Of a stretch of 64,000 nucleotides of DNA, positions 1-64,000 are shown one piece after another (the stretch's first letter is position 1; every line of letters starts with the position of its first letter). The notes below the pieces were generated by a model. The model was not told the origin of the DNA, made no database searches, and saw only the letters and a list, made by a program, of their open reading frames with translations. The translations under genes and the position numbers were made by a program. Source of the DNA: Candidatus Nomurabacteria bacterium (GTDB lineage Bacteria > Patescibacteriota > Patescibacteriia > Magasanikbacterales > UBA922); contig JACKFN010000003.1 of NCBI GenBank assembly GCA_020632445.1, positions 17,118 through 81,117 of the forward strand. Direction: 5' to 3'.

Positions 1-32
1 ATCGAATCCTGTCATCCCCTTGTATGTTTTAG

Positions 33-479
33 TCAGTAGTCACCCTTGATGGCGCGTCTGACTTGTCTGTCACTGTCGCGCTTTTTGAGGGCTTCACGCT
101 TGTCATGGAGCTTTTTTCCTCGACAAACAGCGATTTCTACTTTGATGTAACGCCCTTTAGTATATACTGAAAGTGGTACGATTGTCAAGCCCTTTTCTTG
201 CGATTTTCCGTAGAGTTTAGCGATTTCTTTGGTATGCAACAGCAGTTTTCGGCTGCGAGTGGGGTCATAGTCTGGAACCGTTGCGTACTTGTACTTGCGA
301 ACATGCATTCCTGTGATCATGGGGTCACCTTTGTGGAAGGTAACATAGGCGCCAGTGAGCTTTCCGCCTCCATTTCGTAGCGATTTTGCCTCAGGACCAG
401 TGAGCATCAAACCAGCCTCATAGGTAGTGAGGATTTCATAATCGTGTCTGGCCTTTTTGTTTGTCGCTAAAGTTGGCAT
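33..479 (-). CDS. smpB: SsrA-binding protein SmpB
   Basis: Full-length ~148 aa; sequence is typical of SmpB throughout (KKARHDYEIL..YEAG..L.G.E.KSLR, C-terminal basic tail). Confidence 0.9.
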   Translation of the reverse strand: MPTLATNKKARHDYEILTTYEAGLMLTGPEAKSLRNGGGKLTGAYVTFHKGDPMITGMHVRKYKYATVPDYDPTRSRKLLLHTKEIAKLYGKSQEKGLTIVPLSVYTKGRYIKVEIAVCRGKKLHDKREALKKRDSDRQVRRAIKGDY

Positions 480-541
480 AATTTTGCCTTAGAAATGCAT
501 TTAGTATATACTAAAAAGAGAAGAAAATCAAGCTATTTGCT

Positions 542-1321
542 ATGTCACCGAAACTGACTATATACATTGGTAGGGGAGTTGCTTTTTTGTCAGTTGTGTT
601 TCTCGCCCTTGCATATCGATTTCCCTATTGGTGGGTTATTTTTATGTGTGTTGCGTTATGGCTCGCTTTTTTACTTTCGTATGAGTTTTTTGTGCTACAA
701 AAAGTTGCGCCATCAAATGTGTTGTTGCATGTTTCAACGTTTGTTGCGTTTTTGTGCATGATGTATATCATGCATGGAATAAAAATTCATAAAGTTCCTG
801 TGGTGCAACTGCTTTTTTTGATTGCTGAGTTTGCTTTGATGAGCCTGCTTTTGACAGAGCGCCCGCTTGTTTCACAGTTTCATTATCTTTTTAAGCCGCT
901 TCGGCGTGTAAAAACCATGACAGCGCTTTTTGATATCTTTGCGGTGGCAACATTTATGTATGCTTTGCATGTACTTTTGCAGATTCCTTTTTGGCCTACC
1001 ATTTTAGTAAGCTCATTGATTACAGGAGTTTATTTTGTTTTCATTTGGAGAATGTACTTTGCTGTTGAAGTAAAAAGCTTTATCTTGTGGGCGTTGCTTT
1101 GCAGTTTTCTCATGCTTCAATTCGGTTTTGTTCTCAGGTTTTTGCCGTTTGGATATCTTGTATACGGCTTTTTTTATGCATGGGTCGCTTACATTATTCA
1201 GCTTATTCTTCGTTTTGAACTGAGCAAAAAGGGATTGGATATCAAAAGGCAAGTTCCATTTTTTGTAGCGAATGCTTTTTTGTTTGTCGTTACTCTTGTT
1301 TTTTATGTTGCCTGGGTGTAA
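542..1321 (+). CDS. polytopic integral membrane protein, function unknown
   Basis: 259 aa ORF dominated by hydrophobic helices; follows a TATACT-type promoter region at ~500-535. Confidence 0.5.
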   Translation: MSPKLTIYIGRGVAFLSVVFLALAYRFPYWWVIFMCVALWLAFLLSYEFFVLQKVAPSNVLLHVSTFVAFLCMMYIMHGIKIHKVPVVQLLFLIAEFALMSLLLTERPLVSQFHYLFKPLRRVKTMTALFDIFAVATFMYALHVLLQIPFWPTILVSSLITGVYFVFIWRMYFAVEVKSFILWALLCSFLMLQFGFVLRFLPFGYLVYGFFYAWVAYIIQLILRFELSKKGLDIKRQVPFFVANAFLFVVTLVFYVAWV

Positions 1322-1357
1322 AATACGCTTTAACATATATGGACTTAAGAGAGAGTT

Positions 1358-2455
1358 ATGAGTAAAAAACCTCCACATCTTCCCAATCCAACATGCAGAG
1401 TTGACACTCGCAGTAAGTTGCGTTCTGTGTTGCAAACTTTGATTTTTACCATCATTGGTTTTTTGGCTGGGCTTGCGGCAACACTGACGGCGTTTGCATG
1501 GATAATTCCGTATGATATGGATTTGCTTTCGGTTGCCAGACCGCACGCACCGGTTAAGCTAGGAGTTGATAGTGAGTTTGACCAGACACTTCAACACAGC
1601 ATCCGTCAACGTATGGTTACGGTTTATGATGCGCGCAAGAAATTGTCTGACGGTTTATATCGAAGTGATGGTTTGTTGGTGCGCGGGCTCATACTCAGTA
1701 GTGATGGATGGGTATTGCTTCCGTACCATCAGGCGCTTATTACCCAGGGAGTAAAACTCGAGATGGTGGATCATTTAGGAAAAGTTCACATACCAGATCA
1801 GGTTGTTACTGACCCACTCGGACAGTTTGTGTATGCGAAGTTTGAAGCGCAGGGGCTTGGAGTTATTGAATTTGAAAACTTTAAAGTCGCTCTCGATTCA
1901 AAAGAATTTTCGGTTTTTGATGGAAACCACTGGAGTGAAGTTTTGCTGAGTAGTTTTGATAAACCACCTTCAGCGCAGCTGGTTAGCAGCTGGCAGTCTG
2001 GGTACGGATATCGGTTACTCCCAGATGTTGCCCCCGGTGCGTTTGTTTTTTCTCAAAGCGGTAAGTTTGTTGGAGTTGTAGGAGATGATTCACACCTGGT
2101 CTTTGGTCATTACATCGCCGGCGAGCTCGAATCAGTAATTGCTCGATCGGTTGCCGATTTGAATGTGCTTCCGGTGCGCGGAATGTTTGTAAATATTCAT
2201 GATCCACAGTTTTCACGAGAATTCGAAAAAGGTTTTTATGTTTTTGAATATGAAAAAACATGGAAAGATGCTATACTGCAAGAAGGTGATGTGATTGTCG
2301 CTATAGAAGGGGAAACAATCATTCCGGAAGCTATGGACATACAAGTTCAATCACACAAGGCACTGTCACTTGAGATGGATGTTATACGAGATACCAAACT
2401 CATTCGTGTTCAGGCAAGCCTAAGTTCATTGAATGCTATTTTACAAAATTCATAA
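1358..2455 (+). CDS. membrane-anchored trypsin-like (HtrA-like) serine protease with C-terminal PDZ-like domain
   Basis: N-terminal TM helix; SSDGWVLLPYH (HtrA-like His region), SQSGKFVGV (GNSGG-like Ser motif), GDVIVAIEGETI (PDZ-like); placed just before wzz-like gene. Confidence 0.45.
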   Translation: MSKKPPHLPNPTCRVDTRSKLRSVLQTLIFTIIGFLAGLAATLTAFAWIIPYDMDLLSVARPHAPVKLGVDSEFDQTLQHSIRQRMVTVYDARKKLSDGLYRSDGLLVRGLILSSDGWVLLPYHQALITQGVKLEMVDHLGKVHIPDQVVTDPLGQFVYAKFEAQGLGVIEFENFKVALDSKEFSVFDGNHWSEVLLSSFDKPPSAQLVSSWQSGYGYRLLPDVAPGAFVFSQSGKFVGVVGDDSHLVFGHYIAGELESVIARSVADLNVLPVRGMFVNIHDPQFSREFEKGFYVFEYEKTWKDAILQEGDVIVAIEGETIIPEAMDIQVQSHKALSLEMDVIRDTKLIRVQASLSSLNAILQNS

Positions 2456-2457
2456 GT

Positions 2458-3075
2458 ATGTTTCTCAAACAAAACCCACTTCAAAAAGTTTTTCATTCAT
2501 GGAAGGTGATACTTGTCGTCAGTATTCTCATGGGAATCCTCTCGGCACTTGTTTCTTTTTTGGTCATGGAAAAGCAGTATGCATCAGACGCGCAGGTCCT
2601 TATCATTTCCAAAAGTCGATATGGTGTTGATCCATATACCTCGGTAAAGTCTTCAGAGAGAGTTGGAGAAAATCTTTTGCAGGTGATCAAGACCGATGAT
2701 TTTTATGGAAAGGTGCTTGATGCGACGACCAAGTTTGATACGAGCAAATTCGAAAATCTTTCTGATCGTCAAAGGCGAAAGGCTTGGGAAAAATCTGTTG
2801 ATGTTGCGGTTCGCTACGGTACGGGTGTCGTGGATATTCGGAGTTATCATGCGAGTCCACAGGAAGCCAACAACATGGCTCAGGCCATTATGGAAACCTT
2901 GGTGAGTAAAGGGTGGGAGTATGTTGGAGGAGATGTCACTCTCAAAATTATCAACAAGCCAGTGGCAACCAGGTTTGCTGCCAAACCAAATATGGTCGTC
3001 AATGGTGCTATTGGGTTTGTGGTTGGAGCTTTTTTGATGGTATTTTCGCTTTTGTATAGACAAAAACATACCTAG
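2458..3075 (+). CDS. Wzz-like polysaccharide chain-length determinant family protein
   Basis: 205 aa; N- and C-terminal TM helices flanking a soluble domain, the classic Wzz/PCP topology; start overlaps previous gene stop. Confidence 0.45.
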   Translation: MFLKQNPLQKVFHSWKVILVVSILMGILSALVSFLVMEKQYASDAQVLIISKSRYGVDPYTSVKSSERVGENLLQVIKTDDFYGKVLDATTKFDTSKFENLSDRQRRKAWEKSVDVAVRYGTGVVDIRSYHASPQEANNMAQAIMETLVSKGWEYVGGDVTLKIINKPVATRFAAKPNMVVNGAIGFVVGAFLMVFSLLYRQKHT

Positions 3076-3095
3076 AATCGAGTAGAAAAAAAAGA

Positions 3096-3135
3096 CAAAA
3101 AATGCCTGACGAAAAGGGCATTTTTTTGTTTTGTT
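3096..3135 (+). terminator. Rho-independent terminator after wzz-like gene
   Basis: aaatgcc-tgacgaaaag-ggcattt hairpin followed by tttttttgttttgtttt. Confidence 0.5.
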
Positions 3136-3163
3136 TTACAGTAATACTTATTCACAAACTCTC

Positions 3164-3192
3164 TTGACAAAACCTTCAAAATATGCTATAGT
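3164..3192 (+). promoter_or_regulatory. sigma70 promoter with extended -10 (TTGACA-17-TGcTATAGT)
   Basis: TTGACA at 3164-3169, 17-nt spacer, TG at 3184-85, TATAGT at 3187-3192; lies in the AT-rich spacer upstream of the GC-rich gene at 3426. Confidence 0.5.
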
Positions 3193-3425
3193 CACATGTC
3201 AATCCTTAGGGTGGGCGATTTGTCTTTGCCCGCAGGAATGATGGTTCTTTACAGATGATCAGAATTTTTTCCTGTAGCTTCTGTCTTTGAGAAGGTTTTT
3301 GGCTAATTTATGCAAAAAAGTCTTTTGTAAGACAGAAGTTACGGGGCCACGCACCCCTTTGTTTTGACAGTTCTGTAACGCCGGGTGTGTGGACCGGCCG
3401 ACGTATGCGCGAGAGGAGGTAACTC

Positions 3426-5219
3426 ATGCGCGCGATGTTGCTGGCCCTGATGGGCCTGATGTTCCTGGTCCCCGCTGCGGCGTGGGGCCAGGACGAGGAC
3501 GAGCCGGCGGCGGGGGTTCCGACCTTCACCGACGGTGACGGCGACGGGATCAAGGACGACGAGGACAACTGCCCGACGGTGCCCAACCCCGACCAGAACG
3601 CCGACGTCTGCGCGGACGCCGACGGCGACGGGGTGGTGGACATCTCCGACCCCTGCCCGTCCCAGTACGCGGACACGGCGGACGGGTGTCCGGCGCCGGT
3701 GCCGACGCCCCCGCCGACCAGCCGACCCCCCGACTCCTGGAAGGAGTTCAAGGTCAACTGGGAGGCGAGGAAGGTTCCGGACAGCGAGTGTCAACCGGGC
3801 GACTGCGACGGCGATGGGATCCCGGACGAGCTCGACGCCATGTACAACATGGCGGAGGACATGGACGGGTTCCAGGACGATGACGGCATGCCGGATCTGG
3901 ACAACGACCAGGATGGCATTCCGGACACCGAGGACGCGGACCCCAACCAGGCCGAGGACTACGATGGGGTCGAGGACAACGACGGGAAGCCGGAAGGTGG
4001 ACCGGACAACGACTTCGACGGAGACGGCATCGCCGACCCCGAGGATCAGTGTCCCTCCGTCGCGCCGGTGCCGGGCAAGGACACCAACAACGACGGGTGC
4101 CCCGACCGGTACACGTTCTCGCTCGAGTCCTGCGCGGACCCGACCAAGCGGAGGGTGTTCCAGTGCCTGAACGCCGACGTGTCCGGAAAGTACAGAGACG
4201 GGCGACCGGAATGGGACACGCAGTGTGCCAAGCCGGCCGTGGAGTTCGCCAAGAATGCGGGCAACATGGAGGCCGTGAGCTTCTCGGTCGTCTCGTACGA
4301 GGACGTGGTGAAGCTCAACCGGAAGAACAGGGGCTACAAGGACCTCTCGAAGAAGTACCGCTGCGACGACATGAAGGGGCTCGAGCGTGACAAGTGCGTC
4401 ACCGAGGGGCTCCTGCAGGAGCGCGCGAAGTACATCTACGAGATGGTCAAGCCCCTCCTGCCCGACACGTTCCCCGCGGAGCGTCTCGGTGTCGGTGGTG
4501 CTGCGCCCGACGCGCCCGAAGGGGAGCGTGGTGTCGGCATCGTGGTGAAGATCGGGTGCGGATTTCTCGAAGAGGAGCCGCTCCGGCAGTTCCGTAGCCG
4601 ATCCGGGATCCAGCCGCCAGCGCAGCGTCAGCGGCAGGTGGTCACCTCGAACCCCGAGGTCCACTGGCACATCCGGCTGGGAACTGCACTCCACCATGAC
4701 AGCATCGGGAGTCAGCCCGACGCCACCATCTTCGGTCTTCCCTACGTGAGCTTCGGCTTCCGCGGGCAGGGTCTGATGGTCGACCTCGGTGGTGGTCCCG
4801 GCATCGTGGGTTCCCAGGACAACGGCGAGTACGACGCCAGCATCACCGGGTGCTGGAGCGTGAACGCCCGCCTGGTGGACACCCACGGCAAGGTCCAGGG
4901 CATCTGGGGCGACGGCTTCGGCTGGATCCTGCTGGGCGTGGCCGGATGTCACTCGGCCTACTCGACCGCCTTCGACAATGCCCTCAAGTGGCACTCCCAT
5001 CGCGTCGGGCTGAACCTCGGCGCCATCCTCTGGGAGTCGGTCGACAGCCCGGTCGAAGACGGCTGGGAGTGGGTCGCTGACGTCAAGCTGCTGGGGGGGT
5101 GGACCTTCGACCACCGTAAGTACCTCAAGCAGGACGACGGAACCTACGTCCCCAACATGGCCGAGAGCTTCGGCACGTTCACGCCGGTGATCACCACCTC
5201 CTTCGGCTACCGCTGGTAG
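3426..5219 (+). CDS. secreted thrombospondin type-3 (TSP3) repeat calcium-binding protein with putative beta-barrel C-terminal region
   Basis: Signal peptide MRAMLLALMGLMFLVPAAAWGQ; repeated DxDxDGxxDxxDNCPxxxNPDQxD motifs (TSP3); C-terminus ...FGYRW (aromatic terminal residue typical of outer-membrane barrels); strongly GC-rich. Confidence 0.75.
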   Translation: MRAMLLALMGLMFLVPAAAWGQDEDEPAAGVPTFTDGDGDGIKDDEDNCPTVPNPDQNADVCADADGDGVVDISDPCPSQYADTADGCPAPVPTPPPTSRPPDSWKEFKVNWEARKVPDSECQPGDCDGDGIPDELDAMYNMAEDMDGFQDDDGMPDLDNDQDGIPDTEDADPNQAEDYDGVEDNDGKPEGGPDNDFDGDGIADPEDQCPSVAPVPGKDTNNDGCPDRYTFSLESCADPTKRRVFQCLNADVSGKYRDGRPEWDTQCAKPAVEFAKNAGNMEAVSFSVVSYEDVVKLNRKNRGYKDLSKKYRCDDMKGLERDKCVTEGLLQERAKYIYEMVKPLLPDTFPAERLGVGGAAPDAPEGERGVGIVVKIGCGFLEEEPLRQFRSRSGIQPPAQRQRQVVTSNPEVHWHIRLGTALHHDSIGSQPDATIFGLPYVSFGFRGQGLMVDLGGGPGIVGSQDNGEYDASITGCWSVNARLVDTHGKVQGIWGDGFGWILLGVAGCHSAYSTAFDNALKWHSHRVGLNLGAILWESVDSPVEDGWEWVADVKLLGGWTFDHRKYLKQDDGTYVPNMAESFGTFTPVITTSFGYRW

Positions 5220-5236
5220 TCAACCCTACCTTATAC

Positions 5237-5263
5237 CTACCCAAGGGTCGATGTTCCCGCCAC
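5237..5263 (+). terminator. GC-rich perfect hairpin after TSP3 gene (terminator-like, no T-run)
   Basis: gggtcgatg-ttcccgcca-catcgaccc, 9-bp perfect stem. Confidence 0.35.
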
Positions 5264-5316
5264 ATCGACCCAACTCTCCATGTGTGCATAAGTTTTGTGC
5301 CTATATGAAGAGGGTA

Positions 5317-5345
5317 TTGACAAAAGTGTAAAATTGTGCTATACT
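5317..5345 (+). promoter_or_regulatory. sigma70 promoter with extended -10 (TTGACA-17-TGcTATACT)
   Basis: TTGACA 5317-5322, 17-nt spacer, TG 5337-38, TATACT 5340-5345; near-identical in layout to the promoter at 3164 and to the -10 of the cassette module. Confidence 0.5.
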
Positions 5346-5827
5346 TATTTGTTGATTTGAAGATAGAAAAGTATCTAAAATAAGGCATAATTATAGAAAA
5401 TGTAGTGTAAAGTAGATATTTTCTGTGAAACAGAGCCTCAAGACGGGCTGTGTTGCGCAGAAAACTGCGTTTGGACATTACAATTGAGGACTACTATTAA
5501 CGACGCAGGCGAGAGAAATAGGAAAGCGGAGCTTTCATATTTCCGAGCCGAGGAGTTAACAAATATTTTTTGGTCCCTTTTTGCTTCTTGTGGGATAGAA
5601 CCCAGGCTCAGTTGAGCTTGAGTCCTATCCCACACCCCTCCGTCCCGCAAGCAAGCGGGTCGCTGGGTAAGTCCTTTGGGCAAGCCTGGCGAAGCGTTAG
5701 CGGAGTCGGGATGGAGTGGAATGGGACCGCGCCCACCGCGGTAAAGATTTTTCCTGCGGTGTGCTACCGCGTCTTTTTGACCCGATCGGGGTGGGCCCGG
5801 TCAGCGCTGACTCCTGAGGAGGACATC

Positions 5828-8248
<2,421 letters not shown>

Positions 8249-8536
8249 TCCTCACCCCGCGCCAAAGCTTCGGCTGAGGCGCGGGTCGTCGGAACCTCGC
8301 GTTCTAACCTAAAAAATCCCACCTTATTCCCTTGAGCGCATGACCGTCCATCATGCGCTCGGGAACCCAAATCAAAACATTTATCAGAGCTGACTTACTT
8401 CAAGTCATCTGTGACAAATGTTTCAAAGACATTTGAAAATTGGTGAAGTCGTGCGATCAGGAAATATATAGCATGTATTCCTTGATCGCCCGGCACATAG
8501 CCGAAACCACAACGGTTCGACATGGAGGAGAATCCC

Positions 8537-9139
8537 ATGAACCGCATCGCCCCCCTGTTCATCATCGTGATTTCGTCCACCCTCGCCGCCTGCGACCCCG
8601 AGGTCCTGGCCCAGTGGCGCCGGGCGCTCGAGAGCGTCGCGGACTACTGCCGGCAGAACCCCGGCGATGCCGAGTGCGACGGGTTCGAGGACCCCAACCC
8701 CGAGCCTCAGCCCGAGGGCAACCTCGGCGGCGCCGGCTTCCGGTGCGCCCAGCCGACTTGCGAGTTCGCGGGCATGGTCCGCGTCGGGTGGATTCGTGGA
8801 GAGAACCAGATCATCGAGGGTAGCTTCGCGGTCATCGACCCGAACACCAACCTCGCAGATGAGCTGGTCTTCGCCCCCACTCCCGAGCGCGCGCCGACCT
8901 TCTCCGGCATCCTCGACGAGTCGACCGACGGCATGTGGTTCCGACCCGAGGGTGACTGGTGGTGGCAGACCTCGGTCGAGGAGCGCGAGCAGTGGTGCAG
9001 CCAATTCACACTGGCATGGTACCCCGAGCGACTCGCGGGCCTTCCGGAGTGGTACTCGCTGCGTGCGCAGAACCTCACCGGGCTCGGCTTTTCCGGTTGG
9101 GACTGCAGCGCCGGTCGCGACGGTCCCCCCACCAACTAA
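8537..9139 (+). CDS. lipoprotein sharing the C-terminal unknown domain of the preceding gene
   Basis: Start at second ATG preceded by GGAGGAG; MNRIAPLFIIVISSTLAAC lipobox; LGGAGFRC...VRVGWIRGENQ...SFAVIDP...GMWFRPE..WW...QWC.QF aligns with residues ~690-860 of the 5828-8248 product. Confidence 0.65.
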   Translation: MNRIAPLFIIVISSTLAACDPEVLAQWRRALESVADYCRQNPGDAECDGFEDPNPEPQPEGNLGGAGFRCAQPTCEFAGMVRVGWIRGENQIIEGSFAVIDPNTNLADELVFAPTPERAPTFSGILDESTDGMWFRPEGDWWWQTSVEEREQWCSQFTLAWYPERLAGLPEWYSLRAQNLTGLGFSGWDCSAGRDGPPTN

Positions 9140-9196
9140 CCCCCCCCTGTACGCCTAGGGCAAAACCCACGAGGCGCCCCCACCGCGCCTCAACCT

Positions 9197-9229
9197 CATA
9201 TGTGCTTATAAGTTTTATAGGCACATATG
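9197..9229. repeat. perfect 9-bp inverted repeat (catatgtgc/gcacatatg) around ATAAGTTTTAT core
   Basis: Read directly; a degenerate copy (tgtgcataagttttgtgcctatatgaa) lies at 5283-5310 after the first GC-rich gene; resembles the GTTCATAAGTTCA tail of the cassette module. Confidence 0.5.
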
Positions 9230-9230
9230 A

Positions 9231-9270
9231 AAAACCCCATTGCATATTCGCAACGGGGTTTTTTGTTTTT
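9231..9270. terminator. bidirectional Rho-independent terminator
   Basis: aaaaccccattgc-atattc-gcaacgggg-ttttttgttttt (9-bp stem, one mismatch, A-run and T-run on either side). Confidence 0.55.
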
Positions 9271-9275
9271 ATACA

Positions 9276-9692
9276 CTAGATTATTTCCAATTTTCTCTCT
9301 ATTCTCTTGAGCCTCCAATCCACTTTGTGATTGTTTATTTCGTATTCATCTCGGTGCACTGCATGATCTTTGAGAAAGTTGACTATTTCGAGCATGTCTT
9401 TGAGCCGGTTATCTACTTGGTCAAAGCGTTGATCCATGCCATCGAGGCGCCCATCTATACCGTCAAAACGTTGGTCCATGCCATCGAGGCGCTGATCCAT
9501 GCCATCGAATCGTTGATCCATGCCGTCGAGGCGTTGATCTATGCCATTGAACCTTTGATCTATTCCATCAAAACGTTGGTTCACCTCGATTTTGAACTGA
9601 CTTAGGTTACTTGAAAGGCCTGTGACCACTTCAAGTATCTGAGTTATTTGTCCCTCCGTTGTATTATGCATACACAAATAATGTTTATTCAC
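9276..9692 (-). CDS. small protein with eight tandem heptapeptide repeats (R[FL]DG[IM]DQ)
   Basis: 138 aa; RFDGIDQ RFNGIDQ RLDGMDQ RFDGMDQ RLDGMDQ RFDGIDG RLDGMDQ RFDQVDN in tandem. Confidence 0.55.
   Translation of the reverse strand: MNKHYLCMHNTTEGQITQILEVVTGLSSNLSQFKIEVNQRFDGIDQRFNGIDQRLDGMDQRFDGMDQRLDGMDQRFDGIDGRLDGMDQRFDQVDNRLKDMLEIVNFLKDHAVHRDEYEINNHKVDWRLKRIERKLEII
9417..9580. repeat. 21-bp tandem repeat (~8 units, unit ttgatccatgccatcgaggcg) inside coding sequence
   Basis: Direct reading; encodes the heptapeptide repeats of the minus-strand gene. Confidence 0.8.
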
Positions 9693-9750
9693 CCTGAGGT
9701 GAAAATGATTGATACAGTGAGTATATCTGAAATGAAAATTCTGTCAAACA

Positions 9751-11145
9751 TCAATTTTTACGAATATTCTCTGGTTGCCATCCCAAAAGTTCATGTTGAA
9801 AATCCTTTGCAAAAAGTGCACCAAGATAGAACCACAGTGGCCACATCAGGGGAGTATGGTTGAGCATGTTGTCGGAAAAACTCAGTGCCAAAAAGGTGAT
9901 GAGGATAGCAAAAAAGAGAATTTTGTCTGAATTTTGTTTGTAATGAAGCTCACCAAAACTTTGGCCAGCAAGGCTTCCAAGAAAAATAATGTAAAAAAAC
10001 AACCCAAAGATACCAAGTTCAACAAACATACGTAAATAGTCGTTGTGAGCTTCCTTTCCGGCATCCCAAATGTGTTCTTGTCCACGTTCGTCTTCCCACA
10101 CCATGGGGAATGTGCCGTATCCATACCCCGTCCACAAACGTTTGATGCCAAGTGGAATGCTCTGTTGTATTACTGACGTTCTCCATGAAAGTGAATCAGC
10201 ATCTTCACTTCTGGTGGTAAGTCTGCCGATGATACCAATATCAGTAAGGTCATAGTTGGTCGTGTGAGTGATCAAGCTGTTAATAGGAAAGAAAAGTCCA
10301 TAACATATAGCCACCACAGAAACACCGATCAAAAGAGGTTTGCGAAACCGATACCACCCAATCACCATAAAAAAAATCAACAGTCCAATGAGCGCAGCCC
10401 TTGTATAAGTAAAGAGTAGCAGGAAACATCCGAGGGTATAGATGATATACAGGTATTTGTGAGGAATTTGTTTGGCATAGCGGCTAAGCATCATGAGTCC
10501 AAGCAGTATCAAAAAGGCAAATACATTGGGGTGTGCCACAGTTCCGTATATACGGTTACGCACATCGTCTGTATCCATTCCCGTACTGGTAATAAGCTGA
10601 AAAAGTGCAACCAGTATAGGGATAAGCAATGACCACAAAAAAGCTAACGAGATTTCATGCAAAGTAATTTTTCTTGCCTTGTAGAGGATATATCCAACAA
10701 AGAAAATTAGAAACACATTCAGTAGTTTGAGTATTTCTACGATGCTGGTACCAAATGATACAGAGCTCAGCAGGGTCATAACGCTTACGATCAGTACACC
10801 GATAGCACCAACGTGAACGGTACTTGCCTTGAGGTGTACGCGGTATTTCAAGAGGATCATCAGGCACCAGAGTGTCAAAAGCAGTGAAAATGCTGCGTTG
10901 AGGTTTATGCTGGTAGCCTGAAAAGAGATAATGTGAAAGTCTCGAAAATAATCGAGCGTTGGTCGCACCAGCAAAAATGCCAGGATAAGTTTTTCCGAAA
11001 GAAAAAGATAGGCAATCGCCAAAAAAGCAATCATGAGTGCAAAAATATCGAGCTCATAGAGAGGATTGATAACGACAAACGCCGTCAGAGCACCCAAAAA
11101 CACCAAAAAACTTCGGAATGTCCATTTGCTTGGAGAGGAAATCAT
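9751..11145 (-). CDS. O-antigen ligase / O-antigen polymerase family (Wzy_C-like) membrane protein
   Basis: ~12 predicted TM helices plus large loop containing AHNDYLRMFVELGIFGL, matching the conserved H-x-N-x-Y-L...ELG motif of WaaL/Wzy_C proteins. Confidence 0.65.
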   Translation of the reverse strand: MISSPSKWTFRSFLVFLGALTAFVVINPLYELDIFALMIAFLAIAYLFLSEKLILAFLLVRPTLDYFRDFHIISFQATSINLNAAFSLLLTLWCLMILLKYRVHLKASTVHVGAIGVLIVSVMTLLSSVSFGTSIVEILKLLNVFLIFFVGYILYKARKITLHEISLAFLWSLLIPILVALFQLITSTGMDTDDVRNRIYGTVAHPNVFAFLILLGLMMLSRYAKQIPHKYLYIIYTLGCFLLLFTYTRAALIGLLIFFMVIGWYRFRKPLLIGVSVVAICYGLFFPINSLITHTTNYDLTDIGIIGRLTTRSEDADSLSWRTSVIQQSIPLGIKRLWTGYGYGTFPMVWEDERGQEHIWDAGKEAHNDYLRMFVELGIFGLFFYIIFLGSLAGQSFGELHYKQNSDKILFFAILITFLALSFSDNMLNHTPLMWPLWFYLGALFAKDFQHELLGWQPENIRKN

Positions 11146-11173
11146 AGTATACTAGTATAAACTTTATTATACC

Positions 11174-12394
11174 ATGAAAATCCTCCAGATTCACAAGTTT
11201 TTTTATCCAAAAGATGGAGCCACCAACCATATGCTCTTTCTTTCTGATTTACTCAGAGAATCCGGACACGATGTTATTCCATTTTCTACCAAATCAGAGA
11301 AGAATCTCTCTACGCCATATGAGAAGTATTTTGTTGACTATACAGACTTGCGCGCAGATGAGCAGGGGAGTATATGGCAAAGATGTATAAAAGCAAAGCA
11401 GTTTATCGTGAATCGTCAGGCTCAAAAAAATATTCGGCAATTATTTAAGGACGAAAAAATTGATGTTGCGCATGTTCACAATATTTATCATCATATTACA
11501 CCGGTTATCCTGGAAGAACTTCGGCGTGCACATGTGCCGATTATCATGACCCTTCATGATCTCAAGCTTATTAGTCCGAACTACTTGATGTATCATCATG
11601 GGGCGATACACGAAGAAGATGCTCGTGGATGGTACATGAGCTGTGTAAAGAATAAATGCATCGCTGATAGCAGAGCAAAAAGCGTTCTTGCCGTGGCCGA
11701 AATGGTTTATGCGCACAAGATCAAGAAGTATTATGCCAAATACGTTGACACTTTTATCAGCCCGAGTCAGTTTTTGATGGACAAGTGCGTGCAGTATGGC
11801 TGGCAAAAGAGGCGATTTCGTCACCTTCAGCATCCTACGGATCTTTCATCAGAGATCCACAAACATAAGGCTGGTGGATTTGTTATGTATTTTGGGAGAA
11901 TAAGCGAAGAAAAGGGGATTGATGTTTTGATTGATGCCGCCAGGCTTTCACCAAAGCTCAAGTTCAAGATCGTAGGTGACGGTCCTCTTTTGGAGCATTT
12001 CAAGTTGGTCACCAGACGTGACGGACTTCAAAATATTGAGTTTATGGGTTTTCAAACAGGAAAAGAGCTTGAAAAGCTCCAGCAGCAGGCCACGATCGTG
12101 TGTCTTCCTTCGGTGTGTTATGAAAATTATCCACTGAGTATCTTGGAGGCAAAAGCAAGGGGAAAAGTGGTTATTGCCAGCAATTCTGGGGGGATACCTG
12201 AACTTTTGCCTGGGGAATACCTTTTTGAGCGTGGAAATAGCCTTGATCTTGCTAAAAAGCTTAAAATATGGTATGGTAAGAAGCCTCAAATACTCGATCA
12301 GGTAGGCAAGGCAATGCGCGCTGACGTGGAGAAGAATAATGATCCACAGGCATATATCAAAAAATTAGAAAAGGTTTATGCAAAAAGCGGATAA
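11174..12394 (+). CDS. glycosyltransferase family 4 (GT-B fold)
   Basis: C-terminal ...EEKGIDVLIDAARL...KIVGDGP...SVCYENYPLSILEAKARGKVVIASNSGGIPELL typical of GT4/GT1 enzymes. Confidence 0.8.
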   Translation: MKILQIHKFFYPKDGATNHMLFLSDLLRESGHDVIPFSTKSEKNLSTPYEKYFVDYTDLRADEQGSIWQRCIKAKQFIVNRQAQKNIRQLFKDEKIDVAHVHNIYHHITPVILEELRRAHVPIIMTLHDLKLISPNYLMYHHGAIHEEDARGWYMSCVKNKCIADSRAKSVLAVAEMVYAHKIKKYYAKYVDTFISPSQFLMDKCVQYGWQKRRFRHLQHPTDLSSEIHKHKAGGFVMYFGRISEEKGIDVLIDAARLSPKLKFKIVGDGPLLEHFKLVTRRDGLQNIEFMGFQTGKELEKLQQQATIVCLPSVCYENYPLSILEAKARGKVVIASNSGGIPELLPGEYLFERGNSLDLAKKLKIWYGKKPQILDQVGKAMRADVEKNNDPQAYIKKLEKVYAKSG

Positions 12395-14357
12395 GTCCAC
12401 TTTGAAAAAAAACATGCTTTGTTATGCAAGAAGAGCAGCTCTCTTCTTATTTTGTATGGTCATGGTATTTGGAATCTCCGTTCCGGTGAGCGCACAGACT
12501 TTTCCCAAGAAAGCCAATTATTTTCTAAACTGGGAGCTTACACAGCTGCAAGCCAAGGAACTCGCCAAATGGGATTTGGTCATTTTGGATCAGGAGATCG
12601 GAGCAAAATGGCCACAGCATATTCAGTACATGCGCCAGCTCAATCCAAACATTAAAATTGTTGCTTACATGGCGCCTTTTGAAGTCCCGGTGAAGCACTA
12701 TGCATCTCGTTCACGTTTGCGCAGATATTTTGGTGCAGGTTTGCAGCAGAATTGGTATTTGCGTGATATACATGGGCGCAGGATGAGTTTTTGGCAAGGT
12801 ACTGATTTGATGAATATTACTGATGATCAATATCGCAAGTATGTGCTTGATTTTGTACAAAATCAATTTTACGCAACCGGTATTTGGGATGGAGTCTTTT
12901 TTGATAATGCGTGGGCAGACACGCACTGGTATATCAAAGACGGTGCAGACCTTGATCTTGATGGGCAACCAGATCTCAGAAGGGATATAGACGAGGCGTG
13001 GAGAATGGCACTTTATGATTTATTTGAACAGACACGATTGAAAACCGACAAAGATTTTATCATATTGGCCAATGGTCTTACCGATGCCTATTATGGTCCT
13101 CTTGATGGTTTGATGGTGGAAAGTTTGGAGACGCATGATTGGAATCAAGCAATGAGCGCATACACGCGTAATTTGAACGGAAAAAAAGTGGGTATTATTA
13201 ACAACAATACACAAAATTCTGGTAGGCAAGATGACTATCGCGCCATGCGATTTGGGCTCACCAGTGCACTTTTGGCCGATGGGTACTATAGCTTTGACCA
13301 TGGGGATCAGTGGCATGGACAGACTTGGTGGTATGATGAATATGATGTTCTACTTGGAATCAGCAATGGACCTGCTGGAAATTTTGTGGGTGAGCCAGAG
13401 TATAGTCAGGCGGTGTGGGTCCGTGAGTTTCAAAATGGTGTTGTCGTCGTCAATGCCACTGATGAAAAGCAGACAGTTGAACTTTCACAGGATTTTGAAA
13501 AGATCCAAGGTGGACAGGATCCTACCGTGAATGATGGTTCTATTGTTTCACAGATTGTTATTGATCCAAAAGACGGTTTGGTAATGCGAAAATTGGTTTC
13601 TGATGCGGCAATAGAGGATATTGTGTATGATAATGGCTCGTTTGCCCGATTTTTTGAAGATAGCGGTGAAAAAAGTAGAAATGGTTTTTTTGTATTTGAC
13701 GAGCGGTTCGAAGGGGGAGACAAGATAGGTGAAATTGATGTAAACGGAGATTCTCAAAGAGATTTCGTCCATGTAACCGGCAATGCTCTCGAGGTTATAA
13801 GACACGACGGTCAGAAGTTTTTTAAAAAATTTCCGTATGGTTTTGAGTATGAAGATGGTTTTGAGGTATTGGTTGCAGATATTCTCGGTGATGATGGTAA
13901 AAAAGAATTTGTTATTGTTCCCGGCGCAGGAAGCGAAAAGCCTGTCGTTGTGTATGGTTACTCTGGGTCTGTTTTGAAAAGTGATTGGTATCCATTTGGA
14001 AGTCAGTATGCTAAGTCATATTTGGCAACTTCCTACCAGGGTGGGTTACTCTTTGCAGATGAAAGTAAAGGATCACTTGGTTTGTATTATCAAAACGGTA
14101 TAGATTTCAAGGAATTGAAGCTTTTACAAACGAAAGGAATAGTAGATATTCATCAAATGAAAGATGGAAATTTGGTTCTCGCTCGATATGAGTCTGGATA
14201 TGTATACATTGATGTATATGGAAATGATTTGCAAAAACTATCATCAACCCAAGCTCTCAAGACAAATACCATTGCTGATATAGACATCAAATCGCTCGAT
14301 ATAGATTTTGACGGTGAAGAAGAGGTTGTTCTGTTTGGTGGGGGAGTTAGTTTTTAG
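12378..14357 (+). CDS. secreted glycoside-hydrolase-like protein (TIM-barrel GHL/GH114-like N-terminal region) with C-terminal FG-GAP/VCBS-like repeats
   Basis: Signal peptide (true start may be M at ~12414: MLCYARRAALFLFCMVMVFGISVPVSAQ); NWELTQ..WDLVILD..IKIVAYM pattern resembles GH114/PelA-type hydrolase folds; DVNGDSQRDFV, DILGDDGKKEFV, DFDGEEEVV repeats. Confidence 0.4.
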   Translation: MQKADKSTLKKNMLCYARRAALFLFCMVMVFGISVPVSAQTFPKKANYFLNWELTQLQAKELAKWDLVILDQEIGAKWPQHIQYMRQLNPNIKIVAYMAPFEVPVKHYASRSRLRRYFGAGLQQNWYLRDIHGRRMSFWQGTDLMNITDDQYRKYVLDFVQNQFYATGIWDGVFFDNAWADTHWYIKDGADLDLDGQPDLRRDIDEAWRMALYDLFEQTRLKTDKDFIILANGLTDAYYGPLDGLMVESLETHDWNQAMSAYTRNLNGKKVGIINNNTQNSGRQDDYRAMRFGLTSALLADGYYSFDHGDQWHGQTWWYDEYDVLLGISNGPAGNFVGEPEYSQAVWVREFQNGVVVVNATDEKQTVELSQDFEKIQGGQDPTVNDGSIVSQIVIDPKDGLVMRKLVSDAAIEDIVYDNGSFARFFEDSGEKSRNGFFVFDERFEGGDKIGEIDVNGDSQRDFVHVTGNALEVIRHDGQKFFKKFPYGFEYEDGFEVLVADILGDDGKKEFVIVPGAGSEKPVVVYGYSGSVLKSDWYPFGSQYAKSYLATSYQGGLLFADESKGSLGLYYQNGIDFKELKLLQTKGIVDIHQMKDGNLVLARYESGYVYIDVYGNDLQKLSSTQALKTNTIADIDIKSLDIDFDGEEEVVLFGGGVSF

Positions 14358-14919
14358 GTTTATTTATGGTACAAACTCCTCCTGGACAGGCCGGACGATA
14401 ATCCGGTTCTTTTAGTATACTTGCTCTGATGAGCCCATAGTATATTTTACAACCAACACATATGCCAAAGCTGGTTTCGAGCCACATAAAGGTTAGACAA
14501 ATGAGACAGACAGTAAGGTTGATTGGGCCACGTACATCAAAGATAAATAGCAGAAGTATCATGAGACTCGATAGTGCAACACCAATAGACCATGCAAATC
14601 TTTTTTGTACCGCACCAACCCATTCAGGTTTTTGTCCACGTATTAGAATTCTTGCGAGGATCGCAATAGGGGAGAGGGTGATTCCAAAAAAAACTCTCCA
14701 GCTGAAATCGAGAAAAAATAAGACGACGACAACCTTGAGCGGCAAAAAATTTTGCTGAAAAAACGCAAATGAAAAGGCCACAATCCCAAATACGAACATG
14801 ATGCCAGCAATGGCACGTACTTCACGGTCATTCATGACCGGATAGGGGGCATCTTGACCATCGATAGTTAATCCTGGGATCACTTTTCCAAAAGTGAAGT
14901 ATTTTTCTTTGAGAGACAT
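14347..14919 (-). CDS. Cys-motif integral membrane protein (DUF4395-like), second gene of csoR operon
   Basis: 190 aa, four TM helices, CVGC and CPGGVC motifs; start codon overlaps csoR stop (14919/14921). Confidence 0.5.
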   Translation of the reverse strand: MSLKEKYFTFGKVIPGLTIDGQDAPYPVMNDREVRAIAGIMFVFGIVAFSFAFFQQNFLPLKVVVVLFFLDFSWRVFFGITLSPIAILARILIRGQKPEWVGAVQKRFAWSIGVALSSLMILLLFIFDVRGPINLTVCLICLTFMWLETSFGICVGCKIYYGLIRASILKEPDYRPACPGGVCTINKPKN

Positions 14920-14920
14920 A

Positions 14921-15178
14921 TTAGAGTTTTATGAGAGAGTCAATGGTTTTTGAAAGTTTTTGGTGCATGACTTTTTTACTGTGTCTTTGGGTAAAGCAGC
15001 GGTTCATGTACAAATGGAGGTAGGCCCGGGCAAATCCTTTGAGAGCTTGTATAATGGTTTTCGTTTGGCGGATGATTTCTGTGCAGTCAGTTTGTTTTTC
15101 AGTTTCCAGTGTGTTTTTGAGAGCATGCAGTTGGCCCTCAATTCTTGAAAGCCGGTGGATGAGTTTTTTTGTTTCCAT
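14921..15178 (-). CDS. CsoR/RcnR/FrmR family metal-sensing transcriptional repressor
   Basis: METKKLIHRLSRIEGQLHALKNTLE...C.E.. : canonical CsoR-family helix and Cys/His positions; start taken at METKK so the operator lies upstream (ORF track begins 24 nt earlier). Confidence 0.75.
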   Translation of the reverse strand: METKKLIHRLSRIEGQLHALKNTLETEKQTDCTEIIRQTKTIIQALKGFARAYLHLYMNRCFTQRHSKKVMHQKLSKTIDSLIKL

Positions 15179-15184
15179 AGGATG

Positions 15185-15220
15185 TCTTGTTAATATACCC
15201 ATATGGGTATATTAACAAGA
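15185..15220. promoter_or_regulatory. perfect 36-bp palindrome (tcttgttaatatacccat|atgggtatattaacaaga), CsoR-type operator overlapping -10
   Basis: ATACCC-N4-GGGTAT core matches CsoR operator architecture; minus-strand TTGCAT-17-TAATAT promoter overlaps it. Confidence 0.6.
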
Positions 15221-15245
15221 CATGGAGGATGATGCAATTGTGGAT

Positions 15246-15277
15246 AAAAAACACACCGTCTCGGCGGTGTGTTTGTG
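15246..15277. terminator. bidirectional terminator between csoR promoter region and typA
   Basis: aaaaaacacaccg-tctcgg-cggtgtgtttgt, 8-bp stem with flanking A/T runs. Confidence 0.55.
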
Positions 15278-15288
15278 TGTATTCTTTG

Positions 15289-17076
15289 TTACTTTTTCCT
15301 GCCTGCCCGTTTTCGATCGTTTTCCGTAAGGTGCTGCTTTCTGATACGAATCGAAAGTGGTGTGATTTCGAGATATTCATCTTCGTCCATGATCTCCATG
15401 CCTCGCTCAAGGGTAATTTTCAATGGAGGAGTAAGGTTCAGGGCATCATCAGCTCCACTGGCACGCATGTTAGTGAGTTGCTTTCCCTTGATTGGGTTGA
15501 CCACCATATCTTCTCCTTTGGCAACATTTCCAATCACCATACCTTCATACACGTCAGTACCTGGTTCAATGTAGAGTACCCCACGGTCCTGGAGATTGGC
15601 GAGTGAGTATCCAAGGGCTTTTCCTGTTTCCATGGAAATCATAGAACCAACATGGCGTTTTTCGATGTCACCGACATGCGGACGAAATCCTATCGTTTGA
15701 CTCGACATAATCCCTTCTCCTTTGGTATCCATAATAAACTGCCCACGGTATCCGAGAAGCCCACGTGAAGGAATTTCAAAAATCATACGAGTTTGACCAT
15801 GGTGGCTGCCCATGTGAGTCATGTTTCCTTTTCTCTTTCCCATTTTTTCAATGACCGTTCCAGAAAATGCTTCTGGTACATCGATGGTGACTTCTTCAAA
15901 CGGTTCGCTTTTGACTCCATCAATATCTTTGATGATAACCTGCGGTTGACTGACCTGAATTTCAAATCCTTCACGACGCATTTGTTCAAGCAAAATGGCA
16001 ATGTGAAGTTCTCCACGACCAAATGCTTCAAACTTATCTGAGTGGCTAAAGTCAACGCGTAGACCTACATTGACTTCCAGTTCTTTTTCAAGGCGTTCTT
16101 TAATTTGTCTGGTTGTCACAAATTTTCCTTCTTTTCCGGCAAATGGAGAGTTGTTGACCAAAAAGTTCATGGCAATGGTTGGTTCATCAACACGGATAGC
16201 TGGAAGGGGCTCTTGATTGGCATTTTGACAAATGGTTTCTCCAATATCAATGTCAGCAATACCTGCGAGCATTACGATATCTCCTGCGAATGCTTCCTTT
16301 ACTTCGATAGTTTCAAAACCTTTGAACTGTTGCAGTTTGGTGATAGCGCTGGTTCGAGTTTCTCCATCTGGTGTTCTAATAAAAACCTTATCACCAACTT
16401 TTACGGTTCCTTCGTAGATGCGACCAATAGCAAGACGTCCAACGAAGTCGTCATATCCAAGGTTAAATGGTTGCATGCGAAATGGCGCTGCCGTGTCATG
16501 TGGAGCTTGTGGAACATGCTCAAGGATCATATCCAGGAGTGGTGTCATGTCTTGGCTGTCATCTTCGAGGGATTTTTTGGCAATTCCTTGCTTTCCAATC
16601 GCATAACAGGTAGGGAAGTCAAGTTGCTCATCATTGGCACCCAGGTCCATGAAGAGTTCGAGTACTTCATCATGTGCTTCTTGTGGTCGGGCGGCCGGTT
16701 TATCAATCTTATTAAGGACGACAAGAGGACGCAAGCCAAGCTCAAGGCTTTTTTTCAAAACAAATTTGGTTTGTGGCATCGGACCTTCTTGCGCATCTAC
16801 GACCAGAATCACTGAGTCAATAGAGCGTAGAACACGTTCTACCTCTGACCCAAAGTCCGCATGTCCAGGAGTATCAACGATATTGATTTTGGTGTCATTA
16901 TAATAAAGAGTTGTGTTTTTGGCGTAAATCGTAATACCACGCTCTTGTTCGAGCGCGTTATTATCCATACTTTGGTTATCGTCACCCACCATACCGGTTT
17001 GGCGCAAAAGTGCGTCGGTAAGGGTGGTTTTTCCGTGGTCTACGTGGGCGATGATGGCAATGTTTCGAATATCCAT
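15289..17076 (-). CDS. typA: translational GTPase TypA/BipA
   Basis: [24 protein letters not shown]...DTPGHADF...[10 protein letters not shown]... diagnostic of BipA. Real start at MDIRN; the ORF track extends 16 codons upstream. Confidence 0.9.
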
Positions 17077-17171
17077 AAAATTGAGTCTAAAAACCTCCCT
17101 ATGGGGAGGAATCCGATGGCGCAAGTATATAGGAAGGATTCGTTTTTGTCAATGGTCGAGCTCCTGTTATT

Positions 17172-18437
17172 TTAGGAGAGTTCAACGAGAACGAGAGGGA
17201 TGTCTTCTGGTAAAGGTATGTGGCTTGGCTCTGTACCTTTATGGAAGATTTTCCAGAGTTTGGGTACTTCATTGAGTATACACGTGTCTTCGTATGGAGA
17301 AGGGGAGATAGCCGCAATGTTTGGCACGAGCGTCCTTTCTCTCAATGCAAAATACTTTTTGGTAATATGATGCTCCTCACGAAGTTGCATAATATACCAC
17401 TCTTTACTCCATTTTTCGATATTTTTTTGTGAAACTACACGAAAAGCTTCTACTTGAAGTTCAGGAATAGGAATCATGCCGAGCACAGATTTGTGTGAAA
17501 GGAGACCAGGTTGAATCGTTTCTCCCCAAAAATTAAAGTCTCCGCCATAGCCATACACGTGATCATCGTAGTCTCTGGCGATATTCATAACCTCCTGGGC
17601 AAGTCGGTACGCAAGGGCGCTGTTGCGGTGTCCTTTTTTGTATGATTGCAATAGGAATGAAGTGTATTTACGTGGTTGTTTTCCGATATCTCCAAATCCA
17701 CCCCATGGATTGACTACGGCACCCCCAATAAGTTCATCATTGGCATTATAGATATGAATCATTTTCATATCATCCATTTTACTCCCTGATAAAAAAATTT
17801 TTGGATAAAAAATGCCAAAGCCATTTTCGCGCTCAGCCACTTCTTGCTCGTAAATGGGAAGCCAGGCAGAAAAGCTTTCTCTGGTCATGGGAAGAATTTC
17901 AAATCGGTATTCTTCGGATTTTTTGACATAGTAGCGAGCTTTTTTGGCTCTTCGGGCAGGAAGGTATTCCCATGGTTCAAGTTTGCTTCCAACTTTGGCA
18001 TACCAGCGTACCATTTCAGATCTGAGAAAAAAACCTTGCTCCTTGAGCTGAACCCAGAGTTTTTTTGTCGGTTGCGCGATACTGAGTGTTGTTGGCTGTA
18101 CTATTTCGAGGAGTTTTTGTTCTCTTTCGCTGGAATACTGATCGGGAAGTATCGTAAGGTGGATGAGTCCGCAGGGGGTTACACAAAGATGTGCTATTGC
18201 GATGTCCTGCTGCAAAAGAACAATGTTACCGACTTGGTTTTTTACACACCATGGAACCGTGTCTCTGTGAAAGTCGTCTAGTGAAAATCGCACTTCTTTG
18301 ACATGATGATCATTTTCAAAAGCGTTTTTGTCTATCCATGATTGTATATTAATGTTTTGTATTTCAAAATCGACCAGTGGGGCAGCATATATTGACTTTG
18401 GGGTATAAAAAGGGAGTTGTCCAAGGTTAAATGACAT
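17172..18437 (-). CDS. hypothetical protein (421 aa)
   Basis: Long intact ORF with good coding appearance; no motif I can name confidently. Confidence 0.45.
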   Translation of the reverse strand: MSFNLGQLPFYTPKSIYAAPLVDFEIQNINIQSWIDKNAFENDHHVKEVRFSLDDFHRDTVPWCVKNQVGNIVLLQQDIAIAHLCVTPCGLIHLTILPDQYSSEREQKLLEIVQPTTLSIAQPTKKLWVQLKEQGFFLRSEMVRWYAKVGSKLEPWEYLPARRAKKARYYVKKSEEYRFEILPMTRESFSAWLPIYEQEVAERENGFGIFYPKIFLSGSKMDDMKMIHIYNANDELIGGAVVNPWGGFGDIGKQPRKYTSFLLQSYKKGHRNSALAYRLAQEVMNIARDYDDHVYGYGGDFNFWGETIQPGLLSHKSVLGMIPIPELQVEAFRVVSQKNIEKWSKEWYIMQLREEHHITKKYFALRERTLVPNIAAISPSPYEDTCILNEVPKLWKIFHKGTEPSHIPLPEDIPLVLVELS

Positions 18438-18443
18438 AGCATC

Positions 18444-18725
18444 CTATGCTGCGTGAGAGATATCTGAAGGAAACATTTTGTGGTATTCCTTGACCAGTGC
18501 TTTTGCAATTTGTGAGGTGTCTGTTGTAGAAGACAACATTGTTTGACCTTCTTCACTTTGCAAAAACGATTCGAACCATGACGCTCCACCAGAGTGGATC
18601 CATTCCTCAATCGCTTTGTTTGTGTCAGGTTCTTCAAGCAACCCAAGCATTTCAAGCGTGGCTATTTGTATTTCATTTTTTCTGCGAAGTTGGTGTTCGT
18701 TGTAGGTGGGATTTTCCAGGTTCAT
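18444..18725 (-). CDS. small hypothetical protein (93 aa)
   Basis: ORF immediately upstream of, and co-oriented with, 17172-18437. Confidence 0.35.
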   Translation of the reverse strand: MNLENPTYNEHQLRRKNEIQIATLEMLGLLEEPDTNKAIEEWIHSGGASWFESFLQSEEGQTMLSSTTDTSQIAKALVKEYHKMFPSDISHAA

Positions 18726-18776
18726 AGGAGTTTGAATTTGCGTTTTGCTGTCTACATCATCGACACGTTGATGTAG

Positions 18777-19241
18777 CTATTCAAAGTATTCACGTAGTGC
18801 CTGTGCGTGGAATTTTCTCTCTTCAGGTGTGGAGCGTTTGGCTTTCCATAATTCTGTTTCAAAGTTGTCATCTTCAAACCGAGGAAAAACATGCATATGG
18901 TAGTGGAACGCGTGTTGGCCGCCAGCAGGCTCATTATGCTGCGTTATCGTGACGCCATCAACATTCCGTATCTCTTTGAGTGCGATAGCTATTTTTTTGG
19001 ACAAATCCATTATCCTGTGACCAACTCCTTGTGGAAGGTTGTATAGATTTTCGTGGTGCTCTAATGGAACAATAAGGGGATGCGCTTCGCTGCCAAGTAC
19101 TGATTTTGAGCTAATAAATCCCATTACTAGGTCGTCTCGATAAAAGATGTCATCTTGGACGATCCAAGTATCTTCATTTTCGATTCCTTGAATAGCAATA
19201 CAGATGGGGCAGTTATAGTCGCTTGGAGCAGCGTTGTACAT
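18777..19241 (-). CDS. HIT (histidine triad) family nucleotide hydrolase/transferase
   Basis: C-terminal AFHYHMHVFPR = HxHxHxx histidine triad. Confidence 0.8.
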   Translation of the reverse strand: MYNAAPSDYNCPICIAIQGIENEDTWIVQDDIFYRDDLVMGFISSKSVLGSEAHPLIVPLEHHENLYNLPQGVGHRIMDLSKKIAIALKEIRNVDGVTITQHNEPAGGQHAFHYHMHVFPRFEDDNFETELWKAKRSTPEERKFHAQALREYFE

Positions 19242-19310
19242 AAGAGTAGAGTTGTTAGGTTACTTTTATCTGAGTATAGCAAAATAGCTTTCCAGTTAAA
19301 ACCTCGTTTG

Positions 19311-19460
19311 CGGGTACAAACAAAGGAAAAATAAAAACCGCATATTACAGCGATTTTTTTGTTTGAAAAAGGTGGAGCCGAGCGAAGGAGGATGTAGAAC
19401 TGAGCATAGGCGATTTAGTCACCTATTGCTCTGTATTCCAAGTTCATAAGTTCACTTTTT
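19311..19460. repeat. cassette module copy 1 (terminator + promoter intergenic repeat)
   Basis: aaaaaccgcatattacagcgattttttt ... ggagccgagcgaaggaggatgtagaactg ... aagttcataagttcac; supplies promoter to HIT gene. Confidence 0.75.
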
Positions 19461-19539
19461 TGTAGCAGTAATTCAGTGAAATAAAAATTCTTCTTTGTTC
19501 GTGGTTTACTGCCATGGCTTTCAATTAAATACATTGACC

Positions 19540-19568
19540 TTGACAATTTACCTGAAATAAGGTATAAA
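19540..19568 (+). promoter_or_regulatory. sigma70 promoter TTGACA-17-TATAAA for 19705 gene
   Basis: TTGACA 19540-45, 17-nt spacer, TATAAA 19563-68. Confidence 0.45.
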
Positions 19569-19704
19569 AGTGGCTTAGCAATAAGAGCGATTAGAGAATA
19601 GTATTAAAAGTCGATTTGTAGTACTCTTATAAAGAGAATGAATATCATTTTCCTTAATAAGACAGTGTTACATACTTAATTTTGACTCGTAGACAATAAA
19701 CAAT

Positions 19705-20352
19705 ATGGCAGGTTATACTAAATTTGGCAGAGGTCGCTCAACTGGTTCTGGTGGAGGAAGAAGAAATTCTGGTGAAAGAAGAAGTTTTGGGAGTAGAAGA
19801 GATTCAGGAGGAAGACGAGATTTTGGGGAGAGAAGTAATTTTGATAAGCACAAGTTTTCGGCCACTTGTGGTGACTGTGGAAATCGTTGCGAGGTGCCGT
19901 TTAAGCCAACAGGAAAATTTCCTGTGTATTGTTCGGACTGCTTTAAAGGACAATCAGGTGGAAAAGAAAAGTCTTCATTTTCATCATCAAGAAACTTTGG
20001 AACAGATGGTGGTTATTCAAAACGTGATGGAGGGCAAAAAAGATTTGAGAAAAAATTTGAGGCTCCAAAGTCAAGCGGTATATCACAAAAGCAGTTTGAT
20101 AGCCTACATGATAAGCTTGATAAAATTTTAGAGCAAGTGAGAAATTTGGAGAAACAAATTCACGAAGAAAAACAGGTTATGCCTGACGAAGAATCTTCAT
20201 CAAAGAAGACGGTAGAGAAAAAAATCAAGGAAGAAAAGCCAAAGAAAGCAGCAAAAAAGAAAGTCGCGACAAAAAAAACAGTGGCAAAAAAGTCCGCTGC
20301 CAAGAAAGTGACAAAGAAAAAAGCTGTCGCCCATAAGACAAAAAAGAAGTAA
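19705..20352 (+). CDS. RGG-rich / zinc-ribbon / Lys-rich (histone H1-like tail) putative nucleic-acid-binding protein
   Basis: N-terminal RGRSTGSGGGRR..GGRRDFGER, CGDCGNRC...CSDC zinc ribbon, C-terminal KKAAKKKVATKKTVAKKSAAKK. Confidence 0.55.
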   Translation: MAGYTKFGRGRSTGSGGGRRNSGERRSFGSRRDSGGRRDFGERSNFDKHKFSATCGDCGNRCEVPFKPTGKFPVYCSDCFKGQSGGKEKSSFSSSRNFGTDGGYSKRDGGQKRFEKKFEAPKSSGISQKQFDSLHDKLDKILEQVRNLEKQIHEEKQVMPDEESSSKKTVEKKIKEEKPKKAAKKKVATKKTVAKKSAAKKVTKKKAVAHKTKKK

Positions 20353-20466
20353 GTGATAAAAAGTGAAGCGGAAAAACCACCGATAATCGGTGGTTTTTTG
20401 ATATTGAGCCGAGTAACGGAGTATGTGAGAACAGGTAAGCTACCATAGCCCTTAAGATTTTCTCTG

Positions 20467-20979
20467 CTAGGTGCTCTTGTGAATCTTTATGTACTTTGCT
20501 TCCTCTACTTTTTTCTCAAGACCTTCTTCGTGGGTGTATTTGAACTCAGATCCATCCTTGGACGTAAATGTAAAGTCTGCACCTCGGTAGTCTCTCGAGT
20601 CTGCTTCATAGGATTTTACGATAGAGCAAAAAATAGCGGTCCTCTCACATATTTTTACCTCTACGACCAAGAAGAGGCCTGTTTCTTCGAAATGGTAGGT
20701 GTCATTTCCGTCTGTGTATTTTTCTGTTGTAGTTGCCATATCGAAGAGCAGAACAATAAACAAACTGTAAACCAAGAGTAACAGTGCTGGGATGAGCCAC
20801 AATAGACGGATGCCTCTTTTTTTGTAAGAGAATAGGGCGTAGCTTAAAAAAATGACAATAGGCGTAGTCCATGACAAAAAAGACGCAACTGGTGGTATGA
20901 ATAGATATGAAAAGGACTTTCCTGTGTAGGTAAGAATGAAAAAGAAGAGGACGATCTCAATGATTGGTGTAGATTTCAT
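20467..20979 (-). CDS. membrane protein, hypothetical
   Basis: 170 aa, two to three N-terminal TM helices then soluble acidic domain. Confidence 0.45.
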   Translation of the reverse strand: MKSTPIIEIVLFFFILTYTGKSFSYLFIPPVASFLSWTTPIVIFLSYALFSYKKRGIRLLWLIPALLLLVYSLFIVLLFDMATTTEKYTDGNDTYHFEETGLFLVVEVKICERTAIFCSIVKSYEADSRDYRGADFTFTSKDGSEFKYTHEEGLEKKVEEAKYIKIHKST

Positions 20980-21039
20980 AGGTGTTTTAGGTATACTGTA
21001 TACTTTTGTATATGGTTTGTCTATACGTTGTAAACTGGA

Positions 21040-21175
21040 CTATTGGTGCAATAAAAAACAAAAACCGCTTATTACAGCGATTTTTTCATTTGAAAAACGG
21101 GGAGCCGAGTGGAGAAGGATGTTAGAACTGGGAATGGGGGATTGGGGAGGTTATTGCCACACCTAACGAGTTCAT
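21040..21175. repeat. cassette module copy 2
   Basis: caaaaaccgcttattacagcgattttttcatttgaaaaacggggagccgagtggagaaggatgttagaactggg...ttattgccacacctaacgagttcatgaagttca. Confidence 0.8.
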
Positions 21176-21294
21176 GAAGTTCATACGCTCATCCCAGCCA
21201 TGCTCAGTTGAAAATGAGTTTTCAATAGAGCATGAAGGGGTGATGTGACATGTCAGCCTTGGCGGGGTGGGCCGACATGCTTCTTCGTGATGGG

Positions 21295-21873
21295 TCAGTG
21301 GGTGAGTAGGAGTGGGGACTCACGGATCTGGATGGGGAGCACCTCATGGATGATGCCGTAATGCACTGCCTCTCGCGCATTCAGCGTGGCCTCTTGGCGC
21401 ATGAGGTCCAGGAAGACCGCGGGGCGTACTCCGGTACGCCTTGCTATGAACTGAAGAAACCAGCTTTGCGCCACCCGCATTTGGAATAGCCACTCTTCCA
21501 GGTTTTCTCTGTCCTCTGCTTCGATGCGTTCTTGCTCATCGATGACCGTTTCTATGTCGCAGATGGTGATCTCGTCGAGCGGATCACCAATCATGGCTCG
21601 TACTTCGTGGAAGTAGAACGTGGAGTCACCGAAAGCGTACCGCTTGTGTCCCAAAAGGGTTAGGAGGACAGCGGCGGAGCTGACGTCCTGTGAGAGTGTG
21701 ATGATACCCTGGCGTTCGATCGCAGGACCGAGGGATGAGAAGAAGTCGAATCGACCTCCAGGGGAGTTGACGTAGATCCCGTTGGGAGGGTTGACGGAGA
21801 GCAGAGCCCTGAGTACGGTGAACACACCTTCTGCCGTGATCTCGTCGAAAAAAGGAAAAAGTCGCAGGTGCAT
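21295..21873 (-). CDS. ClpP/S14-like peptidase family protein (compositionally GC-rich cassette gene)
   Basis: VNSPGG (ClpP INSPGG), DVSSAAVLLTLLGHKRYA (Ser/His region); visibly higher GC than neighbours. Confidence 0.55.
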   Translation of the reverse strand: MHLRLFPFFDEITAEGVFTVLRALLSVNPPNGIYVNSPGGRFDFFSSLGPAIERQGIITLSQDVSSAAVLLTLLGHKRYAFGDSTFYFHEVRAMIGDPLDEITICDIETVIDEQERIEAEDRENLEEWLFQMRVAQSWFLQFIARRTGVRPAVFLDLMRQEATLNAREAVHYGIIHEVLPIQIRESPLLLTH

Positions 21874-21989
21874 CTATGACTCGCAGTGCCGGTGAATTGT
21901 CAACCTCAAATTGAGGTTTGTCAGATACAATCTGAACATTTATATATAGCATGTTCTGGCTGAAATGTCAAACGGAAAAAAGTTTAAGC

Positions 21990-22092
21990 TTCTTCGATTA
22001 ATGGCAAAGCAAAACCAAAAAAACCGCTTATTACAGCGATTTTTTGTTGTGGAAAATATGGAGCCGAGTAACGGAGGATGTTAGAACTGGAA
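21990..22092. repeat. cassette module copy 3
   Basis: aaaaaaccgcttattacagcgattttttgttgtggaaaatatggagccgagtaacggaggatgttagaactgg. Confidence 0.8.
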
Positions 22093-22096
22093 AAGA

Positions 22097-22927
22097 TTAT
22101 TCAGGCCTTTTTTCCCCAAGTGCAAGAGTCATGTGTTCATCAGACGCATAGGTACATAGAACACGGCCAGCTAATGCAACACCATTTTCAACAATTTTAT
22201 CCTCAATGTCACGAGTAAGCTGTATGCTGCCAGATGGGCCTTGTGATGCGAATAGGACTGCGGTTCCTATTTGGTTTGGAAGTTCATAGACTGAGTCAGG
22301 TTTTTCGTGCATCATTTCCTCCTGATAATACGGTTTATCAGCAAGTTTTATTGTAATAGGCTCAGGACCATCACCAAAGTCAAATTGTGCCTGTATGACT
22401 CCATCGTCAGTAACTTCTATTGTATCACCAACGAGGGGATTAAGTTTGCGAAAAAAGTTATCTAAGACGGATTCATCTGAAAAGATGGTGTCAACGAGTT
22501 CAATTTTTCGTGCTCCTAGTGCTAATACATACTCAATATCATCTCCAGATCCAAGGTAAACGGTTGGAAAATCCTTGAGTATACCCGCAGGGATGAGCTC
22601 TTTTCTTAGAATTTCAGAAACGATTCCCTGTTTTTCTCGGATTTTAGCTTGACGAGGGTTCGTTGTAGTATCAATATTTTCAAATGCTGCTGTGCGACTC
22701 GGGCTATGGAGCAGGGTTTCTTTTTCGGCAGCACTTAAGGGTTCCCAATCGATATTAAGTCCGAGGGCTTCTAGAGCCTCTTTTTCGATTTTTTGCAGTA
22801 TTTCATCATTTTCTGTTTCTATGGCAACACCAGGCAAAACCCGAACAGGTGTTCCATCATCAAATATTGAGTCATCATCTACACAAAGATGTGGTTGATT
22901 TTCTGGGCTGTATTTTTTTCTTGCCAT
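22097..22927 (-). CDS. hypothetical protein
   Basis: Start taken at MARKKYSPENQ (ORF track extends further upstream into the module); acidic soluble protein. Confidence 0.5.
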   Translation of the reverse strand: MARKKYSPENQPHLCVDDDSIFDDGTPVRVLPGVAIETENDEILQKIEKEALEALGLNIDWEPLSAAEKETLLHSPSRTAAFENIDTTTNPRQAKIREKQGIVSEILRKELIPAGILKDFPTVYLGSGDDIEYVLALGARKIELVDTIFSDESVLDNFFRKLNPLVGDTIEVTDDGVIQAQFDFGDGPEPITIKLADKPYYQEEMMHEKPDSVYELPNQIGTAVLFASQGPSGSIQLTRDIEDKIVENGVALAGRVLCTYASDEHMTLALGEKRPE

Positions 22928-22959
22928 AGAAATGTCTTTGGTTTTGTTTTTATAAAGTA

Positions 22960-23090
22960 TAGCAAAATAGTAACTCAGTTCAAACCTCGGTTCCCAGTAC
23001 AACAATGCAAAAAACAAAAACCGCTTAATACAGCGATTTTTTATTGCAGAAAATATTGAGCCGAGTAACGGAGGATGTTAGAACTGGCAA
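22960..23090. repeat. cassette module copy 4
   Basis: cagttcaaacctcggttcccagtacaacaatgcaaaaaacaaaaaccgcttaatacagcgattttttattgcagaaaatattgagccgagtaacggaggatgttagaactgg. Confidence 0.85.
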
Positions 23091-23480
23091 TTACTTTTTA
23101 CAAAGATAATATCCTTTACACTTGATACTTGTGCAACTGCAGACTTTACTGGAGCCATCTATTTCAGTTTCAGAATAGTCGCATGTGATTTCATCCCCTT
23201 GGTTGATTTTCTGAAGGGAAATCAAGTACAAACTTCCGTTTTCGAATTTCAACGAGGTATTTGGATTGCAAGAATGATTTACCCAATTCAGAATACTTGG
23301 ATCGTCTACCCATACAATATCTTGAACGTATGCACGCTGTGGTAATGCATGCTTATAGATTTGGTTTAGAGGAACACAATAGAATTTTTTATGTCTTTTA
23401 ATGTTTATACCAGCAAAAACACCTTTGCCATGAATTTTGCTCTTTGATAAATATAATTCTGTGCTTATTGCGTCTGCCAT
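23091..23480 (-). CDS. SET-domain protein (putative lysine methyltransferase)
   Basis: NHSCNPN and GDEITCDY SET signature motifs plus post-SET Cys cluster CSCTSIKCKG. Confidence 0.8.
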   Translation of the reverse strand: MADAISTELYLSKSKIHGKGVFAGINIKRHKKFYCVPLNQIYKHALPQRAYVQDIVWVDDPSILNWVNHSCNPNTSLKFENGSLYLISLQKINQGDEITCDYSETEIDGSSKVCSCTSIKCKGYYLCKK

Positions 23481-24133
23481 AAACGTAAAATTGCTTGTGC
23501 CAACAACTCTAGTGGATCAATTATTACATATGGACAATCTTTAAGCATAAGGCTGAGTTCAGTACACCCAGTCAAAAGGATGTCTTCTTTGTCTACGTAT
23601 TTTTCAATAATATCCCTTACCTTTTTAGATTGTTGCTGAGGTGTCGTTCCTATGACGTACTTTTTAATACAATCCGAAATAGCCTCTCTGTCTTCGGAAG
23701 ATGGAACAATACAATTAGCTTCAGGATAACTGTATAGACTATTGTCATAGCTTGTTTGGGTAGATAAGATTAAAATCCTTTTTTCTATATCTAGAATCTT
23801 CTTTTTTACCTCTTGTCGTAGATCTAGAATGTTAATGGATGTGGTACTTTGCAACTCATCAAAAAAAACATGTGCAGTATTGCATGCAATGGCTATAAAA
23901 TCTACCCCAGCTCTTTCAAGGAGAGCAATTCCTTCTTTATACGGCCAAAGAGTTTCTTTGGTGATTTTTCCTGTGATTAGATCAGGAGCAGGGATGCTAT
24001 TTATTACAATGTGCGGATAATCGGCATTGTTGCGGATAAGTTGTCTTTCTCTACACATCTTGATAAGATGACCGTATAGCCAGGCTGATGACTCTGGACC
24101 GATACCTCCTAAAATACCAATAGTTTTTTTCAT
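23465..24133 (-). CDS. aspartate/glutamate racemase family protein
   Basis: GILGGIGPESS, IACNTAHVF, LLTGCTELSL: the two Cys motifs of Asp/Glu racemases; overlaps SET gene by 16 nt (same cassette). Confidence 0.8.
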   Translation of the reverse strand: MKKTIGILGGIGPESSAWLYGHLIKMCRERQLIRNNADYPHIVINSIPAPDLITGKITKETLWPYKEGIALLERAGVDFIAIACNTAHVFFDELQSTTSINILDLRQEVKKKILDIEKRILILSTQTSYDNSLYSYPEANCIVPSSEDREAISDCIKKYVIGTTPQQQSKKVRDIIEKYVDKEDILLTGCTELSLMLKDCPYVIIDPLELLAQAILRLWQTQ

Positions 24134-24149
24134 ATACTTATACTTTAGC

Positions 24150-24335
24150 GGAAATGGCTAAGTAGTTCAAACCTCGGTTACGGGTAAAGCAATGCAAAAA
24201 ACAAAAACCGCTTATTACAGCGATTTTTTCTTTTAAAAAAGATTGAGCCGAGTAACGGAGGATGTTAGAACTGAGGATGGGGGATTTAGTAGCTTATTGC
24301 CACTCCTGATAAGTTCACTATGTTCATAAGTTCAT
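24150..24335. repeat. cassette module copy 5
   Basis: cagttcaaacctcggttacgggtaaagcaatgcaaaaaacaaaaaccgcttattacagcgattttttcttttaaaaaagattgagccgagtaacggaggatgttagaactgagg...aagttcactatgttcataagttca (stop codon of next gene inside). Confidence 0.85.
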
Positions 24336-25051
24336 TTTTGAACTTGTTCCAGGTAAGTGGTGAGAATATCTCTAAGTGCATCTATAGTTTTGGCAATGGT
24401 TTCGTCAATCAAAGTGTGGAAGCCTTTGTCGCTAATTTCCTCCCGCATATACTCTTCGATGGCTGCATCTGAGTAAAAAATTGTGTCAACTTTTTTATCT
24501 ATGGTCGAAAAATATGCATATTTAGTTTTTTCACCAAGATTTCTAGTTTTATTCAAAAATGCGTTTTTAAAAGAGTTCTCTAATTTGCGTTCCTTTCTGT
24601 TATAGTGAAAGGAGACTTTGTTTCTGACAGCCTCCAAAGTTAAATTTAGATGAGACTTGTCTTGCCCTTTTGCAATTTTCAGCAGTTCATCCCAGTCAGA
24701 TCGGGTCTTATGAGAGACAGACTGGATAACATCTGAAAAAAGCTTTGTAGAGAATAGTTTACTGTTTGTACTGTCTGTATGTTTTAGGAATTCAAAAAAT
24801 TCATGGAGAATACCCACAAAGTACTTGTTTAGATGAACATTCATACCGCAGTAAGATCCAGAATGAGCGGTTGTTTCAATAGGTTTAGGTTTTCGATAGG
24901 TTGACTGAAATAAGCGGACTATTTTTTTTTGGCGTTGAAGATCATTGTAGACAAAAGCAAGATTGAGAAAAAAAGAGAACACAATATCTCCATCTTTTTT
25001 ATACAACTTTTTTGGATCAGTATTCCTTAACTCTCCTGGAAAATCTTCCAT
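24332..25051 (-). CDS. hypothetical protein (239 aa)
   Basis: Intact ORF; no recognisable motif. Confidence 0.5.
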   Translation of the reverse strand: MEDFPGELRNTDPKKLYKKDGDIVFSFFLNLAFVYNDLQRQKKIVRLFQSTYRKPKPIETTAHSGSYCGMNVHLNKYFVGILHEFFEFLKHTDSTNSKLFSTKLFSDVIQSVSHKTRSDWDELLKIAKGQDKSHLNLTLEAVRNKVSFHYNRKERKLENSFKNAFLNKTRNLGEKTKYAYFSTIDKKVDTIFYSDAAIEEYMREEISDKGFHTLIDETIAKTIDALRDILTTYLEQVQK

Positions 25052-25078
25052 AGTCTACATTTGTATATTTTTAATGTA

Positions 25079-25774
25079 TTATGCTACATTCCAAATACAA
25101 GCGCCGTCTTTTGCCTGTTTTTCAACGAATTGCCAAGTTTTTGCATCGTAATGTGCACTTGATGGATATGGAGGCTTATTATGTGCTTTTTCATCCAGAT
25201 CTTCAGGAGCATTATAAACAGTATTGCCACCAGCAAAAAAGTTCGCGGTGCCGACACTTACAACATGTACGGGCGTTTCTGGATAAGCATTTTTGAGTGC
25301 TCGACTGAGTGTCCCAGATCCTCCCATACACCAAATTTCAGGTGCATCTATCTTTGCTTCTTTGACGACTTCTGTAAGTTTTGATTCAAATGCTGGAAAG
25401 TCGAGACCTATTGGTAAAAAAAGTGCATTGTTCTGCTTGGCATATTCCTGGGCAGTTTTGCTCGCTTCTACTTGTGTGTGTGCTCCTTCGACAATATGGT
25501 AGGTTACATTTGGCATTGCTACCGTCTTTTGAAAAATGTCAGTATCTTTTTTGGGTGACAGGTAAAAGAGGGTGACTTTCTTATTTACTTCTTGTGCGGT
25601 AAGAGCAATGGCGTATGCTGCATGCCCATAGTAATCGCAGGCGTAGACAAGTTCTTCCTCTGGTATGGTATCAATGAGTTTTTTGAATGCTCGTCTTTTG
25701 GTACCTCCTTTATATAGATCGTCGCGTACTACTTGAAATTTTCCTACTTTTTCAATTGTAAAGGCATCGGTCAT
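25079..25774 (-). CDS. hypothetical protein (231 aa)
   Basis: Intact ORF 27 nt upstream of the previous gene (two-gene cassette). Confidence 0.5.
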   Translation of the reverse strand: MTDAFTIEKVGKFQVVRDDLYKGGTKRRAFKKLIDTIPEEELVYACDYYGHAAYAIALTAQEVNKKVTLFYLSPKKDTDIFQKTVAMPNVTYHIVEGAHTQVEASKTAQEYAKQNNALFLPIGLDFPAFESKLTEVVKEAKIDAPEIWCMGGSGTLSRALKNAYPETPVHVVSVGTANFFAGGNTVYNAPEDLDEKAHNKPPYPSSAHYDAKTWQFVEKQAKDGACIWNVA

Positions 25775-25794
25775 AGATATAGGTTATTTGTAGT

Positions 25795-25935
25795 AGAGTA
25801 TAGCAAAATAGCACTTCAGTTCAAACCTTGGTTCCCAGTACAACAATTCAAAAAACAAAAACCGCTTATTACAGCGATTTTTTAATTTGAAAAACGGTGA
25901 GCCGAGTAACGGAGGATGTTAGAACTGAGCAGTGC
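25795..25935. repeat. cassette module copy 6
   Basis: tatagcaaaatagcacttcagttcaaaccttggttcccagtacaacaattcaaaaaacaaaaaccgcttattacagcgattttttaatttgaaaaacggtgagccgagtaacggaggatgttagaactgagc. Confidence 0.85.
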
Positions 25936-25945
25936 AGATGGCAAC

Positions 25946-26851
25946 TTACAATAAACCTCCGACCAATAGCCTAAATTCTTTTTTTGTATTGTAGATTTTT
26001 GTGAGTTTTTCAAAATTTTTATCAGGATCAAGAAGGAGATTCGCGAGTTTATCAACTTCTTTTAACTCTGATTCTGTCATGTTTTCAAAAACCTTGGGGT
26101 TCGAATATTTTGGTCCGTGGTTATAATGAATTTCATTACTCATCAGACTATGAAAATCATAAAAAAGAGACCATAGCACGGGGAGCATACCAAATACATG
26201 TCCTGCATTGTAAAAGTGCTTTGCTGGGATCTTTCCTGAACGAACATCTCGCCAAGCTTGTGCAGGGAAGTCGAATTGACCATTTTTGATATCATAAGGG
26301 TCAACGCTTTTGTCAAAAATTGATAGAGATCCGTCTACGTCGATTGTGACCCAACGTTTTTGTTTTTTATCCCAATATTGATTTATCCAGTGGTCAGTGC
26401 TTACTTTACCAAGAGAACCCATATCAAAATAGTTTGCATGTCCAGCTCTTACTCGGCAAGGAATTCCTTTTGATTTGAGAATTGAGGCCATGAGGATCGA
26501 GGTATATCTACAGGTAAGTATAATTTTATTTTCGGTTTTTCTTTTGAGGGTTAGTCCTTTTTTGTCTCTACGAAAGAGTTCAGCAAGCATCGAAGATGCC
26601 GTTAGTAGGATGTCATCTTCGGGTTGTTTCCACCAAGGAAGCTTTGTCATATCTCCAAAGCGAAGGTCAGCATTGGATCCTGTATTTCCTGCAGCCAGGG
26701 TGGTACGATGAATAATATTTTTACGTACGAGAAGACCAATATCCTCGATGTCATCTGGAAGATTTTTTTTAAGATATTCTTGGTAACATCCAGGATAAGT
26801 GAAGGTGCTAAACTGTTTATAGTGTTTGATAATTTTTTGTGAAATTTCCAT
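25946..26851 (-). CDS. transglutaminase-like cysteine peptidase superfamily protein (tentative)
   Basis: Cys (ILTCRYTS), His (STDHWINQ), Asp (VTIDVDG) spaced as in the transglutaminase-like catalytic triad. Confidence 0.4.
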   Translation of the reverse strand: MEISQKIIKHYKQFSTFTYPGCYQEYLKKNLPDDIEDIGLLVRKNIIHRTTLAAGNTGSNADLRFGDMTKLPWWKQPEDDILLTASSMLAELFRRDKKGLTLKRKTENKIILTCRYTSILMASILKSKGIPCRVRAGHANYFDMGSLGKVSTDHWINQYWDKKQKRWVTIDVDGSLSIFDKSVDPYDIKNGQFDFPAQAWRDVRSGKIPAKHFYNAGHVFGMLPVLWSLFYDFHSLMSNEIHYNHGPKYSNPKVFENMTESELKEVDKLANLLLDPDKNFEKLTKIYNTKKEFRLLVGGLL

Positions 26852-26889
26852 AAAATGACGATATGATTATGTTGTTGATAGTATATCAG

Positions 26890-27070
26890 AGTAATATGGT
26901 ATGTTCCAGTTCAAACCTCGGTTCCCAGTACAACACTACAAAAAACAAAAACCGCTTATTACAGCGATTTTTTAACTTGAAAAACGGGGAGCCGAGTAAC
27001 GGAGGATGTTAGAACTGGGAATGAAAAGTTGGGCTCTTTACTACCACTCCTGAGAAGTGCATGAAGTTCA
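26890..27070. repeat. cassette module copy 7
   Basis: ccagttcaaacctcggttcccagtacaacactacaaaaaacaaaaaccgcttattacagcgattttttaacttgaaaaacggggagccgagtaacggaggatgttagaactggg...gaagtgcatgaagttcataagttcacc (contains stop codon of 27068 gene). Confidence 0.85.
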
Positions 27071-27478
27071 TAAGTTCACCTCAATAGGATATTGATCTCC
27101 AGCACATGGTAAAAGATCTTTTATTGTTGATGTTTGTTCCATACCTAATACTACCTCAGTTTTCAAATTTTTGTTATTTATTTGGTAGATAAATTCACGA
27201 CATCGTCCACAAGGTGGCAAAATGGTGATGTTTCCTTGGTCGTCTTTTTTAGCGGCTACAATTTTTTTGATTTGATATTGGCCTTGGGTGATCATCTGGC
27301 TTACAGCAGTATGTTCAGCACAAAATCCCATGCCTGATATGGTGTCTATACAAACACCTTTGAATACCGTTCCATCCATGGTTTCAAGTGCGCAGCCCAC
27401 ACCACCCATATCAGCATCATCAATACGAATTGGGTGAACTACTTTGAGAGCTTCATTTATAATTTCTTGGTTGGTCAT
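27068..27478 (-). CDS. cytidine/deoxycytidylate deaminase family protein
   Basis: GFCAEHTAV (H/CAE zinc motif) and PCGRCREF (PCxxC zinc motif). Confidence 0.8.
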   Translation of the reverse strand: MTNQEIINEALKVVHPIRIDDADMGGVGCALETMDGTVFKGVCIDTISGMGFCAEHTAVSQMITQGQYQIKKIVAAKKDDQGNITILPPCGRCREFIYQINNKNLKTEVVLGMEQTSTIKDLLPCAGDQYPIEVNL

Positions 27479-27496
27479 AGTTTAGTAATTTTTACA

Positions 27497-28003
27497 TCAC
27501 AGCTTTTTCAGTAGAAAATCTAAAGATTTTGCTAGTTCATTAAATTTTTTCTTTGTATATCCAGTATCATTTGATTCTAGACTTTGTAAATGTATCTTAT
27601 TTCTTTCCGTACGGACTTTATCTAGAATTTTGTACTGAGACTCACTTATTATACTTTTGTCTTTCAAGTATAGATTCAACCTACCAAAAGTAACTCCTTT
27701 ATCATCAATAGAAATTTCCTTTTCTTTTTTCTCGCATATATAGAGATCTGTTGAAATCCCTAAACTTTTAGCAGGTATCTTATGCTTAATGGGATATTCC
27801 CGAGCCTTATCAATTACATGTTTGGGTTTTGGTGTTGAACGTTTAACCAATTGATATACGAATCCCTCAATGATAGTGCAAAGTAATATAATTGCCGCCC
27901 TATAATAGGACGATTTGGCTACATTTGATATTCCCTTTTTTTCAGCATGACTAAGTTGCACTGAAACAGCGGTTATTCTACGGTTGACATTATCCTTAAA
28001 CAT
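27497..28003 (-). CDS. hypothetical protein (168 aa)
   Basis: ORF; one TM helix; no motif. Confidence 0.4.
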   Translation of the reverse strand: MFKDNVNRRITAVSVQLSHAEKKGISNVAKSSYYRAAIILLCTIIEGFVYQLVKRSTPKPKHVIDKAREYPIKHKIPAKSLGISTDLYICEKKEKEISIDDKGVTFGRLNLYLKDKSIISESQYKILDKVRTERNKIHLQSLESNDTGYTKKKFNELAKSLDFLLKKL

Positions 28004-28302
28004 TAAATCTACTTATTTTTTTTGTTAATATTTTTGATTGCCTTACTAAGGGAGGGGTACCCTTTTTTATCAAGAAAAGTTTCCAGCTTCATATCAGAAC
28101 GCACGCCAAAATCTACACCATATGCTTTCTCTATAGTACCGATCTTAGTATCATTTCTTTTTTTTCTAAATTGATTCTTCTTTGGCATACAACTAGATTT
28201 TAGTATGCTAGTATTATATCTCTATACATAGCTTTTGTGAAGTTTATGAAGCACTTAAGAAAATTTCAAAGTTCGTATTTGTTGAGTATTGAGTTTTATT
28301 GC

Positions 28303-28563
28303 CTAGTTACAATGTCTATTGTACTTGGGTTCAGTTGTTATGGGATTTTTAACATCCAGAGCATAATTGCTTGGTTCATCAATTGTCCTTAATATTGGAT
28401 ATGTATATGCCCTTTCTGCCCCGAAGCCACTTGATATGTCACAGTAAAGTGTTTTCAGTTCTTTCTTTAGGTTTTCTACTTCTCGGCTTTGTTTTTGTTC
28501 GTTTATAAAGAAAAAAGTGTTAGAAGCAATCAAAAGAAAAATTAGTGCGCAAAGAGTTTTCAT
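28303..28563 (-). CDS. small secreted protein
   Basis: Signal peptide MKTLCALIFLLIASNTFFF; 86 aa. Confidence 0.35.
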   Translation of the reverse strand: MKTLCALIFLLIASNTFFFINEQKQSREVENLKKELKTLYCDISSGFGAERAYTYPILRTIDEPSNYALDVKNPITTEPKYNRHCN

Positions 28564-28619
28564 AGATAGTTAACGTTTAGCTTATATTAAGTTTGATAGT
28601 GCACAGCTATTTGTTTGCG

Positions 28620-29579
28620 CTAGTTTAGAGTTTCTTCACAGACGTAGGATTGATACTTAGTTTCATACTTGCAGTTTGATCCGCATTCATAGTCAAAGCC
28701 TTCATCCCCATACGAAACTTCATCAATCCAGTCTATACATTCTTCGTACGAGTTAAAATCTCCTTCAATCATCCAGGTCGATTCATCGCTTGGAAGTCCA
28801 TAAGGGTAGTAGAAGCCTGTCCATTTTTCTGACTGTATACTGTCTATTGCACCGTTGGCAAGACCAACTATAAGCGTGAATAAAAAGGCTATTATTCCCC
28901 AAATTTTCCACTTTCTTTGGTATTTCAAAAACACTTCAGGGCTTTCCCATTCTTGAGATTTCCATGCTAGCTGGTTTCCTTTTACACCAAGGTATACCCA
29001 GTAAAATAGGTTTAAAATGGGAACAAACATCCAAAATGTGTGCCATACTTTATTTGGTATGCCCCAGATTATGTTGAGGCCAGCAGCCCCCCAATTCCAT
29101 CGCTTAATTTCTTGTGGTATTTCTGACAAGTCTCCTTTACCTGATCTTGGATCAGCACTTGAGTTTGGTGGAATCAGTGGAATTGTAAGATAAGCAATAC
29201 CGACAGGGATGCCGATTAAAAGTGCCAATAGTCCTGCAACACCTAGTAAGCTTAAGAGAACCCGCACAATGCTCATCATGGTTTCTGCTCCCTCAGAAGG
29301 AGATGCAATACTTGTAAAGACTGCTAATGTAATAGCGTAAAATACCATTATCAAAATCAAAGAAAAAATTGGAAAAGTCAACCATAAGATCCCTTTTTTT
29401 CTGTTGAACTTGCGCTTGATAGTATACTCCGCTTCGGAGACGGCGTATTGACTGGATGAATTATTACTTTTCACGGCTTTGTCTTGTTTTTTGAGTATTG
29501 TGTTAGAAATTGCGTCTCCACAGGAATGGCAAAACTTTGCTTCTTCTCGGAGTTTGTGTCCACATTGAGTACAGAACAT
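28620..29579 (-). CDS. zinc-ribbon membrane protein
   Basis: MFCTQCGHKLREEAKFCHSCGDAI zinc ribbon followed by several TM helices. Confidence 0.5.
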   Translation of the reverse strand: MFCTQCGHKLREEAKFCHSCGDAISNTILKKQDKAVKSNNSSSQYAVSEAEYTIKRKFNRKKGILWLTFPIFSLILIMVFYAITLAVFTSIASPSEGAETMMSIVRVLLSLLGVAGLLALLIGIPVGIAYLTIPLIPPNSSADPRSGKGDLSEIPQEIKRWNWGAAGLNIIWGIPNKVWHTFWMFVPILNLFYWVYLGVKGNQLAWKSQEWESPEVFLKYQRKWKIWGIIAFLFTLIVGLANGAIDSIQSEKWTGFYYPYGLPSDESTWMIEGDFNSYEECIDWIDEVSYGDEGFDYECGSNCKYETKYQSYVCEETLN

Positions 29580-29603
29580 ATGTATTTTGCTAGTGATTTA
29601 AAG

Positions 29604-30926
29604 TTATTGTACAAATTGACTTGGTTTGTAGAATAGGCTTGGGATTATTTCAAGAATTTTGCTTATTGAAAGGATTCCACCGTAACTTTCAAGTTCACCA
29701 TGCAATCCAACTGTTGGAACGCCAAGAAAACAATTTTTTGTTGTATCGATAGCTGTCCCGCCAGAGTTACCGTGGTCGATTTTTGCTGATGTTACATAAA
29801 AGCCATCAACCCTACTCTCTATTCCACTAAGCAATCCTTCAGTGACGGTAAGATTTTCACCACTGACTGAGGGAAATCCATAAATTCTAATCGAATCTCC
29901 TATCTGAGTTTGATCTTCTGTGCACGGTAGAATTGGGAGTGGTTTAAGAGTGGATGGTGTACTTGACGAAAGCTCGAATGTCCAAAAGTCATAATCTTCA
30001 TTTTCTCTCATGGAGTAAGATACGGTGTAAAAAGTGTCTGATAATATGCCTTTTTTGTCAACGCCCATTACTATGCAGTACTCAGGGTATCCAAGACTTA
30101 CATGCATATTGGAAAGTACTCTTGTTTCGGTTATAACGGTTCCAGAACCTTGAGATATGTATTCAAAATTTGGGTCAGTACATAGAATTTTGACAATAGA
30201 TGAAAATAGTTCTGGGTCCGAGTTAGTACTTGTTGTATGGTTTTCAATTATTTCTATAGTCGTTTGAGAGACAAATGATAAACGATCTATTTTCGATGCA
30301 TCATTTCCGTCATAGATTAGAAAATACTTGAAGCGATATTTAGTACGTCTCAGGTCTTCTTTTGTGTTTTCTGTAGCAAGTACATCGACGTTACAGACAA
30401 AGTCAGCACAATCGAGTGATTGAACTTCGTGAGCAAGGGTATTTTTGTAACCGTCTTTCCATTCTGCAAAAGAGATTCGTTCTTGTGCTGGTATACTGAG
30501 CAGACCAAAAGCTCCTTCGTAGTCTCTGAAATCAAGTAGGTTGAAGTATTTACGAATGGCAGTTTCCGCTTCTTCTTTTGAAAATTCTTTTGTGACTATA
30601 TTTGGGGATGAAGTACTAGTGTCTACGTGGGTTTCCTTTTTTAAATTATTGCTTTGGCTTACAGCCATTGAAATGAAAAATATAACTATGACACCTAGAA
30701 CTAATATCAAAATTATCCAAAACAGGAAGATGGGGCTTCTATTGTTTTTTTGTTGTGTGATTTGATTTGTCTGGCTTTGGGTTTGTGGTTTGTGCAGGCT
30801 TGATCCACAAGAGTGACAAAATTTTGATGATTCTTGCTGTTGTTCACCGCAATTGTGACAAAAAGTCATAGAAATATGTATAAAGACAAAAAGCTGCCGC
30901 CCAAATGTAGTCTTACGACTACTCAT
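29604..30926 (-). CDS. zinc-ribbon-anchored protein with C-terminal trypsin-like serine protease domain
   Basis: FCHNCGEQQQESSKFCHSCGSSL (likely true start at MTFCHNCG, ~30869), TM helix, C-terminal IDHGNSGGTAID = GDSGG-type catalytic Ser motif. Confidence 0.5.
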   Translation of the reverse strand: MSSRKTTFGRQLFVFIHISMTFCHNCGEQQQESSKFCHSCGSSLHKPQTQSQTNQITQQKNNRSPIFLFWIILILVLGVIVIFFISMAVSQSNNLKKETHVDTSTSSPNIVTKEFSKEEAETAIRKYFNLLDFRDYEGAFGLLSIPAQERISFAEWKDGYKNTLAHEVQSLDCADFVCNVDVLATENTKEDLRRTKYRFKYFLIYDGNDASKIDRLSFVSQTTIEIIENHTTSTNSDPELFSSIVKILCTDPNFEYISQGSGTVITETRVLSNMHVSLGYPEYCIVMGVDKKGILSDTFYTVSYSMRENEDYDFWTFELSSSTPSTLKPLPILPCTEDQTQIGDSIRIYGFPSVSGENLTVTEGLLSGIESRVDGFYVTSAKIDHGNSGGTAIDTTKNCFLGVPTVGLHGELESYGGILSISKILEIIPSLFYKPSQFVQ

Positions 30927-31104
30927 GCCCGTTTCCAGACACGACCAACCAAGGAGATGAGCGGACAGCTTACTACCTTGGTTGGTTTTGTTGCCATGCC
31001 TCCCTATGGAGGTTTAGGCATAAGTTGTGAGTGGAGTATACCGCAAGTGGTTGACTTATTTCAAGTATTTGTTACTGTGAGAACAACATTGGATTTACAA
31101 GAGT

Positions 31105-32286
31105 ATGAGAATTTCTGACTTAAAAGAAGATTTGGAACGTCGTTTTTTAGCCATTCAGAATGCGGAAGACAGGCCTGTTTTTTATAGATACATATATGAT
31201 TATCTTTCTGCCATTTTTGACTCTGACAAGCTGATGTCCATTGTTGAGTCCCTGGAGCAGGAACGCGATGCTGAGTACGAAGAGTATTGGAGATTACATG
31301 CCCTTTCAGAGAAATCTGTTGATGTATCCGTACAGGAATTGATTAAAATATATGAAGGGATCTCTGATCCATCCGAGAATTTGGTGCAGGCTAAGGCAAG
31401 CCTTGATAAGGTTTTTTCAGGTAGTGTTTCTAGTAATATAGATTTTCTGTCAAACAAGGTAAGGCATTTGACTGATTTTATACGTGAGTTACGAGAGGTT
31501 GTTAACATGGAACAGCTTGCCAGTTTTACTTCTCAAGAAACTATCAGATTTCCTGCTGTCAGAGAGGTTGATTTACCAACAGGAAAGAAACTTGAACATT
31601 ATATTCGAAAAGAAAATTTGGCCGATAAGTATGCTTTTTCTTTTTATTCTGAGGAGTACGAAAATTGTTTGCGAGAAAAGCAAAGAATAGATAGGTTAAA
31701 ACACAGTACAATATGGGATGCATGGTTTTCTTTGAAACCTATCAAGTTTCTCATTGCAGATCAGCAAAATCTGCGTCTCATGATTGAGTGTGAAGAATAT
31801 CATGATAAGACAAAGGTGGAATATTATATCGCGGCCTACTATGCTTTAAACAATAAGGGAGAAGAAGAAAGACGAGCTCAATATTTTGGAGACATTCAAA
31901 GATTACATATTTGGATTTTGAGGGGATTATTTGAAGGGGAAAAGATAGATATAGTTGTGGATTTCGACAAAGGTATATACCAAAAAGATATACCTGAACG
32001 TTCGTATCCCTTAACTGGGAATCGTTTACAAATAATGAGATACTTGCGGAAAACATACAAGAAAGGTCCTGTCTTGGCATATGAAGTGTATGGTGATGAA
32101 AAAAAATTAAGTGCACTTTCTCATGATATAAATGGAAAAAATGGAAGTAGCAAAGGTATCAACACTCATTTGAATGAAAAGGGAATAGTACCTGAGGGGA
32201 TGAAGCTCATCGTGAAGAGGGATAACGGTGGGTATATGCTAGATCGACAAAACTTTTCTATTGATTATGCTGGAGATTGGAGTTGA
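31105..32286 (+). CDS. hypothetical protein (393 aa)
   Basis: Intact ORF, soluble, no motif. Confidence 0.45.
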   Translation: MRISDLKEDLERRFLAIQNAEDRPVFYRYIYDYLSAIFDSDKLMSIVESLEQERDAEYEEYWRLHALSEKSVDVSVQELIKIYEGISDPSENLVQAKASLDKVFSGSVSSNIDFLSNKVRHLTDFIRELREVVNMEQLASFTSQETIRFPAVREVDLPTGKKLEHYIRKENLADKYAFSFYSEEYENCLREKQRIDRLKHSTIWDAWFSLKPIKFLIADQQNLRLMIECEEYHDKTKVEYYIAAYYALNNKGEEERRAQYFGDIQRLHIWILRGLFEGEKIDIVVDFDKGIYQKDIPERSYPLTGNRLQIMRYLRKTYKKGPVLAYEVYGDEKKLSALSHDINGKNGSSKGINTHLNEKGIVPEGMKLIVKRDNGGYMLDRQNFSIDYAGDWS

Positions 32287-32865
32287 CGGATAGTTGTTGT
32301 ATATAACCTGTTTAAAATCAGCTAATTTAAGCTGATTTTTTGTATTTGTCACTCAAGTAAAATGCAATTATATTTCAGCTTTGGTTTTTCTATACTTACT
32401 GTAGTGAGCTCACAACTATTTATCTACAATTAGCAAACATATGACAAAAGACATGAAAAACGTCCCATTCTTAGATGATTACCAAAATCCAGTAGCGGTT
32501 CAAGACCTTGGTGCTTGCGCTGGGCTTGTAAGTTCGGGATACCCTCTCCTGCATATAGACCGCAGCCAGGGGAGCAAAGCATTCTTTCTATTCGAAAATG
32601 CTGATGAGATTCATGAGGCAATTCAGTTGTATTGGCGTGATCAACTCCAGGTGAGTGCACTTGCAAACTTCAACGCATTGAAGAACGTGAAAACGAGACT
32701 CTATTCTGACACTGGATATGAAGCTTAAGGATAAAGAACTTGGGGAATTTATAACATTGTACGAGCAAGCCTTTGGTATCAAGCTAGAAAAGGCTGATGC
32801 TGAGGGAAAAGCACAGGCAGTTTTGAATCTGGTAAAGCTGACCTATAAGCCAATAAAAAAAACGT

Positions 32866-34215
32866 ATGCAAAAGAGCAAGAATAAGAACAAGAAGACGAA
32901 ATATAGACCAACTCATGAGGATGATGGTTACCTCTATGAAATGATACTTGACCCAAACGACGGAAAGACCTATTTCGTAGGACTCGTGGATGGTGAGGTC
33001 AAAATCCGAGAGGAGTTTGGAGATACAAAACCATTTCCTGCAACACATGACCTTATAGCCTATGGTGCGATTATGCTGCCATCAGAAGCCACTAAGTATG
33101 GTTCACAGGCGGAGCTAATAACAGAGATACAGACATTCATTCACAAATACCTGGAGGTGTCTCCATTTTATGAGAAAATAGCAACATATTACGTCCTTTT
33201 CACTTGGATGTATGACAAGTTTAACGAGCTTCCATATTTGCGAGCAATTGCAGACTTTGGGAATGGGAAAAGTCGATTTCTCAAAACAATAGGGAGTCTT
33301 TGCTATAGGCCAATGGTAACCATGGGAGCATCTACTGTAGCCCCTATATTCCGCATCCTGCACCAATTTCATGGAACTTTGATTCTTGATGAAGCAGATA
33401 TTCGGTATAGCGACACAAATAACGAAATTGTGAAGATCCTTAACGTGGGATTTCAAAGGGGACAGCCTGTATTCCGTTGTAGTGCAGCGGAATACGACGA
33501 TGTGCAGGCTTTCGAGGTATTTGGGCCCAAGCTCGTGGCAACACGGGAAAAGTATCAAGATCAGGCATTGGAGAGTCGATTTTTGGTGGAGAAGATGGAT
33601 GGCAGCCTGACGAGAAGTGATGTACCGATAAATCTAGGCGATAGTTTTGGAAAGGAGGCCTTGGCTATACGAAACAGGTGCCTTTATTGGCGTTTGGAGA
33701 ATTATTCAAAGGAGTTTCAACCATACAGAATTGAAGACAAATCTATTGAGCCTCGATTACGTCAGATCGCTGCACCTCTTTGTGGAATTATAGAGGATGA
33801 AGCCATGCGTAATGAGTTGATAGATTTCATACGTACGTACAATAACGAGTTACGCGATGATAGGGGCATGACGGATGAAGGAGAAATATTGGAGGTCATG
33901 ATTGGATTGGCGAAAGAGGATTCGGGTGATATATCGATAAATAGTATAACTTCTACATACAATTTACGTCTTACAACCAGGAATCAAAAAAGTGAAGTAA
34001 GCAATAAGAAAGTTGGCTACATCGTTCGACATAGCTTTAACATGCAGAATAAACGGGCAAATCATGGGTATGTCGTTGTGAGGGAGTCGTTCGATAGAGA
34101 AATCAAAAAACTTCTGGTGAAGTACAATTTTGAGGATGAACTTGTGAACTTAGTGAACGTTACAGGAGAGGCTGAGCCGTTTGTGAAGGAAATGCGTGAG
34201 TTGGGAGTTGAATAA
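32866..34215 (+). CDS. P-loop NTPase, mobile-element-type (primase/helicase-associated ATPase-like)
   Basis: Walker A FGNGKSRFLKT and Walker B LILDEADI; sits inside a probable integrated element next to the recombinase. Confidence 0.5.
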   Translation: MQKSKNKNKKTKYRPTHEDDGYLYEMILDPNDGKTYFVGLVDGEVKIREEFGDTKPFPATHDLIAYGAIMLPSEATKYGSQAELITEIQTFIHKYLEVSPFYEKIATYYVLFTWMYDKFNELPYLRAIADFGNGKSRFLKTIGSLCYRPMVTMGASTVAPIFRILHQFHGTLILDEADIRYSDTNNEIVKILNVGFQRGQPVFRCSAAEYDDVQAFEVFGPKLVATREKYQDQALESRFLVEKMDGSLTRSDVPINLGDSFGKEALAIRNRCLYWRLENYSKEFQPYRIEDKSIEPRLRQIAAPLCGIIEDEAMRNELIDFIRTYNNELRDDRGMTDEGEILEVMIGLAKEDSGDISINSITSTYNLRLTTRNQKSEVSNKKVGYIVRHSFNMQNKRANHGYVVVRESFDREIKKLLVKYNFEDELVNLVNVTGEAEPFVKEMRELGVE

Positions 34216-34828
34216 TCAAAATGATATGACTAAAGAAATAGAACACAAAAAACAAGAGATGTGGGATCGAATAGAAAAGAGAAAACTTGCAAAGATGCTG
34301 TCTTCCTCGTCCCACCCTGAACAGGTTATTGGAAAGTTCAAGGAGATGCTCAAGAAATATAACAAAGACGCAAAGGCAGTTTCTGACAAAGAATTTGATG
34401 ACAAATTTGTCAAAGCAGCTATGACGTTGGGTTTGGAAACACATTTCCCTCTAGCTCATGCAACAAGATCGTTGACACAGCCGTTAGCGATCGAGTTTGC
34501 CAACAGCCTCAGTAAAGAGTTCAAGGTTAGTAATAGTGCCGAAAAAGCACTGGTGCAGATAGTTGCTAATTCTTATGTACGGGTGATGAACCTCTCCAGT
34601 CAGCTAAACGATGTTCTTCATTTGGGACACGCCACCAACAACCTTAATGGATTTTACGCCGCTGTAAGTAAGGATCTTGATAGAGCGCACAGGCAATTTG
34701 TATCTTCTCTTACACTTCTTAGAGAGCTTAAAATGCCCCCAATAAAGGTCAATGTCCATACAAAAGCAGCTTTCATAGCACAGAATCAACAATTGAACAA
34801 TAATCCATATGAAAACGATAAAGGGTAA
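34196..34828 (+). CDS. hypothetical protein (210 aa)
   Basis: ORF overlapping previous stop. Confidence 0.4.
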   Translation: MSWELNNQNDMTKEIEHKKQEMWDRIEKRKLAKMLSSSSHPEQVIGKFKEMLKKYNKDAKAVSDKEFDDKFVKAAMTLGLETHFPLAHATRSLTQPLAIEFANSLSKEFKVSNSAEKALVQIVANSYVRVMNLSSQLNDVLHLGHATNNLNGFYAAVSKDLDRAHRQFVSSLTLLRELKMPPIKVNVHTKAAFIAQNQQLNNNPYENDKG

Positions 34829-35150
34829 TGATTACGGAAAAAGGTACCTGGTGGAAGACTGCAAGAAGATTCGCATTGATGAGGTGGTGAAGAAAAGTAA
34901 AAAGCAGATATTGGAAAGCCTCTTACACGGAGTCATCGAGCTAGATGGTGTAAGTTTGGGTGTTACGAGTCACACTCTCCATAATGGTGGAAGAAGACTA
35001 TTTTTCGAGTGCATAAAATGCAAACTCCCATGTGGAATTATTTATAAGCATCCTGTCACCAGTCAGATTGGGTGTAGAAAGTGCCTTCACCTCGATTATA
35101 GAAGTAGAAGGTACAAAGGCATGATTGAAAATAACCTCGAAAAGAGGTAA
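34809..35150 (+). CDS. small Cys-containing hypothetical protein
   Basis: CIKCKLPCG...CRKCLHLDYRSRR putative zinc finger. Confidence 0.35.
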   Translation: MKTIKGNDYGKRYLVEDCKKIRIDEVVKKSKKQILESLLHGVIELDGVSLGVTSHTLHNGGRRLFFECIKCKLPCGIIYKHPVTSQIGCRKCLHLDYRSRRYKGMIENNLEKR

Positions 35151-35298
35151 AATACCTATGCTTACCCATTTCCCGTAAAAGGCCAGAGGCTTTATTGTTC
35201 GTTGTATCAATAAGGCAGTCCTGCCAATGAACAGTCCTCTGGATTGGGATTTGGGTAAGCCAGGACTGTCTTTTGTTTTGCTAACATTTATCAAACAT

Positions 35299-36954
35299 AT
35301 GAAAAAACTACGTTACGCACGCTATACACGTAAATCAACAGACTCAGAGGATAAACAAGTGCAATCTATTGATGATCAGATTCGTGAAATTCAGCCTGAA
35401 ATTGATAGAAGGAATCTTGATGTGGTGATTACTTTTGAAGAGTCAATGTCAGCCAAAAAACCAGGAAGACCAAAGTTTAATGAAATGATGCAGATGATCA
35501 AAGCGGGTGAGATTGATGGAATTGTTTGTTGGAAGTTAAATCGTCTTGCCAGAAATCCTGTGGATGGTGGTGAAATACAGTGGTTACTACAACAGGGAAT
35601 ATTAAAATCCATTGTTACGCCATCAAGGGAGTATCTTCCAAGCGATAATGTATTGATGATGGCAGTGGAGTTGGGTATGGCAAACCAGTTTGTCTTAGAT
35701 TTAAGCAAGGACGTGAAAAGAGGATTGACCACTAAGAATCATAAGGGTTGGAGACCTGGAAAAGCACCAATGGGATACATAAATGACAAGTATGGTGATA
35801 AGGGGAATAAAAAGATCTATGTGGATGAGGAAGTGTTTCCATTGCTTCGTCAGGTGTGGGATATGTTGCTTACAGAGCGGTATAGCATACATGAGCTGGC
35901 TAAGATAGCCACAGAGCAGTTTGGCTTGAAAAATAAGAGTGGGTTGGGATTACACGACAGCACCTTATATGGAATATTCACAAATACATTTTACTATGGA
36001 GAATATACATATGCTGGTGATGTATTTCAAGGAGCGCACACTCCGCTTATCACGGTAGAGGAGTTTGATAGGACACAGCAGATATTAGGTAAGAAGGGAA
36101 AGCCTCGCCCGAAGAATAAAAGACTCCCATACAATGGAATTATTGATTGCGGTGAATGTGGTGGTATGATTACTACAGAAGATAAGCGCAAGGTCATAAA
36201 ATCCACTGGAGAAGTTCGTAGGTACCTGTATCATCGTTGTACAAAGCGAAAGTCTCATGTTTCTTGTGGTCAAAAGCCAATAAAGCATGAAGAGTTAACA
36301 AATCAGATAGATGGATATCTAGAGCAAATAACTATACCAACAGAGTTTCTCTCTTGGGCTATTAAATGTCTCAGAAGAGAAAATGAACTTCAGGACAATC
36401 AACGCAATAGAATCCTCTTAAGCCAGCGAAAGGCTTATGACCTATGCTTGAAGCGCCTGAGCAACCTTACAACGCTTTATATAAGCCCTGAGAACATTGA
36501 CAGGTCTCTACTTAATGAAGATGAGTTTAGAAAACAAAAGGAAGAAATGCGCAAAGAGAAGCTTAGGTTGGAACAGGAAATAAGAAAGGTTGAAAGCGGT
36601 GCAGATGAATGGTTCGAACTGGCAGAGAAGACATTTAACTTTGCGACCTATGCTCGACATCATTTTGAAGAGGGAAATTTTGAAACAAAAACAAACATAC
36701 TTCGTTGTCTAGGAAGTAATTTCACACTCAAAGATGGAAAACTTTCTATTGAATTGCAAAAACCATTTGTGACCTTAAAAGAAGGTTTTGAAAGTGCACC
36801 TTTAAAGGAATATAGGTTAGAACCAGGCAAATTTGCCTTAATAGAAAAGAAAAACAGCCATTTGAAGGCTGCTTCTGAGCTTGTGAGCCGTTATCCAGGA
36901 TTGAACTGGAGACCTCATCCTTACCATGGATGCGCTCTACCAACTGAGCTATAA
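35299..36954 (+). CDS. large serine recombinase (resolvase/invertase catalytic domain + recombinase domain + zinc ribbon)
   Basis: YARYTRKSTDSEDKQ..SIDDQ (Ser catalytic motif), GIVCWKLNRLARN, CGECGG...YHRCTKRK...CGQK; start at MKKLRY; 3' end overlaps tRNA-Thr. Confidence 0.8.
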   Translation: MKKLRYARYTRKSTDSEDKQVQSIDDQIREIQPEIDRRNLDVVITFEESMSAKKPGRPKFNEMMQMIKAGEIDGIVCWKLNRLARNPVDGGEIQWLLQQGILKSIVTPSREYLPSDNVLMMAVELGMANQFVLDLSKDVKRGLTTKNHKGWRPGKAPMGYINDKYGDKGNKKIYVDEEVFPLLRQVWDMLLTERYSIHELAKIATEQFGLKNKSGLGLHDSTLYGIFTNTFYYGEYTYAGDVFQGAHTPLITVEEFDRTQQILGKKGKPRPKNKRLPYNGIIDCGECGGMITTEDKRKVIKSTGEVRRYLYHRCTKRKSHVSCGQKPIKHEELTNQIDGYLEQITIPTEFLSWAIKCLRRENELQDNQRNRILLSQRKAYDLCLKRLSNLTTLYISPENIDRSLLNEDEFRKQKEEMRKEKLRLEQEIRKVESGADEWFELAEKTFNFATYARHHFEEGNFETKTNILRCLGSNFTLKDGKLSIELQKPFVTLKEGFESAPLKEYRLEPGKFALIEKKNSHLKAASELVSRYPGLNWRPHPYHGCALPTEL

Positions 36955-36958
36955 CGGC
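36886..36958 (-). tRNA. tRNA-Thr (anticodon GGT)
   Basis: Minus-strand GCCGTTA-TA-GCTC-AGTTGGTA-GAGC-G-CATCC-ATGGTAA-GGATG-AGGTC-TCCAG-TTCAATC-CTGGA-TAACGGC-T folds as cloverleaf; CCA not encoded. Confidence 0.8.
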
Positions 36959-37070
36959 GTATATGGGGAACATTGTACTCAAAAAGTCCAAGAAAGTCAA
37001 GGCAATATACGTAAACTCATTGAGTCGGCAGGCTTGGCCTTTTTTGGGAGCACGTGTATACTGGTGACAT

Positions 37071-38270
37071 ATGAAAATACTCAAAAAATTTCTCATCTTC
37101 TTTTTTCTTTTGTTGACCTTCATGCCATTTTCGTTGGTTCAGGCTGACGAAATGCCGATACCAACTTCAACCGAAGAAGTACAGCAGGCGATAGAAGAAG
37201 CCCAAAATTATGATCCATCACAACCAAATCCTATCGTCGATGTGTTTTTTCGTGCAAAAATCGTTGAACTTGGTGAGTCATCCGAAATTGACGATTTTGG
37301 CGTTCCTTATATCAGTCAACCACTTCGAGTGCGTCTTATTGAGGGAGACGAGCTCGGTAAAGAACTCGATTTGTCCTATGAGGCACGTGGTCAGGAAGCT
37401 CGAAACGCTTTGCAAGTAGGGGACAAAGTCGTGGTCGGAAGGAGTTTGAATTATCCAGATCTTACTTTTGAATATTATGTTGCGGATATTTACCGTTTGA
37501 GCGGTTTGTATTGGCTCCTCGCTTTCTTTGTGATTGTGACGATTGTGTTTGCAGGAAAACACGGTATGCGTTCTTTTATTGGACTCGTCATTAGTTTTCT
37601 GGTAATCATATACTTTATGGTTCCGAGAATTCTTGATGGTGCCAATCCATTTTTGATAAGTTTTATCGGGACGATTTTTATCACCTGTAGTGCGCTTTTC
37701 GTGGCGCATGGAATTCAGGCTCGTACTACGATTGCCTTTGCCGGAACACTCGTAACGATTTTGATTGCTTTGGTAATATCATACATTGCTGTACATGCGC
37801 TCAATCTTTTTGGGTTGGGGTCAGAGGAGGCATACTACCTGCAGTTTGCCGGTGACGTTCCTATCAATTTGCGGGGGCTGCTTCTTGGTGGTCTTATTAT
37901 TGGTACACTCGGTGTCCTTGATGATGTGACGACAGCGCAGGCTGCGGCCGTAGACGAGATACATAAAGCAAATGATCGATTTGGTTTTGCAGAGCTCTAT
38001 AAAAGAGGGATTTCAGTTGGGCGAGAGCATATTGTTTCACTAGTGAATACACTTGTCTTAGCATATACCGGTGCAGGATTTCCACTCCTACTTTTGTTTC
38101 ACATTTATCAGCAACCGCTTTGGCTTACACTCAATAGCGAAATCATCATGGAAGAAGTAGTACGCATGCTTGTTGGAAGTGTTGCACTTATCTTTGCTGT
38201 ACCGATAACAACGCTATTTGCAGCGTACGCATATTCGAGAAAAAATATTGATGACAAAAAAACCGCTTAA
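37071..38270 (+). CDS. YibE/F-like family membrane protein
   Basis: Signal peptide, ~150-aa extracytoplasmic domain, then ~7 TM helices. Confidence 0.45.
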   Translation: MKILKKFLIFFFLLLTFMPFSLVQADEMPIPTSTEEVQQAIEEAQNYDPSQPNPIVDVFFRAKIVELGESSEIDDFGVPYISQPLRVRLIEGDELGKELDLSYEARGQEARNALQVGDKVVVGRSLNYPDLTFEYYVADIYRLSGLYWLLAFFVIVTIVFAGKHGMRSFIGLVISFLVIIYFMVPRILDGANPFLISFIGTIFITCSALFVAHGIQARTTIAFAGTLVTILIALVISYIAVHALNLFGLGSEEAYYLQFAGDVPINLRGLLLGGLIIGTLGVLDDVTTAQAAAVDEIHKANDRFGFAELYKRGISVGREHIVSLVNTLVLAYTGAGFPLLLLFHIYQQPLWLTLNSEIIMEEVVRMLVGSVALIFAVPITTLFAAYAYSRKNIDDKKTA

Positions 38271-38282
38271 AGCGGTTTTTTA
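38254..38282. terminator. bidirectional terminator (aaaaaaaccgc-ttaa-gcggttttt), stop codon of plus gene in loop
   Basis: Perfect 7-bp stem flanked by A7 and T5. Confidence 0.7.
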
Positions 38283-38702
38283 CTTATCACATTTTTTGCA
38301 CAGCCCGTAGAATTCCATCGAGTGATCAATAATTTTGGAAAACTTCTTTGATTTTTTTTCGACATTTTTTACTGCGATGTCCATACTGCAGCTATGCATA
38401 TCCTCAATCAGACCACATTCCATACAAATTATGTGGTGATGGTGGCCGTGTTTATGTTGCATCTCAAAGTATGCCTCACGTCTGTGTAGATCGAGTCTTT
38501 GAATAATCCCTTTTTTTACAAAGGTATCGAGGTTTCTATAGAGTGTGACCTTATCCACTTCTAACAAGCTCTTCACCTGCATAAGGTCTTCTACGCTGAG
38601 GGGCTTTTTTGCTTTGGAGAGATAATTCAGGAGTGCAAGTCGAATAGGGGTAACCTTGAGGCCGCTTTCTCGTAGGAGAGTTTTTATTGAAGAAATATGC
38701 AT
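38280..38702 (-). CDS. Fur family transcriptional regulator (Fur/Zur/PerR)
   Basis: TPIRLALL...DKVTLYRNLDTFVKKGI...HHHHIICMECG...C: Fur fold with HHHxxCxxC metal site. Confidence 0.85.
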   Translation of the reverse strand: MHISSIKTLLRESGLKVTPIRLALLNYLSKAKKPLSVEDLMQVKSLLEVDKVTLYRNLDTFVKKGIIQRLDLHRREAYFEMQHKHGHHHHIICMECGLIEDMHSCSMDIAVKNVEKKSKKFSKIIDHSMEFYGLCKKCDK

Positions 38703-38838
38703 AAAAAAGGATTACTTAGAGGTAAAATTAGCATATTTTCTCATAGATGGCAAACTTATCCACATTTGCAAGTGCAACTAAGTTGCTTTTTTGAAAAAAG
38801 TGTAGTATACATTATATGTAACTTAATTGCATTTACAT

Positions 38839-39777
38839 ATGAGAATTGCATTCCTTGGAAAGGGGGGAAGTGGAAAAACCACCATTTCTGTCGCATATAC
38901 TCTCTATCTTGCTCAAAAAAAGAAGCAAGTGCTTGCTATTGATGGAGACGTAAACATGCACATGGCACCACTATTGCAGACGGATCAGCTTTGGGTACAT
39001 AAACATGCGTCGGATGTTCAGAAGTATCTCGAACCAGCACTTGCTGAAAAAGGCGTACCAATTATTGGGACACTTCCGCCAACAGCAGATGCAAAGTACA
39101 TCAATGTGAGCAAAGAAGATCCGTTCTTGAAAAAGTATGCAACCGTTGGTCTGGAGGATGTTCCACTGCTTACTGTTGGGACATATGAATCAAAGGATGC
39201 TGGAGCAAACTGTTATCATGGAAAGCTTCAGGTACTTGAGCTTATGCTTCATAGACTCAAAGATACGAAAGACCAAACAGCAGTATGTGATATGACGGCT
39301 GGGATTGATGCACTTGGTACAAGTTTGTACATGGCGTCAGATGTAAATGTTTTTGTCGTAGAGCCGACTCTCAAATCAGTCCAGGTATACCTTGATTTTG
39401 CTAAGGCTGCCGATGAGCATTCAATTACCACCTATGCACTTGCAAACAAAGTGGTTGATCAAGAGGACGAGAAGTTCTTAAGACAGCACATTGGTGAAGA
39501 TATGCTTATTGGAATAGTTCCTCATTCAACACTTCTTCGAAAGATTGAGCAAGGAGAGAAGGGAAAAATCTACGATTTTGTGGAAATCAATGAAGGAGTT
39601 TTTGGTCGCATTGAAGAGAAGGTTTCAGGAGTAAATCGGGACTACCAAGCATATATGAAAGAACTCAATCGAATTTACCGTTTAAACTGTGAGTGGTGGT
39701 ACAACGACTTTTATGGAAGTGACCTTACCAAATATATTGATGAATCTGTGAATTATGAAGAGGTGTTTGCCGCTTAA
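38839..39777 (+). CDS. ParA/MinD/CooC-family P-loop ATPase
   Basis: MRIAFLGKGGSGKTT deviant Walker A; start taken at MRIAF. Confidence 0.6.
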   Translation: MRIAFLGKGGSGKTTISVAYTLYLAQKKKQVLAIDGDVNMHMAPLLQTDQLWVHKHASDVQKYLEPALAEKGVPIIGTLPPTADAKYINVSKEDPFLKKYATVGLEDVPLLTVGTYESKDAGANCYHGKLQVLELMLHRLKDTKDQTAVCDMTAGIDALGTSLYMASDVNVFVVEPTLKSVQVYLDFAKAADEHSITTYALANKVVDQEDEKFLRQHIGEDMLIGIVPHSTLLRKIEQGEKGKIYDFVEINEGVFGRIEEKVSGVNRDYQAYMKELNRIYRLNCEWWYNDFYGSDLTKYIDESVNYEEVFAA

Positions 39778-41209
39778 TCCAGTTGTTTCTGAAATGGAAG
39801 GTCAGGTCCTGAAAGACAAGGATCTGGTTTATGATTTAGTGAATGCTTTTGGAAGTCCCCTAAATTTGGTATTTCCCCAAGAAGTTTCAAAAAACCACAA
39901 AGAGTTCACCTCGCTATTTGATGACATGGAGGTTGATGGAAAAATTTTGTACGCTCAAAAAGCAAATAAATCTACTGCGCTTTTAAGGGAGATCATTTAT
40001 CAGGGAGCTGGTACGAACAATGCATCTCTCCCGGAAATTCAGCATGCACTTGCCAACGGATGTCCAGCTGAATGTGCAGAAGCAGGTGGTCCAAAAACGG
40101 AGGAATATGTTTCACATAGCGTTTTTTCAGGTGTGCTGGTGAATATTGATTCGATAAGTGAAATAGAGAGGGTTGTACTATCGGCTCAGGGTCATAACAA
40201 GAAAGCAAGAATCATGCTACGCCTATCGGGGTTTAAGGCAGAAGGGGTTCAGGTCCTCTCAAAACCAACACGGTTTGGGATAAATGTCGATGATTTGGAC
40301 ACTGTATGCGCATATATCCAAAAGCATAATGCACACATCATTTTCGAAGGATTTTCATATCATCTCGATACGGTGGCATTTTCAGAGAAACGTATAGCCT
40401 TGGATGGACTGGTAAAGGCGGTCTTCGTAGCACGTAAGTATGGACTTACAACTCGTTATCTCGATATTGGTGGCGGATACAAGGTAAATTATTTGGAGGA
40501 TAGAAAACAGTGGGATCGGTACATGACGGCTCTTCGTGAAGCACTGCTTGAGAAGCAGCCAGCCCTCACTTGGCAAGGAACAGGGTTTGGTTTGCGAGTG
40601 CACTGTGGTGTGATTCAGGGAAATCTTAACATGTACAGTTATTATGATGATACCGTTGGAAGAGATTATTTGTATGAGCTTTTAAAACAAAAATCTTCCC
40701 ATGCAGACATGAGTTTTATTGAATTTTTTAATCAAACACGAATTACGCTAGTCTTAGAACCTGGTAGAGCTATGCTTGCCGGTGCCGGGATGACGGTTGC
40801 AAAAGTTGATGAGGTGCGTAAGAATTCAAATGGAGATGTATTTGTCCGGTTGGATATGAATAGGGCAGATGTAACGATTCAAGATTTGGAGTTGTTTGTT
40901 GATCCGATGATTGTTTCTCAAAATGAGGAAGCCAAAAAAGAGAAACTTGATGATGGATGTTACCTGATTGGAAACCTCTGTCTTGAATCGGATTTTATTA
41001 GCCGCAGAAAAGTATTCTTGCCGCATTGCCCACAAGTAGGTGACCTCCTGTCTTTTGTAAATAGTGCAGCGTACATTTCTGATTTTAATTCCCATAGCGC
41101 AGCCATGCAAAGAACTGCACAAAAGGTCGCTGTTTACCGGGGAGAAAATGGAAAACTTAAGTGGGTCAAAGACGATCAGTACTGGCCAAAGGTGACTAAC
41201 GAGAAATAA
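39755..41209 (+). CDS. PLP-dependent decarboxylase, fold type III (Orn/DAP/Arg decarboxylase family)
   Basis: YAQKANKS (PLP-lysine motif) and LDIGGGY glycine-rich motif. Confidence 0.7.
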   Translation: MKRCLPLNPVVSEMEGQVLKDKDLVYDLVNAFGSPLNLVFPQEVSKNHKEFTSLFDDMEVDGKILYAQKANKSTALLREIIYQGAGTNNASLPEIQHALANGCPAECAEAGGPKTEEYVSHSVFSGVLVNIDSISEIERVVLSAQGHNKKARIMLRLSGFKAEGVQVLSKPTRFGINVDDLDTVCAYIQKHNAHIIFEGFSYHLDTVAFSEKRIALDGLVKAVFVARKYGLTTRYLDIGGGYKVNYLEDRKQWDRYMTALREALLEKQPALTWQGTGFGLRVHCGVIQGNLNMYSYYDDTVGRDYLYELLKQKSSHADMSFIEFFNQTRITLVLEPGRAMLAGAGMTVAKVDEVRKNSNGDVFVRLDMNRADVTIQDLELFVDPMIVSQNEEAKKEKLDDGCYLIGNLCLESDFISRRKVFLPHCPQVGDLLSFVNSAAYISDFNSHSAAMQRTAQKVAVYRGENGKLKWVKDDQYWPKVTNEK

Positions 41210-41212
41210 CAT

Positions 41213-42532
41213 ATGGCAGTTGCAAAACATATAAGTGAACTTATTGGGAATACTCCCTTACTTGAGATTCCAAAGGAAGTCCATGGTCTCAAGAATATTC
41301 GGATGTATGCCAAGCTTGAAATGCAAAACATTGTGGGTTCTTTGAAGGACCGTATTGCTTGGAATATTTTGAAAGATGACATACAAGAGATTGGCAAGAA
41401 GAGGCAGCAAATCGTGGAGCTTTCAAGCGGAAACACGGCAAAGGCACTTACCATTTTTGCCGGCATGTACGGCGCTTCGTTCAAGACAGTAACAAACCGC
41501 ATTAAAGTACCAGAACAAAAGGATATACTTATGCTTCTCGGGGCAGAAATTGAGGAGTTGCCTGGTTTATCTGAATGTCCAGATTTAACAAATCCAAATG
41601 ATCCTTTGACATACATTGTAAAACAAATCAACGCGCAACCAGAGAGATACTATCATACGGATCAGTACTTCAATTCTAAGAACCAAGAAGCTCACTACAA
41701 AGGAACTGGACAAGAGATCTTGGATGATCTTGGGAAAGCACCTGACTACTTTGTCGTCGGTCTGGGTACGGCAGGCTCATCTTCTGGTGTGACTCGGAGA
41801 CTGAGAGAAGAGAATCCGAATATGGTAACTGTGGGAATTGTCGCTGACAAAGCTGATTTTATTCCGGGTATTAGAACTATCGATGAGATGTATGAAGTAG
41901 GGCTTTTTGATCCTGATAACTACAAAAACATTGAGGTTGTGAATTCTCAAGAGGCAGTAGATGGGTCACTTGAACTGATTCGAAAGGTTGGATTGCTTGC
42001 AGGACCAACAAGTGGATCTACCTACCAGGGAGCTTTGAAATACTTGCAAAATATTGATAAAGAGCTTACTGAAGAAAAGTCAGTAGTCTTTATTGCCTGC
42101 GATAGGGTAGAAACATATATTTCATACTTCAAAAAGCGCCGTCCAGAACTTTTTCATGTAAAAGAGAATGAGGTATTTACAATTACTCATGGCGAGGTGG
42201 AAGATCACTACGAATCAATTTCTATTGATCAAATTGATAGATATATAGAGGAGAATAATCCACTCATTATTGATATGCGTGGAACACTGGCGTTTCAGCT
42301 CGGAAGTATTCACAAAAAAGCAATAAACATTCCACTGTCATCATTTGAGGAAATGCTCGCCCAGGGACTTCCATTTGCCAAAAACCAAGCGGTTCTTTTG
42401 GTGTGTCCCGTGGGTTCAAGAACAAAAAAATATAGTGCCATTATCAATATGCGTGGAGGCAAGGCAGTGAGTCTTGAGGGGGGGATTTCCAGTTGGGTTC
42501 ATAGCGGAAGAAAATTGATTGATCTGTCGTAA
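41213..42532 (+). CDS. cysteine synthase/CBS-like fold-II PLP enzyme fused to C-terminal rhodanese domain
   Basis: GNTPLLEI...SLKDRIAWN PLP-lysine motif; C-terminal LLVCPVGSRTKK...GGISSW rhodanese-like. Confidence 0.7.
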   Translation: MAVAKHISELIGNTPLLEIPKEVHGLKNIRMYAKLEMQNIVGSLKDRIAWNILKDDIQEIGKKRQQIVELSSGNTAKALTIFAGMYGASFKTVTNRIKVPEQKDILMLLGAEIEELPGLSECPDLTNPNDPLTYIVKQINAQPERYYHTDQYFNSKNQEAHYKGTGQEILDDLGKAPDYFVVGLGTAGSSSGVTRRLREENPNMVTVGIVADKADFIPGIRTIDEMYEVGLFDPDNYKNIEVVNSQEAVDGSLELIRKVGLLAGPTSGSTYQGALKYLQNIDKELTEEKSVVFIACDRVETYISYFKKRRPELFHVKENEVFTITHGEVEDHYESISIDQIDRYIEENNPLIIDMRGTLAFQLGSIHKKAINIPLSSFEEMLAQGLPFAKNQAVLLVCPVGSRTKKYSAIINMRGGKAVSLEGGISSWVHSGRKLIDLS

Positions 42533-42534
42533 TG

Positions 42535-43041
42535 TTACTCCTGTGCAACAAACTTCAGCGCCAATCCATTGATACAGTAACGTTTTCCTGTAGGCTCTGG
42601 ACCATCATCAAATACATGGCCTAGATGACTTCCACATTTTTTGCTTCGTACTTCTATTCGTTTGTACCCGAGGCTCCAGTCTTCTACGAGAACAACTGCA
42701 TCCGGATCGATCGGTGCCGTAAAGCTTGGCCAACCAGTACCGCTGTCAAATTTATCATCAGAAGAAAAGAGCGGTTCACCACAGTCGGCGCTTACGTAGG
42801 TACCTTTTTCTTTATTTTCATTGAGAGGACTTGAAAAAGGGGGTTCTGTGCCTTCTTCACGTAAGATGTGATATTGCTCTGGTGTGAGGATTTTTCTCCA
42901 TTCCTCTTCAGATTTGGTGATTTCTGCATGGAAACTCTGAGATTTTTCGTCATGGACTGAGTTGTACGTCAAGATCACTCCAGCGTAGACAATGATCAGG
43001 AGTCCCAGTATGGAGAAAATTCTGGTAATGTGTCTGGGCAT
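42535..43041 (-). CDS. msrB: peptide-methionine (R)-S-oxide reductase MsrB (membrane-anchored)
   Basis: GTGWPSF and RxExxCxxCxxHLGHVF motifs; N-terminal TM. Confidence 0.85.
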   Translation of the reverse strand: MPRHITRIFSILGLLIIVYAGVILTYNSVHDEKSQSFHAEITKSEEEWRKILTPEQYHILREEGTEPPFSSPLNENKEKGTYVSADCGEPLFSSDDKFDSGTGWPSFTAPIDPDAVVLVEDWSLGYKRIEVRSKKCGSHLGHVFDDGPEPTGKRYCINGLALKFVAQE

Positions 43042-43092
43042 AGGCTCTTTTCCTTTTTAATAGTTTTGCTATAATTATGGCAAATTTTTCTT

Positions 43093-43809
43093 ATGAAATC
43101 TATACAGAAGTTTTCGCTCAGGCCAGGGGAGGTTATATCCCAGAAATACAAAATTCTCAGGCGGGTGGGGTCAGGTTTGGAGTCTGAGGTGTATTTGGTA
43201 AAAGAACTCAAAACCGGGATTGAGCGCGCAATTAAAATGTACTTTCCTCATCGAAACAAGCAGAATAGAACGCTCAAGTTTGGTGCGCGCAAAATGCACA
43301 AACTTCGAAATTGTAATATTCTTGTGCAGTACCATAACCATGATACCTTTTTTTGGAAAGATTACAAAATAGATTATCTGGTTTCAGAATTTGTTGAGGG
43401 CGAGATGCTTGCTGACTTTGTTAAAAAGCTTCCTGGTAAGCACATGCAGCCATTTCAAGCACTACATCTGCTACATGCACTGGTAAGCGGGCTTGAACAA
43501 CTTCACAAGAACAAAGAATATCACGGCGATATCCACACAGAAAATATCATGGTCCTTCGGCAGGGGCTTACGTTTGAATTGAAGCTTATTGATTTTTATA
43601 ATTGGGGTCCATCAAAAAAACAGCACATGGATGATGACATCCATCAAGCTATAAAAGTGTTTTATGAAATTTTGGGTGGTGCGAAATACTATCAGCGTCA
43701 GCCACAGATCGTGAAAGACATTTGTCTTGGTTGTAAGAAAAGTTTAATCTTAAAACAGTACAAAAATGCGACAAAGCTTCGCGAGTTTATGGAGGGGGTA
43801 AGGTGGTAG
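43093..43809 (+). CDS. protein-kinase-like fold protein (Kdo/WaaP/RIO-like small kinase)
   Basis: YHGDIHTENIMV catalytic loop; IKMYFP lysine region. Confidence 0.55.
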   Translation: MKSIQKFSLRPGEVISQKYKILRRVGSGLESEVYLVKELKTGIERAIKMYFPHRNKQNRTLKFGARKMHKLRNCNILVQYHNHDTFFWKDYKIDYLVSEFVEGEMLADFVKKLPGKHMQPFQALHLLHALVSGLEQLHKNKEYHGDIHTENIMVLRQGLTFELKLIDFYNWGPSKKQHMDDDIHQAIKVFYEILGGAKYYQRQPQIVKDICLGCKKSLILKQYKNATKLREFMEGVRW

Positions 43810-43975
43810 TGGTGTGGATAACTAAGAAATTTTGAGGTATCCAATGGGTGCTTTTTTTGTTTTTTCTCTAATATATGGGCTTTTTTGGTTTTACAGTTTA
43901 ACAATTTTCAAGGATGAAAAAATATGTTAGAATGGGTGAGGTGCAAACATCTTTGGCGAGCGCCTGGGAGGGCAC

Positions 43976-44215
43976 ATGTGCGTTACGTATAGAATCGACA
44001 GGATTGATGCTGGTGAACCGATCGTGGGTTGTACCTGCGGCAGCGGGGAGGTTGCCTCTGTGCAGGACTTGGGCACGGTCACCTGCCAGGTCATGTGCAC
44101 CTGTGGCGTCAAGTTCCTTCGTCAGACTGACGGCACCGCGCATTCGGTGAACGGCCCGGCTCCGGCGAGCATCCGCGATCGCGGTTCGGCCTCCGGCTAT
44201 GGCATCGGCGGCTAA
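43976..44215 (+). CDS. small Cys-rich protein encoded in GC-rich insert (tentative)
   Basis: 79 aa ORF, GGGAGGG 4 nt upstream of ATG; CTCG...CQVMCTCG; GC-rich DNA gives ORFs on several frames, so low confidence. Confidence 0.3.
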   Translation: MCVTYRIDRIDAGEPIVGCTCGSGEVASVQDLGTVTCQVMCTCGVKFLRQTDGTAHSVNGPAPASIRDRGSASGYGIGG

Positions 44216-44298
44216 CCAACTACACTTCAACACACCCCACCAATACTACCCACCACATCAATCGTGTTTTCTACTGTGAGTAGAAAATTGGATAGCAC

Positions 44299-44335
44299 AA
44301 AAACGCTGAAAAGGCGTTTTTTTGCTTGTTTTTTG
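44299..44335 (+). terminator. Rho-independent terminator after GC-rich insert
   Basis: aaaacgc-tgaaaag-gcgttttttt gcttgttttttg. Confidence 0.5.
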
Positions 44336-44392
44336 TACTTTTATATGCAAAAAATTCGCATAACCTGGGAAAATAGTGTATGATCACTCAAT

Positions 44393-46192
44393 ATGTCCAT
44401 ATTGTTGCAAATCAGTAATCTCCAGAAAGCCTATCACCAGAGGCCTCTTTTTGATGGTCTCTCTTTGTCAGTAGAAAACAACCAGCACATCGCCGTGATT
44501 GGTCGTAATGGTGCAGGCAAGTCTACGCTTTTCAAGATTATCATGGGTGAAATCACACCAGAGGATGGTGAGGTTCAGGTATACGACAAAACGCGCATCG
44601 GGTATATCAAACAACAAGAAGAAGACCTGGATCTGTCAGAGAGTGTGATCGACTATCTGATGGAAGTGAGCGGTAAGCCATCATGGGAGTGTGCAAAGAT
44701 GGCTGGAACGTTTGACCTGAAAGGTGATCAATTAGACAGAAATATTGGATCATTTTCTGGGGGATATCATATGCGTGTAAAGCTCTTGGGGATGCTTTTG
44801 CAAGATCCAAATCTTTTGCTCCTTGATGAGCCAACAAACTACCTCGATCTATCAGCTCTTTTGCTGCTCGAACAATTTTTGCAAAATTTCCGTGGAAGCT
44901 TTTTGCTCATATCGCATGATAGAGAGTTTCTTCGGCGTAGTTGTGACAAAACATTAGAGATCAGTCGAGGTAAAGCTCTATATTTTCCGGGACCACTTGA
45001 GACGTATTTGGAGCACAAGGCAACGCAAGAAGAATTTACTAGAAGATACAACAAAAAAATTGCCAGAGAGAAAAGACATTTGCAATCATTTGTGGACAGG
45101 TTTCGCTATCAAGCAACCAAGGCTTCGCAGGCACAATCAAAACTCAAACAAATACATAAACTCAAGGAACTCGAAGTGCAGGCGTCGCTGGCAACCGCCT
45201 CGATTGTTTTGCCTGCCGTGGAGCAGGTAAAGGGTGAAGCAATGTCCATTACCGATGGTGCTATTGGATATGGTGAGTCAGTGATCGCCAAAGATGTAAC
45301 GTTTTCGGTTGATAGAGGTGAGCATATTGCGATTGTCGGAGACAATGGCCAAGGAAAGACGACGCTCCTCAAAACGCTCGCAGGCGCGATTCCTTTGCTT
45401 GGTGGAAGCATGCGTATGCACCACAAGATTTCCATGGGGTATTATGCGCAGCATGTTCCAGACATGCTTGATCCAAAGGACACGGTCGAAGGTCATTTGC
45501 TGCGTGTGGGAGGGGGTTATCTCACTGATCAGCAGGTATATAAGATGGCAGGAGATTTTTTATTTCGTGATGATGATTTGAAAAAAACGGTAGCAGTACT
45601 CAGTGGAGGAGAAAAGGCGCGTCTGAGCCTGGCTGGGTTGCTTTTGCAAAAGCATGATTTGCTCCTGCTCGATGAGCCAACTAACCATCTGGATTTTGAG
45701 ACCGTGGACGCGCTTGCGCAGGCTTTATCACAGTCAAATATGACAATTCTTTTTGTCAGCCACGATCGTGCATTTGTGGGAAAGATTGCGAGCAGTGTCA
45801 TTGAGGTTGAGGGAGGAAAAGTGCGCAGAACGTATCATGATTATGACAATTATGTCTACCACCTTAAGAAAAAACTGCATGTTGATGAAAAAGGTACTTT
45901 TGAAGTCCAAAATAAAGAAAAAAGTGAAAAGGAAATGCGCAGGGATCTCTATCAAGAAATAAAAGATGCTAAAAAGTCTCTACTTACTTGCGAGAGAGAA
46001 ATGAGTGAAGCGGAAAAGCAAAAACAAGAGCTGTTTGCTTGGTTTGAAAAAAATGCGACCCAGTATAATGCGCAAAAGAGTAAGGAACTTGAGGAAGTGG
46101 AAAGCGCAATCGCTCATCTTGAAAAGCAGTGGGTAGAGCTGCAAGGGGAAATTGAGGGAAAAGAGCAAGAGCTTTTTGCTCTGCAGGCTTAG
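44393..46192 (+). CDS. ABC-F family ATPase (two tandem ABC domains, no TMD)
   Basis: Two Walker A (GRNGAGKST; GDNGQGKTT), two LSGG signatures, linker, C-terminal coiled-coil. Confidence 0.85.
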   Translation: MSILLQISNLQKAYHQRPLFDGLSLSVENNQHIAVIGRNGAGKSTLFKIIMGEITPEDGEVQVYDKTRIGYIKQQEEDLDLSESVIDYLMEVSGKPSWECAKMAGTFDLKGDQLDRNIGSFSGGYHMRVKLLGMLLQDPNLLLLDEPTNYLDLSALLLLEQFLQNFRGSFLLISHDREFLRRSCDKTLEISRGKALYFPGPLETYLEHKATQEEFTRRYNKKIAREKRHLQSFVDRFRYQATKASQAQSKLKQIHKLKELEVQASLATASIVLPAVEQVKGEAMSITDGAIGYGESVIAKDVTFSVDRGEHIAIVGDNGQGKTTLLKTLAGAIPLLGGSMRMHHKISMGYYAQHVPDMLDPKDTVEGHLLRVGGGYLTDQQVYKMAGDFLFRDDDLKKTVAVLSGGEKARLSLAGLLLQKHDLLLLDEPTNHLDFETVDALAQALSQSNMTILFVSHDRAFVGKIASSVIEVEGGKVRRTYHDYDNYVYHLKKKLHVDEKGTFEVQNKEKSEKEMRRDLYQEIKDAKKSLLTCEREMSEAEKQKQELFAWFEKNATQYNAQKSKELEEVESAIAHLEKQWVELQGEIEGKEQELFALQA

Positions 46193-46200
46193 GGGTGACT

Positions 46201-46662
46201 TTAAATCTTCTTCCAAAGCTCTACGGTCACTTCGCTCATTCCGGCTTTTTGATAAAAACTTCGTGATAAGTCATTTTCTGCATCAGTTTGGGTTGTCATA
46301 TGATCGCAGCCTTGTTTTTTGAATTCTGATTCTAGCATTTCAAAGAGACTTTTTGCTATTCCTTTTCCTCGTGCGTCTTCATCAACAAATAACTCATCGA
46401 TATATCCGAGTGAAGAAAGAACATGGCTTGCACGGTTTGTCACTGTACCACGGATGAACCCAAGCGGACTTGAGTCGTTGTCTCGAGCGATCAAAACAAT
46501 ACTTTTTGTGAGGTCGTCTTCGTTGAATGGTTCATGGGGGTTAATTCTGTCGTGAAATGCTTTGTTCTCAGCTGTATAGTTGCTGTGCCTGTATGCATCA
46601 AGTTTGGCATCGAGTGCTAGGAGGTCGCCCAGATCTTCTGTTGTGGCTTTGCGTATGTTCAT
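46201..46662 (-). CDS. GNAT family N-acetyltransferase
   Basis: IDELFVDEDARGKGIAKSLF...FYQKAGM acetyl-CoA-binding motif. Confidence 0.75.
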   Translation of the reverse strand: MNIRKATTEDLGDLLALDAKLDAYRHSNYTAENKAFHDRINPHEPFNEDDLTKSIVLIARDNDSSPLGFIRGTVTNRASHVLSSLGYIDELFVDEDARGKGIAKSLFEMLESEFKKQGCDHMTTQTDAENDLSRSFYQKAGMSEVTVELWKKI

Positions 46663-46700
46663 ATTTTAGGTTTTTTGTCGGGTTTGATAAGTAACTACAT

Positions 46701-47207
46701 CTATTTCAATATTTGATCTAAAATCATTGTCGCTACTTTCACCGGTTTTGTAGATGTGGTGTCGATCATAAAAAATCCGAGGTGTTTTTTTGATTGAAAC
46801 AAAGAGATGTTTTTTTCGGCCCGTTCCTTTGTGAGGTCACCACCATTTCTTTTGGTTCGGTCAACAACGCGCTCAAATGCAACTTTTGGGTCAGCATGAA
46901 TCTGGTATTTATGGCAATTGATATGGTGTTTTTTTGCCAGCTGCTCATATTCCTGAACCATCTTCTCGGTTCGAAACGGTTGCTCAACAATGACAGAAAG
47001 ACCTAGCTGCAAATATTTTTCAGCCATAGCAAAGGTAACTGCGCGGGCAATATCATTATCACGTACACCGCGTTCAAAATCAGATACAAGTCTTTTGATG
47101 ACATCCATTCCAACGTGCGCGGTACGCGGAAGTTTTTCGAGAAGGAGTTTTGTGGTTGTCGTTTTTCCTGCACCCGACATTCCGTCTATGAGTATGAGTT
47201 GCTGCAT
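46701..47207 (-). CDS. P-loop kinase (AAA_33 / zeta-toxin-like)
   Basis: LILIDGMSGAGKTTT Walker A at N-terminus, 168 aa. Confidence 0.6.
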   Translation of the reverse strand: MQQLILIDGMSGAGKTTTTKLLLEKLPRTAHVGMDVIKRLVSDFERGVRDNDIARAVTFAMAEKYLQLGLSVIVEQPFRTEKMVQEYEQLAKKHHINCHKYQIHADPKVAFERVVDRTKRNGGDLTKERAEKNISLFQSKKHLGFFMIDTTSTKPVKVATMILDQILK

Positions 47208-47219
47208 AAGATAATGTTG

Positions 47220-48066
47220 CTAAGAATCTATTTTGTAAAATTCTTTTACCATCGGGTAAACCTGCTCTAACAGAGATCTGTTTGAGGCGGCAATATAGGA
47301 ATTTTTCCATTTTAATTCGGGCTGAGCATAGTCGAGTTCATTTCCACATATATCGGCTATGCATCCACCAGCTTCTTCGAGTATCACTTGTGGGGCAAGA
47401 GTATCCCATTTGCTCGCGCGTAGGTTAGTATTGATATGAAGTTCTGCTTCACCACAGGCGATTTTTGGAACCTTTATTCCACTATCATGAATACTTTCTT
47501 TTCTTGGCATTTTTTCAACAACAGCGTCAAGTTCACGCTTATCAGATCCGGGGCTTCTGGTAATGATTCTGACTTCATTTAAGTCGGTAAGAGTGCTTAC
47601 ATGTATACGTCTGTAGTTTTCTTCCGTTTTTTCATATGCACCTTGGCCCTTTTGTGCCCAGAAAAGACGTTTTCTCGCTGGGGCGTAGACAACACCAAGA
47701 GTTGGCATACCATTTTCAAGCAATCCTATATGAATCGCGAAACCATCCTTTCCTTTAAGAAAATCTTTTGTACCATCCAGAGGATCAACCATCCAGATTC
47801 TTTTTGAACAGTCCGTAGGAATAGCATCATTTTCTTCAGAGAGGATGAAGTCATTTGGGAATTGTTTTTTGAGTTCATTTCGAATATACTCATCAGATTC
47901 TTTATCGGCGGTGCTTACTGGGTCAAAGTCGTCTGAATTCTTGTACTCGACTGCGATATTTTGTTTGAAGTGCTTGAGAAGAATATCACCCGCGTGGAGT
48001 GCTATATCAATGATTATTCGTAGCTCGTGGGAAGGTTCTGGTTGTTGTATGCCTTGTAGATTCATA
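47220..48066 (-). CDS. inositol monophosphatase / CysQ family phosphatase
   Basis: WMVDPLDGTKDF and EEND motifs; start at MNLQG (upstream extension in the ORF track overlaps the module promoter). Confidence 0.8.
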
Positions 48067-48084
48067 TGAATACAATATACCTTT

Positions 48085-48250
48085 TTTCTTAGAAAAGTTC
48101 TAATCTTGGTAAGAGTATAAAAAAACGTCGCTAAAATTAGCGACGAAATGCTGAGCAGAGGATCGTAAAGGATGTTGGAACGGGAATTCAAAATAGGGAA
48201 GGTTATGAAACTATACCAAGTATATAGGTGGACGTCCCCCATGCGAATTG
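48085..48250. repeat. divergent copy of the cassette module (copy B)
   Basis: aaaaaacgtcgct-aaaatt-agcgacgaaatgctgagcagaggatcgtaaaggatgttggaacgggaattcaaaatagggaaggttatg... Confidence 0.5.
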
Positions 48251-48282
48251 ACTATATTCTTGATTGACTTCCTAAACGATTT

Positions 48283-48735
48283 GTGATAGAATATATGTAT
48301 ATGAACTTCTTTCGTAGGCATCAACTCAAGATTTTCTCAATAGCCCTTCTTGTGGCGCTTGTTTTCTTTTGTAAGGGTGCTTCTTTGAATATGGTGGCCT
48401 ATGGATCACAAATGCATCACGGTGATACTATGAACATGGACCATATGACGGATCAGAATTCTGATTCATCAGCTATGGATTGTTGTGGTACAGCTGCAAG
48501 TCAGGGGCATGATGTGGCCATTTCATTGCCGCTTTTTAGTGGATTCATTGCTTTGCTTGGTGTGGTATTTTTTGTTTCTGTCTTGATAAATTGGAATAGC
48601 TTCGTACGTGCATGCATCTCGCTTAGTCTTCGAGAGAAAATACGATTGAAACGACATAGACACCGCGCAGTCAAACTCTTGTCATATTTCACTACTCTAT
48701 TTCAAGTAGGAATTCTTCATCCAAAAACACACTAG
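48283..48735 (+). CDS. Met/His-rich membrane-anchored putative metal-binding protein
   Basis: MHHGDTMNMDHMTDQ...MDCCGT, TM helix; first gene of metal-efflux cluster. Confidence 0.45.
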   Translation: MIEYMYMNFFRRHQLKIFSIALLVALVFFCKGASLNMVAYGSQMHHGDTMNMDHMTDQNSDSSAMDCCGTAASQGHDVAISLPLFSGFIALLGVVFFVSVLINWNSFVRACISLSLREKIRLKRHRHRAVKLLSYFTTLFQVGILHPKTH

Positions 48736-48787
48736 TTCGTAAATAGCTCTGCTTTGGTGTATTGGAAACAATACTGGCAGAGTTTTT

Positions 48788-50737
48788 TTGTTATTATCTA
48801 TTTATGAATTTAGTATGAATTGGAAAAGAAAGTTACAAACACTTTTCGCTCATGGGGTATATCGTCTGAAAAGACATGAAAAGAGGGACATTGCTACTCT
48901 CATTGTCATTGGAGTACTCCTTGCAGGTGGTGTTGTTTTCGCCAAGGGAATGTTTCTCTCGTCAAGGCAAGTTTCTTCAGATGTAACTACGCAGTACAAG
49001 CGAAGTTACAAGACCGTTCAACCCAAAAAGTTGTCAGACGACAAAATTTTGCTGATCGGTAGTGTACTCTCAAATGAGAGCGCAAGTATTTTTCCACGGC
49101 GTTCTGGAATTGTTGGTGATATTTTGGTTGATATTGGAGATCAAGTACAAAAGGGACAAGTTTTGGCATACTTGCTTCCGGAAGGAGTAGAGAACCAGTC
49201 AAACTTGGAAATACTTACACAAAAAAGTGCTTCTCAAAAAGCATTTGACGACTACCAAAATACGCAGATGGTTGAAGATGCCAATATTGCAAAGATGCAA
49301 CAGAAGCTTGCTGAAATGAAACGTTCATTGCAGTCATTGCGTGATGATAATTATCGTAGTGGTGGAGGGTTGAGATTAGAGAATGAGTCACTTTCGCTCG
49401 CATATAAACAGTTAGCTGTGGCTGAAAAGCAGCTCGAAACGGCTTTGCAAACTCGACAGCCGAGGTTGACGGATGGAAATAACAAGATCAGTCAGGCGCG
49501 CGACTCTGTGCAAGTGGCATTGCAGCATACTTATCAGACAGCAATTGAAGTGGTTACTGGAGGGCAGGGACGGTTTGAAGAAGGTGGAACTCGAATTCTT
49601 TATGAAGCAGACATCAATAGCAGCCTTGGTGTTCTTGATGCAAACATTCGGAATGAAGTAGCTAATCAATTTAATGCAGTACGGTCAATCCTATACGCAT
49701 CAAAGCTCAGTAGTGATGACGATTATTACAGTGCTGCACAAAAAGCTGGGGATCTTTTGGATGCTCTGCAGAGACTAGTGAATGCCTCTGTCGTGAGCAC
49801 ACGCCTCTCTTCAGCGCAGATAAACGATTTGTCGAATAAAATTCACCTCAGTCAGGATAAGTTGTTTACGGCTCATGAAAAGCTGCAAAAGGCGATTGAT
49901 GCCTATCGTGTTCTCGTGGTAGAGATAGATCAAAATATTGCCGTGCTCGAAGAAAAAGTTCTTGGACAAAAGAGCAATGTCGAACTTATGGAGAGCCAAT
50001 GGGAAAAAAGTGGGAGTGAAATTGCTTCAAAGATCGCGGTTATGAATGAAAGTGTAAAGCAGTATGAAAAAGAAATTGAATATGCCAAGGCGCAGGCAAA
50101 ACGAAATGTTGATGCGCAAAAAAATCAATATGCTATCAGTAATGCACAGTACCTCAAAACCGCGGCGCAAAAGGGACACACAGCCATGATTTCACCATTT
50201 GATGGAGTCATTTCTCGAAGAAACATTGAAGTAGGACAGCTTACTATGATGTCAGATGCCGCATTTGAGCTTGTGGACGTGCAGACAACGCTTTCTCAGA
50301 AAGCAAAAAATGAAATTCAATTTGGTCTGCCAGAGGAGTTGCAGTCGGTTCTCTCCGTTGGGGATTTTGTTGACTTTTACTTGCCGGGAGATGAGACCGT
50401 GTGGCATACAGCCGAGGTAACCAGAATGAGCCCGCAGGTTGATCCAGAATTGCATACCTTTACGGTGCAGGCAAAGCTACCGGATGATCTTCGTTTATCA
50501 AATCATAGTAGTGTCCAGGTAAAAGTTATTACAGGAAAGCAAGAGGCCTATGAGGTGGATTCTTCAGCTATCAAAAAAGAAGACGAAAAATTCTATATCT
50601 GGGTACTTGAAAACCCTGAAGCAGAAAAGCCGGTAAAGGTGTATGTAGACGTCATTGAAGAAGATGGGGAATTTGCTCAGATCACGGGTTCTGTAGAGGA
50701 AGGTTCACTGGTGATTCTTAACTATTATGGAAGTTAA
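48788..50737 (+). CDS. RND efflux membrane-fusion (periplasmic adaptor) protein, long coiled-coil type
   Basis: N-terminal TM, biotinyl-lipoyl-like hairpin (GIVGDILVDIGDQVQKGQVLAYL), ~250-aa coiled-coil, C-terminal beta domains; stop abuts RND pump start. Confidence 0.7.
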   Translation: MLLSIYEFSMNWKRKLQTLFAHGVYRLKRHEKRDIATLIVIGVLLAGGVVFAKGMFLSSRQVSSDVTTQYKRSYKTVQPKKLSDDKILLIGSVLSNESASIFPRRSGIVGDILVDIGDQVQKGQVLAYLLPEGVENQSNLEILTQKSASQKAFDDYQNTQMVEDANIAKMQQKLAEMKRSLQSLRDDNYRSGGGLRLENESLSLAYKQLAVAEKQLETALQTRQPRLTDGNNKISQARDSVQVALQHTYQTAIEVVTGGQGRFEEGGTRILYEADINSSLGVLDANIRNEVANQFNAVRSILYASKLSSDDDYYSAAQKAGDLLDALQRLVNASVVSTRLSSAQINDLSNKIHLSQDKLFTAHEKLQKAIDAYRVLVVEIDQNIAVLEEKVLGQKSNVELMESQWEKSGSEIASKIAVMNESVKQYEKEIEYAKAQAKRNVDAQKNQYAISNAQYLKTAAQKGHTAMISPFDGVISRRNIEVGQLTMMSDAAFELVDVQTTLSQKAKNEIQFGLPEELQSVLSVGDFVDFYLPGDETVWHTAEVTRMSPQVDPELHTFTVQAKLPDDLRLSNHSSVQVKVITGKQEAYEVDSSAIKKEDEKFYIWVLENPEAEKPVKVYVDVIEEDGEFAQITGSVEEGSLVILNYYGS

Positions 50738-50739
50738 GT

Positions 50740-53700
50740 ATGATAAACAAGCTTATTAAATGGTTTTTGGACAATCGCTTGGTGACTCTTTTGCTTTTTG
50801 CCATAGTTATGCTTGGAGGAGTGTGGATTTTGCAAAGAACACCTGTTGATGCCATTCCAGATTTGTCAGAAAACCAGGTCATTGTCATGACGCAGTGGCC
50901 GGGACAGAGCCCGCAAAATATTGAAGATCAAGTAACGTATCCACTTACGGTTGCCATGCAGGGACTCGCTGGGGTAAAGGATGTTCGTGCCATGTCACAG
51001 ATGGGGGTATCAATGGTGACGGTCATATTCCAAGATGATATTGATTTGTACTTTGCGCGTGATCGTGTGGTAGAACGGCTCAGTACCGTACGAAAGGTAT
51101 TGCCGGAAGGTGTTATGCCAGAACTTGGTCCTGATGCCACCGGGCTTGGGCAGATCTTTATGTATACTTTGGAAAGTGACAACCATTCGCTTACACAGCT
51201 GCGTAGCATGCAGGATTTCCAGGTTGCGTATGCACTTGGAAGTGTAGACGGAGTTGCTGAAGTTGCATCTATTGGAGGATATGTAAGGACCTATCAGGTC
51301 GTGTTAGATCCTATCAAGCTTGATCAATATGGAGTTCGAATTCAAGATGTGATCACCAGTATAAAGATGGGAAACAATAACGTCTCCGGAAAAGTCGTTG
51401 ATACTGGCGAAAGAGAAATTGCCATTCAAGGGATAGGCTTTTTTGAGAAGGTAGAGGACATCGCGAGCATGGTTATCAAGATCAAGGACGATGGGACGGC
51501 TCTGACCGTGCAGGATATTGGTGATGTCCGAGAATCTGGTGCTTTTCGAAGAGGAATTCTTGCCAGTCAACATGCAGAAAAAGTTGGAGGGGTGGTTGTC
51601 ATGCGGTATGGAGAAAATCCGCTTCAGGTTATTGAGGCAGTGAAAAAAGAAATAGAAAAAGTCCAGAAGGCACTCCCCGAGGGGGTCAAAATAGTGCCGT
51701 TCTACGACAGAACGAGACTGATTGTCAGTGCCATCGACACCATGAAAAGTGTACTGATTCAAGAACTTATCATAACCGGGATTATTTTAGCAATTTTCCT
51801 TGCGAGTTTTGGGGCAACCATCATTACCGCAATTGCGCTTGTGATTGGAGTCGTTATTTCTTTTATTCTCATGTATTTTGGAGGTATTCCTTCGAACATT
51901 ATGAGTTTGGGGGGGATTGCCATTGCTGTGGGAACTATGGTTGATTCAGCAATTGTCGTCATAGAAAACATTTACCGAAAATTGCTTGAAAATAAAGGAG
52001 AAACGTTTGAGGAAAGGCTAAAATTGGTAAAAGAAGCAACGCTTGAGGTTGGAAAGCCGATCGTGTTTGCCATCTTTATCATCATTTTGTCATTTGTTCC
52101 GATCTTTACACTGCAGGGAATGGAGGGGAAACTCTTTTCCCCACTTGCATACACGAATATGTTTGCGATGATTGGAGCGCTCATTACAGCACTGTTTTTG
52201 GTGCCAATACTTGCGCTTTACTTCATGAAAGGAAAACTGAAGCAGGATGAGGAGATAAAGGTTGTTCGCAGGCTGAAAAGTTGGTATGAGCCAATTTTAA
52301 AAAAAGCACTGCTATATAGAAAGGCAACACTGGGAATTATGGTTGGTTTGGTAGCTATTGGTGGGGTGCTTATGACGCAAATTGGGTCTGAGTTTATGCC
52401 ACCACTTGATGAGGGTGCTATTATGTACATGCCAATGACCGTGCCAAATGTATCAGAACGAAAAGCAACAGAGCTTTTACTCCAAACCAATGAGATTATT
52501 GCGCAGTTTCCTGAAGTAGAAACTGTTGTTGGTAAAGCTGGGAGAGCAAATACAGCAACAGACCCTGCACCGCTTGCCATGCTAGAGACATTTGTCACGC
52601 TCAAGCCAAAGTCCGAGTGGAGGGATGGTATGACCAAGTCAACACTTGTCGCTGAGATAAATAGAGCCATTCAGATAGATAAGCTGTGGAATGGATTTAC
52701 ACAGCCAATTATTGGACGCGTAGACATGCTTTCAACGGGGATACGTGCCCAAGTTGGAATAAAGATTTTTGGGAATGATCCGAACACACTAGAGCAGCTC
52801 GCTATTGAGACAGAAAATCTTATGAACCAGGTTCCTGGTGCATCAGGAGTGGCTGCCATTCGTACGACTGGCCTCAAGTATCTTAATGTTGATCTCGATG
52901 AAGGAAAACTCTCTGAGTTCGGGATTCCAAAGATGGATGCTTTGACACTTATCTCTGCAGGAGTTGGAGGAAACATTGCGTCGTACACCATCGAAGGAAG
53001 AGAGCGTTATGGTATAGAATTGCGTCTCAAGCAGGATTTTCGCAGCGATGTCGATGACGTTAAGTCGCTTATGCTCACAGGAAGAAGCGGTAACAGGGTG
53101 CCACTCTCAAGTGTTGCAGACATACGACTTGAAAACGGACCCGCAACCATTAATAGTGAAAACGGTGTTATACGAAGTGCTGTGCAGATGAATGTGGTTG
53201 GAACGGATTTAGGATCTTTTGTAGAAAGTGGTCAAGAGTTCTTGCAAGAGAATTTGGAGCTTCCCGATGGATACTCAGTAGAGTGGAGCGGGCAATACGA
53301 AAACCAGATACGCGCGAAAAAGCGACTATCGATTATTGTCCCTATCGTTATTTTCATCATTTTTTTGGTTCTCTACTTTACGTACAAGGATTTTGGATTG
53401 GTATCCATTGTGATGCTTTCTATACCACTATCTATGGTTGGAGGAATAGTTGCGCTTTTTATTGCCCAGTACAATCTTTCCGTTGCTGTGTGGGTTGGTT
53501 TTATATCGCTCTTTGGAAATGCCGTGGAGACGGGGGTGGTGATTGTCGTCTATTTGGAGAATGCGTATCGAAAACAATTTGGTATGAAACTGATTGATGA
53601 TGAAAATGAGGGTGCATCTAGTGATAGACCGGCGCTTCCTGTTACTAAAGAGGGAATACATGATGCCGTTTTGAAGGGGGCAACTCTTCGTTTGCGACCT

Positions 53701-53898
53701 GTACTGATGACTGCATTTACCTCTGTGATTGGTCTTTTTCCGATGCTTTATGCTACCGGAGTGGGGGCTGAGGTGCAAAAACCACTTGCGATTGTTGTTG
53801 TTGGTGGATTGACGACTTCTGTTGTTTTGACGCTTGTGGTCATTCCAGTGCTTTTTAGCATGCTGCGAGAGTGGCAGATGAAAAATCAAAAGTATTAA
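50740..53898 (+). CDS. RND efflux transporter, heavy-metal (CusA/CzcA-like) family
   Basis: 1052 aa, 12 TM, two large periplasmic loops; N-terminus typical of CusA/CzcA. Confidence 0.85.
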   Translation: MINKLIKWFLDNRLVTLLLFAIVMLGGVWILQRTPVDAIPDLSENQVIVMTQWPGQSPQNIEDQVTYPLTVAMQGLAGVKDVRAMSQMGVSMVTVIFQDDIDLYFARDRVVERLSTVRKVLPEGVMPELGPDATGLGQIFMYTLESDNHSLTQLRSMQDFQVAYALGSVDGVAEVASIGGYVRTYQVVLDPIKLDQYGVRIQDVITSIKMGNNNVSGKVVDTGEREIAIQGIGFFEKVEDIASMVIKIKDDGTALTVQDIGDVRESGAFRRGILASQHAEKVGGVVVMRYGENPLQVIEAVKKEIEKVQKALPEGVKIVPFYDRTRLIVSAIDTMKSVLIQELIITGIILAIFLASFGATIITAIALVIGVVISFILMYFGGIPSNIMSLGGIAIAVGTMVDSAIVVIENIYRKLLENKGETFEERLKLVKEATLEVGKPIVFAIFIIILSFVPIFTLQGMEGKLFSPLAYTNMFAMIGALITALFLVPILALYFMKGKLKQDEEIKVVRRLKSWYEPILKKALLYRKATLGIMVGLVAIGGVLMTQIGSEFMPPLDEGAIMYMPMTVPNVSERKATELLLQTNEIIAQFPEVETVVGKAGRANTATDPAPLAMLETFVTLKPKSEWRDGMTKSTLVAEINRAIQIDKLWNGFTQPIIGRVDMLSTGIRAQVGIKIFGNDPNTLEQLAIETENLMNQVPGASGVAAIRTTGLKYLNVDLDEGKLSEFGIPKMDALTLISAGVGGNIASYTIEGRERYGIELRLKQDFRSDVDDVKSLMLTGRSGNRVPLSSVADIRLENGPATINSENGVIRSAVQMNVVGTDLGSFVESGQEFLQENLELPDGYSVEWSGQYENQIRAKKRLSIIVPIVIFIIFLVLYFTYKDFGLVSIVMLSIPLSMVGGIVALFIAQYNLSVAVWVGFISLFGNAVETGVVIVVYLENAYRKQFGMKLIDDENEGASSDRPALPVTKEGIHDAVLKGATLRLRPVLMTAFTSVIGLFPMLYATGVGAEVQKPLAIVVVGGLTTSVVLTLVVIPVLFSMLREWQMKNQKY

Positions 53899-54028
53899 GT
53901 TACTGCGCCCAAGGCGCATTCGTCTTCGCGAAAAATCTAAAACAAATCATTTATGTTTAACTCATTTGCATATGTAAACTCGTATCAGGCAGTAATGTAT
54001 TTATCTATTTATTTAAAAGACTAGTAAT

Positions 54029-54232
54029 ATGAAAAAAGTAACAACTCTTTCACTTGCAATACTCGCTTTGTTTGGGGTTATGTTTTTTGCGGGTTGTGGA
54101 AAGCAGGAGCCACTTACAGAGCAGCAACAAGCCGAGCAGCATGGTATGACTTTAGAAGAGTATCGTGATACCAAAGAAGCTGCTGCAAGAATGAATATGA
54201 ATGTTGAAGAGCACATGAACATGGATCATTAA
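54029..54232 (+). CDS. small Met/His-rich lipoprotein (putative metal-binding/chaperone)
   Basis: Lipobox FAGC; C-terminal MNMNVEEHMNMDH. Confidence 0.5.
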   Translation: MKKVTTLSLAILALFGVMFFAGCGKQEPLTEQQQAEQHGMTLEEYRDTKEAAARMNMNVEEHMNMDH

Positions 54233-54319
54233 TTTTTAACGAGTAGTGTATAATGAAATAGGAGTTTTATCTTAAACAAAGAGTGAGGGGACTTTTGTCC
54301 CTTCACTTAATCGAACGAT

Positions 54320-56371
54320 ATGACCACACAACACAAGGATAATTGTCATAATCAATCAAAATCGAGTGAGCATCATCACCAAAATGGTGATCACAAAAGT
54401 CACAATAAAGAACATACAGGCAGTGAAAGTTGTCATACCGGCATGGTAGATGAATTTAAAAAACGTTTTTGGATTAGCTTGATACTGACACTGCCTGTAT
54501 TGTTTCTGTCGCCCATGATTAGGGGATTTTTTCATGTGCAAGAAATGTTGACTTTTGCAGGCGACACGTATGTATTATTTTTTCTTGCTACACTTATCTT
54601 TGTATATGGTGGTTGGCCTTTTTTGAGAGGTCTTGTGACAGAGGTGGGTTCAAAAAAACCTGGCATGATGACGCTTATTAGTGTTGCTATCTTGGTGGGA
54701 TTTGCATATAGTGCTGCGGTTGTTTTCGGTTTGCCAGGGAAACTCTTTTTTTGGGAAATAGCCACGCTTATAGACGTCATGCTTTTGGGACATTGGATTG
54801 AAATGCGTTCGGTAGCCGGCGCAAGCAAGGCTCTTGAGGCTTTGGCGGGGCTCGTGCCTTCTCATGCCCATAAACTTCAGGGCACAGAGATCGAGGATGT
54901 TCCTGTAAATGAGCTTCATGTGGATGATGTTGTTTTGGTGCGTCCGGGAGAGAAGATCCCTGTTGATGGAGTTATCATCGAGGGTCAATCTTTTGTGAAT
55001 GAGGCTTTACTCACTGGAGAATCACAGCCTGCATCAAGGGCTGTCGGGGAAAAAGTCATCGGAGGATCTCTCAATGGAGATGGTTCATTGCATGTAAAGA
55101 TTACAAAAGTGGGCAAAGATTCATTTGTATCTCAGGTTATTGAGCTTGTTCGCCAGTCACAGGAAAGTAAATCAAAGATGCAAGATCTTGCATCTCGTGC
55201 TGCATTTTATTTAACTATCATAGCGTTGAGTGTTGGTGTATTCACCATGTTTGTGTGGTTTTATGTAGTAGAACAAAGTTTTGTTTTTGCACTGGAGAGA
55301 ACAGTTACGGTTATGGTAATTACATGTCCACATGCCCTTGGGCTTGCGGTGCCGCTTGTGGTAGCGGTGAGTACATCTCTTGCCGCACAAAGTGGTTTGC
55401 TTATACGCAATAGGGTTGCATTTGAACGGGCAAGGAATTTGCAATGTGTTGTTTTTGACAAAACCGGAACGCTTACTGAAGGAAACTTTGGTATCACCGA
55501 TGTGCGACTTGCAAAAGGAGTAGATATGAGTGAGGAGAAACTTATTACTTTGGCAGCTTCTGTGGAGTCACATTCACAGCATCCAATTGCACATGCCATC
55601 GCTAGCGCCGACAAAAAGAAAGAGAGAGTGACAGAGTTTAAATCTTTTTCAGGAAAGGGGGTACAGGGGGTGATTGATGGTAAGATTGTTCAAGTTATGA
55701 GTCCGGGGTATGTTCGTGAGAAAAAAATAGATCTGCATGGACTCGTTGTTGAAGACCTCATGAAGGAGGGCAAAACGGTAGTATTCGTATTGGTTAATGA
55801 AAATATCGTCGGTGCTTTGGCCCTCGCCGATGTTGTTCGTACACAAGCAAGAGGGGCAATAGAAAGGCTACATTCCATGGGTATTAAAACCATGATGATT
55901 ACTGGTGACAATGAAAAAGTTGCTGCTTGGGTTGCAAAGGAGATTGGACTTGATGATTATTTTTCTGAAGTTTTGCCAGAGCAGAAGGCTCAGAAGATTC
56001 AAGAAATACAAAAACATGGTTTGACAGTGGCTATGGTAGGCGATGGAGTGAACGACGCTCCTGCGCTTGCAGCGGCAGATGTTGGTATTGCTATTGGTGC
56101 CGGGACGGATGTGGCAGTGGAAACGGCGGATATTATTTTGGTCAAAGATAACCCACAAGATGTAGCTGCCATCTTGGGATTGGCTCGAGCGACTTATAGA
56201 AAAATGATACAAAATTTGATTTGGGCCACGGGGTACAATGCGATCGCTATTCCGTTGGCCGCCGGTGTGCTGTACTCTTACGGTGTAGTCATGGGGCCTG
56301 CATTAGGAGCAATTTTGATGTCACTGTCAACGGTAATTGTGGCTATCAATGCCAAGTTTTTGCGTGTTTAG
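54320..56371 (+). CDS. P1B-type heavy-metal ATPase, CopB-like (CPH motif, His-rich N-terminus)
   Basis: His-rich N-terminus (EHHHQNGDHKSHNKEH), ITCPHALGLA (CPH), DKTGTLT, MVGDGVNDAPAL. Confidence 0.9.
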   Translation: MTTQHKDNCHNQSKSSEHHHQNGDHKSHNKEHTGSESCHTGMVDEFKKRFWISLILTLPVLFLSPMIRGFFHVQEMLTFAGDTYVLFFLATLIFVYGGWPFLRGLVTEVGSKKPGMMTLISVAILVGFAYSAAVVFGLPGKLFFWEIATLIDVMLLGHWIEMRSVAGASKALEALAGLVPSHAHKLQGTEIEDVPVNELHVDDVVLVRPGEKIPVDGVIIEGQSFVNEALLTGESQPASRAVGEKVIGGSLNGDGSLHVKITKVGKDSFVSQVIELVRQSQESKSKMQDLASRAAFYLTIIALSVGVFTMFVWFYVVEQSFVFALERTVTVMVITCPHALGLAVPLVVAVSTSLAAQSGLLIRNRVAFERARNLQCVVFDKTGTLTEGNFGITDVRLAKGVDMSEEKLITLAASVESHSQHPIAHAIASADKKKERVTEFKSFSGKGVQGVIDGKIVQVMSPGYVREKKIDLHGLVVEDLMKEGKTVVFVLVNENIVGALALADVVRTQARGAIERLHSMGIKTMMITGDNEKVAAWVAKEIGLDDYFSEVLPEQKAQKIQEIQKHGLTVAMVGDGVNDAPALAAADVGIAIGAGTDVAVETADIILVKDNPQDVAAILGLARATYRKMIQNLIWATGYNAIAIPLAAGVLYSYGVVMGPALGAILMSLSTVIVAINAKFLRV

Positions 56372-56375
56372 ATCA

Positions 56376-56642
56376 TTATTTTGAGATGAGCGTCCAAACT
56401 CCAACCATAATAAACCCAACTCCCGCCAAAAGTTTTAATGTTTTTTCGTCGAGATAATTGGAGATGGTGCTTCCCAAAAGTACGCCGATGGCTGTAGTGG
56501 CTATAAGAGCAAGTGATGCCCCAAGAAAAATAGTTGACTTGGGGTAGTTTTTTTCTGCGGCAAATAAAAGTGTGGCAATTTGCGTTTTGTCTCCAAGCTC
56601 TGCAAGAAAAATGGTAATAAATGTTGTAATGAATATTTTCAT
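56376..56642 (-). CDS. UPF0016/GDT1 (TMEM165) family single-repeat membrane protein
   Basis: 88 aa, ELGDKTQ signature motif, three TM helices. Confidence 0.75.
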   Translation of the reverse strand: MKIFITTFITIFLAELGDKTQIATLLFAAEKNYPKSTIFLGASLALIATTAIGVLLGSTISNYLDEKTLKLLAGVGFIMVGVWTLISK

Positions 56643-56860
56643 AATAGTATCACATAGTTTATGTGTGGATTTCTTTATCGGTCTTTTGCGTTATTATATC
56701 TTATACTCTTAGTTTGTTTATTATATCAGATGTTGATCATCAGTTTGATTTTCATCTCGTCAATAGAAAGAAGTTGTTAAAATGAGCGACGAATTACGGG
56801 GCGAGGGATTGTAGAGGGACTTGAAATTATTGTTTAACTGAGTAATTGTTAATCAAATCA

Positions 56861-57307
56861 CTACTTATACTCCATAATCCAGTCCTTCTTTTTTTTGCCT
56901 ATTTTTACAAAACCGAGTTTTTCATAAAATGTCTGGGCGATTATATTCACTGGGGCGACTTCAAGTCTGATTGGGATGTGTCGTGCATCGGATTCTTTAA
57001 TCAAATCAATCATGATTGCGCTACCAATACCTTTTTTTTGAAACGTTGGTAGAATTTGTATTCCGCCTATGTATATTTGATCAGGTGACCTTACTACTCT
57101 CAGACGGCCTACGTCTGTATTATTCCATCCAATGATTTGTATTTTTTTAGGATCAAACTTTTCGGAATATTCTTGAAATTCCTTATCGAGGTCTAGTTTG
57201 AGCTGTGGTGTATGAGCCTTTCTTACAGGTAGCATTGCCTTTGTAGAAACATCAAATAAAAAGGGAAGATCTGCTTGTGTTGCAGTACGTAAGGTATAGG
57301 GAGTCAT
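56861..57307 (-). CDS. GNAT family N-acetyltransferase
   Basis: IQILPTFQKKGIGSAIM...FYEKLGF. Confidence 0.75.
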   Translation of the reverse strand: MTPYTLRTATQADLPFLFDVSTKAMLPVRKAHTPQLKLDLDKEFQEYSEKFDPKKIQIIGWNNTDVGRLRVVRSPDQIYIGGIQILPTFQKKGIGSAIMIDLIKESDARHIPIRLEVAPVNIIAQTFYEKLGFVKIGKKKKDWIMEYK

Positions 57308-57424
57308 AAGAGAATTAAGTATGGTTCGATTTTAGATAAAGGTGAACACAAAACGTGGTTTAATTAAGGCAGCAATTATGGAACAGGAGGATCGTAGAGG
57401 GTGTGGGAATTCTCGTAAAAAAAG

Positions 57425-58066
57425 CTATAGAGTTTCAATAACTTCTTTTGCAGAAATGTCATAAAGCTTTGCAGCTTTTTGTCCTGTTTTATCTAAATAC
57501 TGTTTCACGAGATAGAATCCCAGAGAGTACCCTGCCCAGCGAGGTATGTTCAGATCCGGATTTCCGAAAAACCATGAAGCATGATCATAAGGAGAGGTCC
57601 AGTATTCTTTTGTTGCAATGGGTTGAAGATTTGCAAGTCCATTTTCAGAAAGGGCTGTGCACCATGGCTGGGGTTTTCCACCGAGTAGCTCCATTTGAAA
57701 GTGATCTGCCAGTCCCTCAGAGATGATTGCCTCACCCAGGGTGTTTCCATAGCCCGGTCCATTCCAGCGAAGACTGTGGTGGTATTCGTGAGCAATCGTC
57801 TTGGGTATTTCAAGTATGAGATTTTCTTTGAAGTTTTTGAAATTTGCATCGAGGGACAGGTAAATAGTATATGCATCTGGTGTATAGCCACCTATTCCTG
57901 TTTCTGGCACAACATTGAGTGGTTCGTCCTTCACAACAACATCGATAGGTATGAGTGGGAGAGTATCTACCATTCTGTTGAAGGTTTCATCAATGCTATT
58001 TATAATAAACTTTTCGTACTCGTTTAAAGCAGAGGATGCATTCAATAAGTGTATTTTATGTTTCAT
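57425..58066 (-). CDS. putative HExxH zinc metallopeptidase-like protein
   Basis: IAHEYHHS (HExxH); start at MKHKIH, downstream of module copy C promoter. Confidence 0.45.
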   Translation of the reverse strand: MKHKIHLLNASSALNEYEKFIINSIDETFNRMVDTLPLIPIDVVVKDEPLNVVPETGIGGYTPDAYTIYLSLDANFKNFKENLILEIPKTIAHEYHHSLRWNGPGYGNTLGEAIISEGLADHFQMELLGGKPQPWCTALSENGLANLQPIATKEYWTSPYDHASWFFGNPDLNIPRWAGYSLGFYLVKQYLDKTGQKAAKLYDISAKEVIETL

Positions 58067-58089
58067 AGAGCATTTCAAATTTTGTATGT

Positions 58090-58290
58090 AGTATAGCAGA
58101 TTAACAGATTGAGTTCGATTCCTACCGCCCACAATAAAAAAATGCCGCTAAAATTAGCGACGAATTACACAGCAGGGGATAGTAGAGGAAGTTGGAACCA
58201 GAATACAGAATAGGGAAGGCTATGTAAGTATACCTAGTGTATAAGTGGGAGGGTGTACCCCCAGGTGGACTCACTATATTTGATTAAAGT
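58090..58290. repeat. divergent copy of the cassette module (copy C)
   Basis: gtatagcagattaacagattgagttcgattcctaccgcccaca...gccgctaaaattagcgacgaattac...ggaagttggaaccagaatacagaatagggaaggctatg... Confidence 0.5.
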
Positions 58291-58721
58291 GCCGATACGA
58301 ATTTTTGCTGAAATGAATAGCCTTTACAAAAAGGCTATTTTGTGTTACAAATTTATTAGACATGAACTTAGGAGCTGAGCATGAGTATTCCGTCATTCAC
58401 GCTGTGGGATCTTCGTCGAGTCGTGAAGGTTGAGGTCCTGCTTCAGGAGCGAGACTTGCAGTTCACACGGACGATGGGACTCAGCTGACCGACTTCAATC
58501 GAGGTCCGTCAGTGGTTCGTCGGTACGGACTTCATGGGCATCAGGGTCATCGTCGGCATGCTGCAGGCTAATACGCGCTTCCGCTTCAGACACGAGGGTT
58601 CGCGTCCTGCACTGGTGCCCGACCTGGGTGCGGACCGAGATTACATTCTGCCCGAGGATAAGTAGGCGCCACCTCCTGGGCTTCGTAATCAATTTTTACT
58701 TGATAGAAATTGTTGGAATTT

Positions 58722-58750
58722 AAAACACCTTTTAGCAGGTGTTTTTGTAA
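58722..58750 (+). terminator. Rho-independent terminator after GC-rich mini-insert
   Basis: aaaacacct-tttagc-aggtgttttt, perfect 6-bp stem + T-run. Confidence 0.55.
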
Positions 58751-59451
58751 AATTGATATGAAGAGTTGTCGTGAGTTTTTATACAAACACCTATGTTTTT
58801 TCCACCTTTGAAATTATCCACGTTTTTAGTATAATATTCATGAAGTGCTTCGTCATCTTCGTTTGGCTCTTGACTTCATCTTCTCAGATTGTTGAAGCTG
58901 TTTTCCTTGATCTTCATAAGCTCTGAACCACAGTTCCTTGTGATCGGTATTTCTTTTTACAGCAGAGTCAGAAAGACCGGCAAATCCCATTTGTCTCGGA
59001 TAATAGTATACGGCCCAGAATTTCACCATCTTCTGGAAGCATATTCAGGGAGTTTGTTTACTTTTGCGTCCCAATAGAGATTACCTATCCCATACATCAT
59101 CAAAATGACCACCATCTTGGAGGATAGGTTTGCTTCCATTTGGTCGTAGTCTGTGGTTTTGGCAGGGACGTATGTTCATAGTATTGGTCAGGATACCCGC
59201 TTCCAGTATGGCGATTTTTTGTGTTAATTTTAAATCTTTGATAAAAACTTTGGAATTTTTTGCCTTGAATGTCCATAGGGTTGTCAGCTTGGGCCTATCC
59301 CTAGGTAAATTGCTTAAGAAGATATGTTTTGCCACCGTGTTCAGCAAGTCCACCATATTTTGCACCATTGAGATAAACGGGGATTTTCACTCAAAATATA
59401 ATCTGCGAAGTCTACATATCCTAGATATTTTTTCAAAACTGTACCTATCTA

Positions 59452-60900
59452 CTATATTAACATCCGGACTAATGAACTCATTTTGGACCGAATCAATGCT
59501 CCTGATTGACAAACTCCACTCAGCATCTTTACCGAAATTTCATGACTATCAATGTTTGATCGCACTTCTTCGAGCTTTATCTTTCCTAGAATAAATTCAA
59601 TGTACTCAATAATTACTCTGTGTTTAGCATTCTCACCAGTAAGTCCAGAATCAACTCTATTTTCTAATTCATAGCCAGAAATTTTTGTAAAAGGTTTTTT
59701 TTCACCATACATAGTAGCATTTCTAAAGACATATATGTCAAAATGATTATTCCCACCAACATCAAATTGATTAGAGTTGTCAATATCGTGCTGTGCGCTT
59801 GACTGATAGTTATGAATATGAATAGATTGAAAAGGACCCTGTTGAAGAATGAATTGTTGATGTTTTACCCTACCATTTCCTTTATACAAGTCTGGACTAG
59901 GTATAACCCAAGAACGTGCAGAAAAGCTACTGTGTAATAAACTTACTGAAATATTACAAACATTTTCACCATCCTTAAGAAGTCTGATTATATTAAATGA
60001 GTCTAACTCACCATAATCTCGGACCTGACTTAGGTATTCTTTTCGAGAAAGACCTGTTTTTTCATAATTGTCACCAAAGTAGCGAATATAATCTTCTTCA
60101 TTAATACAAACATCAAGACCAACGGGAGTTAATGGTGATGAAAAAAACTCAAGTTCATCAACCGCTTTCTCTTTAACTTGACTAGTTTTGTATAACTGCC
60201 AAGCCATATCTAAAAGATGATAGCCACTATGTGAGACTTTTCCCATGCCCTCAAAAAGCCCATGGGAATCCTGAAATAATACCTCTCGAGGAAACCTCCA
60301 AGAGCCATCCGCATGCATAATTTGCATAGAAGTGATTGGCACATTGAATTTTTTCGATGTTTCTAATACCAATTCCTTGACCTTATCAAAACCATGTTCA
60401 TACCTCCTTTGAACATTTACTGAAAAAAGAGTTGGCTCTTTTTTTTGTTGTAATTTATATAGCTCAAGAAGCTCATTGTAGTCGTCAATTAAGGATCTTG
60501 CTTGATTGATATCAACACTTACCCATTTCCTGGTTGAAACAGGCTTATCCATTAAAATATGTAAGCCCCTACGAAGAGCCCACTCAGCGTATACTTTGTG
60601 AGCTGTCGGTTCAGTTGCTATGACTACACCATTTATATTGTGTCGAATAGTCAAATCATCTAAAGCCTCCATTGATGATTTTGGGATACTTCTAGATGGG
60701 TCAAAAGGATCAAGGTAGAGCATCTCCATATCATATTCATTGTCAGTAATATAATTATCTATTAGATCTTTCTGGGGGGATATATCTACTGCTGCAACAA
60801 GTTTAACTGGATAGTCCTTAGCAAGCTTAAAAAAAGCAGGGACATAGATACGCCTTGCATGTGGCCCAACACCAATAACTAATACATTAACTGTTTTCAT
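59452..60900 (-). CDS. Gfo/Idh/MocA-family NAD(P)-dependent oxidoreductase (long form)
   Basis: MKTVNVLVIGVGPHARRIYVPAF Rossmann N-terminus, EPTAHKVYAEWAL, 482 aa. Confidence 0.55.
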   Translation of the reverse strand: MKTVNVLVIGVGPHARRIYVPAFFKLAKDYPVKLVAAVDISPQKDLIDNYITDNEYDMEMLYLDPFDPSRSIPKSSMEALDDLTIRHNINGVVIATEPTAHKVYAEWALRRGLHILMDKPVSTRKWVSVDINQARSLIDDYNELLELYKLQQKKEPTLFSVNVQRRYEHGFDKVKELVLETSKKFNVPITSMQIMHADGSWRFPREVLFQDSHGLFEGMGKVSHSGYHLLDMAWQLYKTSQVKEKAVDELEFFSSPLTPVGLDVCINEEDYIRYFGDNYEKTGLSRKEYLSQVRDYGELDSFNIIRLLKDGENVCNISVSLLHSSFSARSWVIPSPDLYKGNGRVKHQQFILQQGPFQSIHIHNYQSSAQHDIDNSNQFDVGGNNHFDIYVFRNATMYGEKKPFTKISGYELENRVDSGLTGENAKHRVIIEYIEFILGKIKLEEVRSNIDSHEISVKMLSGVCQSGALIRSKMSSLVRMLI

Positions 60901-61018
60901 ATTCTTATGCTTTGTATGATAGAATGATTTGTTTTAAAACAAATCATTGACACAACATAATAATTCCTGAATAATACTCATAATACTAATTTCTTATGTG
61001 TAGAACAAGTTTTTCCCT

Positions 61019-61831
61019 ATGAATAAAAAAAATCAGTGGCCAATAGTACAGATTGATCCAAGTTACAGTGCTGAAATATGCGCACTCCTTTCAAAACTTT
61101 CGTCCAATAATATTTCTGCCATTCAGATTCAAAACTTTTTGCAACCAAATGAATTGAATATTATTATAGAAAACATGCGTTCACAGGATATAAACTGGTA
61201 CGAAGGCAAAAAGAATGAGCAAGGTAGAATTGGGATTAGTACTACTGAGTATCATTATTTAGAGAACGGGAAGCAAAAGTACTTTGATCTGGTCACACAA
61301 GCCGACAAGGTTCAAGATCAGATATTTGATGGTGTAGAAAACCCAATTAACCGAATAATCAAACTGTTTTCATCTACGTTCGAACCTAAAATAGCAACAG
61401 AGTCTTCTATGCAGAACTCTAAGTACTTTTCAGGTTTAGTTAGAGCAATGGGAGCCAAAAGTACTTTGCATTTTGACTATGCTGTAGACCAACTTCCTGG
61501 ATGGAGTGTAAGTGATTTAGAAGATCAATATGCACTTGTGCTACATCTACAAGTTGCAGAAAAAGGAGGAGAGCTTAATGTGTATAATCGCCAATGGGAG
61601 CCTGCTGATGAAAAATTCAACAATGATGTAGGACAGAAAGGTACTTATGGATTTACTGAAGATTTTTTACAAGATACACCATATGCAACTATAACACCAT
61701 CATCAGGAGATCTTATTATATTTAGATCACGAAATTTTCATCAAGTTGCTGCTATAGAGTCAAGCAAACCTAGATTAACATTTGGTACTTTTATGGGCCT
61801 AAAAAACAATACTCTTTCGCTCTGGAGTTAG
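61019..61831 (+). CDS. 2OG-Fe(II) oxygenase superfamily protein (tentative)
   Basis: LHFDY (HxD) and NFHQV second His spaced as in PhyH/prolyl-hydroxylase-like enzymes. Confidence 0.5.
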   Translation: MNKKNQWPIVQIDPSYSAEICALLSKLSSNNISAIQIQNFLQPNELNIIIENMRSQDINWYEGKKNEQGRIGISTTEYHYLENGKQKYFDLVTQADKVQDQIFDGVENPINRIIKLFSSTFEPKIATESSMQNSKYFSGLVRAMGAKSTLHFDYAVDQLPGWSVSDLEDQYALVLHLQVAEKGGELNVYNRQWEPADEKFNNDVGQKGTYGFTEDFLQDTPYATITPSSGDLIIFRSRNFHQVAAIESSKPRLTFGTFMGLKNNTLSLWS

Positions 61832-61898
61832 TATAGACTTAAAAAGTCATTAAGTCCTACTACAGGAATTAAAAACTTTGAATCGTCAAAGTAAAAAA

Positions 61899-62732
61899 TT
61901 ACCACCTTTTTGAGCTAAAAAATATATCAAACTCTTTCATAATTTCATTTGTCATCGGGCCAACTACCCCGTCTCCAACAGGCTTGCCAGATATTTTTGT
62001 AACAGGCATAATATTTTTACTAGTCGCGGTGATAAAAACCTCTGAGGCTGTTTGAAATTCGGTCACTGAGAAATCCTTAGCTTTTACATGAAATGAAAGT
62101 GGTAAATCATTTAGAATAATTCCTCTTGTGATTCCTTCTAAAACCTTTGTACGTGGGGTAATAAGTGAACCATTTATCACGGCAAATATATTTGATCGGG
62201 TTCCTTCACGTACTAAACCTTGCGAATGATATATCACTTCATCTATATCATTAGATATTGCTCCAAGCTCACGTATTGCCTGGATATAATTGGTGGTTTT
62301 TGCTTCTGGTTCATACCGTTGAAATTCAGAAAGTAGTACGTGAACACCATTTTTGTAGTTTTGGGGCGAGCACTTAATCCTGGATTCAACCATAATTACA
62401 ATCGTAGGTATGTCTGCCGGTTTGAGCGTCCAAGTTGGTCCTCCCGAGACAATTAGTCTCATTACTTTTTCACCTTCAATTTCTGTATTAGCTTCAAAAG
62501 TTTGTAACACCCATTGGGCTACTTGTTCCTTTGACCAAGGTAACTTAAGATCAATTGATCTACAGGATTGAAAAAGCCTATCAATATGCCTTTGCAGCAT
62601 AAAAGGGCGTTCTGATGTGGTCATCATGAATTCAAAAGCCGCATGTCCCCGTGTGTAACCTAAATCAAGTGGGGATATTTGTAAGTCTTCTAGACTTACG
62701 AGTTTACCGTTAATAAAATGTATATATTCCAT
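61899..62732 (-). CDS. class IV (fold type IV) PLP aminotransferase (BCAT / D-amino-acid aminotransferase / ADC lyase family)
   Basis: EGTRSNIFAV...GSLITP...VLEGITRG motifs. Confidence 0.8.
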   Translation of the reverse strand: MEYIHFINGKLVSLEDLQISPLDLGYTRGHAAFEFMMTTSERPFMLQRHIDRLFQSCRSIDLKLPWSKEQVAQWVLQTFEANTEIEGEKVMRLIVSGGPTWTLKPADIPTIVIMVESRIKCSPQNYKNGVHVLLSEFQRYEPEAKTTNYIQAIRELGAISNDIDEVIYHSQGLVREGTRSNIFAVINGSLITPRTKVLEGITRGIILNDLPLSFHVKAKDFSVTEFQTASEVFITATSKNIMPVTKISGKPVGDGVVGPMTNEIMKEFDIFFSSKRW

Positions 62733-62911
62733 TGAGCTATTGCTAATAAAAAGAAAGTTTTACAAAAAAATGGAAATAATTGTGGCACATTCTTCACAGA
62801 TCTTTTGAAAAAGATTTAGAGCTGTCCTAAAATTACTTCTTGAAGTGGTGTGGGCTGGTGTGGGATTTTCTGGTGTGGGATTTTTTTGTACCAGCCCAAT
62901 AGCTGGATCAA

Positions 62912-63961
62912 CTACTTGTTTAGGTTGATAAGCTGAGGTCGGATACCGAAAGTAGAGCGAAGGTCGTCAGGCGTCATTTCCGGATGCTTTTGTTGGATCT
63001 TTTCCGCTCTCGCGAGAATTCTCCGTAGGGCATCTTCTTCTTGTCGGATTACAGACTTCATCTTTTTTGGGCATTTGGAGTCTGTGATAGACGCCAAGAG
63101 ATGTTCAATTACATCAACGAGGCCGCCCGCCTGTATCCAGATTTCCTCAATAAGCTTCCGCAACACCTTTCGGAGCGCAGAAGCATGCTTTTTTTTGCCC
63201 GGAAGTAGTCCCTCTCCCAGAAGTGCTTCAATGACCTGGAAGAGATTGGCCATGTAGTGAGCATCTCCAGTACTCAAGTGAGGGATTTTAGCCTGAAGGT
63301 GCTTGGTGCACTCTCTCCAAGGCCCTGCCGTTTGTGAACAATCTCCACTCAGGGCGATCTCAACTCTTCCCAGGCCAATTCCAAGGTCGTAGGCGCCAAA
63401 GCCATTGTATTCAACATCGCTTCCACGAGATACACCATCAATGTGCACGATCCTGCCTAGCTGTACATAGCTATCAAGTTCCTCAAGCACACTTTGGAAC
63501 TTGACCCCACGGAATTGAGCTGGTACGAACCTTGCAACAACCCCTATGCCGTGCAAATCTCCTTCCCCAAAACTCCACTCATGCTTCAGGCTCTCTTCGT
63601 CATCGAACATGAAAATTTGTTTTTCGGCGATGCCGGCGGCAAGAAGTGCACTTTTGAAGCCGTGATTTGATGGAGCACTGAAAACCAGATGCTCCCTCGA
63701 AAGTCCGAGCACTTCGAGCACTTCGATGAAGTAAGCTACAGCCACCTCATGATTGATGCCAAAAAGCCCACTCCCGAGCATATCGAACAACGACGTCAAC
63801 TGGAGTTTCGTCCGCAGATCATCTAGTGACCCACTGCTGCCGCCGAGACGAAGGCATCGTTGCACCAGTGCAAAGTTGTGCCTTGGGGCTGTACCTGTGA
63901 ACATCGGCTTGAAGGGGGTCACCGTAGCGTTGGTGAACAGGATTGTCGGATCATCGATCAC
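62912..63961 (-). CDS. alanyl-tRNA synthetase catalytic-domain-like stand-alone protein (class II aaRS fold), possibly N-terminally incomplete
   Basis: LFTNATVTPFKPMF...QRCLRLGG...LTSLFDMLGSGLFG...GIGLGRVEIALSG parallels AlaRS LFTNAGM.QFK..F.G...QKC.RAGGKHNDL...FFEMLGN.SFG...GMGLER. Only ~350 aa with no editing or C-Ala domains. Composition is more GC-rich than the neighbours. Confidence 0.55.
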   Translation of the reverse strand: MIDDPTILFTNATVTPFKPMFTGTAPRHNFALVQRCLRLGGSSGSLDDLRTKLQLTSLFDMLGSGLFGINHEVAVAYFIEVLEVLGLSREHLVFSAPSNHGFKSALLAAGIAEKQIFMFDDEESLKHEWSFGEGDLHGIGVVARFVPAQFRGVKFQSVLEELDSYVQLGRIVHIDGVSRGSDVEYNGFGAYDLGIGLGRVEIALSGDCSQTAGPWRECTKHLQAKIPHLSTGDAHYMANLFQVIEALLGEGLLPGKKKHASALRKVLRKLIEEIWIQAGGLVDVIEHLLASITDSKCPKKMKSVIRQEEDALRRILARAEKIQQKHPEMTPDDLRSTFGIRPQLINLNK

Positions 63962-64000
63962 GAGAGGGAACGAGTCATAGACCGTAAACCCCCTCTTCTT

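What the first reader, a model, noticed from the sequence alone, without database searches (positions are those of the whole stretch)
48085..58290. Degenerate copies of the cassette module dispersed elsewhere, each supplying a promoter and sitting next to compositionally foreign DNA
Copies B (48085-48250) and C (58090-58290) retain the module's parts. These are the hairpin (gtcgct-aaaatt-agcgac / gccgct-aaaatt-agcgac), the tail (gacgaa...aggatgttggaac / ggaagttggaacc), an extended shared tail (aatagggaagg.tatg..tatacc.agt.tata.gtgga) and a minus-strand TATACT -10. The -10 feeds the IMPase gene and the HExxH protein gene respectively. Shorter relics (gcgacgaattacggggcgagggattgtagagg at 56775; ggaacaggaggatcgtagagggtgtgggaatt at 57375) lie between the GNAT, GDT1 and HExxH genes. 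Copy C directly abuts a ~320-bp GC-rich insert. The module is therefore a genome-wide portable terminator/promoter unit, not confined to the array.
Basis: seen in the sequence. Interest (0 to 1): 0.65.

Follow-up and report, generated by a model that had tools for sequence, protein, structure and literature searches.

The report
Repeated gene-junction modules in a Patescibacteria genome
The two dispersed "copies" are real members of a family of about 100-200-base repeats that sit between small accessory genes in tiny-celled (CPR) bacteria, stop one gene's transcript, start the next, and mark places where genes have been slotted in, apparently next to a tryptophan tRNA gene.

Summary
B (48066-48270) and C (58067-58290) exist as described. 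They are 83% identical to each other. With the two "relics" (56700-56830, 57308-57412) they form a subfamily that is a sister to the array module, not decayed copies of it.

A covariance model built from the array copies hits B at E~0.003 but leaves C at noise level (E~1.3). All copies share the order stop codon, pyrimidine-rich "tail" (GTTCYAAC.TCC...), terminator hairpin plus T-run, GTTAGAAC/TCGAAC box, 16-17 nt, TATAxT, start codon.

The same tail occurs in several Patescibacteria phyla. Three related genomes have 0, 1 or 3 genes between tRNA-Trp and an integron-integrase-like tyrosine recombinase. In the filled sites a tail replaces the tRNA 3' end in front of the same downstream sequence.

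My best reading is that these are attachment-site-like cassette junctions that also act as terminator and promoter. The terminator and promoter parts are supported. The "next to foreign DNA" claim fails for B. Recombination is inferred, not shown.

The parts
48066..48270 (-). Module B (type 2), upstream of the IMPase/CysQ gene 47220-48065
   Evidence: 83% identical to C. Covariance model from array copies gives E=0.0027. Sits where relative L015 has tRNA-Trp.
48074..48102 (-). B promoter-like pair: TAGAAC box (48097-48102), 17 nt, TATATT (48074-48079); ATG at 48065
   Evidence: Spacing scan, coordinates. The box is below the consensus scan's -35 threshold.
48118..48145 (-). B intrinsic terminator: CGTCGCTAATTTTAGCGACG plus T7
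   Evidence: Terminator scan. Stem covariation across the family.
48153..48181 (-). B tail: GTTCCAACATCCTTTACGATCCTCTGCTC
48182..48256 (-). B extended tail, with an upstream TATAGT and GGGGGACGTC resembling the tRNA-Trp promoter and 5' end of L015; a second promoter-like site TTCGCA-17-TATACT lies at 48247-48219
58067..58290 (-). Module C (type 2), upstream of the DUF2268/HExxH gene 57425-58066
   Evidence: Covariance model only E=1.3.
58090..58118 (-). C promoter-like pair: TCGAAC (58113-58118), 17 nt, TGcTATACT (58090-58095)
58113..58133 (+). tRNA-Trp 3'-end-like fragment GTTCGATTCCTACCGCCCACA; the first 16 nt match L015 tRNA-Trp exactly
   Evidence: blastn-short E=8.5e-4; nhmmer with a 4-tRNA profile E=0.12.
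58135..58161 (-). C intrinsic terminator: GTCGCTAATTTTAGCGGC plus T-run
58170..58198 (-). C tail: GTTCCAACTTCCTCTACTATCCCCTGCTG
56700..56830 (-). Degenerate type-2 module upstream of the GDT1 gene: tail 56798-56827, decayed hairpin 56773-56790, TCAAAC box 56743-56748, 17 nt, TGaTATAAT 56720-56725
   Evidence: B+C profile E=1e-8.
57308..57412 (-). Degenerate type-2 module upstream of the GNAT gene: tail 57380-57410, box GGTTCGATT 57323-57331
   Evidence: B+C profile E=0.012; colinear alignment.
19270..27085 (-). Type-1 array: modules at 19270-19440, 20368-20441 (partial), 21020-21196, 21963-22092, 22953-23089, 24140-24340, 25794-25947 and 26877-27085, separating 8-10 small unrelated genes
   Evidence: A7, the copy folded, is a ~125-nt imperfect palindrome (z=-4.4).
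58382..58723 (+). GC-rich (54-61%) segment beyond C: a plus-strand ORF with an in-frame TGA and no family match

Best explanation
B, C and the two relics are type-2 members of a Patescibacteria-wide family of intergenic junction modules. The array copies are the type-1 members.

Read on the gene strand, a module has four parts:
1. A pyrimidine-rich tail, GTTCYAAC.TCC..., that starts within 0-60 nt of the preceding stop codon.
2. A hairpin plus T-run that terminates the upstream transcript.
3. An octamer box (GTTAGAAC, TCGAAC or TTGAAC) that is an inverted partial copy of the start of the tail.
4. A -10 hexamer 16-17 nt further on, which starts the next gene.

The terminator and the module architecture are shown. 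The promoter is a consensus match only.

Inferred: the module is an attachment-site-like junction left when gene cassettes are inserted by site-specific recombination at the 3' end of tRNA-Trp or at an existing module. The tail takes the place of the tRNA 3' end. The candidate enzyme is a conserved recombinase of the integron-integrase/XerA type. Under this reading, B marks the spot where a relative still has tRNA-Trp, and C heads a small array (HExxH, GNAT, GDT1 genes).
For: **Homology and architecture**
- Colinear alignment of 10 modules from 6 contigs.
- Exact shared 13-mer.
- Covariance model from the array hits B at E=0.0027.
- Reciprocal weak hits of the B+C profile on array copies, same strand and register.

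**Terminator**
- Consensus scans find minus-strand terminators in B, C and 7 array modules.
- In the 10-module type-2 alignment (no array copies), 4 of 8 stem pairs show changes on both sides. 84% of cells are paired, against 21-45% when the partner is slid.

**Promoter**
- Box, 16-17 nt, TATAxT in B, C, the relic upstream of GDT1, and array modules A5-A8.

**Spread**
- The tail occurs in Komeili-, Levyi- and Magasanikbacteria and other Patescibacteria MAGs.
- It is nearly always directly after a stop codon and often occurs several times per locus.

**Junction behaviour**
- Identity between genomes starts or stops exactly at GTTCYAAC or GTTAGAAC.
- The IMPase and DUF2268 genes each keep their own post-box promoter but have different upstream partners in L015, L022, L019 and the window.
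- Array content differs completely between the window and L005 between conserved flanks.

**Empty and filled sites**
- L025: tRNA-Trp, trailer, GTTAGAAC, terminator, recombinase, with no gene between.
- L034: one gene between.
- L015: three genes between.
- In the filled sites a tail replaces the tRNA 3' end in front of the same trailer, which is about 90% identical by my reading of the alignment.

**Recombinase**
- Best NCBIfam match is integron integrase TIGR02249, 214 bits.
- Best solved relative is IntI4, PDB 2A3V, E=4e-42, ahead of XerA.

**tRNA link in the window**
- C holds an exact 16-nt tRNA-Trp 3' fragment.
Against: - No recombination product, circle or excision was observed. Sharp homology ends are expected for any discrete repeat, whatever moves it.
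- The window holds no tyrosine recombinase and no tRNA-Trp.
- The recombinase family looks like a housekeeping gene: more than 5,900 homologs, about 70% identical across phyla. In Paceibacterota and Kerfeldbacteria it is not next to modules or tRNA-Trp.
- By alignment score the tail is no closer to tRNA-Trp than to other tRNA 3' ends. A tRNA-Trp profile does not detect B or C on the gene strand.
- The 231-aa gene shared with L005 has no module at its 3' end in either genome.
- C is not detectable with the array model alone.
- Promoters and terminators are consensus matches without expression data.
Confidence: 0.5

Rival explanations
1. The modules are purely regulatory punctuation. A terminator-plus-promoter intergenic block, originally the region downstream of tRNA-Trp, was copied along with genes by duplication. 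It is homogenised and reshuffled by ordinary homologous recombination between copies. No dedicated recombination site or enzyme is involved.
For: - The terminator and promoter features are the best supported parts.
- Module-to-module identity within the array (up to 89%; consensus) fits gene conversion. The L005 module next to the shared 231-aa gene is, by my reading of the sequences, closer to A5/A6 than to A7, the module at that position in the window.
- No recombinase lies in the window.
Against: - It does not explain why a 13-15-mer tail is conserved across phyla while the hairpin sequence is free to change.
- It does not explain why the box is present in the empty L025 site, where no gene follows it.
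- It does not explain why the tail hugs stop codons even between convergent genes (L006 4347, L008).
Confidence: 0.25
2. The module is a miniature non-autonomous transposon (MITE) like the Correia elements of Neisseria. It would have terminal inverted repeats (CAGTTCTAAC...GTTTGAACTG) and built-in promoter and terminator, and would insert into intergenic DNA.
For: - Sharp ends and terminal inverted repeats.
- The array copy that was folded (A7) is a 125-nt imperfect palindrome.
- Dispersed copies exist.
Against: - No target-site duplication is visible at any copy (read).
- All 12 window copies have the same orientation relative to their genes.
- No case was found of the same gene pair with and without a module. 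Whenever a module is gained or lost, the neighbouring gene changes too.
- No transposase is nearby.
Confidence: 0.1
3. B and C are small RNA genes or decayed tRNA-Trp genes. Each would have its own promoter (TATAGT at 48251-48256 and 58273-58278) and terminator, giving a transcript of about 100-125 nt.
For: - B sits exactly where L015 has tRNA-Trp. It keeps a similar -10 and 5' end (TATAGT..CATGGGGGACGTC against TATAAT..CATGGGCGCGTC) and the same trailer and terminator.
- A minus-strand promoter-like site at 48247-48219 points at the terminator.
- Modest folding z-scores of -2.5 and -2.3.
Against: - ARAGORN, Rfam and a tRNA-Trp profile do not see a tRNA there.
- Consensus folding finds only two small hairpins.
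- In L012, L014 and L019 the same sequence is the 3' untranslated end of protein genes, with no room for a promoter.
Confidence: 0.1
4. The similarity of B and C to the array module is chance resemblance between AT-rich intergenic regions that each happen to carry a terminator.
For: - C scores at noise level with both array-derived models.
- An unrelated terminator at 38248-38284 scores better than B in nhmmer.
Against: - The exact 13-mer lies on the same strand and in the same position relative to the hairpin.
- B is the first non-array hit of the covariance model, over its full length.
- Intermediate family members from other phyla share features of both types.
Confidence: 0.03

Closest known systems
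Integron attC sites and cassette arrays, including CALINs (clusters of attC sites lacking an integrase)
   Same: - Arrays of small, unrelated, co-oriented genes are separated by 60-130-nt imperfect palindromes.
- The palindrome ends read ..YYYAAC and GTTRRR.. (TTCTAAC / GTTAGAA).
- Array content differs between relatives.
- GC-foreign genes sit in some slots.
- In relatives, an IntI-like tyrosine recombinase sits beside a primary insertion site.
   Different: - Module sequence, not only structure, is conserved across phyla.
- Each unit has its own terminator and promoter-like signals.
- The primary site overlaps tRNA-Trp.
- The recombinase lacks the IntI-specific insertion and is convergent with the array, not divergent.
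- No integrase lies near the window's arrays.
Genomic islands integrated at tRNA genes (direct repeats of the tRNA 3' end as attL/attR; tandem accretion)
   Same: - An intact tRNA-Trp lies at one end of the variable slot.
- A tRNA-3'-like tail at the other end is fused to the original downstream flank (L025 against L034 and L015).
- C carries an exact 16-nt tRNA-Trp 3' fragment.
   Different: - The units are about 1 kb and carry no integrase of their own.
- The repeat is only loosely tRNA-like and extends about 90 nt past the tRNA, through the terminator and box.
- Arrays also exist away from any tRNA, as in the window.
Correia elements / NEMIS of Neisseria and similar intergenic MITEs (ERIC, RUP, BOX)
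   Same: They are 100-150-nt intergenic repeats with terminal inverted repeats that supply promoters and terminators or processing sites.
   Different: - No target duplication.
- Strict orientation relative to genes.
- Always tied to changes in gene content.
- Conserved across phyla rather than within one genus.
pdif modules of Acinetobacter plasmids (gene modules bounded by XerC/XerD sites)
   Same: Gene modules are bounded by short conserved sites, plausibly recombined by a host Xer-type enzyme rather than a dedicated mobile-element integrase.
   Different: No compact 11-6-11 dif-like site is recognisable, and the sites here are about 100 nt long and include a terminator.

Membership tests
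Integron (IntI + attI + attC cassette array) | Integron integrase with the IntI-specific additional domain, adjacent to the array | tested here: not met
   - No tyrosine recombinase in the window: tblastn with the L015 enzyme found nothing, and Pfam on the large ORFs found none.
- The relatives' enzyme is 269 aa against 320 for IntI4.
- It matches IntI models in two stretches and scores below the TIGR02249 cut-off (214 against 265).
Integron (IntI + attI + attC cassette array) | attC: a 55-140-nt imperfect palindrome bounded by RYYYAAC and GTTRRRY | tested here: inconclusive
   - The one type-1 module folded (A7) forms a 125-nt imperfect hairpin, z=-4.4.
- The ends TTCTAAC and GTTTGAA / GTTAGAA match 5-6 of 7 consensus positions.
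- B and C fold weakly, z=-1.4 to -2.0.
Integron (IntI + attI + attC cassette array) | Extrahelical bases and unpaired central spacer, as scored by the IntegronFinder attC covariance model | not testable with these tools
   The attC model is not in Rfam and IntegronFinder is not available. By eye there is a 2-3-nt bulge on the tail arm.
Integron (IntI + attI + attC cassette array) | Cassettes are co-oriented, mostly promoterless single ORFs | tested here: not met
   Co-orientation holds. However, most units carry their own box/-10 pair and a terminator, and some hold two genes.
Integron (IntI + attI + attC cassette array) | Cassette content varies between close relatives at a fixed platform | tested here: met
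   - Window against L005, between the 231-aa and 421-aa genes.
- 0, 1 or 3 genes between tRNA-Trp and the recombinase in L025, L034 and L015.
tRNA-targeted integrative island | Intact tRNA gene at one boundary | tested here: inconclusive
   Met in relatives L015, L022 and L034. Not met in the window: only tRNA-Thr is present, and B and C are not tRNAs.
tRNA-targeted integrative island | The other boundary carries a near-identical copy of the tRNA 3' segment | tested here: not met
   - The tail is only loosely tRNA-like and not specifically Trp-like.
- In L034 and L022 the tail does share TCCACG...CCTG with that genome's own tRNA-Trp.
- The exact 16-mer in C is in inverted orientation.
tRNA-targeted integrative island | Integrase encoded inside the inserted element | tested here: not met
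   The recombinase lies outside the slot, at an orthologous position in the empty and filled genomes.
MITE / Correia-like element | Terminal inverted repeats plus flanking target-site duplication | tested here: not met
   Inverted ends are present. No duplication was seen at any of the type-1 or type-2 copies inspected.
Xer/dif-bounded modules | Compact dif-like site of about 28 bp (two 11-bp arms and a 6-8-bp spacer) | tested here: not met
   No such palindrome was found in the tail or box on inspection. This was a check by eye only.
Any Rfam RNA family | Match to a curated covariance model | tested here: not met
   Nothing at the gathering threshold over the modules. Only chance-level hits at lax thresholds.

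The most novel reading that the evidence does not exclude
Patescibacteria may carry an integron-like gene-capture system that has not been described.
- Cassettes would end in a pseudo-tRNA tail, a hairpin and a GTTAGAAC site.
- They would insert at the 3' end of tRNA-Trp, or at resident copies of that site.
- The enzyme would be a conserved IntI/XerA-like recombinase that lacks the IntI insertion.
- Each cassette would bring its own promoter and terminator.
The window's arrays, B and C would be products of this system.
Probability: 0.3. Interest if true: 0.85.

Novelty: new variant of a known kind. Interest (0 to 1): 0.65.

Why it matters
Patescibacteria have tiny genomes, and little is known about how they gain accessory genes. 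A conserved junction element would give a concrete, testable route for gene capture in this radiation. The element marks variable gene slots, some holding clearly foreign GC-rich genes, and in three related genomes (L025, L034, L015) it is tied to tRNA-Trp and an integron-integrase-like enzyme. It would also supply a sequence tag for finding accessory-gene arrays in metagenomes. If confirmed, it would extend integron-like logic to a site that overlaps a tRNA gene and to cassettes that are transcriptionally self-contained. If only the regulatory reading holds, the modules are still a compact, reusable terminator-promoter unit whose conserved tail remains unexplained.

Tried and rejected
- **Known RNA family:** Rfam finds nothing at the modules, at gathering or lax thresholds.
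- **Array-only sequence profile:** too weak to settle membership (B E=0.063, C missed). It was replaced by a covariance model and by the reciprocal B+C profile.
- **B and C as full tRNA-Trp pseudogenes:** a tRNA-Trp profile finds only the inverted 18-nt piece in C. ARAGORN finds nothing. Alignment scores against 12 tRNA 3' ends are not Trp-specific.
- **Small plus-strand peptide or Shine-Dalgarno reading of GGAGGATG:** the spacing is zero and the ORFs are not conserved between copies (read).
- **B and C as a cloverleaf or other conserved RNA fold:** consensus folding gives only two hairpins.
- **Dedicated integrase next to all arrays:** none in the window or in the other short loci. Recombinase homologs in Paceibacterota and Kerfeldbacteria have no modules nearby.
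- **Phage or plasmid origin:** no real hits in viral contigs, PLSDB plasmids or phage records.
- **GC-rich segment next to C:** no Pfam family and no similarity to the other GC-rich pieces.
- **Arm-pairing covariation:** the tail and box vary too little for a covariation test.
- **Literature:** searches for the motif, for integrons or attC in Patescibacteria, and for tRNA-Trp integration found nothing relevant.

Full report
**Setting**

The window is from a Patescibacteria (CPR) genome.
- Proteins identical to its IMPase and HExxH/DUF2268 genes are recorded at NCBI under "Candidatus Nomurabacteria bacterium", on a 147,920-bp contig.
- The closest genome-collection hit for the array module is a Candidatus Magasanikbacteria contig, L005.
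A metal-efflux operon lies on the plus strand at 48283-56371.

**The array module (type 1)**

Seven full copies and one partial copy lie between 19270 and 27085. They separate small unrelated minus-strand genes: HIT, a membrane protein, a GC-rich ClpP-like gene, SET plus racemase, and others.

Read on the gene strand, each copy has this order:
1. Stop codon.
2. CAGTTCTAACATCCTCCGTTACTCGGCTC.
3. A weak hairpin with a T-run.
4. GGTTTGAACTG.
5. 16-17 nt, then TATACT, then the next gene.

The terminator scan finds seven of them. The copy that was folded (A7) forms a 125-nt imperfect palindrome, with z=-4.4 on the gene strand.

**Checking B, C and the relics**

- The hairpins are minus-strand terminators.
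- The 13-mer AGGATGTTRGAAC is exact in six array copies and in B, and has one mismatch in C. All are on one strand.
- B and C are 83% identical over 115 nt and align over about 180 nt.

- An nhmmer profile of the seven array copies gives B only E=0.063 and misses C and the relics.
- A covariance model built from nine type-1 copies, run without filters, puts B first among non-array hits (26.9 bits, E=0.0027, full length). C is left at E=1.3.
- A profile of B+C finds the relic at 56741-56825 at E=1e-8. Its next hits are array copies and the second relic, all in the same strand and register (E=0.008-0.2).

In gene-strand orientation B, C and both relics align colinearly from tail to start codon. 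They are therefore a sister subfamily (type 2), not worn-down copies of type 1. The stretch 56376-58290 is a second small array: C, HExxH gene, relic, GNAT gene, relic, GDT1 gene.

**Terminator and promoter**

Across ten type-2 modules from six contigs the hairpin sequence changes but pairing is kept.
- 4 of 8 pairs have changes on both sides.
- 84% of cells are paired, against 21-45% for slid controls.

A T(T/C/A)(G/A)AAC box sits 16-17 nt before a TATAxT hexamer in these copies:
- B: TAGAAC-17-TATATT, 9 nt before the ATG.
- C: TCGAAC-17-TGcTATACT.
- The relic upstream of GDT1.
- Array modules A5 to A8.

These are consensus matches only. The TATACT inside B's extended tail (48219-48224) lies upstream of the terminator and cannot serve the IMPase gene.

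**Composition**

B's neighbours are 40-44% GC, the same as core genes such as BipA and ABC-F. The "foreign DNA" claim therefore fails for B.

A 54-61% GC segment (58382-58723) starts about 90 nt beyond C. It is a plus-strand ORF with an in-frame TGA and no family match. One array cassette, the ClpP-like gene, is 55.8% GC.

**Distribution**

A genome-collection scan for the type-1 tail found it in Komeilibacteria, Levyibacteriota, Magasanikbacteria and other Patescibacteria MAGs. It also hit low-GC MAGs labelled Gammaproteobacteria or Acholeplasmataceae.
- The tail is nearly always directly after the stop codon of a same-strand gene.
- It often occurs several times per locus, for example five times in L006.

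A metagenome scan for the type-2 tail found L014 (from a 506-kb contig) and L012, where two copies flank one gene. I found nothing relevant in Rfam, phage, plasmid or viral collections, or in the literature.

**Junction behaviour**

Pairwise alignments show identity switching on or off exactly at the start of the tail or at the end of the box.
- The IMPase gene keeps its own post-box promoter in the window and in L015.
- The DUF2268 gene keeps its own in the window, L019 and L022.
- What lies upstream differs: tRNA-Trp, another gene plus a module, or B/C.
- Between the shared 231-aa and 421-aa genes, the window and L005 hold entirely different genes.

**The tRNA-Trp link**

In L015 (IMPase 71% identical) a genuine tRNA-Trp sits exactly where B sits. 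It is followed by a homologous terminator and a GTTAGAAC box. L022 has rpmG, tRNA-Trp, the same terminator and box, then DUF2268. C carries an exact 16-nt tRNA-Trp 3' fragment on the plus strand (58113-58128, E=8.5e-4).

Three related genomes share a tyrosine recombinase; the L025 and L034 enzymes are each 84% identical to the L015 one. Together they form a series:
- **L025:** tRNA-Trp, a trailer, AAGTTAGAAC, a terminator and the recombinase stop codon, all within 87 nt and with no gene between.
- **L034:** one gene between them.
- **L015:** three genes and two internal modules between them.

In the filled sites the same trailer-box-terminator-recombinase block is preceded by a tail instead of the tRNA 3' end. 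The block is about 90% identical by my reading of the alignment. The tRNA itself is followed by the type-2 hairpin and box. This is the pattern expected for insertion at the tRNA 3' end. On that reading, an internal module is the junction between two successive insertions.

The recombinase's best family match is integron integrase (TIGR02249, 214 bits, below the 265 cut-off). Its best solved relative is IntI4, PDB 2A3V (E=4e-42), ahead of XerA. It is 50 residues shorter and lacks the IntI-specific segment. One search supports this, but it uses a sequence I entered by hand.

**Limits**

- No recombination event was observed.
- Sharp repeat ends do not by themselves identify a mechanism.
- The window has neither tRNA-Trp nor a tyrosine recombinase.
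- The recombinase family is very widespread and about 70% conserved across phyla, like a housekeeping Xer. In other lineages it is not next to modules.
- By score the tail is only generically tRNA-like. B and C are not detectable as tRNA-Trp on the gene strand.

**Verdict**

The interpretation as a portable terminator/promoter unit is partly right.

The best current reading, at about 50% confidence, is that these are attachment-site-like cassette junctions related to the tRNA-Trp 3' flank that double as terminator and promoter. The main rival is a purely regulatory block spread by duplication and homologous recombination.

The element fails several defining tests for integrons, for tRNA-targeted islands and for MITEs. 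I therefore file it as a new variant of a known kind, not as a member of any of them.

Noticed in passing
window 35227-36958: A large serine recombinase ORF (Resolvase + Recombinase + zinc ribbon; 35227-36954, plus strand) overlaps at its 3' end the only tRNA in the window, tRNA-Thr(GGT), at 36885-36958 on the minus strand. This looks like an integrated element at tRNA-Thr.
   Followed up: no
window 30907-31020 (-): A strong match to the LOOT RNA family (RF03000, 81 bits) lies just upstream of a zinc-ribbon/trypsin-like gene at 29604-30926.
   Followed up: no
window 3000-9200: A 57-72% GC block sits in a roughly 41% GC genome. It encodes two large Cys/Asp-rich proteins with thrombospondin type-3 repeats (3426-5219, 5570-8248). 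It is either foreign DNA or a chimeric assembly.
   Followed up: no
window 58382-58723 (+): A GC-rich (54-61%) ORF with a Shine-Dalgarno sequence and ATG at 58382 and an in-frame TGA. It has no Pfam family and no similarity to other GC-rich pieces, and it follows a hairpin at 58317-58340.
   Followed up: partly
window 24277-24340, 27021-27085, 21134-21196, 19407-19450; L005 872-935: Four or five type-1 modules carry an optional extra segment of about 65 nt beyond the tail, containing three direct GTTCA repeats (aagttcactatgttcataagttca). The other modules lack it. It differs from the B/C extended tail.
   Followed up: no
L015 13040-13580 and 14222-14716; L025 9188-9637 and 11040-11200: GC-rich (about 57-65%) genes or segments recur right next to the recombinase/tRNA-Trp slot in low-GC relatives. 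None has a family match.
   Followed up: partly
window 25897-25925 vs 36885-36910: The type-1 tail ends in CGGCTCAC, the same as the 3' end plus first trailer bases of the window's own tRNA-Thr, and starts with CCAGTTC like its T-arm. It gave the best alignment score among 12 tRNAs but is not statistically secure.
   Followed up: partly
L012 421-465 and 3031-3122: A different intergenic repeat (gcctcgagggcgttgcacaa...ttgcattgtgcgatgaccgt) occurs after two genes in this metagenome contig.
   Followed up: no
window 38240-38290: A bidirectional terminator between the YibE/F and Fur genes (aaaaaaaccgcttaaagcggtttttt) resembles the type-1 hairpin. It scores better than B in the array nhmmer search, which warns that hairpin similarity alone is not diagnostic.
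   Followed up: yes
window 47220-48242 (-): The mechanical ORF list extends the IMPase frame 59 codons upstream, right through module B. Pfam and homologs support the ATG at 48065, so the extension is probably spurious.
   Followed up: yes
L032 4812-5000: In a more distant Parcubacteria genome the DUF2268 homolog lies directly downstream of a tRNA gene (tRNA-His) plus terminator, with no recognisable module.
   Followed up: partly

Follow-up and report, generated by a model that had tools for sequence, protein, structure and literature searches.

Background

In the pathways for kanosamine (NtdC/NtdA) and puromycin (Pur10/Pur4), the ketone produced by a Gfo/Idh/MocA dehydrogenase is aminated by a PLP transaminase, and in puromycin the resulting amine is then aminoacylated. 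Paralogues of aminoacyl-tRNA synthetases (aaRS) can be used for amide formation. AcmF, of ascamycin biosynthesis in Streptomyces, is an alanyl-tRNA synthetase (AlaRS)-like aminoacyl-tRNA-dependent transferase, and SbzA is an IleRS-like aminoacyl-tRNA-dependent transferase of SB-203208 biosynthesis (PMC12945691). AcmF provides a direct experimental precedent for the suggestion, made in the initial annotation of the locus described below, that a truncated aaRS paralogue may serve amide formation. The review that describes both enzymes counts a change of the pocket asparagine (N219Q) as disabling adenylate formation in AcmF (PMC12945691).

A five-gene module at the end of the window

The window is the whole 64,000-nucleotide stretch of DNA that was analysed. 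An AlaRS-like gene at its end is accompanied by four partner genes, one of them just outside the window. The features are as follows.

59452..60900, minus strand: Gfo/Idh/MocA-family NAD(P) dehydrogenase, 482 aa, with an extended C-terminal half (GFO_IDH_MocA 1.4e-08)
61019..61831, plus strand: WelO5-family Fe(II)/2-oxoglutarate oxygenase of hydroxylase type, 270 aa (Pfam WelO5 6e-25)
61899..62732, minus strand: class-IV (fold-type IV) PLP aminotransferase, 277 aa (Aminotran_4 1.1e-36)
62733..62911, no strand: spacer between the aminotransferase and AlaRS-like genes, including a short tandem repeat as well as the left end of an AlaRS-like/S51 cassette
62912..64000, minus strand, coding sequence continuing to window-equivalent 64039: AlaRS-like protein consisting solely of the aminoacylation and tRNA-recognition domains
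Window-equivalent 64099-64809, outside the window, same strand as the AlaRS-like gene and directly upstream of it: S51 serine peptidase, the fifth module gene (PF03575 1.4e-22)

The initial annotation had recognized the aminotransferase, oxygenase and dehydrogenase, and these identities stand; it did not specify the oxygenase as a hydroxylase and missed the S51 gene.

The minus-strand AlaRS-type ORF is open at the end of the window, with 39 nt running beyond base 64000. Reading the contig past this point places the true N-terminus at an ATG at window position 64039, with AAGGAG 6 nt upstream. The full protein has 375 aa, in agreement with a database gene call (P0003); it is indeed a short stand-alone ORF, but longer than the ~350 aa first estimated. 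The proposed AlaRS motif 1-3 core is present, as the translation contains LFTNA, QRCLRLGGSSGS, F.MLGSG.FG and GIGLGRVE and matches Pfam tRNA-synt_2c (PF01411) with an E-value of 5.5e-19 (68.5 bits, cut-off 30.3). A profile of the AlaRS-like family matches AlaRS fragments in the PDB at 7e-48. The AF2 model (pLDDT 87.5) aligns by Foldseek with TM 0.73 to 9jc7 and 3hxu. The C-terminus corresponds to about residue 410-440 of E. coli AlaRS. A Pfam search gave no match to the editing domain (tRNA_SAD, PF07973) in this protein, unlike the alaS in locus L006, which does match PF07973.

The genome carries only two PF01411 genes, the AlaRS-like gene and an alaS that lies apart from it on contig C1 (663-aa ORF, 353 bits to PF01411). 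The AlaRS-like gene is therefore neither a piece of alaS nor a pseudogene of it, an origin also contradicted by a conserved family with 44 invariant columns across 31 sequences. Nor is it the housekeeping AlaRS of the genome, given the separate alaS, an altered pocket, and scores below the NCBIfam equivalog cut-offs (TIGR00344, 64.5 bits against 457.05; NF002436, 23.5 against 529).

Catalytic residues of the AlaRS-like family

Residue counts cover the 31 sequences of the family, and the alanyl-site residues are those described for the structure of Methylomonas AlaRS (PMC12143591), given at the family positions to which they map. R71, F92 and R232 are kept in 31/31 sequences and D225 in 30/31; position 205 is Val in 22/31 and otherwise Ile. 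Since the Methylomonas alanyl-site residues map to invariant or nearly invariant positions, the small pocket and the adenine-stacking pair persist. The strand that lines the pocket has changed. Canonical EIWN reads Q200-L-G-R203 in the window's protein, and the same 22 of the 31 sequences, the window's included, have Arg in place of the pocket Asn and Gln in place of the preceding Glu. In the genome's own alaS this strand is E-I-G-N. These changes, together with ~22% identity to canonical AlaRS, bear out the early impression of a divergent protein.

The tRNA-recognition domain is retained whole, with conserved basic residues; alignment to AlaRS cores shows this domain kept and the editing region absent. 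The Asp-plus-Asn readers of G3:U70 carry no weight here, because the genome's housekeeping AlaRS itself has Gln at the Asp position in the same alignment.

With the Arg residues of motifs 2 and 3, the stacking Phe and the Asp all kept, the family could still make Ala-AMP itself. The protein might then be a tRNA-independent ligase that forms Ala-AMP from alanine and ATP and then alanylates a free small-molecule amine or alcohol. The acceptor would enter where the 3' end of the tRNA would otherwise lie, and the product would be an alanyl conjugate of the same kind as in the AcmF-like scheme set out below. We regard this as possible but doubtful. The residues reported to bind ATP and alanine in a canonical AlaRS (R71, F92, R232, D225, V205) are in place, a dedicated extra AlaRS is missing from the window's genome, and the new Arg could anchor an anionic group of the acceptor. 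However, the replaced Asn is counted as critical for adenylate formation in the review on AcmF (PMC12945691), and the adjacent Glu has become Gln. Self-adenylation also gives no reason for the retained tRNA-recognition domain with its basic residues, nor for the extra AlaRS cores that recur beside the module in relatives.

Partner enzymes

Catalytic motifs are intact in all four partners of the AlaRS-like gene. Orthologues of the dehydrogenase conserve GxGxxA, DKP and SHSGYH. A PDB sequence search with the 482-aa protein gave no match; its AF2 model (pLDDT 88.5) has sugar and cyclitol dehydrogenases as its top Foldseek matches.

The PDB sequences nearest to the oxygenase are WelO5-type proteins, with an Atlas structural match at TM 0.87. 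Its facial triad, H151-F-D153...H250, is invariant in 12 orthologues. In carrier-independent halogenases of the WelO5 type, Gly or Ala stands in place of the triad carboxylate (H-x-G/A), which leaves room for the halide. The H-x-D triad thus rules out a halogenase and identifies a hydroxylase-type member of this family. Such hydroxylases act on free small molecules.

The aminotransferase finds its best PDB matches in archaeal BCATs (~4e-34), and its catalytic Lys (AKTTNY) is invariant in 12 orthologues. Fold-type IV subgroups are distinguished by a BCAT Tyr polarised by Arg and by the carboxylate-binding Arg/His/Tyr of D-ATA (PMC5131300). The enzyme is nearest to branched-chain and D-amino-acid transaminases and appears to lack their carboxylate-binding Tyr or Arg/His: the BCAT Tyr-x-Arg seems to read Val-x-Arg with an invariant Val, and no D-ATA Arg/His loop was seen in the PDB alignment or in orthologue conservation, the local alignment being ambiguous by one residue. 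The pathway substrate may be an amino acid, as first proposed, whereas the modelled fold of the dehydrogenase resembles sugar and cyclitol dehydrogenases.

The S51 peptidase conserves its Ser nucleophile motif, GMSAGA, across 11 orthologues and does not reach the equivalog cut-offs for cyanophycinase or PepE. Its gene and that of the dehydrogenase overlap by 4 nt in 10/10 other loci, so S51 is linked more closely to the dehydrogenase than to the AlaRS-like protein.

Genomes of ~1 Mb with few biosynthetic genes rely on scavenging, and this genome is of about that size. S51 enzymes are hydrolases. The module could accordingly degrade or salvage an aminoacylated or peptide-like compound obtained by scavenging, with the S51 enzyme cleaving it, the others processing the pieces and the AlaRS-like protein serving in binding or re-activation; the overlap of the S51 and dehydrogenase genes would suit such a role. 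We think this improbable. A hydroxylase, a dehydrogenase and a transaminase followed by aaRS-type coupling read as build-up, the conserved set has no uptake transporter, one locus carries an exporter, and the extra AlaRS cores would go unexplained.

Distribution and co-inheritance

Among 1.84 billion representatives, the AlaRS-like family accounts for 21 clusters at 50% identity, and its labelled members are mostly Patescibacteria. The gene was found in 0/239 other genomes of the order. A search for homologous clusters showed the aminotransferase, hydroxylase and dehydrogenase with the AlaRS-like gene in 11/11 related genome loci, so the neighbours do not belong to unrelated conserved operons; the S51 peptidase is present in 10/11. 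The same aminotransferase, oxygenase and dehydrogenase lie beside the AlaRS-like gene on metagenome contigs that are long enough. Among 16 module-type metagenome loci, nine have the AlaRS-like gene and five end before its slot. The family always occurs with a small serine hydrolase; this is an S51 enzyme in the main clade and an S66 enzyme in several loci of the distant clade. The five-gene set is rare and mobile, and it resides in a tiny genome.

Two module loci without the AlaRS-like gene have a ~380-aa protein in the same slot. From its sequence this is probably a divergent HisRS-like class-II core, an assignment that is statistically weak (hhalign E 0.053; PF13393 touched by 3/20 members). 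Regulatory aaRS paralogues exist, HisZ with its partner HisG being an example, and a slot apparently open to a HisRS/HisZ-like protein invites comparison. A non-catalytic subunit that senses alanine or a nucleotide and controls a neighbouring enzyme nevertheless seems very improbable, as the two catalytic Arg and the Asp vary little or not at all across the family and purely regulatory paralogues usually lose them.

An additional, near-canonical truncated AlaRS core adjoins the module in three loci (L007, L011, L074), and a fourth (L015) has a 78-aa relic of one. In L018, L020 and L021 such cores form tandems with distant family members. In two genomes (G001, G002) the extra core is a third AlaRS-type gene, as full-length alaS is also there. 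A PF01411 search found no extra core in the window's genome. Downstream of the module in L067 is an HlyD/MacB exporter.

The extra cores bear on whether the AlaRS-like protein is a true second tRNA synthetase, either a drug-resistant back-up AlaRS or an enzyme that charges tRNA with an unusual amino acid made by its neighbours. The catalytic and tRNA-recognition architecture is complete and the adenylate-site residues are intact. Resistant aaRS copies are well known in biosynthetic clusters, AcmD being one case (PMC12945691). We consider such a role unlikely. At ~22% identity to canonical AlaRS the protein scores far below the TIGR00344 cut-off, the editing domain is absent and the pocket strand is altered. 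The module has no enzyme that consumes charged tRNA, and the gene was not found in 239/240 genomes of the order. Where an extra AlaRS occurs, its near-canonical core suits the role of resistant copy better.

Mosaic origin

The window's copy of the module is a chimera of two module lineages. Gene trees place its AlaRS-like gene in module type A (100/100) and its dehydrogenase, aminotransferase and hydroxylase in type B (99-100). The AlaRS-like gene was initially noted as richer in GC than its neighbours, and the difference is larger than claimed: its GC is 0.50 and GC3 0.53, against 0.36-0.40 and 0.27-0.32 for the module partners. The mixture of type A and type B genes and the jump in GC3 indicate that the five functions were re-gathered from two lineages. 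In the spacer, CTGGTGTGGGATTTT occurs twice in tandem (positions 3973-4002 of locus L002). One contig of run X1 skips the AlaRS-like/S51 cassette, joining position 3894 of the same locus to 6321 with 34 other letters between.

Proposed pathway

Our preferred reading, held tentatively, is that the AlaRS-like protein is a stand-alone aminoacyl-transfer enzyme derived from AlaRS, similar to AcmF in using Ala-tRNA as donor, and that it carries out the coupling reaction in a small-molecule pathway of five genes. The Fe/2OG hydroxylase would put on a hydroxyl group, the Gfo/Idh/MocA dehydrogenase would oxidize it to a ketone and the class-IV transaminase would convert the ketone to an amine. The AlaRS-like protein would then acylate this amine, presumably with alanine (or glycine or serine). 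Finally, the S51 serine hydrolase may remove the aminoacyl group, for activation, self-protection or recycling. A normal AlaRS would supply the Ala-tRNA, the AlaRS-like protein itself no longer charging tRNA, and the acceptor would sit in its former ATP/adenylate site.

This AcmF-like reading draws on the truncation shared with AcmF, the persisting alanyl-site residues, the changed pocket Asn and the co-inheritance with intact partners, and on the reassembly of the module from two lineages. It is also in keeping with the extra AlaRS cores, comparable to AcmD, the hydrolases, comparable to AcmE, the probable aaRS-like substitute in the same slot and the exporter in L067. Against it, the family keeps activation residues that AcmF is said to have lost, an extra AlaRS core is missing from the window's genome, and the partner enzymes hint at conflicting substrates: the dehydrogenase fold points to sugars or cyclitols, the transaminase is nearest to amino-acid transaminases, and the hydroxylase family uses free small molecules.

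Comparison with known systems

The canonical AlaRS fragments (E. coli AlaRS441, 3hxu; Methylomonas AlaRS429, 9jc7 and 9jdn) match the fold over its full length, and share with it motifs 1-3, the Trp of NFW and a helical domain ending in T(F/Y)G. The AlaRS-like protein differs in being ~60 residues shorter, in its low identity, in the changes of EIWN to QLGR and GGKHND to GGSSGS, and in having neither the editing nor the C-Ala domain.

NtdC/NtdA and Pur10/Pur4 resemble the window's dehydrogenase and transaminase as a pair that would take a ketone to an amine. Their transaminases are of fold-type I, whereas the window's is of fold-type IV, and in the window's module a hydroxylase precedes the pair.

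SbzA is likewise an aaRS paralogue re-used to place an amino acid on a small-molecule amine, but it belongs to class I and its fold is unrelated (PMC12945691).

AcmF and its cluster are compared here as the same review describes them. AcmF is said to have lost most of the residues for ATP and alanine activation and to carry N-to-Q and D-to-E changes. In the window's family the adenine clamp of Phe and Arg is retained together with the Asp and the Arg of motif 3, and the changes are N-to-R and E-to-Q. Its partner enzymes are wholly unlike those of AcmF, with no sulfamate or nucleoside genes recognised in the window's module, and the hosts of the window's family have ultra-small genomes. Like AcmF, the AlaRS-like protein has been reduced to the domains for aminoacylation and tRNA recognition. 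The pocket Asn is substituted in both, while the Arg of motif 2 and an acidic residue that would hold the alanyl amino group remain. Both genes lie alongside tailoring enzymes and a hydrolase that could remove the alanyl group (AcmE there, S51 here). In some relatives of the window's module, though not in the window's genome, the truncated cores represent a second AlaRS, as AcmD does there.

A truncated AlaRS paralogue in a genome with a separate alaS

The last ORF of the window is open on its 5' side at the window end, so contig C10 of the source genome (1.08 Mb in 16 contigs, GC about 0.43), on which the window spans 17118-81117, was read beyond base 64000 (locus L002). Three start codons are possible for this ORF. 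The N-terminus is placed at the ATG at window-equivalent 64039, which is preceded by AAGGAG 6 nt upstream and gives a protein of 375 aa; this form is the database gene call and agrees with the N-terminus of most homologues. Residue numbers follow the 382-aa reading (P0001) and are lower by 7 in the 375-aa form. The gene and its upstream neighbour are:

62912..64000, minus strand, AlaRS-like gene, with the CDS extending to window-equivalent 64039
64099-64809 (window-equivalent, outside the window), minus strand, S51-family serine peptidase by family match, directly upstream of the AlaRS-like gene

The initial annotation had recognized an AlaRS catalytic core in this ORF, and database comparisons bear this out. 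Within the window, the sequence hits Pfam tRNA-synt_2c with E 5.5e-19. The family profile aligns along nearly its full length with N-terminal fragments of bacterial AlaRS (9jdn, E 7e-48), and the AlphaFold2 model (pLDDT 87.5, pTM 0.84) superposes on the AlaRS catalytic fragments 9jc7 and 3hxu with a TM score of 0.73. The C-terminus coincides with the end of the E. coli AlaRS catalytic fragment, and neither an editing domain nor a C-Ala domain was found by Pfam search and alignment. The C-terminal helical domain keeps the basic residues K290, R297, K298, R301, R346 and K358, a pattern in the alignment that is compatible with continued tRNA binding. We considered, as an argument against recognition of tRNA-Ala, the Asp and Asn that we take to be the readers of G3:U70, and dropped it because the position aligned with that Asp is Gln in the housekeeping alaS of this genome.

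A broken alaS, one of two outcomes named beforehand that would undo this reading, is ruled out. A separate alaS (663-aa ORF, 353 bits to PF01411) is located on contig C1. Searching the genome with the family profile recovers two genes only, alaS and the paralogue, and the latter scores 64.5 bits against the alaS equivalog model (cut-off 457).

Active site

The best PDB match of the family is a Methylomonas AlaRS-ATP-Ala structure. There, Arg68 touches the alpha-phosphate, Phe89 and Arg232 sandwich the adenine, Val204 packs on the alanine methyl and Asp225 (E. coli Asp235) touches the alpha-amino group (PMC12143591). The contacts given there align to R71, F92, R232, V205 and D225 of the window's protein. 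In an alignment of 31 sequences, R71, F92 and R232 are each invariant (31/31), D225 is kept in 30, and the V205 position is Val in 22 and Ile in 9. The canonical pocket strand E-I-W-N reads Q200-L-G-R203; its Gln and Arg are common to 22/31 sequences, and E...N persists in the 9 more distant members. Because the strand is E-I-G-N in the genome's housekeeping alaS, only the E-to-Q and N-to-R changes are peculiar to the AlaRS-like clade.

In AcmF, a truncated AlaRS-like protein of the ascamycin cluster of Streptomyces, N219Q (at the same Asn) and D232E are counted as disabling adenylate formation, according to a 2026 review (PMC12945691). The loss of most ATP and alanine-activation residues described for AcmF is not seen in the AlaRS-like family, which is therefore not placed in the AcmF family. 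The best single model, and a tentative one, is that the AlaRS-like protein may work like AcmF. The main rival, which we regard as somewhat less likely, is a ligase that adenylates its own amino acid and acts independently of tRNA.

A conserved five-gene module

The neighbours proposed for this gene, a class-IV aminotransferase, a 2OG oxygenase-like protein and a Gfo/Idh/MocA oxidoreductase, were each recovered by Pfam matches. A search for homologous clusters then located 11 related genome loci (L005-L015; AlaRS-like identity 45-58%), in all of which (11/11) the aminotransferase, a WelO5-like Fe/2OG oxygenase and a 482-aa dehydrogenase adjoin the AlaRS-like gene. The S51 gene is present in 10/11 and was not found by blastp in L006. 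With such co-occurrence, the neighbours do not stem from unrelated operons, the other outcome named beforehand. The usual order is aminotransferase (+), oxygenase (-), dehydrogenase (+), S51 (+) and AlaRS-like (+), with a 4-nt overlap between the dehydrogenase stop and the S51 start in 10/10 loci. The five-gene module, about 5.4 kb long, is complete and self-contained. Neither tRNA genes (ARAGORN, all of L002) nor Rfam matches (window 56000-64000, E up to 0.1) were found.

Catalytic motifs are kept in all four partner enzymes (11-12 orthologues aligned). These are GxGxxA, DKP and SHSGYH in the dehydrogenase, the Lys of AKTTNY in the transaminase and GMSAGA in the S51 protein. The oxygenase keeps H151-x-D153...H250 and is thus a hydroxylase, not a halogenase. 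In five loci there is an extra gene of ~220 aa whose similarity to the YqcI/YcgG family is weak and below threshold; that family is described as heme guanidine N-hydroxylases (PMC12866846). The window's genome lacks such a gene.

A metagenome scan seeded with distant dehydrogenase relatives gave 80 loci (L024-L103). Sixteen carry a module-type dehydrogenase (>730 bits): nine with the AlaRS-like gene, five that end before its slot and two, L038 and L079, that hold something else there. The remaining 64 encode a more distant dehydrogenase among quite different neighbours and carry none of the module genes, and for this reason the distant relatives were dropped as a guide to the module chemistry. 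In one such neighbourhood a ~455-aa TPP enzyme lies directly downstream (28 loci), and an SHMT-like PLP enzyme, alanine racemase, deoxynucleoside-kinase-like and thymidylate-kinase-like proteins and an HDAC-like deacetylase also occur. Another includes TauD, a GT28 glycosyltransferase, a D-2-hydroxyacid dehydrogenase, a polysaccharide deacetylase and a radical SAM enzyme.

Two module loci show further arrangements. In L012 (129-10571) two tandem copies of the whole module repeat every 6252 bp; they may reflect a true duplication, or misassembly across a repeat or a circular element. In L067 (5937-9485) genes for an HlyD-type membrane-fusion protein, a 233-aa ORF and a MacB/FtsX-type permease directly follow the module and, judged by their annotations, are a possible export system for its product.

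Mosaic history and mobility

The flanks of the module match the DNA of a same-genus genome, G140 (window 50096-58718 to its contig C4; L002 from 6995 onward to its contig C11), and window ~58720-65880, which holds the module, has no DNA match in that genome. The variable region past the module (L002 6442-19001, window-equivalent 65324-77883) encodes a PNPOx-like protein, DUF2779, an APH-family kinase, the ResIII and N6_N4 methylase pair (type III R-M), two ORFs without a family and the Toprim primase-like protein, with patchy DNA matches to the same-genus genome. On the other side of the module, window 58320-58718 is ORF-less, lies within a 1.3-kb gene-free region and is 79% identical to G140, where the adjacent coding regions have a lower identity (67-72%). 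A structured RNA in window 58320-58720 was not supported (z -1.43 and -0.58; no Rfam match). Remnants of an original type-B S51, YqcI-like or AlaRS-like gene in the ORF-less DNA downstream of the dehydrogenase (58100-59500) were rejected (best tblastn E about 0.5, hmmsearch E at least 0.39).

The AlaRS-like gene had been noted as more GC-rich than its neighbours, and this holds: its GC3 is 0.53, versus 0.27-0.32 in the four partners. The gap is small in other loci. Maximum-likelihood trees of 12 rows (the window and L005-L015, with one copy of the duplicated L012), built on the close genome loci rather than the distant and metagenome ones, split each gene into type A (L005, L006, L012, L013) and type B (L007-L011, L014, L015), except that the hydroxylase tree places L012 as sister to type B. 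The window's AlaRS-like gene is type A (100/100); its dehydrogenase and aminotransferase (both 100/100) and hydroxylase (99/99) are type B; and its S51 gene forms a long branch outside the type-B clade (95/98).

The window's order, with S51, AlaRS-like and aminotransferase genes on one strand, occurs in no other locus. The aminotransferase/AlaRS-like junction is bridged by a contig from a different study (run X3) and the AlaRS-like/S51 junction by contigs of three studies, so this architecture is not an assembly artefact. One contig from run X1 (depth 2.8) joins L002 3894 to 6321 with 34 other letters between, a hint from a single contig of a variant without exactly the AlaRS-like and S51 pair. 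No convincing direct or inverted repeats or transposase flank the ends of this cassette. The aminotransferase/AlaRS-like spacer contains tandem repeats, TGGTGTGGG three times and CTGGTGTGGGATTTT twice (window 62846-62884, L002 3964-4002), close to the left end of the cassette absent from the metagenome contig.

A probable substitute in the AlaRS-like slot

The AlaRS-like gene is missing from L038 and L079, which carry the four partner genes (aminotransferase, hydroxylase, dehydrogenase and S51). Their slot ORFs (385 aa or 376 aa) share 30% identity (E 6e-46) and, among all loci examined, this family occurs in these two only. The proteins match no Pfam family (E up to 0.001), their family profile matches nothing in the PDB (E up to 1), and hhalign finds no relation to the AlaRS-like family. 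In the Atlas, the slot ORF lies near clusters in which 10-14% of members have the HisRS-type core PF13393, and 3/20 members of the slot family touch PF13393 (best E 6.6e-5). Profile-profile comparison with HisRS is weak (E 0.053, 224 columns) and aligns RPE.T, motif 2, GLDYY and GGGRYD in order. From these alignments we tentatively regard the ~380-aa protein as a probable substitute, a very divergent protein of class-II aaRS-like (HisRS-like) type. Adjoining the module variant in L038 (10239-13088) is a gene for a 949-aa leucyl-tRNA synthetase with a NUDIX domain (Pfam 7.7e-13, residues 411-515) inserted after the editing domain.

The mosaic history suggests that aaRS-derived couplers act as exchangeable cassettes, given a type-A coupler on type-B tailoring genes, the cassette-less variant and the probable HisRS-like substitute. 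Such exchange would be of interest to enzyme evolution and to chemo-enzymatic aminoacylation.

Family size and distribution

A word-indexed search found 116 AlaRS-like homologues (E up to 0.001), nearly all of 366-392 aa and 29-60% identity; those named by a source come from Patescibacteria-type bins and are called hypothetical protein, alanyl-tRNA synthetase or alanine--tRNA ligase-related protein. An exhaustive profile search of 1.84 billion representatives gave 21 clusters above 190 bits, each of at most 414 aa, followed directly by full-length AlaRS at 180 bits or less. Thus, the family is small and sharply apart from canonical AlaRS. Among 17 loci in one-genome-per-species contigs, 12 have Patescibacteria-type labels, 3 are labelled as other phyla and 2 have no label. 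A search with the window's protein (E up to 1e-30) recovered the gene from 1/240 genomes of the order (204 of the 240 high quality), namely the window's own, and from 1/401 sampled genomes of the class; two genomes of the window's genus lack it. We found no account of the family in the literature searched, the coverage of which leaves out most subscription journals.

Distant members (L017, L018, L020, L021 and L016; 27-35% identity) occur with a different conserved gene set. It comprises a near-canonical truncated AlaRS core in tandem with overlapping stop and start, two or three SAM methyltransferases, an S66 (LD-carboxypeptidase/MccF-family) peptidase and a 369-376-aa class-II Asp/Lys/Asn-type aaRS core. 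L016 additionally encodes an Orn/DAP decarboxylase-like protein and two dCTP-deaminase-like proteins. This looks like a second module based on aaRS paralogues.

Proposed pathway and comparison with ascamycin biosynthesis

The substrate hints from the partner enzymes conflict. The dehydrogenase has no PDB match by sequence (E up to 0.01); in a fold search, its model (pLDDT 88.5) is closest to dehydrogenases of ring hydroxyls, including glucuronide 3-dehydrogenase, oxidative glycosidases, C-glycoside 3-oxidase and scyllo-inositol dehydrogenase. By sequence, the nearest relatives of the transaminase are branched-chain and D-amino-acid transaminases; in an alignment that is locally ambiguous by one residue, it has Val at the BCAT carboxylate-binding Tyr position, and no D-ATA Arg/His loop is seen. 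The hydroxylase family acts on free small molecules. Each enzyme would have a task in the simplest chain, which runs from C-H through C-OH, C=O and C-NH2 to C-NH-alanyl, with the S51 peptidase undoing the last step by removing the alanyl group. The scaffold may be an amino acid, a sugar-like ring or a nucleoside.

A more specific reading, which we consider improbable, is a mobile, cassette-swapping pathway in ultra-small host-dependent bacteria for an antimetabolite of aminoacyl-nucleoside type, with interchangeable couplers and self-resistance cores. The end product would either mimic Ala-AMP or be an alanyl-aminonucleoside resembling puromycin. The dehydrogenase and transaminase would convert a ring hydroxyl to an amine, the AlaRS-derived enzyme would alanylate that amine in its former adenylate site, and the S51 hydrolase would be a de-alanylating switch. 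The extra AlaRS cores of some relatives would be self-resistance genes, and the HisRS-like paralogue would fill the same slot, making aaRS-derived couplers interchangeable and altering the attached amino acid. Were the product an antimetabolite, it could matter for the dealings of these episymbionts with hosts or competitors. Because the module is short and complete, the product could be sought directly by expressing the five genes.

To our knowledge, AcmF, reportedly described in 2024, is the sole characterised AlaRS-derived biosynthetic enzyme. AcmF, AcmD and AcmE of ascamycin form the closest known system. In the review, AcmF is described as having the same two domains as the AlaRS-like protein and as moving alanine from Ala-tRNA to the sulfamate nitrogen of dealanylascamycin, which is seated in the former adenylate site; AcmD is a second, product-resistant AlaRS that makes Ala-tRNA, and AcmE a hydrolase that takes the alanine off (PMC12945691). 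On that description, the counterpart of AcmF is the AlaRS-like protein, that of AcmE is a small serine hydrolase (S51 in the main clade, S66-family in several distant-clade loci) and that of AcmD is an additional near-canonical truncated AlaRS core of 431-453 aa. The extra core is encoded upstream of the aminotransferase in L007, L011 and L074; in L018, L020 and L021 it forms a tandem with distant members of the family, and in the genomes G001 and G002 it is a third AlaRS-type gene beside full-length alaS. At the position of the full core in L007, L011 and L074, L015 (3107-3343) has a 78-aa AlaRS-type fragment just upstream of the aminotransferase, probably a relic. PF01411 and family profile searches found no extra core in the window's genome.

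The AcmF precedent and the conserved neighbours support the reading first suggested for this cluster, an AlaRS paralogue that may form an amide or ester within a tailoring pathway, and the AlaRS-like observation itself is confirmed. Very small genomes are usually held to have almost no secondary metabolism. The AlaRS-like family would be a second, independent AlaRS-derived biosynthetic example beside AcmF, in very small host genomes, with different partner enzymes and a different active-site solution, which retains the adenylate clamp and has Arg for the pocket Asn.
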